The notes beneath the pieces are model-generated. The model searched no databases. It was not told where the DNA came from and saw nothing but the letters and a program-made list of their open reading frames with translations. This document shows, piece by piece, positions 1-37,319 of a stretch of 37,319 bases of DNA. Numbering within the stretch: position 1 is the first letter of the stretch; each line of letters begins with the position of its first letter. A program made the translations under genes and the position numbers. Origin of the DNA: Archaeoglobaceae archaeon (GTDB lineage: Archaea > Halobacteriota > Archaeoglobi > Archaeoglobales > Archaeoglobaceae); assembly GCA_021163065.1 (NCBI GenBank), contig JAGGXN010000075.1, positions 1 through 37,319 on the forward strand. The letters are read 5' to 3'.

Positions 1-74
1 ATTTTAACTTCAAGAGGTATCTTATTTCTCTCGAATACTTTAAGCTCCTTGACTATTTCTTTTACAAATTGCAT
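1..74 (-). CDS. Partial CDS of unknown function; only the 5' end is present and it runs off the window start
   Basis: An ATG (complement of cat at 72-74) opens a frame with no stop down to position 1 (MQFVKEIVKELKVFERNKIPLEVK...). It is divergent from fae-hps. No recognisable motif. Confidence 0.3.
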   Translation of the reverse strand, partial: MQFVKEIVKELKVFERNKIPLEVK

Positions 75-182
75 AATTCGATGTTATTTTTGGTATTTAT
101 TTGTTTTTGTAATAGGGACACGTCCTTTAAACAAATCCAAAATTTTTTATTGCATCGTACTAACTTTTTGCAGGGGAACTTA

Positions 183-1364
183 ATGGAGATGAGAATTGGA
201 GAAGCTTTAATTGGAGAAGGCTATGAGGTCGCTCACATTGATTTGATGATTGGTACAAAGGATAGCCCCGTAGGCATAGCTTTTGCAAATGCACTATCAA
301 ACCTCTCTCAAGGACACACACCCTTACTTGCGGTTTTAAGACCAAATCTGATTACAAAACCACCTGCAGTGATAATTCCAAAAGTTACTGTAAAGGATTT
401 GAAACAAGCAGAGCTAATCTTTGGGGCTGCACAAGCAGCAGTTGCTAAAGCAATTGCAGATGCCGTTGAAGAAGGTGTAATTCCAATGGATGTTGCTGAG
501 GATTACGTTGTAATTGTTAGCGTCTTCATCCATCCAAAGGCTAAAAATAAGCATAAGGTTTACTATTACAATTATGGAGCAACTAAACTTGCGTTAAAGA
601 GAGCTATGCAGAACTTTCCGGATGTTGAAACTGTTTTGTATGAGAAAGATAGAAGTTTCCATCCATTTGTTGGCAGAAAATTGACAAAACTCTGGGACCC
701 GCCATATTTGCAAATTGCCATCGATATCCCAGACTTAAATGAGGTCTTAAACATCCTAAGACAAATTCCGGATAGCGATCATATTGTTTACGAGATTGGT
801 ACACCCTTAGCAAAAAGGTATGGAAGTGAAGTTATATTAAAACTTAGAGAAATAAAACCCGACTCGTTTTTCGTTTTGGACTTAAAAACGTTAGATGTTG
901 GAAATTTAGAGGCAAGGATGGCTGCAGATGCTACTGCTAACGCAATTGTAATCTCAGGTCTGGCTCCAATTCAAACAATCGTTAAAGGAATTAGAGAAGC
1001 GGAAAAGACTGGAATACTATCTATTATCGACATGCTTAACGTTGAAAATCCTGTTGAGAGGTTAAAGAAGATTAAAGAGCATGCAATTCCAAATATCGTT
1101 GAACTACATAGAGCAATCGATACTGAAGGTGTTGCTGAAGTTCCTTGGAAATATGCTTCAAAAGTAAAGGAGCTTGGTGTTTTGGTTGCGGTAGCTGGAG
1201 GAGTTAGGCCTGAAAATGTTCAGGAAGCGATTTCCGCTGGCGCTGATATACTCATTGTTGGAAGGGCGATTACAAAATCAAGAGACGTTGAAGGGGCTGT
1301 TAGAAGATTTTTGACTTACATGAAACCCGATACAGACCAATTTAGAATTATGACTGACTTTTAA
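183..1364 (+). CDS. fae-hps: Bifunctional formaldehyde-activating enzyme / 3-hexulose-6-phosphate synthase (Fae-Hps fusion)
   Basis: The N-terminus MEMRIGEALIGEGYEVAHIDLMIGTKDSPVG is Fae-like. The C-terminal half (YLQIAIDIPD...DLKTLDVGN...VAGGV...IVGRAIT) has the OMP-decarboxylase/HPS fold. The track ORF 69..1364 is trimmed to the ATG at 183, which follows a GGGGA motif. Confidence 0.9.
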   Translation: MEMRIGEALIGEGYEVAHIDLMIGTKDSPVGIAFANALSNLSQGHTPLLAVLRPNLITKPPAVIIPKVTVKDLKQAELIFGAAQAAVAKAIADAVEEGVIPMDVAEDYVVIVSVFIHPKAKNKHKVYYYNYGATKLALKRAMQNFPDVETVLYEKDRSFHPFVGRKLTKLWDPPYLQIAIDIPDLNEVLNILRQIPDSDHIVYEIGTPLAKRYGSEVILKLREIKPDSFFVLDLKTLDVGNLEARMAADATANAIVISGLAPIQTIVKGIREAEKTGILSIIDMLNVENPVERLKKIKEHAIPNIVELHRAIDTEGVAEVPWKYASKVKELGVLVAVAGGVRPENVQEAISAGADILIVGRAITKSRDVEGAVRRFLTYMKPDTDQFRIMTDF

Positions 1365-1382
1365 AATTTTTAAGGTGGTTGT

Positions 1383-2045
1383 ATGGGTGTTGTAATAATA
1401 AATTTCAAAGCTTATAAAGAAGGTTTTGGTTTGAATGGGTTGAAATTGGCTAAGGCAATTGAAAGCGTAGCTGATAAAGTTGATGATTATATTGCAATAG
1501 CCCCAACATCTTTGGATTTGCAAAAATTTGCAAATGAGCTATCAATTGATGTCTATTCTCAGCACGTTGATGCTGTTGATTTTGGAAGTCACACTGGAAG
1601 AATTAATGCTGAAATGATTAAGGAAATGGGGATTAAAGGTAGCTTGATCAACCATTCTGAAAGGAGACTAAGACTTGCGGATATCGACTTTATAGTTGAA
1701 AAATTTAGGGATTTAGACTTGATATCTATTGTTTGCACAAATAACGTTGCTACAACTGCTGCTGCAGCAGCACTACAACCAGATTACGTTGCAATTGAGC
1801 CGCCAGAGTTGATTGGAAGTGGTATTCCTGTATCGAAGGCTGAGCCAGAAATTGTTGAAAATTCTGTTAAGGCTGCAAAAGACGTTTATCCAGAAATAAA
1901 GGTTTTGTGTGGTGCAGGGATAAGCAAGAATGAAGATTATGTAACAGCCTTAGATCTAGGAGCAGATGGTGTTCTTTTGGCAAGTGGTGTTGTTAAGGCA
2001 AAAGACCCTAAGGCAGCGTTGGAAGAACTAGTTGGGTTGAGATAA
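1383..2045 (+). CDS. tpiA: Triosephosphate isomerase (short archaeal type)
   Basis: 220 aa with INFKAYKEG, LINHSERR and AIEPPELIGSG motifs typical of archaeal TIM. AGGTGG lies upstream of the ATG. Confidence 0.9.
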   Translation: MGVVIINFKAYKEGFGLNGLKLAKAIESVADKVDDYIAIAPTSLDLQKFANELSIDVYSQHVDAVDFGSHTGRINAEMIKEMGIKGSLINHSERRLRLADIDFIVEKFRDLDLISIVCTNNVATTAAAAALQPDYVAIEPPELIGSGIPVSKAEPEIVENSVKAAKDVYPEIKVLCGAGISKNEDYVTALDLGADGVLLASGVVKAKDPKAALEELVGLR

Positions 2046-2060
2046 TATAAAAAATTAAAT

Positions 2061-2228
2061 TCAGAAGTTCAAATCGTCTTTGTAAAACTCCTTCTTTTTC
2101 AATTTCTTTTTCGATTTTCTACTTTCCTTCATTTTGGGTGGATCATTCAGTAATTCCTCAAATTCCTCATCTGTCACGGGTTTTAAATCCACCCAGTCTT
2201 TAAACTTCTTTGATTTTTTCAGCTTCAT
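2061..2228 (-). CDS. Hypothetical small lysine-rich protein (55 aa, below the track cutoff)
   Basis: My own translation gives MKLKKSKKFKDWVDLKPVTDEEFEELLNDPPKMKESRKSKKKLKKKEFYKDDLNF. It fills an otherwise empty 319-bp gap. A TATA-like AAATATATA (complement of about 2256-2265) sits about 30 nt upstream of the ATG. No family recognised. Confidence 0.3.
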   Translation of the reverse strand: MKLKKSKKFKDWVDLKPVTDEEFEELLNDPPKMKESRKSKKKLKKKEFYKDDLNF

Positions 2229-2364
2229 CTAATCTTGCTTTCATTGTAAAAAAATGTATATATTTCTTTCGTGATTGTATCTGTAATTGAAAACCGTTTC
2301 AAGTTTAATTTTAATAATCTAGGTCAAAAATGCTCGAACTGTTCAAACAAAATAAAAATTAAAA

Positions 2365-3249
2365 TTATTTTTTCTCAACATCCAATCCATATTTTCTTGC
2401 ATTTTCATCAGCTATCCTTTGCAATTCTTCAATTATCTGCTTACCCATTGGATGCTTGAACAGATGCCTGAATCTCCTCTGAATTTTTAAATACTCTTCA
2501 ACAGGCTTTCTATCTTTAATCTTTCTAACTCTTGTAAGTTTTCCATATTCGAATTCAACTAAAGGATATAATCCTGTCTCAACTGCAAGTTTTGCAGCTA
2601 TTATTCCACCTTTTCCGTCAACGCCCCATCCAGTAACGCATGGGGAATGAATTTGAATATATTTTGTACCTTCAAACTCCAAAGCTCTTTTAACTTTCCT
2701 CCTTATGTCTGCCGGAAAGGCCGAAGATGATGTCGCCACATACGGTATGCCATGGGCAACTGCTATTGACACCATGTCCTTTTTCTTTCCCAACTTTCCA
2801 GGCATTAGCTTGCCTACAGGTGTAGTTGTTGTTGCCTCGCCCATCGGCGTTAAACCGCTTTGCTGATGTCCTGTGTTTTGATAAGCCTCGTTATCTAAGC
2901 AGATGTAAATTATGTCGTGATTTCTATCCATAACTCCGGATAAGCAGCCAAAACCTATGTCTGCTGTAGCTCCATCTCCAGCAAAGACCACTACATGTCC
3001 TTCATCTTTTCTTCCCAACGCCCTCAAAGCGGCCTCAATTCCAGCAGCTACCGGAGCAGCATTTTCAAACAGCGAATGTATGTATGGTACTCCCCAAGCA
3101 CTTTTTCCGTATTGAGAGCTTATGATTTCCAAACATCCGGTTGAGTTAACGACAAAACATTTACCATCCAAAGCTTGTAAAACGTTTTTTACAGCTATCG
3201 GCAATCCACATCCAGGACAGGCTCCATGTCCGCTACTAAAGTATTTCAT
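2365..3249 (-). CDS. porB: Pyruvate/2-ketoisovalerate:ferredoxin oxidoreductase, beta (TPP-binding) subunit
   Basis: GHGACPGCG at the N-terminus and GDGATADIGF...LDNEAYQNTG (TPP motif). The start overlaps the alpha subunit stop by 4 nt. Confidence 0.85.
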   Translation of the reverse strand: MKYFSSGHGACPGCGLPIAVKNVLQALDGKCFVVNSTGCLEIISSQYGKSAWGVPYIHSLFENAAPVAAGIEAALRALGRKDEGHVVVFAGDGATADIGFGCLSGVMDRNHDIIYICLDNEAYQNTGHQQSGLTPMGEATTTTPVGKLMPGKLGKKKDMVSIAVAHGIPYVATSSSAFPADIRRKVKRALEFEGTKYIQIHSPCVTGWGVDGKGGIIAAKLAVETGLYPLVEFEYGKLTRVRKIKDRKPVEEYLKIQRRFRHLFKHPMGKQIIEELQRIADENARKYGLDVEKK

Positions 3250-4421
3250 GGAATCACCTCCTTAAACTCTTGAACACCTTCAAAGTGGAATCCCTGCTTA
3301 ACTTTGCCCTGCATAACGTTGTCAATTATTTTCACAATCAACTCTCTCGGAACGTCTCTGCCACCAAGTCCTATGGCAAAAGAGTAAATTTCTTTGCTCT
3401 TGCCATATAAAGCATTTTTGACTTCAATTGCTACTTGCCCTTCATTACCAAAAGAGACCGCTCTTTCAAGAACTATTACTTTGTTAACGTTTTTTAAAGC
3501 CTTCCTAATTTCATCATTCGGGAACGGTCTAAATGTTCTTAGCTTTATTAATCCAACCTTTTTTCCTTCCCTTCTCAAGCTTTCAACAACATCTCTAACA
3601 AGGCTTGTAATTGAACCTAAGGTTATAACGGCTAATTCAGCATCATCAACATTCTCTGCTGAAATGTGACTTTTCCAGTCTCTGCCCGTGAATTCAGCCC
3701 ATTCCTTAAAAACATCTTCCATAACCTTTCTTGCCCTTTCTATCGCATTTTGCAATGCAACTCTAAACTCCATATAGATGTGGGGTGGTGCGTAAGAGCC
3801 GAAGGTTAAAGGTTTGTCAACACTAAGCTTTGCCACAGGCTCATATGGTGGCAAGAATTCGTCAATCATTTCCTGACTGTGCAAATCAACCGGCTCGTAA
3901 GCGTGCGTCAACTTATAGCCATCCATACAAATCATAAATGGGAGTAAAACCTTGCTATTTTCGGCAATTTTATAAGCTTGAGGAATTAAATCATGAGCCT
4001 CCTGATTGTTTTCCACGTAAACTTGTATAATTCCTGCATCTCTCATGAACATGCTGTCTTGATGGTCATTCCAAATACTTAGCGGAGCTGATAAGGCTCT
4101 GTTTGTGTTAACCAATACAATTGGCAAGCGCATTCCTGCAGCATTAATTAAAACTTCACTCATCAAAATCAAACCTTGGCTACATGTAGCTGTAAATGTT
4201 CTCGCTCCAGTTGCTGATGCTCCAACTAAAATTGAGGCTGCTGAAAATTCGGATTCTGCTGTAATGTAAACACAATTTTCTAACTCACCATTTGCATACA
4301 TTGCTGCCAAATTCTCAACGATCTCCGTCTGAGGGGTTATCGGATAAGCGGAAATTACATTTGGTCTGCAAGTTTTTACAGCATGCGCTACGGAATAAAA
4401 ACCTCTAACAACTTTCATCAT
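3246..4421 (-). CDS. porA: Pyruvate/2-ketoisovalerate:ferredoxin oxidoreductase, alpha subunit
   Basis: 391 aa with a typical PorA/VorA N-terminus (GFYSVAHAVKTCRPNVISAYPITPQTEI). Third gene of the gamma-delta-alpha-beta operon. Confidence 0.85.
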   Translation of the reverse strand: MMKVVRGFYSVAHAVKTCRPNVISAYPITPQTEIVENLAAMYANGELENCVYITAESEFSAASILVGASATGARTFTATCSQGLILMSEVLINAAGMRLPIVLVNTNRALSAPLSIWNDHQDSMFMRDAGIIQVYVENNQEAHDLIPQAYKIAENSKVLLPFMICMDGYKLTHAYEPVDLHSQEMIDEFLPPYEPVAKLSVDKPLTFGSYAPPHIYMEFRVALQNAIERARKVMEDVFKEWAEFTGRDWKSHISAENVDDAELAVITLGSITSLVRDVVESLRREGKKVGLIKLRTFRPFPNDEIRKALKNVNKVIVLERAVSFGNEGQVAIEVKNALYGKSKEIYSFAIGLGGRDVPRELIVKIIDNVMQGKVKQGFHFEGVQEFKEVIP

Positions 4422-4422
4422 T

Positions 4423-4713
4423 TTATTCCACCTCTAATTTGTAAATTTCCTTCACTTCCATTCTTATCGCATTTTCAGGGCAAACGAATGCGCAAACCCC
4501 ACAACCTTTGCAGTAGTCATAGTTAAAAACTGCATATTTCTTCTTATTCTCTTTTACAACTTCAACGCACAAATCTGGACAGAACATCTCGCAACTTCTG
4601 CATCCAGAACATTTTTCAACATCTACAATTGGATATTCTGTTCCCCAATCACCAGTCTTGTTTTTCTTTGCCTCCATTGGGCGTGAGATGGCTCCAATGG
4701 TTATTTCAATCAT
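4423..4713 (-). CDS. porD: Pyruvate/2-ketoisovalerate:ferredoxin oxidoreductase, delta subunit (2x[4Fe-4S])
   Basis: 96 aa with CSGCRSCEMFCP and CKGCGVCAFVCP motifs. Its start overlaps the gamma subunit stop by 4 nt. Confidence 0.85.
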   Translation of the reverse strand: MIEITIGAISRPMEAKKNKTGDWGTEYPIVDVEKCSGCRSCEMFCPDLCVEVVKENKKKYAVFNYDYCKGCGVCAFVCPENAIRMEVKEIYKLEVE

Positions 4714-5207
4714 ATCTTCACCTCCAACATGTATTTGCAGGCATCTTCAACAAGTTTAGCATTTTTATCAGCTATCTCTCCCTTAAACCATTCATATATT
4801 GTCTCCTTCAAAGTTTCAAGTTTTATCAGCTTTGTAGCTCCAGCAAAAGCACCAACCATTGCTGTATTCGTTATCGGCCTTCCTAAGATTTCCATTGCCA
4901 TTTTCGTTGCATTTATCGTCACAACTTTTCGATCCGTGCTTATCAATTTCTTGAATTCTTCTGCAGACTTCGGATAATTTGCAATCAGCAACCCATTCTC
5001 TTTCAACCCTTTATCCACTTCTACAGACTCAACCACTGTTGGATCTAGGACTACAACGTAGTCGGGATAGTAAATTTCATCTCTCAAAACAATTGGTTTA
5101 TCAGAGAGCCTTAAGAAGGATGCTACAGGCGTACCTCTCTTCTCAGCTCCAAATGTTGGAAATGAAAGTGTATAATAGCCTTCCTTAAATCCTGCAACTG
5201 CTAACAT
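4710..5207 (-). CDS. porG: Pyruvate/2-ketoisovalerate:ferredoxin oxidoreductase, gamma subunit; 5' end disrupted (see finding)
   Basis: MLAVAGFKEGYYTLSFPTFGAEKRGTPVASFLRL... matches PorG from about residue 25 onward. An in-frame TAG (complement of 5223-5225) sits just upstream of this ORF. Confidence 0.8.
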   Translation of the reverse strand: MLAVAGFKEGYYTLSFPTFGAEKRGTPVASFLRLSDKPIVLRDEIYYPDYVVVLDPTVVESVEVDKGLKENGLLIANYPKSAEEFKKLISTDRKVVTINATKMAMEILGRPITNTAMVGAFAGATKLIKLETLKETIYEWFKGEIADKNAKLVEDACKYMLEVKI

Positions 5208-5217
5208 GTCTGCTGCA

Positions 5218-5275
5218 GTAACTACTCCTTGCCCACCTCGTCCATGAAACCTAACTTCGATTAAAATAAGGCATC
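5218..5275 (-). other. Displaced 5' coding fragment of porG, encoding IEVRFHGRGGQGVV in a different frame
   Basis: My own translation of the minus strand: a frame whose codons end at 5262, 5259 and so on reads ATC GAA GTT AGG TTT CAT GGA CGA GGT GGG CAA GGA GTA GTT. This is the invariant PorG N-terminus. GGAGAGGTG followed by ATG (5275) lies in a third frame. Confidence 0.6.
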
Positions 5276-5390
5276 ACCTCTCCGCTTTAACACCTTGTAA
5301 AGTTTAACTTTCATTTAATAAATGTTAAGGTTTTGCTGAATCTTTTTATATATAATGATTAAAAATTAAGTTTAAGCTTAAAACTCAAAA

Positions 5391-5398
5391 TTTTTATA
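5391..5398 (+). promoter_or_regulatory. Candidate TATA box for hisS (predicts a leaderless or near-leaderless GTG start)
   Basis: TTTTTATA is centred about 26 nt upstream of the GTG at 5420, and no SD motif lies between them. Confidence 0.35.
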
Positions 5399-5419
5399 CC
5401 TGCCAAAAAATTATCTCTC

Positions 5420-6658
5420 GTGAAGATTGAGAGGCCAAGAGGTACAAGGGATTTTTTACCAGAAGAAATGGAGAAAAGAAGAGAAATAGAAAGAAAGATG
5501 AGAAAAATTGCAGAATTGTATGGCTATAGGGAGATTCAAACACCAACTTTTGAGCATCTTGAATTGTTTACATTGAAGTCTGGAGAAGGAATAATTGAGG
5601 AGATATATGCGTTTAAAGACAAAGGTGGCAGGAACTTGGCGTTGAGACCTGAATTAACTGCTCCAGTAATGAGGATGTTTGTAAATGAATGTAGCGTTAT
5701 GCCAAAGCCATTGAGGTTTTACTATTTTGCTAACTGCTTTAGATACGAAAGACCGCAAAAAGGAAGGTATAGAGAATTTTGGCAGTTTGGTGTTGAATTA
5801 ATAGGTTCTTCTTCTTATTTAGCTGATGCAGAGGTAATTTCCTTAGCTTACGATATAATGGAAAACTTGAATTTAAAGTTCGATTTGCACATTGGGCATG
5901 TTGGACTGCTTAGATTGCTATTGAAAGATGTTGAAGAAAACGTTGCATCCAAAATAATGCGGCTTATTGACAAAAAAGATTCTAAAGGCTTGGAGGATTA
6001 TCTAAATACGATTTCAATTGACAGAGATTTGGAGGGCAAAATATATGACATAATTGAGCTTATTGGAGACAGAAGCATAATAGAGGATGCAAAAGGCATA
6101 ATTCCAAATTTCGATTTTGAATACATTGAAAAGCTGTGCGACTGCTTGGATTCGATAGATGTTAAATACAATTTGGATTTCGGAATTGCAAGGGGTTTGG
6201 ATTATTATACGGGTGTTGTCTTTGAAGCTTATGCTAAAGAGGGCTTAGGCGCACAAAATCAGATTTGTGGTGGTGGTAGTTATAGATTGGCCCACCTCTT
6301 TGGTGTCGATACACCTTCAACTGGATTTGCCTTGGGATTTGATAGAATTGCTGAGATTTGCGAATTACAAGCTGAAAAGCCTAAGGTAGTTGCAATAGTA
6401 GCATTTAAAGGATTAGAGAATGAAGCTTTTAAAATTTCAAGAATTGTTAGAGAGGCTGGAGTAGATGCGATTGTTGACGTTATGCAGAGAAGTCTGAAAA
6501 AGCAACTTAGTTATGCAAATGATATAAAAGCAGACTTCGCCATAATTGTGGGGGAGGAGGAATTAAAACAAAAGTCGGTTGCGATTAAAGATTTAAAGAC
6601 AGGAGAGCAGAAAATAGTAAAAATAGATGAGTTGAGGGATTACTTAAAAAGCGTATAA
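5420..6658 (+). CDS. hisS: Histidyl-tRNA synthetase
   Basis: 412 aa with RGTRDFLPEE, LRPELTAP, FRYERPQKGRYREFWQ (class II motif 2) and GGGSYRL...GFALGFDR (motif 3). GTG start. Confidence 0.93.
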   Translation: MKIERPRGTRDFLPEEMEKRREIERKMRKIAELYGYREIQTPTFEHLELFTLKSGEGIIEEIYAFKDKGGRNLALRPELTAPVMRMFVNECSVMPKPLRFYYFANCFRYERPQKGRYREFWQFGVELIGSSSYLADAEVISLAYDIMENLNLKFDLHIGHVGLLRLLLKDVEENVASKIMRLIDKKDSKGLEDYLNTISIDRDLEGKIYDIIELIGDRSIIEDAKGIIPNFDFEYIEKLCDCLDSIDVKYNLDFGIARGLDYYTGVVFEAYAKEGLGAQNQICGGGSYRLAHLFGVDTPSTGFALGFDRIAEICELQAEKPKVVAIVAFKGLENEAFKISRIVREAGVDAIVDVMQRSLKKQLSYANDIKADFAIIVGEEELKQKSVAIKDLKTGEQKIVKIDELRDYLKSV

Positions 6659-6712
6659 CTTTCAAAATCGCAACTTATATTTTTCCAGTAAAATAGTTTC
6701 TTTGGTGATTGT

Positions 6713-7531
6713 ATGGAGTACGATGACGTTAAATCTACAATTGTCGAACTTTTTAGAAAAGCTGAAACAGAGTTAGGGGAAGATGTAATTAAGGCGATAA
6801 AAAAGGCTTATGAAATTGAAGAGAATGAAATAGCTAAAAATCAGTTAAAAACGATATTGGACAACATAGATGCTGCTAAAAAGCTTAAGGTTCCAATTTG
6901 TCAAGATACGGGCTTGCCAATTGTTTTTGTAGAACTTGGCAGAGAGCTTTGCTTGGATTTTGATTTGAAAAAGGCTATCATAGAGGGTGTAAAGCTAGCA
7001 ACAAAGGAAATTCCCCTAAGACCAAATGCTGTGGATCCTTTAACGAGGGAAAATCCCGGAAACAACGTTGGATTGCATGTTCCGCAGATAAATATAGATT
7101 TTGTTGAAGGTGATAAACTTAAGCTTACGGTGATGCCAAAGGGTGCTGGAAGCGAGAATACTTCTGCACTAAAAATGATGCTTCCAAGCCAAGTAAATGA
7201 GATTCCAAAGTTTGTTGTTGAAGTTGTAAAGAATGCTTTTGGCAAACCATGTCCACCGATTTTCGTTGGGGTTGGAATTGGTTCTACATTCGATGGCTCT
7301 GCAAAATTGGCTAAGAAGGCTTTGCTTAGAGATGTGACTGTTATGGACGAATACGAATTGAGAATGCTTGAAGCAATAAACGACCTTGGAATCGGTCCTA
7401 TGGGCTTAGGTGGAAAAACAACAGCCTTAGCAGTTTTGGTTGAAAAAGGATATTGCCATACAGCTTCTCTGCCAGTAGCTGTAAACATTCAGTGTTGGGC
7501 CAATAGAAGGGCATCAAAGGTTCTGGGGTGA
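6713..7531 (+). CDS. fumA: Class I (Fe-S) fumarate hydratase / tartrate dehydratase family, alpha subunit
   Basis: 272 aa with [16 protein letters not shown] and MPKGAGSEN motifs of the class I hydro-lyase N-terminal domain. Directly followed by the beta subunit. Confidence 0.85.
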
Positions 7532-7536
7532 GAAAA

Positions 7537-8118
7537 ATGAAAGAAATTTCGTCTCCCTTAAATAAGGATGATGTGCTAAAATTAAAGGCTGGAGATATCG
7601 TATATGTTACTGGAGAGATTCTTACTGCAAGAGATAAAGCGCACATACGAATTTTAGAATTCCTCCAAGAAGGAAAAGAATTGCCATTTGAGCTTAATTG
7701 TAGAATTATCTATCACTGCGGTCCTTTGATGAAGAAAGAAGGTGAATGGGTTGCGGTATCTGCTGGACCAACAACTTCTGCAAGGATGAATGCCTCAACA
7801 AAAAAGATACTTGAAAAGATCGATTGTATTGGCATAATTGGAAAAGGTGGGATGGATGAAGAAGTTGTTAGAGCTTTAAATGGCAAAGGAATTTACCTAG
7901 CATACACTGGAGGGGCTGGAGCTTTGGCAGCAAAAGCTATAAAGAGAGTAAGAGGGGTACATTGGGAAGACTTAGGCATGGCAGAAGCCGTATGGGTTTT
8001 GGAAGTCGAAAAGTTTGGACCATGCATAGTTGGAATCGATGCTCATGGAAATAGCCTTTATTCTGAAATTTCAAAAAGAGTTGAGGAAAATTTCAAAAAT
8101 ATTATATCAAAAATTTAA
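7537..8118 (+). CDS. Class I fumarate hydratase family, beta subunit
   Basis: [14 protein letters not shown]...YHCGP...GPTTSARM...IGKGGM motifs. The ATG at 7537 follows GGGGTGA. The alternative GTG at 7528 overlaps the alpha subunit stop. Confidence 0.85.
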
Positions 8119-8140
8119 TTTTTTTAAAATTTTAAAAAAA
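8119..8140. terminator. Perfectly palindromic T7-A4-T4-A7 tract; candidate bidirectional oligo-T terminator
   Basis: tttttttaaaattttaaaaaaa exactly fills the gap between two convergent stop codons (8116-8118 and 8141-8143). Each strand presents a T7 run then a T4 run after its gene. Confidence 0.55.
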
Positions 8141-9103
8141 TTAAAGAGATGCAAATGCTTTTTCAAATGGTGGAACAACTTGCTTTTTCCTGCTCATCAC
8201 TCCATCAAGCCAGACTGATTTTCCTTCAAGCTTTTTGCCAAATGCCTTTTCAACAACCTCTGGATCGTCAGTCACGCAAAGCAATTCTGTACCCTCTTTC
8301 ATTATGTCTGTAAGCATTAGGAAAATGCTGTGATAACCGCCCTCTTCTTTAACCTTCTTCATCTCTTCATACAACGCGTCCTTGATTTCATCCAAAAGCG
8401 ACAAGTCAACGACTTCTATTTGTCCGATTCCAACTTTCTTGCCCGACATGTCAAAGTCTTTGTAGTCTCTAAACAGCAAATCTCTTGGACTTTTGCCAGC
8501 AACATCTGATTTTGCTTTGAACATTTCCATCGCAAAAGCCATCATGTCATCTATTCCAGCAATTTTTGCAAGTTCCTCTGCAACTTTTTTACATTTTTCA
8601 GTTGTTGTTACTGACTTAAACGCTACTGTATCGCTCAAGATACCCGCAAGCATTAAGCCTGCAATGTTTGGTGGTATCTCAACACCTGTTACATCAAATA
8701 GAATCTTCAAAACCGTCATTGTGCATCCTACTGGAAGATTTATGAATAGAATTGGATTTGGCGTTGTAATATCTCCAATCTTGTGATGATCAATTATTGC
8801 TACAATTTCAGCCTGATCGATGTTATCAACGGTTTGGCTTTTTTCACTATGATCAACAAGAATCAACTTCTTTCCAGCTCCGTCTGTAAGTAATTCCGGA
8901 AGTTCAAATCCAAGCTTGTTTAGAACAAATTCCGTTTCAGGATTCGGATCTCCTTGTCTTGCAGGTATTGCTTCCTCATCAACATTCATCACATCTTTCA
9001 TCTTTCCAGTTTCTCTCCACTTATTCCATAGATATGCAACAACAATTGCAGAACCAATGGAATCAGTGTCTGGATTTTTGTGTCCAACTACATAAATGCT
9101 CAT
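8141..9103 (-). CDS. ppaC: Manganese-dependent inorganic pyrophosphatase, family II (DHH/DHHA2)
   Basis: 320 aa with VVGHKNPDTDSIGSAI, VDHSE, IIDHHK and GILSDT motifs of the DHH family, plus a DHHA2-like C-terminus. Confidence 0.85.
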   Translation of the reverse strand: MSIYVVGHKNPDTDSIGSAIVVAYLWNKWRETGKMKDVMNVDEEAIPARQGDPNPETEFVLNKLGFELPELLTDGAGKKLILVDHSEKSQTVDNIDQAEIVAIIDHHKIGDITTPNPILFINLPVGCTMTVLKILFDVTGVEIPPNIAGLMLAGILSDTVAFKSVTTTEKCKKVAEELAKIAGIDDMMAFAMEMFKAKSDVAGKSPRDLLFRDYKDFDMSGKKVGIGQIEVVDLSLLDEIKDALYEEMKKVKEEGGYHSIFLMLTDIMKEGTELLCVTDDPEVVEKAFGKKLEGKSVWLDGVMSRKKQVVPPFEKAFASL

Positions 9104-9203
9104 GTTGTTAAATGGGAAGATTAATACATAACACTTTCGAAATTATCTGTGGTTAAATTACACATGATTAAAAAATTTCGTAAGCAATTTCTAATTATTT
9201 CAA

Positions 9204-10265
9204 TTACTCCAGTCCAATATACTCGGCAATTTTTTTAAGGTCGACAAAGCTTTCAACAAGCTCCTTAACCCTATTAACTTTTACATCCCCTCTAACCCTA
9301 GACTTTCCAAAAATCTCATCTAATTTCTCCGTAGTCGTTAAAGTATCGTCTCTAACGAGTATTACCGGAATGTTCCTTTCCTTAGCTTTTTCCAAAACTA
9401 CTTGTGGGGGTTTTAAATTTCCGGTTAGTATCAAACACTTTATGTTCATCGATTCCAATGCTACTAAATGCAAGTCAAGTCTGTCACCACCAGTTATTAA
9501 AGCAGCGTTGCGTGCATTTCTAAAGTATTTTATTGCCGATTGGGGGGACATGGCTCCAATGATTAGTTGCTCAATGATCATATCTTGTCCTTCAACTAAA
9601 AACTCCCCACTTAAAGATTTTCTTATCTCACTAACAAACAATCCAGCCAAGATTGAATCTTTCGGAATCATACCCACTAAGTCCATACCACTTTTTTGAA
9701 GCAAAGCACCTGCAACAGCCTCTATATATGTCCTTTTATATCCTGTTATTTGATTAAATAATGCTAAACCCAATTTCTCTTCAAATAGTTCCTTAGATGC
9801 AAGTAATCTATCTAATACAAAATCATTTGAATACTTAACAACCATCAAAACCTTGGTATCAAGAATTGTTGAAATTGTCAAATCACAAATTCCAATTGAC
9901 CTTCCAACTTTGTAATCTACTGCTCCTTCAACTAAAACTACATCCTTATCTTCAGAAATTTTGTTGTAGGAATCAATTATTTTCTTTCTCAACTCTTCAG
10001 GTTCTGCCAAATGTACAAATTCAACATACGGCTTGTCAAGTAGAATTGGGCATACATAATCGATCTCATCACTTATTCCCAAAACTTCAGCTGTGTTATA
10101 GGCATCTTCATCTATTAACTTTCCATCTAAATAACTTGTTTTTACACCAAAAGGCTTAAAATAACCAACTTTGTATCCCATTTCCCTTAATATAAGCCCC
10201 AAGGCGATTATAAATGCACTCTTTCCAGAGTATTCTTCTATTGATGATATTTGCAAACTTTTCAT
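9204..10265 (-). CDS. DRTGG-domain protein with a BioD/Pta-N-terminal-like P-loop domain
   Basis: The N-terminus has [13 protein letters not shown] (P-loop-like) and the C-terminus has [14 protein letters not shown]...LILTG (DRTGG). This is the architecture of the N-terminal regulatory part of phosphotransacetylase. Confidence 0.6.
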
Positions 10266-10346
10266 TAACTTTGCATCTACTTCAATTTTAAAAGTTTTTT
10301 GTAAGATATGGAAAAGCTGATAAACGATTCAATTTTAGAGGACTCA

Positions 10347-11228
10347 ATGGAAAATGTTGATGAGTCTGAAGCTATTAAAAAAACAATCAAAGCTGGAGAG
10401 GTTCTAAAAAAAGTTAAGGAAGAAGCAGTAAAATTGATTAAGCCAGGTGTAAAGATTTTAGAAGTTGCAGAATTCGTAGAAAGTAGAATAAAAGAGTTGG
10501 GGGCTGAGCCGGCTTTTCCATGTAATTTATCTATCAACAGTGACGCTGCTCATTTTACACCAAAAAAGAATGATAGCAGAGTTTTCAAAGATGGTGATTT
10601 AGTAAAGCTCGACATTGGCTCTCATATTGATGGTTACATTGCCGATACAGCAGTAACTGTTGATTTAGGAGACAATGAAAACCTAGTTGAAGCTGCAAAG
10701 GCAGCATTAAAGGCTGGAATCGAAGTTGTGCATGCTGGTGTTGATACAGCGGAAATCGGAAAGGCTATTGAGAATGCTATAAAAGAGTTTGGATATAAAC
10801 CAGTTGTTAACTTGACTGGGCATGGTTTACTGCCATACTTGGCTCATGCTCCTCCAACAATTTACAACTTCAGTATAGAAAGAGGTGTAAAGCTAGAGGA
10901 GGGAACTATTATTGCTATTGAACCTTTTGCAACAAACGGGATCGGAAAGGTTGTTGAAAAAGCTGAGTGCGAAATTTATTCTGTTGTTTCAAAAAAGCCA
11001 GTTAGGATGAAAATGGCAAGACAGATTTTAAAGGAAGTTGAAAGGTATAAAACACTACCATTTGCAAAAAGATGGCTTACAAAAGCACCAGACGTTATAA
11101 TTGGAAAACTTGTAAGGGATGGAATTTTGAGAGGTTATCCAGTATTAACGGAAGTTAGCAATGGGCTGGTTTCACAAGCTGAGCATACGATAATAGTTGA
11201 GGAGAACGGAGCCAGGATTGTAACATGA
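10347..11228 (+). CDS. map: Methionine aminopeptidase, type 2 (archaeal)
   Basis: AAHFTP, DLVKLDIGSHIDGYIADTA, HGL, IEPF and AEHT metal-ligand motifs. The ATG at 10347 is preceded by GAGGA. The track start at 10308 is an alternative. Confidence 0.88.
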   Translation: MENVDESEAIKKTIKAGEVLKKVKEEAVKLIKPGVKILEVAEFVESRIKELGAEPAFPCNLSINSDAAHFTPKKNDSRVFKDGDLVKLDIGSHIDGYIADTAVTVDLGDNENLVEAAKAALKAGIEVVHAGVDTAEIGKAIENAIKEFGYKPVVNLTGHGLLPYLAHAPPTIYNFSIERGVKLEEGTIIAIEPFATNGIGKVVEKAECEIYSVVSKKPVRMKMARQILKEVERYKTLPFAKRWLTKAPDVIIGKLVRDGILRGYPVLTEVSNGLVSQAEHTIIVEENGARIVT

Positions 11229-11698
11229 AAAAATTGATAGAGGATAAAGCAAAAAATTTTGGGGTGAAGATTGAAAGCATAATCGAAATTGATCCAAAAA
11301 AAGTAAAAATGGATGCCAGAGCAAGATGGAAATGCAAATTTGGATGTGAATATTATGGAAGAGCCTCATGCCCTCCAAACGTCCCAAATTTTGAGGAATG
11401 TGCTAAATTTATTAAAAGTTACAAGCGTTGCATAGTTATAATTTTTAAATTTGAAAACTACATGGAAGACAAAAGAAAAGCTCAAAGACTGTTGCTCGAC
11501 ATTGAAAAAACAATAATGCCAGAACACCCCTTCGCATTCGCAATTTTTCCAGGTGGTTGTGATGTTTGTGATGTTTGTGATGGAAAAAGCTGCAAGACTA
11601 AAGCCAGACCCTCCGTTTCGGCAATGTGCATAGACATCACGAGTTTCAACATAAACTGGAAAGACGGCTACTCCGTTGGCCTGATTTTAATTGAATAG
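11225..11698 (+). CDS. Predicted metal-binding cysteine-rich protein (DUF2284-like)
   Basis: 157 aa with CKFGCEYYGRASCPPNVP and GGCDVCDVCDGKSC motifs. Its ATG overlaps the map stop (ATGA). Confidence 0.55.
   Translation: MKKLIEDKAKNFGVKIESIIEIDPKKVKMDARARWKCKFGCEYYGRASCPPNVPNFEECAKFIKSYKRCIVIIFKFENYMEDKRKAQRLLLDIEKTIMPEHPFAFAIFPGGCDVCDVCDGKSCKTKARPSVSAMCIDITSFNINWKDGYSVGLILIE
11558..11584 (+). repeat. 9-nt tandem repeat (tgtgatgtt x2, then tgtgatgga) encoding CDV-CDV-CDG
   Basis: Read directly from the sequence. It lies inside the Cys cluster of the DUF2284-like CDS. Confidence 0.9.
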
Positions 11699-12799
11699 CT
11701 AAAGCTTTATTTTCTTTTCATAAGGTGTAAGAATCTCACATCCATTCTTTTTAACAACAACCGTGTCTTCAACCCTTACACCACCCACCTTTTTGTAATA
11801 CAATCCAGGCTCAATTGTTATTACCATTCCCGCTCTTAAAACATCTTCATTTTCGAATATTCTTGGTTCTTCATGCACTTCTAAGCCTATTCCGTGCCCA
11901 GTAGAGTGTATAAATCCCTCTTTAAACCCCTTTCTGATCGTATGATAGCCTCTACTTTCCAAAACATCGCAAACCAAGTTATGAATTTCTTTTGCTTTAA
12001 CACCATCTTTAACTTTTGAAATCGCGGTTTCTTGAGCCTCAATCACAGCATTAAGCATCTCTTCAATTTTCTTATTTTCATTTAAAATAACGGTTCTTGT
12101 GAAGTCTGAAAAGTATCCATGACTCCTACTTTTTGGAAACACATCGAAGATAACATGATCCTCTACTTTTCCAAACCCTATTGAATGTGGATTTGCAGAT
12201 TCTAAACCAGAAGCAACTATTGTGTCTTCCGCTAAATAGCCCATTTTGAATAGAAAAAGTTCAACTTCATTTCTAATTTCTTCACAATTTCTAAATTTTC
12301 TCAAGCATTTTAAAAAGTATTTGAAGGATTCGATGATCGCTGCACTAACGTCTTTTATTTTCTCAATCTCATCTTTCCTCTTAATCATTCTAAGTTTTGA
12401 GAATGGATTTTCAACTACTTCAACTTCAAAATAATTTTTAAGGTAGAACGCTAAGAAAGATGGAAAGTTTGGAGGAATTAAGATTTTCTTAGCCTTATGA
12501 CTTTTGAGTAGACTGACATATGTAAAGGCTAAGGCTTTTCTTGCATCCTTCAAATTTTTAAGATTCTCATAATATCCTAAGTCTGAAAGAGAAGCTATTT
12601 CCTTAACTTTGCTCTCCTTTTCAGCTCTATCTTTTTCCATTTCTGGAACTACAAGCAGATCTGTTCCATCGACTCCTATTGCATAAAGCACAGGATCGGG
12701 TATTTTAAATGAAGTTGAGTAATAGAAGTTTGCATCTCTACTGCTTGCGTATTGCAAAAAGAATTCTGCATCGTATTTTTTAAGCAACTTGTATAGCAT
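11699..12799 (-). CDS. pepQ: Xaa-Pro aminopeptidase/dipeptidase, M24B family
   Basis: 366 aa with DVFP...GYFSDFTRT, HSTGHGIGLEVHE, ITIEPGLY and VRVEDTV metal-ligand motifs. Confidence 0.8.
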   Translation of the reverse strand: MLYKLLKKYDAEFFLQYASSRDANFYYSTSFKIPDPVLYAIGVDGTDLLVVPEMEKDRAEKESKVKEIASLSDLGYYENLKNLKDARKALAFTYVSLLKSHKAKKILIPPNFPSFLAFYLKNYFEVEVVENPFSKLRMIKRKDEIEKIKDVSAAIIESFKYFLKCLRKFRNCEEIRNEVELFLFKMGYLAEDTIVASGLESANPHSIGFGKVEDHVIFDVFPKSRSHGYFSDFTRTVILNENKKIEEMLNAVIEAQETAISKVKDGVKAKEIHNLVCDVLESRGYHTIRKGFKEGFIHSTGHGIGLEVHEEPRIFENEDVLRAGMVITIEPGLYYKKVGGVRVEDTVVVKKNGCEILTPYEKKIKL

Positions 12800-12807
12800 G
12801 CTAAGAA

Positions 12808-13386
12808 TTAGCTTTCAGCATTATATTTTTTATCTTCCAGTCTTTCAATCATGTTTTTCCATTTATAGCTAAAAGGTGGGCCTAAAGCGAAGTAAATTAG
12901 GCTTGACTCCTCAATAGCTTTTTGATACTCTTCATCACCCAAATTCTTCAATTTTTCATAATCTGCCTGCATCTTAGATAATATTTCGTTGTATATCTCA
13001 ATTCCATTCAGCTTAGAATTCTTTACTACCACCATTCTTGAAAGCACTTCTAAAAAAGAATTCACAGCATCACCAAAGCTTAGAATTTCTGAAAGAGAAT
13101 GCTTAAAATCGTTGCCTTTGAGCAATTTTAATGCGGCATTAATGCCCATAAGGTGGTAAATCAATTCTGGAGTGTTAAATGCCGATTCTTTTAGACTATA
13201 AACTTTTCTCCTTCCATCTTTTTTGAATTCTATAATACTTGAATCCATCAAGTCCTTCAAATGCTTAGATAACGTTGGATCTGAGAGCTTTGTTTCATCC
13301 TTTAATGTTGTATAATCCATTGAATGTTTAAACAACGCTAAGAGTATCTTTTTCCTGTTTTTTGAATATTCTTTCTTTTGATACAT
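12808..13386 (-). CDS. Winged-helix transcriptional regulator with an uncharacterised C-terminal domain
   Basis: RKKILLALFKHSMDYTTLKDETKLSDPTLSKHLKDLMDSSIIEFKKDGRRKVYSL is an ArsR/TrmB-like wHTH. The remaining ~120 aa are not recognised. Confidence 0.5.
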   Translation of the reverse strand: MYQKKEYSKNRKKILLALFKHSMDYTTLKDETKLSDPTLSKHLKDLMDSSIIEFKKDGRRKVYSLKESAFNTPELIYHLMGINAALKLLKGNDFKHSLSEILSFGDAVNSFLEVLSRMVVVKNSKLNGIEIYNEILSKMQADYEKLKNLGDEEYQKAIEESSLIYFALGPPFSYKWKNMIERLEDKKYNAES

Positions 13387-13444
13387 CTTATCTTAGCTCA
13401 GTTTAGTTAATTTATAAAATTTTTTGAACAATAGCTTAGGGCAG

Positions 13445-14593
13445 CTAAGAAATTTCATCAAGAGTTTTTTGTTTAGGAATTTTATCCAAGTTAAGAAGTT
13501 TTGAAGCTATCTTACCAACTTTTTCAACGTATTCTCTCTTTGTATAAACTCCTAATCTCCAATTTTCCATTTCAGCCAACTTTAGGGCTTTTATTAATGG
13601 TGAAACTTCTTCAAGCTTGACCAACTCGCCGTCAACATCCACTAAGGCATTGAATTCCTTGACCTCTTCAATTGGCTGGACATCAACTATAACGTACTTT
13701 GCCTCTATTCCAACCTCTCCAGCAATTTCTTCTTCAATTCTCTCCTCATTAATTCTTGTAATCTCTTTCAAATCAACTCTATCCCTTCCAACGTAAATTG
13801 CTCTCTTAAATAGCTTTCTTGAATCAATTAATTCAATCATCTCCTTAGCACAGTTTGAGTTTCTCATCAAGCTTACAACATCAAAATCATCCATGTGTAA
13901 AAGGTTTTTAGCATCAAACCCCTCATTAATCAAAAATTCTAATGCCTTCTCATACATCTTTCTCGCTATTCTACAAACGTGGTGATAATATACCGTAGGA
14001 TACATCATATATCTTGAAATTAATAAAGATTCTGCCGCTTTTAAACCTCCAGATTCTATTATCAGCCTTTTTCCATCAAAGTAAGTCTTGTCTATCAATC
14101 TTTCAACATCAAATACACCGTAGGCAACTCCTGTATAGTAAGAATCCCTAACTAAGTAGTCCATTCTGTCTGTATCGATCTCTCCACTTATTATCGGATT
14201 GAATCTAATGTGTTTTGAGATTTTGTTTAAACTAAATCCGTATTCTTTTAAAACATCTTTCAACTCACCATCAATTATCCTTTTTACATCTTCATGCTCA
14301 TATCTCAAGTACTTTTTGACAATTCTCTCGCTGCTGTGAGAAAAGGGAGGATGCCCTATGTCATGGAGCAAAGCAGCAACAACTATTTCAAGATTATCCG
14401 TTAATTTTGAGGCTATGTGCATGACACCCAAAGAATGCTCGAATCTTGTGTGATTAGCTCCGGGATAAACTAAATTTGCGAATCCAAGCTGTTTAATCCT
14501 CCTCAACCTTTGAAATTGTGGAGTGTCGATTATTTTTAAAATCGTTTCCTCAAGTCTTATCTGACCGTGAATTGGATCTCTAATTGTTTTCAT
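13445..14593 (-). CDS. HD-domain metal-dependent phosphohydrolase (dGTPase/SAMHD1-like family)
   Basis: IRDPIHG, FQRLRRIKQLG, RFEHSLGV, LLHDIGHPPFSH and DTDRMDYLVRDSYYTG motifs. Confidence 0.8.
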   Translation of the reverse strand: MKTIRDPIHGQIRLEETILKIIDTPQFQRLRRIKQLGFANLVYPGANHTRFEHSLGVMHIASKLTDNLEIVVAALLHDIGHPPFSHSSERIVKKYLRYEHEDVKRIIDGELKDVLKEYGFSLNKISKHIRFNPIISGEIDTDRMDYLVRDSYYTGVAYGVFDVERLIDKTYFDGKRLIIESGGLKAAESLLISRYMMYPTVYYHHVCRIARKMYEKALEFLINEGFDAKNLLHMDDFDVVSLMRNSNCAKEMIELIDSRKLFKRAIYVGRDRVDLKEITRINEERIEEEIAGEVGIEAKYVIVDVQPIEEVKEFNALVDVDGELVKLEEVSPLIKALKLAEMENWRLGVYTKREYVEKVGKIASKLLNLDKIPKQKTLDEIS

Positions 14594-14695
14594 TAGAATT
14601 TGTTTCTTTGCATCAAAACTTAATTGTTTTTGTATCTTAAAAATAAGTAATTTAAAATAAAAAAAGATTTAATGAGGAGAGTGTAATGTTGAGCA

Positions 14696-15823
14696 ATGGA
14701 TGATCCATTAGAGATAACAAAAGAATTAATAAAAATAGACACGCGAAATCCTCCTGGAATTACTGAAGAAGCAGTAGAATACTTACAATCACTGTTTTCT
14801 TCTTACAAAACGAAAGTTTATAGGAAAGTCTCAAATAAGCCAAATTTAGTTGTTGAGATTTCTAAGGGTAAGCCCGTTTTAATGCTAACATCCCATCTTG
14901 ACACGGTTCCCTGTGAAGACAAACTTTTAAATCCAATAATTGTGAATGGCAAACTTTACGGAAGAGGGGCTTGCGATGCTAAAGGATGCGTTGCAGCAAT
15001 TTGCTCTGCTGCGTTAAAAGCAAATCCGTCAATAGGCTTAAAGCTTGCATTTACTGCTGACGAGGAGGTTGGAGGAGCTAATGGTTTAGGCTACGTATTT
15101 CCGATCGAAAGAGCAGACTATGTTATAATTGGTGAGCCAAAAAGCATAGATAGCATTGGTGTGATGCAAGCAACAGTCTTATCGCTGGATATAATTATCA
15201 AAGGCGAATCTGGACATACGGCAAATCACGATATTAAGAAAGGAGCTATTTACAAAGCATCTAAGTTTATAATGGAGATGGTAGAAGAATTTTCAAAGCT
15301 GAGAGGAGAGTACAATAAATTTGAGGAATTTTTCAAAAGCATTGGTATGGAATTTGAATTCAAAGGGCATGCAGTCTTTAACCCTGCAATAATTAAAGGA
15401 GGTATCAAAAGAAACGTTATTGCAAATAAGTGCGAGATTAAGGCAGACATAAGGATTTCTCCGTGGATCGATGTAAAGATTGTCAGAGAAATGCTGAATT
15501 ATTCTGATTTAGATGTAAAGGTTAATGGGATATTAAAGCCATATGGAATGCTTGTGGATGATGTTGAAATAGAAAAAGATCTTAGACTTTTAAACCTTTT
15601 AAAATCCGTTGTTGCTAAAAAATTTAAACCAAAAGCTTTCTGCTCCTTAGGTGTTGGAGATTCGAGGTATGTCAGAAAATATGGAACTCCTGCGTTTTAC
15701 TATGGGCCTGGGGGAGATTCAACGTTGCACTCAGAAAACGAGTATGTTAAAATCGACGAATTGTATGGGGTAGCTGAGAATTACAAGGAGATTATTGAAA
15801 AAGCTGACAAGTTTTTAGTATAA
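14696..15823 (+). CDS. M20 family metallo-deacylase (ArgE/DapE/LysK-like)
   Basis: SHLDTVP, GRGACDAKG and FTADEEVGG motifs, 375 aa. Confidence 0.8.
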   Translation: MDDPLEITKELIKIDTRNPPGITEEAVEYLQSLFSSYKTKVYRKVSNKPNLVVEISKGKPVLMLTSHLDTVPCEDKLLNPIIVNGKLYGRGACDAKGCVAAICSAALKANPSIGLKLAFTADEEVGGANGLGYVFPIERADYVIIGEPKSIDSIGVMQATVLSLDIIIKGESGHTANHDIKKGAIYKASKFIMEMVEEFSKLRGEYNKFEEFFKSIGMEFEFKGHAVFNPAIIKGGIKRNVIANKCEIKADIRISPWIDVKIVREMLNYSDLDVKVNGILKPYGMLVDDVEIEKDLRLLNLLKSVVAKKFKPKAFCSLGVGDSRYVRKYGTPAFYYGPGGDSTLHSENEYVKIDELYGVAENYKEIIEKADKFLV

Positions 15824-16246
15824 TTTCAACTTCATCGTGTAAAAACTCTCATCTTCAGAATTCATCGGAATTGTTCTTGCAATCTTAAAGCCAAGTTTTT
15901 CGTAAAGCTTAATTGCATTTTTATTCATCATATCAACATCGATTTCAACTTCTTTGACGTTCATATTTTTCAACATTTCTAGAGTCGTCTTTAGTAATTT
16001 TGTTGCAATACCCTTACTTCTATACCTTGGATGAATCGCAAGCTTCATTATTAAAGCTCTATTTTCTTTGCAGCAAACAGCGACTAAGTAGCCCAACACT
16101 CTCCTTGAACTATCATCTTCGTAGACGATTAATAAATCATTTAGAGCGGCATTAAAGTAGTTGTAGTTCCACGGATTTGGAAATGAAAGTTTTTCTATCT
16201 CAACAATTTCATCCAAATCTTCTTTTTTTGCCAACCTAATTACCAT
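15815..16246 (-). CDS. rimI: GNAT N-acetyltransferase, RimI-like (ribosomal protein / N-terminal acetyltransferase)
   Basis: 143 aa with IEKLSFPNPW and AIHPRYRSKGIATKLL (acetyl-CoA site). Its 3' end overlaps the convergent M20 gene by 9 nt. Confidence 0.75.
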   Translation of the reverse strand: MVIRLAKKEDLDEIVEIEKLSFPNPWNYNYFNAALNDLLIVYEDDSSRRVLGYLVAVCCKENRALIMKLAIHPRYRSKGIATKLLKTTLEMLKNMNVKEVEIDVDMMNKNAIKLYEKLGFKIARTIPMNSEDESFYTMKLKLY

Positions 16247-16306
16247 AGAGGAATTTGATATTGAAGTATTTATGATTTTTGTTTAAGTATATAAAATAAT
16301 TTTTAG

Positions 16307-17083
16307 TTATATCTTAAAAAATTCAAACAATTTTGGATTAGAGAATAAAGAATCTTTTAAATCCACTATATTTCTTTCATTAAGGCTTTTTATCGTATTT
16401 ATACATCTTTCACATATTAAAGCTCCCATGTATTCCTTATAACCCCTTTTAATATTGTAAATATCGTAAATTTTCGTTGTTTTCAATGGATAACCGCAAC
16501 AAAAGCATAAACTTTTCATTGGGCTTTCCTCAATCAATCCTACTTTTTCAGGTATACTTAATGCTGCAATCAAAAAGGCCTCATTGGGACTTTTAAAATT
16601 TTCATAATATCTTACTCTGTCAAAGAATAGCTTTTTACAAGCCTTAGCTACATTTTTTAACAACGATTTGTCCATTTCTCCTTCTTGCAGTCCATAACAC
16701 CAATCGTAAGCTTGAGGCTCTATTGCAACAACTAACTCAATAGAGTGAAAATCAAAATATATGGGAACGAACGGTTGCGCTTTACATGAAGCCGGCTTAT
16801 ATTTATGAATTTCACATTTGTTATTATCCAAAAATATACATGCATTATTTCTCTTTTTTAGCTTATAAATGCCTGGAGCAATTTTGTATGCAAAATCTGA
16901 ATAACCCAAGCTCAACAAAGTTTTGTATTCTTCTTCATTCATATCTGCTGGAGTTTTACAGCATTCAAAGCATTCCCATTCTGGCAAGCAATTAAAAGCG
17001 ACTCCATCATGGTAAATCACTTTTACATTTTTGAAATTAAAATACCGTAAATTTTTGCTCATCAAAACTTCTCTTTTAATCAT
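16307..17083 (-). CDS. YkgJ/UPF0153-type cysteine-cluster (CxxCC) protein with a C-terminal zinc-ribbon-like extension
   Basis: ECFECCKTP and ACIFLDNNKCEIHKYKPASCKAQPF motifs, plus CFCCG...CERC near the C-terminus. The track ORF is trimmed to the ATG at 17083 (alternative 17062), because the longer form overlaps fdhD. Confidence 0.6.
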   Translation of the reverse strand: MIKREVLMSKNLRYFNFKNVKVIYHDGVAFNCLPEWECFECCKTPADMNEEEYKTLLSLGYSDFAYKIAPGIYKLKKRNNACIFLDNNKCEIHKYKPASCKAQPFVPIYFDFHSIELVVAIEPQAYDWCYGLQEGEMDKSLLKNVAKACKKLFFDRVRYYENFKSPNEAFLIAALSIPEKVGLIEESPMKSLCFCCGYPLKTTKIYDIYNIKRGYKEYMGALICERCINTIKSLNERNIVDLKDSLFSNPKLFEFFKI

Positions 17084-17122
17084 ACTTTCAAATTGGATTG
17101 TAAAATATTTTTGTTTTCCGAT

Positions 17123-17794
17123 ATGCTTAAAAAATTTGAGTATGGCGAATGCTTGATGGAAATTGAAAAGATTGGAAAAACCCTTGAAATAGCAAAGGAA
17201 AGGCAATACGTGCTGTCAATAAATGGAGATTCATACTGTGTAATGTGTACACCTACAGATTTGGAAAGCCTAGTCTTAGGATTTATCATTACCGAAGGCT
17301 TTGCAGATAGTATTGAGAAAGTTAAAAGGCTTAAGTTAAATTCCAATGAATTGATTGTTGAGGTTGACTGTGAAAGCTCAAATGCTTGTGATTTAAGAGT
17401 TCATTCAAGAATAAAATATTCAATAGAAGAATTGAGGCAATCATTGGGCTATTTGGACATTGAAGAATACAGAAAAACAAGAGGCTATCACGTTGCATGT
17501 ATTGTAAACAAAAATGGACTGATTAAGAGAGCATACGATGTTAGTAGACACAATGCCGTCAATAAGGTCATTGGGATGTGTTTAAAGGAAAAAATTGATT
17601 TTAGCGAAGTTTTTTTGCTAATTTCGGGCAGAATTTCAAGTAGTATGGCTTTGAAGTGTGTTAGAGCTAAAATTCCATTGATTGTTTCTAAAGCAGCAAT
17701 CTTTGATTCTGCAATTGAAGTTTGCAAAAAAACCGGCTTGTCAGCAGTTTCTTTTGCTACAAACATTGTCGTTAAGGGAGATGCGATAAACTAA
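17123..17794 (+). CDS. fdhD: FdhD-family sulfurtransferase (formate dehydrogenase / Mo-bisPGD enzyme accessory protein)
   Basis: VMCTPTDLESLVLGFIITEGF, GYHVACI, SRHNAVNKVIG and ISGRISSSMALKCVRAKIPLIVSK motifs. Start uncertain among 17093, 17123 and 17156. Confidence 0.8.
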   Translation: MLKKFEYGECLMEIEKIGKTLEIAKERQYVLSINGDSYCVMCTPTDLESLVLGFIITEGFADSIEKVKRLKLNSNELIVEVDCESSNACDLRVHSRIKYSIEELRQSLGYLDIEEYRKTRGYHVACIVNKNGLIKRAYDVSRHNAVNKVIGMCLKEKIDFSEVFLLISGRISSSMALKCVRAKIPLIVSKAAIFDSAIEVCKKTGLSAVSFATNIVVKGDAIN

Positions 17795-17819
17795 AAAATC
17801 CAAAAAGTATTAAATCTAA

Positions 17820-18977
17820 ATGCAAATTAAGCGCATGGATTGGTTTGAAAGGGAAAGAAATTCGTTAATTCAGTTTTATAGAAGACAGAAAGTTGTTTTT
17901 GTAAAAGGAAAGGGTTGCTGGTTGTACGATGAGAATGGCAAAAAATATCTGGATTTAGTAGCTGGAATTGCCGTAGTTGCGATTGGGCATTCTAACAGCA
18001 AGTTTGTAGAAAAGATTTGTAAACAGCTAAAAAATTTAGTTCACGTCTCAAATTTATACTATACAATTCCGCAAATACTACTTGCCGAGAAATTGAAAGA
18101 AATAACGAAGATGGACAAATTCTTCTTCTGTAACAGTGGAACAGAATCTGTTGAAGCTGCGTTGAAAATTTCAAGAAAAGTTACGGGAAAAAAGAAGTTT
18201 GTTGCTTTTGAAAATTCATTCCATGGAAGAACGATGGGAGCTTTGTCAGTAACTTATAAGGAAAAGTTTAGAAAGCCGTTTGAACCTTTGTTAAAGCCAG
18301 TTGAATTCGTAAGGTTTAACGATGTTGAAGATTTGAGAAAGAAAGTTGATGACGATACTGCTGCAATAATAATTGAGCCCATACAAGGAGAAGCTGGCGT
18401 GCATCCAGTAAGTAGAGAGATTATGGAGGAGATCTTCAACCTTAAAGAGAAACATGATTTTTTGGTTGTTTTTGATGAAGTGCAAACAGGCTTTGGAAGA
18501 ACTGGCAAGTGGTTTGGAAAGGATCATTTTGGTTTTCAGCCTGACATAATGACAATGGCAAAAGCAATGGGAAATGGTTTTCCAATTGGATGCGTAGGCG
18601 TTAATGAATCCGTAGCAGAAAAGTTGGAAGTTGGCGAGCACGCTTCAACTTTTGGAGGGAATCCGTTGGCTTGTACAGCATCTTTGGCAACAATAGAAGT
18701 TATTGAGGAGCAAAATTTGGTTGAAAATTCAGCAAAGATTGGAGAATACTTTAGGAGGAAGCTTGAAGAAATTGATTTTGTTAAAGAAGTTAGGGGAAAG
18801 GGGCTGATGATAGGAATGGAATTGGATGTCGATGCTGAAGAAGTTGTTAAAAAAGCTTTAGAAAGTGGACTAGTTATCAACAACACTGATGAAAAAACGT
18901 TGAGGCTTGTGCCGCCATTGATTTTAAGTAAGGATGAAGTTGATTTTGCAATAGAAATTTTGGCGTCTATGAGTTAA
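17820..18977 (+). CDS. argD: Acetylornithine/acetyl-lysine aminotransferase (class III PLP aminotransferase)
   Basis: 385 aa with CNSGTESVEAALK, FHGRT, DEVQTGFGRTG, MAKAMGNGFPIG (PLP lysine) and STFGGNPLA motifs. Confidence 0.85.
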   Translation: MQIKRMDWFERERNSLIQFYRRQKVVFVKGKGCWLYDENGKKYLDLVAGIAVVAIGHSNSKFVEKICKQLKNLVHVSNLYYTIPQILLAEKLKEITKMDKFFFCNSGTESVEAALKISRKVTGKKKFVAFENSFHGRTMGALSVTYKEKFRKPFEPLLKPVEFVRFNDVEDLRKKVDDDTAAIIIEPIQGEAGVHPVSREIMEEIFNLKEKHDFLVVFDEVQTGFGRTGKWFGKDHFGFQPDIMTMAKAMGNGFPIGCVGVNESVAEKLEVGEHASTFGGNPLACTASLATIEVIEEQNLVENSAKIGEYFRRKLEEIDFVKEVRGKGLMIGMELDVDAEEVVKKALESGLVINNTDEKTLRLVPPLILSKDEVDFAIEILASMS

Positions 18978-18978
18978 G

Positions 18979-19965
18979 CTACCAAACACCATATATTTCT
19001 TTGCCGCATTTAAAGCATCTACCATTCTCAATTTTATTGTATATAACTCTCCATCCATCTCTTTTAATCAACAACTCTCCACAATTCGGGCAGTAAGTAT
19101 TCTCCAATTTGTTTCTAACATTTCCAATGTAAACATACTCAACTCCTTCCCTTTTCGCCAATTTGGCGGCTTTCTCCAAAATCTCAATTTTCGTTGGCGG
19201 TTTTTCAAAAATGAATGCTGGAAAGTATCTATTGAAATGTAACGGAATGTTTTTATTTGCATACTTTAAATGGTTGTCAATAACTTCTTTTATTATATCT
19301 ATGCTGTCATTTACATCTGTAACGATCAGATTTACAACTTCAACGTGCAAGTTTAGATCAATAGCTTTACTAACGACCCTCCATACAAATTTAGCCTTTC
19401 CACCACAATACTTTTCGTAAACCTCATCGTTTCCTTTAACATCGATGTTTATCGCATCCAATCCAGCTAAACTTAGCATTTCCAGTGCTTTCAAGCTCAT
19501 AAAACCGTTTGAGACCATAGTATTTAGCAATCCAAATTCTTTAGCAATTTTAAATGAATCTAAAAGGTATTCAAATAGTAGAGTTGGCTCGTTAAAGCTT
19601 GCACACAAGCTCAAATCCCTATTTTTCAAAGCTATTTCAACAAGTTCTTTTGGAAAAATTTTGTATCCTTCCTTAAACGTCTTTGATAGATGCCAATTCT
19701 GGCACCATGGGCAGTTAAGATTGCAAGAATAGCTAGAAAAAGTTAAACTATGTGATGATGGCTTAAAGTGGTAAAATGGCTTAATTTCTATTGGTCTGCT
19801 TTCAACAGCGCTAATGTTTGCGTAAGTTAAAGTGTAAAGTTTCCCATTCAAATTTATTCTTGCATTGCAAAATCCACGTTCATTTTCCTCAATCCTACAT
19901 TTGTGCCAGCAAAGCTTGCATACAACCTTGCCGTTCAGCTTTGAATAGAGTTTTGCTTCAAACAT
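18979..19965 (-). CDS. Radical SAM enzyme, AmmeMemoRadiSam / PflA-activase-like
   Basis: CNLNCPWCQNW (Cx3Cx2C), an N-terminal CKLCWHKC...C cluster and a C-terminal CPNCG...CFKCG ribbon. The ATG at 19965 shares its A with the upstream TAA (TAATG overlap). The track's 12-codon N-terminal extension is rejected. Confidence 0.7.
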   Translation of the reverse strand: MFEAKLYSKLNGKVVCKLCWHKCRIEENERGFCNARINLNGKLYTLTYANISAVESRPIEIKPFYHFKPSSHSLTFSSYSCNLNCPWCQNWHLSKTFKEGYKIFPKELVEIALKNRDLSLCASFNEPTLLFEYLLDSFKIAKEFGLLNTMVSNGFMSLKALEMLSLAGLDAINIDVKGNDEVYEKYCGGKAKFVWRVVSKAIDLNLHVEVVNLIVTDVNDSIDIIKEVIDNHLKYANKNIPLHFNRYFPAFIFEKPPTKIEILEKAAKLAKREGVEYVYIGNVRNKLENTYCPNCGELLIKRDGWRVIYNKIENGRCFKCGKEIYGVW

Positions 19966-20906
19966 TACATGATCACGCCTAATTTTATTAAGTCGTTGCA
20001 ATTCAAAATTCTTACACCTTTATTTTTCAGATTTTTCACAATCTCCTTAGCTTTCCTTATTTCTTTAATCATTCTTTCCCTTTCATTTGGTAAAATTCCT
20101 TCAACACCCTTAAAAATGATTCTATTAAACCAATCTGCCCCATCTAAGACCAAATAATTTGAAATGTGATCGCATGTAAAGTATGTTTTAACTTCTATGC
20201 TTTTGACAAGCCTTTCAAGTTCTTCAAGCTGCTGAATCGGAGTTAATGGTGTTAAAACTCCCTCTTCAACCATATCAACAATTTCATTGTTATAACCAAT
20301 CGTCAAAGTTCTTACCCTTACAAAGTCTGGAGCAACTTCATTAATAACTTTTGAAGTATTAATCACATGTTGCTTTGACCTTTCTATACCACCAAGTCCG
20401 ACTATAACGTAAAAAGACAGCTCAAAGAACTTCTTAGTCTTTAACCCAGCTTTTATCATGTCCTCGCTCGTAGCACCCTTTTTCATTAGCTTTAAGATTT
20501 CGTCATCTCCACTCTCGAGACCTATGTGCAATCTCGTTAATCCAGATTCTTTCAACCTTTTAAGTCTCTCTTCTTTCATCTTTGCTATTGTTTTTGCTCT
20601 TGCATAAGCAGTAACTCTTGAAACGTGTGGATAATTTTGCTTTAAAAATCTTATAATTTCGTCTAAATGTTTATGAACTAAGGGATCAGCATCACCTATG
20701 AATGCTGAAGTTGTGTAACCAAAGATTTCTCTCATTCGAAGAATATCTTTCTTTATTTCATTAACATTCCTAATTTCAAATTTTGTACCTCCATATCTCC
20801 AGCAAAATACACACTTCTTCCAAGCACATCCTCTTGTAACTCTCAATAGATAGCTTCCAGCCTCGCTTGGAGGTCTAATTTCCGGAAAGTCGTATTGCAT
20901 AAACAA
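19965..20906 (-). CDS. Radical SAM domain protein with a non-canonical Cx4Cx2C cluster motif
   Basis: IRPPSEAGSYLLRVTRGCAWKKCVFC, followed by GDADPL and HIGLESGDDEIL (Elp3/MiaB/NifB-type TIM barrel core). 313 aa. Confidence 0.7.
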   Translation of the reverse strand: MFMQYDFPEIRPPSEAGSYLLRVTRGCAWKKCVFCWRYGGTKFEIRNVNEIKKDILRMREIFGYTTSAFIGDADPLVHKHLDEIIRFLKQNYPHVSRVTAYARAKTIAKMKEERLKRLKESGLTRLHIGLESGDDEILKLMKKGATSEDMIKAGLKTKKFFELSFYVIVGLGGIERSKQHVINTSKVINEVAPDFVRVRTLTIGYNNEIVDMVEEGVLTPLTPIQQLEELERLVKSIEVKTYFTCDHISNYLVLDGADWFNRIIFKGVEGILPNERERMIKEIRKAKEIVKNLKNKGVRILNCNDLIKLGVIM

Positions 20907-20932
20907 AGTTCTTGCTTAGTGTAAAAATCATT

Positions 20933-20956
20933 TAGGATTGCATATATGCAATCCTA
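20933..20956 (-). promoter_or_regulatory. Perfect 24-nt palindrome TAGGATTGCATA|TATGCAATCCTA; candidate hairpin terminator, attenuator or operator
   Basis: Read directly from the sequence. It overlaps the TAG stop of the TPR membrane protein gene. On the coding strand it is followed by AAATGATTTTTAC, 47 nt before the radical SAM start. Confidence 0.4.
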
Positions 20957-21922
20957 TTTCTGATGTTCTTTGTATTTCTTCAATGCTTCTTCTGCCTCTT
21001 TTTTCAATCCAAGCTTTTCATAAGCTTCGCTAACGTGTTTCCACCATGCAGGATCATCCTTAGCTTGAGTTAGACAATATTCCAAATATCTCTTATAAGC
21101 TTCCTTAGCTCTCTCTTTTTCATTCAATTCTTCGTACATCTTTGCAACATCCTCCCAGAACACACCTTCTTCCTCTGCCTCCTTTAAATAATATTCTAAC
21201 GCCTTTTGCAAAGCTTCCTTAAACTTCCTTTCATCTATACCTTTCCATAAATTTGCAACATCCTCCCAGAACCAAGGCTCTTCTTCAGCATACTTTTCAA
21301 GGCATTCTGCAGCCTTCTTTATATCTCCAACTTTCTTCCAAAGCTCGTAAGCTTCTTTCCAGTAATAGTTATCTTTCTTTTGTTTTGCAAGCTCTTCGTA
21401 AATCTTTGCAGCTTCAACAAAATTTTTAGCTTTTTCATAGCACCACGCAGCAGATTCAAGCATTTTAGCCTTAATATAACACTCTGCCGCCTTATTGTAA
21501 TTTTTCTGCTTCTCATATTTCCTTGCAGCAGCTCTATAATCTCTCGCTTTTTCTAAGCTCTCTGCGCTTCTTATCCTTTCAACTATACTCAAATCTGGCT
21601 CAGAAATCCACCAAAATCCAAAAGCAATAGACAAAACGAATATTATTAAAATATAGGCTACATGAGCTGGACTTTCCCAAACGTAGCACTGATAGGTAGC
21701 GTAACATGAAACAAGTAATGCTACCAAAGATAATAAAGAATATTTTGATTTAGCATACAGCAACAATGCAAAGAGTATACCAAAAATTAATGACAAGACT
21801 AAGAATCCCAAGCCTAAGATTAGCCTCACGAGAAAAAGTATTCCAAAGTAATGGGCTATTGCTGCAAAAATTGCTAATAAGATAGCTATTGATGCTATTA
21901 AATATGCGTACAATTTATCCAT
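20954..21922 (-). CDS. Membrane protein: N-terminal TM helices and a cytoplasmic TPR-like helical repeat domain
   Basis: About 115 hydrophobic N-terminal residues (roughly 4 TM segments). These are followed by repeated A/K/E/W/Y-rich helical hairpins (AAECYIKAKMLESAAWCYEKAK..., FWEDVAN..., FWEDVAK...). Confidence 0.6.
   Translation of the reverse strand: MDKLYAYLIASIAILLAIFAAIAHYFGILFLVRLILGLGFLVLSLIFGILFALLLYAKSKYSLLSLVALLVSCYATYQCYVWESPAHVAYILIIFVLSIAFGFWWISEPDLSIVERIRSAESLEKARDYRAAARKYEKQKNYNKAAECYIKAKMLESAAWCYEKAKNFVEAAKIYEELAKQKKDNYYWKEAYELWKKVGDIKKAAECLEKYAEEEPWFWEDVANLWKGIDERKFKEALQKALEYYLKEAEEEGVFWEDVAKMYEELNEKERAKEAYKRYLEYCLTQAKDDPAWWKHVSEAYEKLGLKKEAEEALKKYKEHQK
21141..21272 (-). 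repeat. Exact 21-nt direct repeat (tttgcaacatcctcccagaac at 21141-21161 and 21252-21272), period 111 nt
   Basis: Read directly from the sequence. It corresponds to a 37-residue protein repeat (FWEDVA...) in the TPR-like domain. Confidence 0.85.
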
Positions 21923-21926
21923 GGAT

Positions 21927-22328
21927 TTAGATATACTCCATTCTTTTAAGTTTTTCTATTATTTCTACAAGCTTTTCTATTAGCTCAACAACCTCTTTCA
22001 TGTTTTTCAAGTCTTCAACGCTTTCAAGTCTTAAAGCTAAATTTATCAATGCATTTCTTAAAATGTCCTCAATATTTTGTTTTTGCTCAAAATCTCTTCG
22101 ATTGGGTAAAGCTTTACTAAAGATTTTACTTTCATCTTTGCATTCTTCCCTATTACTTTTCTTGTTGTTAACATCTTTCTCAAAGACAACATCTCTCTTG
22201 CATGACGGACAAAAAATTCTATCTTTGTATTTAAACAGGGGGACTTTGCATTCTGGGCAATAATAAGAGAGCATCTTCGCACCTTTATACAGCAACTCAA
22301 CAGCTTCCGAAATTTTTTTATCTTCCAC
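21927..22328 (-). CDS. Zinc-ribbon protein, UPF0148 / Sjogren-scleroderma autoantigen-1 (p27)-like
   Basis: YYCPECKVPLFKYKDRIFCPSCKR ribbon followed by a helical acidic/basic tail. GTG start. The stop is 4 nt from the next gene's start. Confidence 0.55.
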   Translation of the reverse strand: MEDKKISEAVELLYKGAKMLSYYCPECKVPLFKYKDRIFCPSCKRDVVFEKDVNNKKSNREECKDESKIFSKALPNRRDFEQKQNIEDILRNALINLALRLESVEDLKNMKEVVELIEKLVEIIEKLKRMEYI

Positions 22329-22364
22329 GTTTTCAATTCATTAATGTTGTATTAAAATTTTTAG

Positions 22365-22634
22365 GTGATGCGCATGGCAGGAAAAGTGCCAGATAGTGTG
22401 TTGGAGGCATTAGATAGAATAATCCAAGACGATACGGTGCCCAGGAATGTTAGAAGAGCAGCAAGTGAAATTAAAGAAAATTTACTCCATGGCGAGGATA
22501 GCTTAGCCATGAGAGCTGCAACCGCAATTTCCACCCTAGAAGAAATTGCTTCAGATCCAAATTTGCCAATGCACGTAAGAACACTGATATGGAATGTTTC
22601 AAGTCAACTTGAAAGGATATCAGTAGAGGATTAG
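22365..22634 (+). CDS. Small archaeal conserved protein, UPF0147-like
   Basis: LDRIIQDDTVPRNVRRAASEIKENL is typical of the family as I recall it. Possible starts are GTG 22365, ATG 22368 or ATG 22374 (the last follows AGGTGA). Confidence 0.55.
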   Translation: MMRMAGKVPDSVLEALDRIIQDDTVPRNVRRAASEIKENLLHGEDSLAMRAATAISTLEEIASDPNLPMHVRTLIWNVSSQLERISVED

Positions 22635-23180
22635 TTGATAAAAAAAGAGTTGTTGAGGAAATTAATTCATTTCCTTGGTTTAGGTTACATTCCTCTTTAT
22701 TTAAAATTTGGAAAAGAGGTTACACTTTTTGTTGTGGTGATATCAACATTATTGGCCATTATTATAGAATTATTAAGGCACAGGGTTGGAATAATTCCAA
22801 GAATTTTGCTTAGAGATTATGAAATTAGAGGCTTTGGAGCCTATGTGTATTTTGGTATATCCGCAACAATTGTAACCGCACTTTTACCAATGGAAAGTTG
22901 TATCGTTGCAATCGTAGTTGCTTCTTTGGGTGATGGTATATCGGGCATTGTAAAGCAGATAAATAAAGCTTATTCGTCAATTTCAATGTTTATTTTCTCA
23001 TTTTCCTTTTTAATTTTTTTGAGCTTTTACATTAACCTAAGGCTATTTCCAGCATTCTTTGCCTGCATCTTAGCTACATTGACTGAGAGAATCCAAAAAG
23101 TAGGGAAGTGCTATATAAACGATAACCTAAGTGTTCCAATTGTTTCAGCCTTAACACATTATTTAGCAAGCTTAATTTAA
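22635..23180 (+). CDS. Polyprenol/dolichol kinase-like (CTP-transferase superfamily) integral membrane protein
   Basis: N-terminal LLRKLIHFLG (RKxxH motif) and about 6 hydrophobic segments. The TTG start immediately follows the upstream TAG and is preceded by GAGGA. There is no ATG until far inside the ORF. Confidence 0.5.
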   Translation: MIKKELLRKLIHFLGLGYIPLYLKFGKEVTLFVVVISTLLAIIIELLRHRVGIIPRILLRDYEIRGFGAYVYFGISATIVTALLPMESCIVAIVVASLGDGISGIVKQINKAYSSISMFIFSFSFLIFLSFYINLRLFPAFFACILATLTERIQKVGKCYINDNLSVPIVSALTHYLASLI

Positions 23181-23416
23181 ATCTTAATTTTGAGTAGCGG
23201 GAACTGTTGAGGTGTAAAAATTGATTGCTTTTACGTAGTACTAACTCACAGGAACAAACAACAATCTTGAAAAAGCGGAAAAGTTATTAATAAGATAAAC
23301 TATAAAATATTTAGATTTAATCCAACAGCTTCTCTTTTTGTTTATTTGTAACCTCTCAAAATTCCTTGCCATCTATAAGAACGCTTAAAAATTAAAATAA
23401 CAATTGTCAGTTAAAC

Positions 23417-23424
23417 TTTAAATA
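23417..23424 (+). promoter_or_regulatory. Candidate TATA box (TTTAAATA) for the CorQ-like regulator gene
   Basis: Consensus-like archaeal TATA preceded by A-rich BRE-like sequence. Its centre is about 25-26 nt upstream of the ATG at 23445. Confidence 0.4.
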
Positions 23425-23482
23425 CTTTCTTACCTAATCAAAGCATGGCCTATCAATTTCTCAAATTGCAGGTCTTACGGGA

Positions 23483-24109
23483 TTGAACAGGATGACTGTT
23501 TCAAGACACTTGGAAATTCTAAAAGCGAAGGGATTTGTGGATTACAGGCCCATAGGTCCCGCAAAACTTTGGTATCTGTCTGAAAATTATTTAGAAGCAA
23601 AGTATATAATTCACAAAACTGAGAAACCTTACATACTGAGTATGCTAAAAAGTGAAAAATCTGAACCGATAAGAAAGAAACTGGGCGATTTTATTTCTTT
23701 ACACCTTTTCAGACTTGAAAGAATGGCGTTAATTCTAATGAGTGGTGCTGATAGTATAATGTTCAGAATTGGTCAGGAAATAGCCAGAGAAGTGTCCCCT
23801 GAGATTGTAGAAAGTGGTAGCAATGAGGACGTATTTGATGGATTGGCTAAGATTTTTGAGAAACTTAAAATTGGCATTCTTGAGCTTGAAGGATGTAAAG
23901 AGGATGAAATCAAAATAAGGATATACGAATGTGTGAGTTGCTCAGGCATGCCAAACATCGGCAAGACTGTATGTTATTTTGAAGGTGGATTGATGGCAGG
24001 AACTTATGAAATTATTACAAAAAGACCAGCATTTGCAATAGAAACGAAGTGCTGGGGGACTGGCTATGAATACTGTGAGTTTGATATTCAATTAGATAAA
24101 AAATTGTAG
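23483..24109 (+). CDS. HTH + V4R (4-vinyl reductase) domain regulator, CorQ-like; 5' end anomalous
   Basis: NRMTVSRHLEILKAKGFVDYRPIGPAKLWYL is a wHTH recognition helix and wing. The C-terminus CVSCSGMPNIGKTVCYFEGGLMAGTYE...KCWGTGYEYCEF is V4R-like. The frame stays open upstream to 23438 (SKHGLSISQIAGLTG) with no ATG, GTG or TTG. Confidence 0.7.
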   Translation: MNRMTVSRHLEILKAKGFVDYRPIGPAKLWYLSENYLEAKYIIHKTEKPYILSMLKSEKSEPIRKKLGDFISLHLFRLERMALILMSGADSIMFRIGQEIAREVSPEIVESGSNEDVFDGLAKIFEKLKIGILELEGCKEDEIKIRIYECVSCSGMPNIGKTVCYFEGGLMAGTYEIITKRPAFAIETKCWGTGYEYCEFDIQLDKKL

Positions 24110-24244
24110 ATTATTAATTAAATTAGAAAAATAATTTAGAAAATCTTATTAATTCACAAATTATTCTATTTTGTTCTTATGATAATCAAAAGTGAACAGC
24201 AAAACTTAAATTCATGAATGATAATGTTAAACTGGGTGCTTAAG

Positions 24245-24817
24245 ATGTACCAGTTTGTTCTATATCCAGACATTGATTCATGCCTTGGATGCAAAACGTG
24301 CGAGATTGCTTGTGCTATTGAACATTCAAAGGGAAAAGATCTGGTTTCCGCTGTTTTACAAAGAGTAAAACCACATATAGATGTCGTTTACGTAGGAATT
24401 CCAGTTCCAATGAATTGCAGGCATTGTGAAAATGCTCCATGCTTGGAAGTTTGTCCAACTGGAGCTATTGATAGGGCAAGCAAGGATGGCCCAGTAATTA
24501 TTGACACATCAAAATGTATAGGATGTAGAAGTTGTGTTGTAGTTTGTCCCTATGGAGCTATAAGATTTGAAAAAGTGGCTTACAAGTGTGATCAATGCAA
24601 CGAGAGACTTGCAAATGGGTTGACACCAGCTTGTGTTGAAGCTTGTCCAGTTAATGCTTTGAAGTTTGAGAGGGTTGAGGAGATAGCCAAAAGAGAGAAA
24701 GTTGAGGCAGCAAGAAGATTTGTTTATGCTAGAGAGGTGGAGAAAGAAGTTAAGGAGATCAAGGAGACAAAGAGAACAACAGCCGCTTTTAGAGATTTGA
24801 TTTGGATTGTGAGGTGA
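24245..24817 (+). CDS. cooF: CooF-type iron-sulfur electron-transfer protein (4x[4Fe-4S])
   Basis: CLGCKTCEIAC, CRHCENAPCLEVCP, CIGCRSCVVVCP and CDQC...CVEACP motifs. The ATG at 24245 is preceded by GGGTG. The stop is 4 nt before cooS. Confidence 0.85.
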   Translation: MYQFVLYPDIDSCLGCKTCEIACAIEHSKGKDLVSAVLQRVKPHIDVVYVGIPVPMNCRHCENAPCLEVCPTGAIDRASKDGPVIIDTSKCIGCRSCVVVCPYGAIRFEKVAYKCDQCNERLANGLTPACVEACPVNALKFERVEEIAKREKVEAARRFVYAREVEKEVKEIKETKRTTAAFRDLIWIVR

Positions 24818-24821
24818 TTTT

Positions 24822-26714
24822 ATGGAAAATAAAAGTTTTGATCCTGCAGCTTTGGAGATGCTCGAGATAGTAAAGAAGGAGGGTTATGAGACCGCTTGGG
24901 AAAGACTGGAAAAACAACAGCCCCAATGTGGTTTTGGATTGCTTGGTGTTTGTTGCAGGAATTGCATGATGGGGCCTTGTAGAATAAATCCATTCGGTGA
25001 TGACCCGCAAAGGGGTGTTTGTGGTGCGACTGCTGATGTGATCGTTGCGAGAAACGTTGACAGGATGATTGCTGGTGGAGCTTCAGCACACTCCGATCAC
25101 GGAAGAAGACCTGCAATACTTTTGAAGGAGGTTGCTGAAGGGAAAAATAGAGATTATCAGATAAAGGATGTCGATAAACTTAAGGCAGTGGCTCAAAAAC
25201 TTGGAATTGACGTGAATGCGGAGATTAATGAGATAGCATTGAAAGTTGCTGAGATTGCTTTAAACGATTTTGGTAAGCAGGATGAGGAGCCAATAAAGTT
25301 CTTGATGGCTTATGCCCCTAAAAAAAGAATTGAATTGTGGAAAAAGGTTGAAGAAGCGTTATCAACCAACGCAAAAATAAAGATACTGCCAAGGAATATA
25401 GATAGGGAAATTGTGGACATAATGCACAGAACACACATTGGTGTTGATAACGAGGCTTTGTCATTGTTGGCTCAAGGCATTAGAGCTGCCTTGGCAGATG
25501 GATGGGGAGGTTCATTGATTGCAACGGAATTTCAGGACATACTCTTCGGGACACCGATGGTTAAGGAAGTTGAGGCTAATCTTGGCGTCATTGACCCAGA
25601 CTATGTGAACATAATTGTGCATGGACACGAGCCAGTTTTGTCTGAGAAGATTGTTGAGGTAGCTGAGAGTGAGGAGATGCAAAATAAGGCAAGACAGGCT
25701 GGTGCCAAGGGAATAAACCTCATAGGTATGTGTTGCACGGGCAACGAAATTTTAATGAGGCAAGGAGTGCCGATAGCAGGAAACGTTCTTCATTCAGAAC
25801 TTTCTATCGTTACAGGAGCAATAGATGCGATGGTTGTTGATGTGCAATGCATCTTCCCGGCTTTGCCAGAGTTGGCTGACTGCTTCCATACTGTCTTTAT
25901 CTCAACCAGTGAACAGGCTAAGTTTGAGAAGGGCATACACATTCAGTTTGAAGAAGATAAAGCTATTGAGACCGCAAAGAAGATAATCGAGAAAGCTATC
26001 GAAGCTTACAGCAGGAGAGACAAATCTAAGATTTACGTTCCTAAGCAAAAGAGCAAGGCTATTGTTGGTTTCAGTGTTGAACAGATACTAAAGGCTTTGG
26101 GTGGAAGTGTTAAGCCGATTGTGGATGTGATAGTTGAAGGTAAAATTAAGGGGGTTGCTGGAATCGTTGGTTGCAACAATCCAAAAGTTAAGCAAGATTA
26201 CTTCCACGTAACTTTAACCAAGGAGTTGATTTCAAGGGATATTCTCGTTATAGGCACAGGATGCTGGGCAATAGCTGCTGCAAAAGCTGGATTGATGACA
26301 ATGGATGCCGTAAAAATGGCAGGAGATGGATTAAAGAGTGTGTGTCAGGCTTTAAACATCCCTCCCGTCTTACACATGGGTTCGTGTGTTGATTGCTCGA
26401 GGATGCTCGTTTTGGCTGGGGCTATTGCAGATTACCTAAATGCAGACATCTCTGATCTGCCATTGGTTGGGTCTGCTCCGGAATGGTATACGGAGAAGGC
26501 GGTTTCTATAGGAACGTACTTCATAGCTTCAGGCATTCCAGTACATTTATGGCCTTTGCCACCTGTATTGGGGAGTGAGAAAGTCACTAAGATTTTAACT
26601 GAAGACGTGAAAGAGTTGCTTGGTGGCTATTTCTTTATAGAGGGTGATCCAATAAAAACGGTTGAAAAAATGGAAGAAATAATAATGGAAAAGAGGAAAA
26701 AACTTGGAATATAA
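24822..26714 (+). CDS. cooS: Anaerobic Ni,Fe carbon monoxide dehydrogenase catalytic subunit
   Basis: 630 aa with CGFGLLGVCCRNCMMGPC (D and B clusters) and HGHEP, GMCCTGNE, GCNNP, GTGCW and GSCVDCSR (C-cluster ligands). Confidence 0.95.
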   Translation: MENKSFDPAALEMLEIVKKEGYETAWERLEKQQPQCGFGLLGVCCRNCMMGPCRINPFGDDPQRGVCGATADVIVARNVDRMIAGGASAHSDHGRRPAILLKEVAEGKNRDYQIKDVDKLKAVAQKLGIDVNAEINEIALKVAEIALNDFGKQDEEPIKFLMAYAPKKRIELWKKVEEALSTNAKIKILPRNIDREIVDIMHRTHIGVDNEALSLLAQGIRAALADGWGGSLIATEFQDILFGTPMVKEVEANLGVIDPDYVNIIVHGHEPVLSEKIVEVAESEEMQNKARQAGAKGINLIGMCCTGNEILMRQGVPIAGNVLHSELSIVTGAIDAMVVDVQCIFPALPELADCFHTVFISTSEQAKFEKGIHIQFEEDKAIETAKKIIEKAIEAYSRRDKSKIYVPKQKSKAIVGFSVEQILKALGGSVKPIVDVIVEGKIKGVAGIVGCNNPKVKQDYFHVTLTKELISRDILVIGTGCWAIAAAKAGLMTMDAVKMAGDGLKSVCQALNIPPVLHMGSCVDCSRMLVLAGAIADYLNADISDLPLVGSAPEWYTEKAVSIGTYFIASGIPVHLWPLPPVLGSEKVTKILTEDVKELLGGYFFIEGDPIKTVEKMEEIIMEKRKKLGI

Positions 26715-26760
26715 ATTTATTTTTCATTTTTTGTATCAGATTGAATTAAAAGGTGATTGA

Positions 26761-27213
26761 ATGAAATTCCTAATAAACTCATTGCTTGAAATTCAAAGTA
26801 AACATGGCTATCTGCCAAAAAATGAAATGGAAAGGATTTCCATGGAGTTCAATGTTCCGATAAGCAGGATTTATAGCATAGCAACCTTTTATAATGCCTT
26901 CTCATTAAAACCCGTTGGAAGGCATGTTATTCATGTGTGTAAAGGAACTGCCTGCGTTATGGGAGGTTCAGAAGTTTTTGAAGACACTTTGAAACAAATG
27001 GGGGTCTTAGATGATGAAGATTTCACATACCAGCCAATAAGGTGCTTTGGTGCTTGTAGTTTGGCCCCAGTTGTTGTTATTGACGGCAAAGTGTATGGAA
27101 AGATGACTGTGAGCCGTTTAAAGAAGATTGTGTCTAAGCTGTTTGAGGATGAGAGCAAAGATAGTGATAACGATAAGACATCAAAGGGGGATGAAGATGC
27201 TCGAGAAGCTTAA
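26761..27213 (+). CDS. NuoE/HoxE/HydC-like thioredoxin-fold [2Fe-2S] protein
   Basis: CKGTAC...35 residues...[11 protein letters not shown] (Cx4C...Cx3C), with an acidic C-terminal tail. AGGTGA lies upstream of the ATG. Confidence 0.85.
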
Positions 27214-28984
27214 AGAAAAAGGGATTGATGAGTTATATGGTGATAGAATTGCTGTTGGAACCTCAACCTGCGGTATAGCTGCTGGAGCTTTGGAAGTTTT
27301 GGAGGTTTTAGCTTTAGACGATACGAAAAACGTTGTTGAGGTTGGATGTCTTGGTTTTTGTTCTGCAGAACCTTTAGTTTACGTGCAAGAAAACGGAAAA
27401 GCGGCTTTGGTTTACAGAAATGTGAAAAAAATTGAGGAAGCTAAAGTTCTAGGATGGTTCTATCCTTGGGAGTTCTCTCCACTAAAACTTGAACACCCTG
27501 AATTAGAAGGTTATAAAGAATATCCAAGGTTAGTAGAGCATCCATTTTACAAAAAGCAAGTGAAGATCGTTCTGAGAAATTGCGGAATTATCGAGCCATT
27601 GAACATTAGCCAATATGTTGCAATGGGCGGCTATTATGCTTTGCAAAGAGTTCTTGAGAAAGAGCCTGAAGATGTTATCGAAGAGGTGAAAAAATCGGGG
27701 TTACGGGGCAGAGGTGGGGCGGGATTTCCCACAGGTTTGAAATGGGAGATAGCAAAAAAGAATGAGGGTAAGAAATACGTAATATGCAATGCTGATGAAG
27801 GTGATCCTGGAGCTTACATGGACAGAAGTGTGCTAGAAGGCGACCCATTCAGCGTTATTGAAGGTATGACAATCGGAGCATATGCAATAGGTGCTGAGTT
27901 GGGATTTGTTTATGTAAGAAACGAGTATCCTTTGGCTGTTGAGAGGATTGAAAAGGCAATTGAAATTGCAAAAAAATATGGCTTTCTCGGCAAGAACATC
28001 ATGAATACAGATTTCTCATTCGACATACACGTTGTTAGAGGAGCTGGAGCATTTGTTTGCGGTGAGGAAACAGCTTTAATAGCATCCATAGAAGGTTACA
28101 TCGGCGAACCAAGAATTAGACCGCCGTATCCTGCTGAAAAAGGGTTGTGGGGGAAACCAACGGTAATAAACAACGTTGAAACTTGGGCAAACATATCGCC
28201 AATTATACTAAATGGCTGGAAGTTTTTTGCATCGTTAGGCACAGAAAAGAGTAAGGGGACGAAAGTATTCTCATTGGTTGGCAAAGTCAAAAACTCAGGA
28301 CTTATAGAAGTCCCTATGGGAATAAGCCTTAGAGAGGTTGTTGAAGAGATAGGCATGGCTGAAAACGTAAAAGCCGTACAAACTGGTGGTCCCACGGGAG
28401 GTTGTGTGCCCAAAAATCTGATGGACGTTGCTGTTGATTACGAAGAATTGACAAAACTTGGCTCAATCATGGGTTCAGGTGGAATGGTTGTGTTAGACAA
28501 TACCACGTGCATGGTAGATGTTGCGAAGTACTTCCTCGAATTTTCAAAGATTGAGTCTTGTGGAAAATGTGTGCCTTGTAGATTGGGCTTAGCAGAGATG
28601 GTAGATATAATAGAGAGAATAACAAAAGGTGAGGGGAGCTTGAATGACCTTGAAGAGCTTGAAAGACTTGCAGATGTTGTGGCAAATACATCACTTTGCG
28701 GACTAGGAAAGACCGCACCAAATCCATTGTTGACTACATTGAGGTATTTCAGAGAAGAATATGAAGAACACATAAGGGGGAGATGTCCAGCAGGAGTTTG
28801 CAGGGCTCTTGTGAAATACAGGATTGTTGAAGACAAATGCACAGGTTGTGGATTGTGTAAGCTGAATTGCCCGGCAGAAGCGATTGAAGAAGTCGATGAA
28901 GTTTACAAAATAGATGATAAAAAATGCATCAAATGCGGTTCGTGCTTTAACGTTTGCAAGTTTGAAGCAGTTGAAAGATTGTAA
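27197..28984 (+). CDS. NuoF/HoxF/HydB-like FMN- and NAD(P)H-binding subunit, with an N-terminal Trx-like domain and a C-terminal 2x[4Fe-4S] ferredoxin domain
   Basis: [36 protein letters not shown]...[12 protein letters not shown], then [12 protein letters not shown] and [11 protein letters not shown]. The start ATG is 27191 or 27197, after GGGGG, and overlaps the end of the NuoE-like gene. The track start at 27128 is rejected. Confidence 0.9.
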
Positions 28985-28999
28985 TTGTAGGTGGTGGTA

Positions 29000-29707
29000 A
29001 TGGCAATAAAAATTGAAGTTGATGGAAAAAACTACGAAGTTGAAGAGGGCAAACTACTTGACGCTCTAATTGACTTGGGTTTCGACATTCCACACCTCTG
29101 CTATCACAAGGCCATTGGAAGTTATGGTGCCTGCAGACTTTGTTTAGTGGAAATTAAAGAGAATGGGGATGATTGGAAAATAGTAACATCATGCTCCACA
29201 GAAGTAAAAGAAGGAATGAAGGTGAGGACAAAATCGCAAAGAATCCGGGAGTTGAGAAGAGGAATTGTTGAATTGCTTGCAAACCACACGTCATCAGATA
29301 TTGTAAAAGAACTTGCATCATTATATAAAATAGAGGTTAAAGGAGATAAAAAATGTGTGCTTTGTGGTTTATGCGTCAATGTCTGCAGTCTTATCGGCAT
29401 TTCAGCAATCTCATTTGAAAACAGAGGTATTGAAAGGAGAGTAAACGCCCCATTTGGAATTCCAACAGAATTCTGCGTTGGTTGTTTAGCATGTACAAAT
29501 CTCTGTCCAACTGGGGCAATTAGGTTTGAGAATGGTAAGTTGATAGTTGGAGACAGGATTTTAGCGGAACACAAGCTTTTAAGATGTGAGAGATGTGGAA
29601 AGGAAGTTTTAACTAAAAAACATCATGAAAAACTTGGTATTAAGGAGATCCTTTGTGAAAACTGCAAGAAGCTTGTACAGGCCAAGAAATACTTTGGTAG
29701 CAGATGA
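29000..29707 (+). CDS. HoxU / NuoG-N-terminal-like iron-sulfur protein ([2Fe-2S] plus 2x[4Fe-4S] plus a C-terminal CxxC...CxxC)
   Basis: CYHKAIGSYGACRLCLV...SC, CVLCGLCVNVC and CVGCLACTNLCPTGAI motifs. The ATG at 29000 follows GGTGGTGG. An alternative GTG lies at 28991. Confidence 0.8.
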   Translation: MAIKIEVDGKNYEVEEGKLLDALIDLGFDIPHLCYHKAIGSYGACRLCLVEIKENGDDWKIVTSCSTEVKEGMKVRTKSQRIRELRRGIVELLANHTSSDIVKELASLYKIEVKGDKKCVLCGLCVNVCSLIGISAISFENRGIERRVNAPFGIPTEFCVGCLACTNLCPTGAIRFENGKLIVGDRILAEHKLLRCERCGKEVLTKKHHEKLGIKEILCENCKKLVQAKKYFGSR

Positions 29708-29782
29708 AATTAAATTTTTTATTAAACTGATTTTCATTAAATTGCTAGAAAATTGACGCTAACCAAGGAAAAAATTAAAAAA

Positions 29783-30799
<1,017 letters not shown>

Positions 30800-30839
30800 T
30801 TATGATATTTACACAAATAATACTTTCGATTTTTTAAAA

Positions 30840-32006
30840 TCAATAAAACAAGTCCTTTATGTCCCACAACAATCTTGGATTTGCTTTAATTAAAGCAATT
30901 ACTATGCTTCTAACGCTCATTTCACCCAAATTTTTTCCTGCTAAGCTTCTTGCCAATTTGTTTAGTGTTTTATCATCCATTTTGAGTATTTTTTCCTGTA
31001 ATATTTTATTCCTCCTCAATTTTTGCCCAAAATCGTTTTTCCACAACATATCGTATCTTCTTAAAAACTCTGCTGAATAGTTTTTACTTTCTATTGCTTG
31101 AGCAGCAACAATTCCCGCATACTTTCCAGCCTTCATCGCATTTATGATTCCCCCACCAGTTATTGGATCTGCATGATGGGCTGCATCGCCTGCTAACATA
31201 ACATTATCAGCTACTGCTGTTTTTATCTCACCTTTCACAGGAACGCCGCCTGCAACAATTTCAACAATTTTTCCATCTTCAAATTTTTGTTTTATAAAAT
31301 TATCTAAATATTCTTTAGGTTTTCTTTTCGCTTTAGCTGGCATAACACCGATTCCAACGTTTGCAGCGTTTTCCCCTTTAGGAAATAGCCAAATATAACC
31401 ACCTGGGGCAATTTCATTTCCAATCCAAAAGTAAGTATAATTGGGATCAAAATCGATGTTGTTCATGAGGTATTGTACGCAACTTTCAATCTCACTCAAT
31501 TTTAGTGTCGTATCTATTCCGGCAAGTTTTCCTATTCTACTCTCTACTCCATCTGCTCCGATAACTATTTTCGATTCTACCTCCCATTCCTCACCCATTT
31601 TTCTAAGCTTAACTTTAACAATATCATCTTTTCTTATTAAATCTACAGCAGAGGTTTTTACAATAACATCTGCCCCAGCCTTAGCAGCAAGTCTTGCTAA
31701 ATACCTATCAAAGATTTTTCTTTCCAAAATGTATCCGACTTCATTTCCAGCTTGTTCTTCAGATAAAATAACTTCTGAACCATCTGGAGAGTAAATTTTA
31801 GCTCCTATAACTTCAGCAGCAATCCACTTTTTGTCAATTTCAACAAATTCTGCTAATTCAGCCTTACTTACACCTTCGGCGCATCTTACTGGAACGCCAA
31901 TTTCTTGTCTTTTCTCAACCATCAGGACATCTAATCCATTTTCAGCAGCAGTTTTTGCTGCCATGCTACCTGCTGGTCCAGCACCAACAACAACAACGTC
32001 GTACAT
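30840..32006 (-). CDS. Digeranylgeranylglycerophospholipid (geranylgeranyl) reductase, FAD-dependent
   Basis: [24 protein letters not shown] (FAD GxGxxG), RCAEG, GADG and [17 protein letters not shown] motifs. 388 aa. Confidence 0.9.
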
Positions 32007-32008
32007 AG

Positions 32009-32203
32009 CTATTCCTCCACTACAGCCAAAGCCCCCATCGGGCAGGTTTTAACACAAGCCATACAAACATTGCACTTCTCTTCATCTATAACAACAAAAG
32101 TTTCAATTAACTCATTAGCATTAAACTTGCAAACTGCAATACATGCACCGCAATATGCACATTTATATCGATCTATAACTACTTTTTTACCATTTTTCGC
32201 CAT
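32009..32203 (-). CDS. 2x[4Fe-4S] ferredoxin, likely electron donor for the adjacent geranylgeranyl reductase
   Basis: [11 protein letters not shown] and [12 protein letters not shown] motifs. The stop is 2 nt from the GGR start. The ATG at 32203 is preferred and the TTG at 32224 is an alternative. Confidence 0.8.
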
Positions 32204-32260
32204 GGCTGTTCTTTTTACAATCAAAATATTAAATTTTTGATCTACAAAGAATTTTTCCCG

Positions 32261-34363
32261 TTATCTTACAACCACCCTATAGCAATCGTGCTTTGGCATG
32301 TAAATTTCACCCATTTGTCTTAATTTTCTTAGAATATCCTTTGCTTTTATCTCATCAATTCCATGCTCCTCCGCGGCTTTGACTATTTCACTTTCTGGCA
32401 CACCTTTTTCGTAGTTTTCTTCTAACCCTTCAATAATCTTCTTTATTATCAAAATTCTATCTCTCTGAGTTTTTGATGTGCCAGTAAATGCATAATCTAT
32501 GTCTATCTCACCAGTTTCAGGATCTAAAGCTATTTGCTCAAGACTCTTTTTAACAATTCTTATAACCCTCTCAACATCCTCAACAGTAACTTCATCACTT
32601 AACCTTACTCTTGCAGAAGCTTCAGCCAACCTTATTAACGCTTCAAGCTGTCTTGCAGTAATTGGAACTGGGGAGTTATCCTTAGCCTTTGATCTTAAAG
32701 ATAAATAGAAGTCAATTATTCTCTCCTTAGCCTCTCTTGTCAAAACTGGAAAGACCGTTCTTTTAGAGTAGGCAATATACTTCCTCAGCAAAGATGGGTC
32801 AATTGCTGGAGTAATCTTTTCTGCTTCCCTATCTAGTAACTCCCTGCTAAATTCCGATGCAACGTGTCTCATCTTCTCAAGCTTCTGTCCCAATTCGTGA
32901 GCATTAAGAATGTGTTCCGCAAGCATTCTATCTTTATCTACATCTGGTTCATCAGTCATTACGAATATTAAATCAAACCTTGAAAGTAACGTTGGACTTA
33001 GATCAATCTGCCCAGCTATAGGTGCAAACTTGTCGAATCTACCATATTTTGGGTTTGCAGCCCCAAGCAATGCGCATCTTGCCCTAAGAATGGCATTAAT
33101 TCCCGCTTTTGCAACACTTATTGTTTGTTGCTCCAAAGCCTCATGCAGTGCTGACCTGTCTTCATTCCTCATTTTATCAATTTCATCAACTAAAGCTATA
33201 CCTTTGTCAGCTAAAACTAAGGCTCCAGCTTCTAACGTCCATCTGCCATCGACTTCATCCCTCACTGCTGTTGCTGTCAATCCAGCAGAAGTTGTGCCCT
33301 TACCAGTGGTGTAAACGCTTCTTGGTGCAATTCTATGCACATACCTCAGCAATTGAGACTTCGCCACTCCAGGATCTCCCACAAGTAGTATGTGTATATC
33401 CCCTCTAATCTCCGTTCCATCTGGAAGCTTTTTTGGTATTCCACCAAACAACTGCAATGCAACAGCCAGTTTTACGTCCTTATGCCCATAAATTGCTGGA
33501 GCTATTGACCTAATTATTTTGTCATACAAATTTTCATCCTCACTCAGCTCCAAAATCTTTTCCTTATCTTTTTCAGTAATTTCAAACTCTTCATACTCTT
33601 GTTGCAGTATCTCAATTGAGTTGCCTTCAAAAAAAATGTCCATATGTGTTAACATTTTCCCGCTAACACCCCTTGGCTTAGCTCTAACTATGCCATTGAT
33701 GATGACCCTATCTCCAGGATTTACCCTGCCAGCTAAATCAGCTTCAAGAATTACATCAATCGTTTGCGGTTGCTCTCCACCCCTCAAATTTTCGGGATAC
33801 TCTTGAATTCTTACACGTTGACTGTCAATAGACACACTTTTTTCAGGAATTAATATGAATTTTCCTCTTGATTTGCAAGCTCTACATTCGTATGGAGCTG
33901 TTAGCTTATTATCCTCCTGAACAACTTTCATTTCTTTACTGCAATTTCTACAAACAAATGTTGCCTCAACAATTTTTGGTCTAACTTCTGTAACCTTTCT
34001 AACGATGCCTTCAATGGATATAAACTTTGAAATATGCTCTGCTCTTAAATCTCTAATTAAGACCCTCTTAGAGGTTGGCAAATTGTAAAATCTGACCTTT
34101 ACGCCATCCAAACTGACATCGTAAATGTTATCCGTTTTCAACAAACCCTGCTGTGCATGCTTTAAAACCTCATCCGGATTTTCAAGTAACTCTTCAGCAA
34201 GTTTTCCTTCCCTATATATTGCCAAATCCCTAAGGAAGTCAACATTTATAGATTCCTCTTTTTTTCCAGATTTTAAGTTGTATGCAACTCTATTTATTTC
34301 ATCTTGATAATAAATTTCAAAAAATTCTTGCCACTCTTCAGGGCAGCTTAACAAATTTAACAT
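32261..34363 (-). CDS. mcm: MCM replicative helicase
   Basis: 700 aa with zinc motif CRNC...CRAC, Walker A GDPGVAKS, Walker B DEIDKM, arginine finger SRFDL and a C-terminal wHTH. No intein. Confidence 0.95.
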   Translation of the reverse strand: MLNLLSCPEEWQEFFEIYYQDEINRVAYNLKSGKKEESINVDFLRDLAIYREGKLAEELLENPDEVLKHAQQGLLKTDNIYDVSLDGVKVRFYNLPTSKRVLIRDLRAEHISKFISIEGIVRKVTEVRPKIVEATFVCRNCSKEMKVVQEDNKLTAPYECRACKSRGKFILIPEKSVSIDSQRVRIQEYPENLRGGEQPQTIDVILEADLAGRVNPGDRVIINGIVRAKPRGVSGKMLTHMDIFFEGNSIEILQQEYEEFEITEKDKEKILELSEDENLYDKIIRSIAPAIYGHKDVKLAVALQLFGGIPKKLPDGTEIRGDIHILLVGDPGVAKSQLLRYVHRIAPRSVYTTGKGTTSAGLTATAVRDEVDGRWTLEAGALVLADKGIALVDEIDKMRNEDRSALHEALEQQTISVAKAGINAILRARCALLGAANPKYGRFDKFAPIAGQIDLSPTLLSRFDLIFVMTDEPDVDKDRMLAEHILNAHELGQKLEKMRHVASEFSRELLDREAEKITPAIDPSLLRKYIAYSKRTVFPVLTREAKERIIDFYLSLRSKAKDNSPVPITARQLEALIRLAEASARVRLSDEVTVEDVERVIRIVKKSLEQIALDPETGEIDIDYAFTGTSKTQRDRILIIKKIIEGLEENYEKGVPESEIVKAAEEHGIDEIKAKDILRKLRQMGEIYMPKHDCYRVVVR

Positions 34364-34388
34364 GTATTCATTTTAAGTGAGTAAGTAT

Positions 34389-35765
34389 TTAAGAAAGCTG
34401 GTCAATACATTTTTCATCAGCAACCTCTACAGGATATAGAGAAGTTAAACATGCTAAGCATAATTCTCTTTTACTAAAACCAACAGCCTTTAGTAGCCCA
34501 TTTAAGCTTAAATAAGCAAGTGTATCGGCATTCAAAAGCCTTTTTATCTCTTCTACGCTTCTACTCGATGCAAGTAATTCTTCTCTTGTAGACATATCTA
34601 TGCCGAAATAACATGGAGCAATTATTGGTGGACTCCCAACCCTAAAATGAACCTCCTTAGCTCCAGCTTTTCTTACCATTTCAACTATCTTTCTCGATGT
34701 CGTACCTCTAACTATGCTGTCATCTACAAGTATCACCCTTTTACCTTCAATATTCTTTTTAACTGCGTTTACCTTTAGCTTGACAGAAAATTCCCTTAGT
34801 TTCTGTTCTGGCATTATAAATGTCCTACCGACGTACCTGTTTTTTATCAAAGCTTCTATGTAAGGTATTCCCGATTCGTGAGAATAGCCAATGGACGCTG
34901 TAATTCCGCTGTCTGGGATGGATGAAACTATATCTGCCTCAACATGGCTTTCCTTAGCTAAAATCCTCCCCATATTATGCCTCGCCTCGTAAACACTCTT
35001 GCCATCAATTACCGAATCCGGTCTGGCAAAGTAAATGTATTCAAAAACGCAAATCGCCTTTTTCGTAGAATTCAAGACTTTAAAAAATTCTATTTCGCCA
35101 TCCTCAATTACAACAGCTTCCCCAGGCCTCACATCTCTAATAAATTCAGCCCCAATAGCGTCAATTGCACAACTTTCACTTGCGATAACATATCCAAAAT
35201 CAGCTTCTCCAACGCATAGCGGTTTAAATCCAATTGGATCTCGAAAGCCGACAATCTTATTGTTAATTAGCATTGTTAATGTGTAACTTCCAACCAAAGT
35301 TTCACCAAGCTTACAAAGAGACTCGATTATGTCATATTTTAACAAATAGTTTGAAAGGAGTTGTGCAATGATTTCAGTATCTGAATCTGTTAAGAAAACT
35401 CTTCCATCCTCTTCGAGCTTTCTTCTTAGCTCCCAATAGTTCACCAAATTTCCGTTGTGTGAGACAGCTATTAATCCAGCTTTAGATTTTACAAGCAATG
35501 GCTGAGCATTTTCTATCTTAGACTCTCCAGTAGTTGAATATCTAACATGTCCTATAGCAGTGTTTCCATGCAATTTATCAAGAATTTCACTACTAAAAAC
35601 CTCACCAAGCAATCCCATTCCTTTGTGTAAGTGAACCATATTTTTGTGGAATGTTGCCATTCCTGCAGACTCCTGACCTCGATGTTGGAGGGAAAACAAA
35701 GTATAGTAGGCAATCTTTGAAGTTACACTTTCATCATAGCAATAAACTCCAACAACGCCACACAT
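34389..35765 (-). CDS. purF: Amidophosphoribosyltransferase (glutamine PRPP amidotransferase)
   Basis: MCGVVGV (N-terminal nucleophile Cys), RGQESAG, VILVDDSIVRGTT (PRPP site) and C-terminal Cys ligands. 458 aa. Confidence 0.93.
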   Translation of the reverse strand: MCGVVGVYCYDESVTSKIAYYTLFSLQHRGQESAGMATFHKNMVHLHKGMGLLGEVFSSEILDKLHGNTAIGHVRYSTTGESKIENAQPLLVKSKAGLIAVSHNGNLVNYWELRRKLEEDGRVFLTDSDTEIIAQLLSNYLLKYDIIESLCKLGETLVGSYTLTMLINNKIVGFRDPIGFKPLCVGEADFGYVIASESCAIDAIGAEFIRDVRPGEAVVIEDGEIEFFKVLNSTKKAICVFEYIYFARPDSVIDGKSVYEARHNMGRILAKESHVEADIVSSIPDSGITASIGYSHESGIPYIEALIKNRYVGRTFIMPEQKLREFSVKLKVNAVKKNIEGKRVILVDDSIVRGTTSRKIVEMVRKAGAKEVHFRVGSPPIIAPCYFGIDMSTREELLASSRSVEEIKRLLNADTLAYLSLNGLLKAVGFSKRELCLACLTSLYPVEVADEKCIDQLS

Positions 35766-35768
35766 TAG

Positions 35769-35927
35769 CTAACTTCTATCTTTCTTCTTCTTTATCCAAT
35801 TGTAACTCCTCAGCCTTTTACTCCTTCCAAAACCACATGCAGCACAATATCCCTTTCTTCTATGAAACGAAACCCTTCCACACCTCCTACACTTTATGTG
35901 AACTCTTTTCCTACCTTTCTTACCCAT
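35769..35927 (-). CDS. rpl37e: 50S ribosomal protein L37e (52 aa, below the track cutoff)
   Basis: My own translation gives [52 protein letters not shown], with a CxxC...CxxC zinc ribbon. It lies immediately downstream of the LSm gene, the classical archaeal arrangement. Confidence 0.9.
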
Positions 35928-35938
35928 TGCAGCCGTGG

Positions 35939-36172
35939 TCATTTCATCACCTGCGATGGAGAAACAAACACAACAGTATCTCCACGAATAACGACACTAC
36001 CTAATTTTCTAACAACCTCTCCTTCCTGAATCTCCTCAGCATTTTGCAGAACTAAATTCATGTGGATATCGTATCCATTCAATATTCCTCTAAATTCCCT
36101 TCCTCCCTTCAGTCTTACAAGTACTGGTGTCTGCAACGCTTTATTTAGTACATCCAGCGGTCTATTTGCCAT
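35939..36172 (-). CDS. Sm-like archaeal protein (LSm/SmAP1)
   Basis: 77 aa: [37 protein letters not shown] (Sm1) and [13 protein letters not shown] (Sm2). Confidence 0.9.
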
Positions 36173-36241
36173 ACCTTCTCCTCCAGAAACGTTTTAAAAT
36201 GCTTGACACATCCAATATTTAAAAATATCGGAGGATGGCTA

Positions 36242-36697
36242 ATGAGGAGGTTGAGAAAAAAAGAGGCAAAAAAGGTTGTTAACGAGATGTCTAAAATTGG
36301 CATTGAAATTAGGGGTAATTTAGATCTAATTAACTTTGGCAACATAGACGTAATTCTCGTTAACAACGAGCCTTTGATTTTGAAGTATGATGAGAAGTAC
36401 TATTTAACCGTTTATGGTGCTATAAAATTTAAACCAGAAAAGAACAAAGTTGTTGTTGATGAGGGCGCTTTAAAATTCATAATGAATGGGGCAGACGTTA
36501 TGAAGCCTGGAATAGTTTACGCTGATGAGAATATAAAAAAGGGTGATTTTGTTTACGTTGCTGTTGAAGGAAAAGAAACTCCGATAGCTGTAGGCATAGC
36601 TTTAACAAATGGTAAAGAAATGACTGACGGGAAAGGAAAGGCCGTTAAAAACATACATCATCTAAAGGACAAGATATGGAAGTACTTCTTCAAATAA
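36242..36697 (+). CDS. PUA-domain RNA-binding protein (archaeal MCT-1/Tma20-like)
   Basis: C-terminal VVVDEGALKFIMNGADVMKPGI...GDFVYV...PIAVGIA is a PUA domain. The ATG at 36242 follows GGAGGA. The track TTG start at 36203 is rejected. Confidence 0.75.
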   Translation: MRRLRKKEAKKVVNEMSKIGIEIRGNLDLINFGNIDVILVNNEPLILKYDEKYYLTVYGAIKFKPEKNKVVVDEGALKFIMNGADVMKPGIVYADENIKKGDFVYVAVEGKETPIAVGIALTNGKEMTDGKGKAVKNIHHLKDKIWKYFFK

Positions 36698-36743
36698 TCA
36701 CAAACCACAAACTTCATAAACACTTTTATAATAACTATCCCGA

Positions 36744-36818
36744 GGGCCCGTGGCTCAGCCTGGTTAGAGCGTGCGCCTGATAAGCGCAAGGTCCGGGGTT
36801 CAAACCCCCGCGGGCCCA
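36744..36818 (+). tRNA. tRNA-Ile (anticodon GAU)
   Basis: Folded by hand: acceptor GGGCCCG/CGGGCCC, D stem GCTC/GAGC, anticodon stem TGCGC/GCGCA, loop CTGATAA, T stem CGGGG/CCCCG, loop TTCAAAC, discriminator A. No encoded CCA and no intron. Followed by GTTTTT. Confidence 0.93.
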
Positions 36819-36858
36819 TGCTTATAATGTTTTTGCTTGACTGTCTTACCAAGGTTTT

Positions 36859-36879
36859 GGAAACTTTTCAGAAGTTTCC
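36859..36879. other. Perfect hairpin GGAAACTT-ttcag-AAGTTTCC in the ORF-free region downstream of tRNA-Ile
   Basis: Read directly from the sequence: an 8-bp stem with a 5-nt loop. Function unknown. Confidence 0.3.
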
Positions 36880-37069
36880 GGCACAAACCCAAATCATGTT
36901 TGATCCGCGTCACCAAACAGGGACAAATTAGCTGTCATTTTCCGAAGACAGGTTCTGTGAAAGGTTGTCACTTTTTGCATGAAAAAACCGATTGCTCAGA
37001 ACTTTCGAACTCCTGACTTAATTAAAGATTAGCCTTTTGGTAACTCTCTTAAACGACAAAATAAACGGA

Positions 37070-37319
37070 TCAGAATAAACTTCCCGTTTTTGTAAGTATT
37101 TTATTCATCCTGTCAACACTTTCCCTCAGGTTTGATATCTCCTTCAGAATTTTTGCAAGGTATCTCTCAAACATTTCGGCATCAGCTCCCTTTTTTCTTG
37201 AGATGGATGCGGGATTTTCCAGATCTTCACCCAGATTAAAAAGTCTGAAGTAGTATGTCGCCTTAACAACAAGCCCAATTCTCTTCAAACTTTTGAGAAC
37301 CCTGCTCAGGGTCTTGTTC
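37070..37319 (-). CDS. Partial CDS (5' end outside the window): winged-helix-like DNA-binding protein with a helical C-terminal tail
   Basis: The frame is open to the window edge: NKTLSRVLKSLKRIGLVVKATYYFRLFNLGEDL... (recognition helix and wing), then EMFERYLAKILKEISNLRESVDRMNKIL. The TTG start used by the track is probably not the real start. Confidence 0.45.
   Translation of the reverse strand, partial: NKTLSRVLKSLKRIGLVVKATYYFRLFNLGEDLENPASISRKKGADAEMFERYLAKILKEISNLRESVDRMNKILTKTGSLF

Follow-up and report, generated by a model that had tools for sequence, protein, structure and literature searches.

A candidate archaeal Codh-Bfu gene cassette from an Archaeoglobus-like archaeon

Gene layout and upstream region

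A 37,319-nt contig (JAGGXN010000075.1; hereafter the window) from an Archaeoglobus-like archaeon (Archaeoglobaceae) carries five co-directional, tightly packed genes on its plus strand, in the order cooF-cooS-bfuC-bfuB-bfuA (Table 1). The cooF and cooS genes are separated by 4 nt, cooS and bfuC by 46 nt, and bfuB and bfuA by 15 nt; bfuC and bfuB overlap by 17 nt (ATG 27197) or 23 nt (ATG 27191). Ribosome-binding sites of the GGTG or GGGGG type precede all cassette start codons, and the cooF start at 24245 is consistent with a related assembly (L001). A preliminary description of this DNA had listed the five genes and the 17-, 15- and 46-nt spacings, all of which were recovered. It had also placed no hydrogenase, formate dehydrogenase (FDH), Ech/Mrp, ACS or cooC nearby; Pfam scans of all window ORFs of at least 120 aa agree, with no hydrogenase, FDH catalytic subunit, ACS, Ech/Mrp or CooC found. 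An fdhD-like gene (17093-17794) lies 6.5 kb upstream, and unrelated genes on both strands intervene before the cassette.

Table 1. Features of the cassette and its upstream region in window coordinates
Feature	Coordinates	Strand	Basis
V4R+HTH (MsvR-like) regulator gene, 5' end degraded	23483..24109	+	PF02830, NCBIfam MsvR; upstream of cooF in L001, L002
Conserved upstream motif TTATGATAATCAAAAGTGAACAGCAAAACTTAAATT	24177..24212	+	Upstream alignment of cooF: window, L001, L002
cooF, polyferredoxin	24245..24817	+	PF13247 at 4e-22; 16 Cys
cooS, Ni,Fe CO dehydrogenase catalytic subunit	24822..26714	+	TIGR01702; PDB 6t7j
cooS-bfuC spacer: T5 and T6 runs, AAGGTGAT ribosome-binding site	26715..26760	+	
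bfuC, NuoE/HydC-like, [2Fe-2S] C1 cluster	26761..27213	+	PF01257 at 2e-36
bfuB, FMN/NAD(H)-binding, start ATG 27191 or 27197	27191..28984	+	PF01512, PF10589
bfuA, short WorA-type, 235 aa	29000..29707	+	WorA alignment; Fer2_4 + 2x[4Fe-4S]

The HTH+V4R gene upstream of cooF may encode a regulator for the cassette and stands outside the enzyme itself. Its product matches V4R at 4e-17 and NCBIfam MsvR at 81 bits, below the cut-off of 220. The same gene precedes cooF in L001 and in a second related assembly, L002. The window copy has lost the ancestral ATG and carries an 11-nt insertion, and in-frame stops cost it about 35 N-terminal HTH residues. The TTATGATAATCAAAAGTGAACAGCAAAACTTAAATT block is near-invariant upstream of cooF in the window, L001 and L002, and is absent from a third assembly, L003, which likewise lacks the regulator. 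This block may serve the cassette as a promoter or operator.

Subunits and predicted cofactors

CooF has a Fer4_11 domain, four [4Fe-4S] motifs (Cys 13/16/19/23, 58/61/66/70, 91/94/97/101 and 115/118/130/134) and a long helical tail at the C-terminus. Among solved structures CooF is closest to WorS (9mqx_E, 3e-27); the alignment spans residues 7-160 and takes in the C-terminal helix of WorS. CooF is proposed as the electron wire and adaptor joining CooS to BfuA. CooS matches TIGR01702 at 794 bits (cut-off 478) and is closest in the PDB to 6t7j (1.7e-246). It is complete, as first described: every D-, B- and C-cluster ligand motif is present, along with the equivalents of His93 and Lys563 in the catalytic His/Lys motifs. 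Its nearest relatives beyond Archaeoglobi (68-70% identity) occur alone, with cooC, or in cooC-cooF-FNOR sets. All are non-Bfu contexts, so this CooS lineage does not need a Bfu partner.

The three genes after cooS encode BfuC, BfuB and a short BfuA. BfuC has the [2Fe-2S] C1 ligands C60, C65, C95 and C99, and every one of its top PDB matches is a BfuC subunit (HydC, NiFe-HydC, NfnC and WorC; 1e-30 to 2e-27). BfuB combines PF01512, PF10589 and a C-terminal 2x[4Fe-4S] domain, and its N-terminal ~110 residues align to the thioredoxin-like N-domain of NfnB and StnB. Its top PDB matches, nearly full length, are NiFe-HydB 7t2r (4e-211), NfnB 9n5u, HydB 7q4v, StnB 8oh5 and WorB 9mqx, all B subunits of enzymes biochemically shown to bifurcate. 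Numbered from the start at 27191, BfuB has a B5 site in the thioredoxin-like domain (C27, C53, C57; metal [2Fe-2S] or Zn), an FMN loop at residues 173-182, a [4Fe-4S] B1 cluster (C457, C460, C463, C503), the Bfu-specific B2 His/Cys3 site (C440, H527, C532, C537) and ferredoxin motifs for the [4Fe-4S] clusters B3 and B4 from residue 550 onward. Thr478 occupies the place of the fifth B2 ligand of the NiFe enzyme. The B2 site, together with E-values of 1e-211 to 1e-175 against solved bifurcating BfuB subunits versus only 6e-121 for plain Nqo1/NuoF, upholds the earlier assignment of this NuoF homologue to the HydB/Bfu type.

BfuA carries the [2Fe-2S] cluster A1 and two [4Fe-4S] clusters (A2, A4), and its C-terminus is made up of a Cys4 (CxxC...CxxC) zinc finger and a final helix. 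The match of BfuA to WorA (9mqx_A, 2.5e-33, residues 4-231) extends from end to end, and 16 of its 16 Cys are invariant among 21 homologues. Its AF2 model (pLDDT 93.8, helix 220-234) gives 9mqx_A as the top Foldseek match with a TM of 0.86/0.82; the runner-up scores 0.65. The 235-aa protein is assigned to the WorA type because it lacks the His-ligated [4Fe-4S] site (A3) and has the C-terminal zinc finger and helix. In PDB 9MQX, the WorA zinc finger and C-terminal helix dock the polyferredoxin WorS (Feng et al. 2025, PMC12318220). BfuA has no catalytic domain and therefore needs an external electron-input module.

Distribution, proposed enzyme and alternatives

Three other Archaeoglobi assemblies (L001, L002, L003) carry the cassette too, with flanks that differ on both sides; each Archaeoglobi example comes from a MAG or a metagenome contig. 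Further CooS and BfuB matches fall on contigs of coinciding size (75970, 22245, 15136 and 9275). CooS of L002 is 83% identical to the window CooS and that of L003 54%, while CooF, BfuC, BfuB and BfuA of L003 (63, 63, 77 and 61%) are about as near as those of L002. CooS was therefore exchanged in L003, where the cassette still kept a CooS. Cassettes of cooS, cooF and bfuCBA were also found in Methanospirillum stamsii Pt1 (with cooC), Desulfurellales, a Clostridia MAG and Anaerolineales. The synteny check proposed in the preliminary description therefore did not refute its reading: cooS is linked to the flavin genes both elsewhere in Archaeoglobi and across several lineages of Bacteria and Archaea. 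Archaeoglobi BfuB clusters with Methanospirillum and Desulfurellales BfuB (78% NJ bootstrap); CooS-linked BfuBs are not monophyletic in the NJ tree, with L011, L058 and L009 placed elsewhere. Two Wor-Bfu loci (L014, L021) have the same order, worS-AFOR-bfuC-bfuB-bfuA, with an aldehyde oxidoreductase replacing CooS.

The genes present, their cofactor motifs, the homology of the subunits to solved Bfu enzymes and the tight, conserved synteny point to a single soluble complex. It would be an archaeal Codh-Bfu (CodhABCSF) and would bifurcate electrons from CO to NAD+ and ferredoxin. This reading is given a probability of roughly 60%. Its subunits would associate physically, with a CooS/CooF stoichiometry per BfuABC that is conjectural, and NAD rather than NADP is the presumed pyridine nucleotide. 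The earlier proposal of a soluble CooS/CooF-Bfu complex reducing NAD(P)+, with or without ferredoxin, is borne out in every part that sequence can address.

CO would be oxidised at the Ni,Fe C-cluster of CooS, and electrons would leave CooS by way of its B and D clusters and enter CooF, with its four [4Fe-4S] clusters. Short BfuA may hold CooF by its zinc finger and helix, as WorA holds WorS, and relay electrons along A4-A2-A1 to B1 and FMN of BfuB. The FMN/B1/C1 site would split the electrons of two CO: two would leave as hydride to NAD+, and two of low potential would travel via C1 and B3/B4 to ferredoxin. The predicted net reaction is 2 CO + 2 H2O + NAD+ + Fd(ox) -> 2 CO2 + NADH + Fd(red) + protons. 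Coupling to NAD+ reduction, the more favourable of the two, could sustain reduced ferredoxin when CO is scarce and CO2/CO is far less negative than the standard -520 mV (Schut et al. 2022, PMC9304861).

The same complex could work as a plain CO:NAD(P)+ oxidoreductase with Bfu as a diaphorase, which is considered unlikely. Electrons would run CooS-CooF-BfuA-B1-FMN-NAD(P)+ with B3/B4 as an optional ferredoxin side exit, a function akin to CooF-FNOR. CO can reduce NAD+ and ferredoxin directly at standard potentials (E0' -520 mV), a point raised by Schut et al. 2022 (PMC9304861, Table 1 and discussion), so bifurcation is not thermodynamically required. The closest bacterial CooS relatives pair with an NAD(P)-linked CooF-FNOR (L008), which suggests that producing NAD(P)H from CO meets a widespread need. 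However, the B5 domain, B2 His site and C-terminal B3/B4 domain are all retained, and these BfuBC features separate bifurcating modules from the non-bifurcating NuoEF, HoxEF and FdsBG. WorABCSL, with the same short BfuA and a very low-potential donor, reduces NAD+ and ferredoxin only together, in the words of Schut et al. 2021 as quoted in PMC9304861.

Two independent neighbouring enzymes are a still less probable arrangement: CooFS would be a ferredoxin-reducing CODH, and BfuCBA a separate NADH:ferredoxin-type oxidoreductase or the partner of a hydrogenase, FDH or other unit encoded elsewhere. Schut et al. 2022 posed the same question for Codh-Bfu (PMC9304861). The Bfu-free bacterial CooS relatives and the upstream fdhD-like gene fit this arrangement, as does the 46-nt cooS-bfuC spacer, whose T5 (26720-26724) and T6 (26727-26732) runs and A/T-rich stretch could form an archaeal terminator or an internal promoter. 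These runs exist, as described earlier, but they are undistinctive: the window plus strand has 160 runs of T5 or longer in 37.3 kb, three of them within cassette coding sequence. The spacer measures 27 nt in L001 (T6 run retained), 10 nt in L003 and 0 nt in L002 (TGAATG), which weakens the terminator caveat raised earlier: a terminator at this place is not conserved, and spacers of 0-10 nt have no room for one. Against separate enzymes, the fdhD-like gene is cut off from the cassette, BfuA pairs its missing catalytic domain with a docking finger and helix that bind a CooF homologue in 9MQX, and the cassette moves as a unit among unrelated flanks. It also retains CooS even after CooS exchange, and the same cooS-bfu linkage recurs in distant phyla.

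A confurcating reverse mode, in which NADH and reduced ferredoxin drive CO2 to CO, for example for a host acetyl-CoA decarbonylase/synthase, is highly improbable, although Bfu enzymes are reversible (Schut et al. 2022, PMC9304861), NuoEFG-like COGs occur in Wood-Ljungdahl-context CODH neighbourhoods (Inoue et al. 2019) and L009 has a cooF-bfuCBA set inside a CODH/ACS (Wood-Ljungdahl) gene cluster. NADH and reduced ferredoxin together have a mean potential (~-390 to -410 mV) well above that of CO2/CO (-520 mV); CO could be formed in net terms only where its level is extremely low. ACS genes are absent from the window and the three related Archaeoglobi loci, and ACS-type CODH generates its own CO internally.

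Comparison with known systems

The preliminary description compared the flavin genes to HoxEFU. The likeness lies in a NuoE-, NuoF- and NuoG-N-terminal-like trio, and NCBIfam HoxE and HoxU matches are sub-threshold. HoxF lacks the C-terminal 2x[4Fe-4S] domain, and the window has no hydrogenase genes. For the 235-aa protein the NuoG-N-terminal-like part of that description stands, and a HoxU identity was rejected in favour of a WorA-type adaptor: HoxU keeps the His-ligated cluster, has no zinc finger or helix, and scores a TM of 0.63 against 0.86 for WorA.

CooS-CooF-FNOR systems, such as those of Deferribacter autotrophicus (L008), Geobacter sulfurreducens and Clostridium ljungdahlii, likewise link CO oxidation to pyridine nucleotide through CooF, and include the nearest non-Archaeoglobi CooS (68-70%). 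Their acceptor is a single FAD/NAD(P) Pyr_redox_2 protein rather than BfuABC, and no such gene is found in the window.

NiFe-HydABCSL of Acetomicrobium mobile (7T2R) and NfnABC of Thermococcus sibiricus (9N5U) provide the best and second-best solved BfuB matches (706 and 702 bits). NiFe-HydB belongs to BfuB clade 49, where Schut et al. put Codh-Bfu, and T. sibiricus NfnABC shows that Bfu enzymes function in hyperthermophilic archaea. Both differ in a long BfuA (about 690 and 963 aa) with A3, A5 or extra domains, and in their third substrates, H2 and NADPH. At the B2 site, Thr478 is as in the Nfn/FeFe enzymes (Zn type), whereas the NiFe enzyme has a fifth Cys.

WorABC(SL)3 is the bifurcating tungsten aldehyde oxidoreductase of A. 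mobile (PDB 9MQX). BfuA resembles WorA in length, 16 Cys, missing A3, and zinc finger with terminal helix (2.5e-33; TM 0.86). CooF matches WorS (3e-27), BfuB matches WorB (4e-187) and BfuC matches WorC (2e-27), and L014 and L021 share the window order of polyferredoxin, catalytic subunit, C, B and A. In place of the monomeric tungstopterin protein WorL, the window encodes a Ni,Fe CODH, an enzyme that normally forms homodimers, and the C-terminus of CooF extends 38 residues beyond that of WorS. Neither the 1:3 stoichiometry nor the nanowire arrangement of WorABC(SL)3 should be assumed for the window complex.

The Codh-Bfu class was proposed independently by Schut et al. 2022 (Front Microbiol 13:946711, PMC9304861), and CodhABCSF, which "has yet to be purified", was predicted by Feng et al. 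2025 (PNAS 122:e2501900122, PMC12318220). Both papers describe the enzyme as a bioinformatic prediction only and as not purified. The earlier statement that such a complex is not biochemically characterised agrees with the literature searched; the idea itself was already published. The window shares with Codh-Bfu the presence of CooS, CooF, BfuA, BfuB and BfuC in one gene cluster, a short BfuA with zinc finger and C-terminal helix, a CooF homologous to WorS, and the proposed reaction of CO with NAD+ and ferredoxin. Published examples comprise four Firmicutes sequences, including Acetohalobium arabaticum and Clostridium cellulovorans, plus Sporomusa silvacetica; CODH genes lie between bfuB and bfuA in at least two, and three extra subunits are counted (A-F). 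Compared with these published descriptions, the window differs in its archaeal host, the order cooF-cooS-bfuC-bfuB-bfuA, two extra subunits and no cooC. Since the enzyme type was already predicted from bacterial genomes, the locus is an archaeal example and not a new kind of system. What is new is a candidate Codh-Bfu from Archaea; the published predictions report the type only from Firmicutes.

Gene layout and surroundings

Five genes of the + strand, cooF, cooS, bfuC, bfuB and bfuA, are arranged as a compact cassette (Table). [quoted passage not shown] Intergenic spacings in cassette order are 4 nt, 46 nt, a 17-23 nt overlap and 15 nt, and a GGTG- or GGGGG-type ribosome-binding site precedes each of the five start codons. 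The ORF listing and translation thus reproduce the co-directional genes and spacing of the preliminary description. Best matches of the cassette proteins are in Archaeoglobus and Archaeoglobaceae MAGs.

Table. Features of the window, with positions in nt
Feature	Position	Strand	Remarks
Fae-Hps-type fusion	69-1364		Formaldehyde-activating enzyme + OMPdecase/HUMPS domain
Pyruvate:ferredoxin oxidoreductase set	2365-5207	-	Beta, alpha, gamma
ORF on the strand opposite the FdhD/NarQ-family gene	16307-17206		End overlapped by start of FdhD/NarQ-family ORF
FdhD/NarQ-family gene	17093-17794		PF02634, 9e-43; 6.5 kb upstream of cassette
Two neighbouring radical-SAM genes	18979-20906	-	37-nt overlap as listed
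322-aa ORF after radical-SAM pair	20954-21922		No Pfam match
HTH+V4R (MsvR-like) regulator gene	23360-24109		Directly upstream of cooF
~35-nt upstream block	24177-24212		TTATGATAATCAAAAGTGAACAGCAAAACTTAAATT
cooF	24245-24817	+	CooF-type polyferredoxin by Pfam and NCBIfam
cooS	24822-26714	+	TIGR01702, 794 bits (cut-off 478)
bfuC, NuoE-like [2Fe-2S] protein	26761-27213	+	PF01257 at 2e-36
bfuB, NuoF-like	27191/27197-28984	+	C-terminal 2x[4Fe-4S] domain
bfuA, NuoG-N-terminal-like, 235 aa	29000-29707	+	
tRNA-Ile (GAT)	36744-36818		Sole RNA gene in window (ARAGORN, Rfam)

Genes around the cassette include mer, geranylgeranyl reductase, MCM, POR and Fae-Hps (Pfam/NCBIfam). These neighbours and the best matches of the cassette proteins assign the window to the Archaeoglobi. 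The Fae-Hps fusion and the pyruvate:ferredoxin oxidoreductase set are consistent with Archaeoglobi or methanogen-like C1 metabolism. A Pfam search of the remaining ORFs of at least 120 aa throughout the 37 kb found no hydrogenase, formate dehydrogenase (FDH) catalytic subunit, ACS, Ech/Mrp or CooC, as had been claimed for the neighbourhood from the sequence. The FdhD/NarQ-family gene has no FDH catalytic subunit to accompany it in the window. G+C content is 0.40-0.415 over the cassette (24001-29000), 0.32-0.39 in most of the window and 0.37 overall; related Archaeoglobi loci are at ~0.44. The rise could reflect horizontal origin or Cys/Gly-rich protein composition.

The regulator gene also lies directly upstream of cooF in two related Archaeoglobi loci, L001 (6127-6866) and L002 (3074-3799), and is intact in L002 only (241 aa). 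The window copy is degraded at its 5′ end (ATG to ATC, an 11-nt insertion, two in-frame stops), leaving an ORF from TTG 23483, and the L001 copy is frameshifted into two pieces. These may be remains of a decaying CO- or redox-responsive regulator; alternatively, MAG misassembly may have produced the defects. The ~35-nt block upstream of cooF is near-invariant in the three regulator-bearing loci (about 7005-7040 in L001, about 3870-3900 in L002) and absent from L003, an Archaeoglobi locus without the V4R regulator. This block is a putative operator or promoter.

Subunits and cofactor ligands

Among the three flavin-module proteins, BfuA is the most telling. It aligns from end to end (2.5e-33) with WorA, the short BfuA of the bifurcating aldehyde oxidoreductase WorABC(SL)3 of Acetomicrobium mobile (PDB 9MQX). 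Ligands of the A1 [2Fe-2S] cluster (C34, C45, C48, C65) and the A2 and A4 [4Fe-4S] motifs (C119/122/125/129 and C159/162/165/169) are present, A3 is missing as it is from WorA, and all 16 cysteines are invariant among 21 homologues. The H-x3-C-x2-C-x5-C motif of a His-ligated [4Fe-4S] cluster does not occur in BfuA, which reads LLANHTSSDIVKEL at that place. A C-terminal Cys4 zinc finger (C196, C199, C219, C222) is followed by a helix at 220-234. Feng et al. 2025 (PMC12318220) describe finger and helix of WorA as a 'plug' by which the bifurcating core binds the polyferredoxin WorS. The AlphaFold2 model of BfuA (pLDDT 93.8) has WorA (9mqx_A) as its top Foldseek match, with TM 0.86/0.82; the next match is at 0.65 and HoxU at 0.63.

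CooF has four [4Fe-4S] motifs with 16 Cys. Its best solved match is WorS (3e-27), and the alignment extends through the WorS C-terminal helix. Two traits predicted for Codh-Bfu, the enzyme class proposed by Schut et al. 2022 and Feng et al. 2025, are therefore both found here: a WorA-type BfuA with zinc finger and docking helix, and a WorS-homologous CooF. CooS carries the cluster ligands and catalytic residues by which a Ni,Fe CO dehydrogenase (CODH) is recognised, with all D-, B- and C-cluster ligand motifs and the catalytic His and Lys motifs in place (QCGFG, GVCCRNC, GPCR, GVCGA, ASAHSDH, VHGHEP, MCCTG, VDVQC, VGCNNP, TGCWA, MGSCVDC, TEKAVS).

BfuB matches solved bifurcating B subunits (NiFe-HydB 7T2R, NfnB 9N5U, HydB 7Q4V and 8A6T, StnB 8OH5, WorB 9MQX) over almost its full length at E 4e-211 to 1e-175, whereas plain NuoF/Nqo1 reaches 6e-121 at most, in the core region only. 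Residue-level alignments were interpreted against published Bfu structural papers. The NuoF-like core (PF01512 at 2.6e-47, PF10589 at 1.5e-32) includes the FMN loop at 173-182 and the B1 [4Fe-4S] ligands C457, C460, C463 and C503. The C-terminal B3/B4 domain, with Fer4 family matches at 544-595 and two [4Fe-4S] motifs, one of them at 550-561, aligns with those of all solved BfuB subunits. Residues 19-110, a thioredoxin-like N-terminal domain, align with NfnB, StnB and 9bov_B, and C27, C53 and C57 coincide with conserved Cys of those domains; this is the B5 site, and its metal would be either [2Fe-2S] or Zn. At the B2 site, H527, C532, C537 and C440 correspond to H524, C529, C534 and C437 of Tsi NfnB; the His, a criterion of the Bfu family, is kept in virtually all Bfu B subunits. 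Thr478 occupies the place of the fifth B2 ligand of the NiFe enzyme (C476), so the site is assigned to the zinc type. BfuC has the C1 [2Fe-2S] ligands C60, C65, C95 and C99, and its top PDB matches are BfuC subunits without exception. All sequence features defining the Bfu family (B1, B2, B3/B4, B5, C1 and the BfuA N-terminal FeS domain) are found.

Other assignments of the module were considered. A plain NuoEFG fragment is ruled out by the BfuB domain architecture and the PDB score gap; both terminal domains and the scores bear out the earlier view of BfuB as HydB-type rather than plain NuoF. A HoxEFU diaphorase is rejected, as BfuA has no His-ligated cluster and is far closer to WorA than to HoxU. 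HoxE and HoxU NCBIfam scores for the window proteins are far under cut-offs. HoxF has no C-terminal ferredoxin domain, whereas BfuB has one, and HoxEFU adjoins a NiFe hydrogenase, whereas no hydrogenase was found in the window. Of the original label, HydBC/HoxEFU-type, the HydB-type BfuB stands and the HoxU-like third subunit is replaced by a WorA-type one. A CooS-CooF-FNOR system is likewise rejected: no Pyr_redox_2 gene adjoins the cassette, and the sole FAD protein near it is the geranylgeranyl reductase on the opposite strand. CooF identity gives no support for a CooF that follows the Bfu module rather than CooS, the values for Bfu-linked CooFs (39-48%) and for the one FNOR-linked CooF (38%) being too close.

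Linkage, subunit exchange and other carriers

The five-gene cassette occurs in three more Archaeoglobi assemblies (L001, L002, L003), with both flanks mutually unrelated, and CooS and BfuB matches apparently share a contig in four further cases. Every Archaeoglobi example is a MAG or metagenome contig. The proposed synteny of cooS with bfuCBA, cooF included, holds up in L001-L003 and in four further loci (L011, L044, L058, L065). Between cooS and bfuC lie 27 nt in L001 and 10 nt in L003, and in L002 the two genes abut (TGAATG, 0 nt). The T5 and T6 runs of the window spacer, which had raised the caveat of a terminator, are real, but a terminator at this place is not conserved, whatever these runs do in the window. 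The window + strand has 160 runs of T5 or longer, 3 of them inside cassette coding sequence. A promoter/terminator scan of the window gave no excess over shuffled sequence (6 terminator-like sites against 4.7 +/- 2.2) and no site in the cooS-bfuC spacer, but uses bacterial signals and therefore carries little weight for an archaeon.

L003 CooF, BfuC, BfuB and BfuA are 63%, 63%, 77% and 61% identical to those of the window, about equal to L002. CooS identity to the window is 54% for L003 and about 84% for L002, and window CooS is nearer to bacterial non-Bfu CooS (about 69-71%) than to L003 CooS. As CooS is the one L003 protein that falls well short of its L002 counterpart, CooS appears to have been swapped inside the cassette and a CooS retained, which points to in-place exchange of the catalytic subunit. 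L003 CooS (7755-9608, Archaeoglobaceae MAG GCA_030153635) is 13 aa shorter than that of the window. Both have Thermococcus AM4 CODH (6t7j) as best PDB match, and L003 CooS is the closer of the two to D. vulgaris CODH. The nearest non-Archaeoglobi CooS relatives are encoded alone, with cooC, or with cooC-cooF-FNOR.

A genome-collection scan with a short-BfuA alignment provides examples of carriers, not a census; no Archaeoglobi loci are among the matches listed. Those matches include cooS, cooF and bfuCBA in the gene order of the window in Methanospirillum stamsii Pt1 (complete genome, plus cooC) and in Desulfurellales, cooC-cooS-cooF-bfuCBA in a Clostridia MAG, and a cooS, cooF and bfuCBA cluster in Anaerolineales. 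They also include two Wor-Bfu loci (L014, L021) with worS-AFOR-bfuC-bfuB-bfuA, the window layout with an aldehyde oxidoreductase in the place of CooS. The M. stamsii locus (L065, NZ_CP176366.1, 5262-11652) reads cooF-cooS-bfuC-bfuB-bfuA, then a cooC-like P-loop gene; as a cultured methanogen, this strain is an experimentally tractable host for Codh-Bfu tests. In an Acidobacteriota MAG (L009, 6805-20738), cooF-bfuC-bfuB-bfuA are directly followed by acsB-like, cdhD-like and RACo genes, and a cooS/acsA-like gene comes ~9 kb downstream, so that the Bfu module sits within a Wood-Ljungdahl CODH/ACS cluster.

BfuB relationships were inferred from a neighbour-joining (NJ) tree (Kimura-corrected distances, 554 columns, 200 bootstraps), which is rough and distance-based, not maximum likelihood. 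Archaeoglobi BfuBs form a 100% clade, sister (78%) to a group that includes the CooS-linked BfuBs of Methanospirillum and Desulfurellales. Since further CooS-linked BfuBs lie outside this grouping, the cooS-Bfu association probably had more than one origin. A Thermodesulfobacteriota MAG (L016, 6852-13040) encodes a 1045-aa BfuB with a C-terminal GltD-like fusion (Fer4_20 + Pyr_redox_2), then a short BfuA, a CooF-like protein and an FNOR-like Pyr_redox_2 protein. The locus has no CooS gene, and its BfuB clusters with CooS-linked BfuBs at 99% bootstrap.

Proposed function and relation to known systems

In the best-supported reading, the five genes encode one soluble complex. CooS would oxidise CO, and electrons would pass through the four CooF clusters and BfuA A4-A2-A1 to BfuB B1 and FMN. 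At the FMN/B1/C1 site the flow would split: NAD+ would take up a hydride, and C1 and B3/B4 would carry low-potential electrons to ferredoxin. This path is drawn by homology to 9MQX and other Bfu structures. We infer bifurcation of CO electrons because every feature separating bifurcating BfuBC from non-bifurcating NuoEF-type modules is retained; all inferences on the locus rest on sequence, predicted structure and synteny. The class poses the question of why an enzyme would bifurcate from a donor as strong as CO, and a suggested answer is use at very low partial pressure, where coupling is hypothesised to permit ferredoxin reduction (Schut et al. 2022, PMC9304861). The same proteins could act as a CO:NAD(P)+ oxidoreductase without bifurcation, which is unlikely given the retained features. 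Less likely still, CooFS and BfuCBA are two independent enzymes set apart by the 46-nt spacer; chance adjacency does not easily account for a retained CooS after exchange. Mainly reverse operation, with CO2 reduced to CO, is very improbable.

A wider reading adds to a true bifurcating CODH in hyperthermophilic archaea a mobile cassette, a generic socket, a wire network and a novel regulator, and is tentative and rather doubtful as a whole. Archaeoglobi would have gained the enzyme on a mobile cassette of five genes, which would stay functional after CooS exchange because the CooF/WorA-type plug would act as a generic socket into which catalytic modules fit. As CooS is homodimeric and CooF-type proteins can chain via C-terminal helices, a branched or filamentous wire network of CooS2-CooF could form and feed BfuABC cores; if so, trace CO would be harvested for NADH and reduced ferredoxin alike. 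The neighbouring HTH-V4R protein and conserved upstream motif would constitute an undescribed archaeal CO- or redox-responsive regulator.

The locus belongs to the predicted, still unpurified Codh-Bfu kind, and the concept itself is in print. In Schut et al. 2022, 'Codh-Bfu (A-F)' is one of the uncharacterised Type 2 enzymes of the Bfu family, with four sequences in BfuB clade 49, 'only in Firmicutes' (PMC9304861). Feng et al. 2025 described a hypothetical 'CodhABCSF' in Sporomusa silvacetica and noted that the class was never purified (PMC12318220). The CooS/CooF-Bfu complex suggested by the preliminary description accords with both predictions, as far as homology can tell. Full-text literature up to autumn 2026 yielded no later Codh-Bfu characterisation, and literature on CooS with NuoE/NuoF, Ni-CODH bifurcation and Methanospirillum CooS/NuoF likewise yielded none; CODH surveys mention NuoEFG-like genes near some Ni-CODH genes in passing remarks only. 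Likeness to the published class is judged through its described traits, the comparisons leaving out the published Firmicutes sequences. The best solved match of window BfuB is clade-49 NiFe-HydB, in a comparison without the published clade-49 Codh sequences, and it groups with other CooS-linked BfuBs at 78% NJ bootstrap.

Codh-Bfu is one predicted member of the large Bfu family. Its reach extends past Firmicutes to Archaeoglobi, M. stamsii Pt1, Desulfurellales, Anaerolineales and Acidobacteriota. Its modularity is seen in one polyferredoxin and WorA-type plug bearing either an aldehyde oxidoreductase or a CODH, the latter exchangeable in place. It would let Archaeoglobi draw NADH and reduced ferredoxin from CO by a path separate from CODH/ACS. 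Compact and from a thermophile, the window locus resembles T. sibiricus NfnABC, whose expression in Pyrococcus furiosus succeeded, and would therefore be a workable target for a first purification and cryo-EM. What appears to go beyond the Schut and Feng papers is the archaeal and additional bacterial carriers, the gene order parallel to Wor-Bfu and the in-situ CooS exchange. Published Codh-Bfu hosts are Firmicutes, whereas the window locus is archaeal and thermophilic, with another gene order and without cooC.
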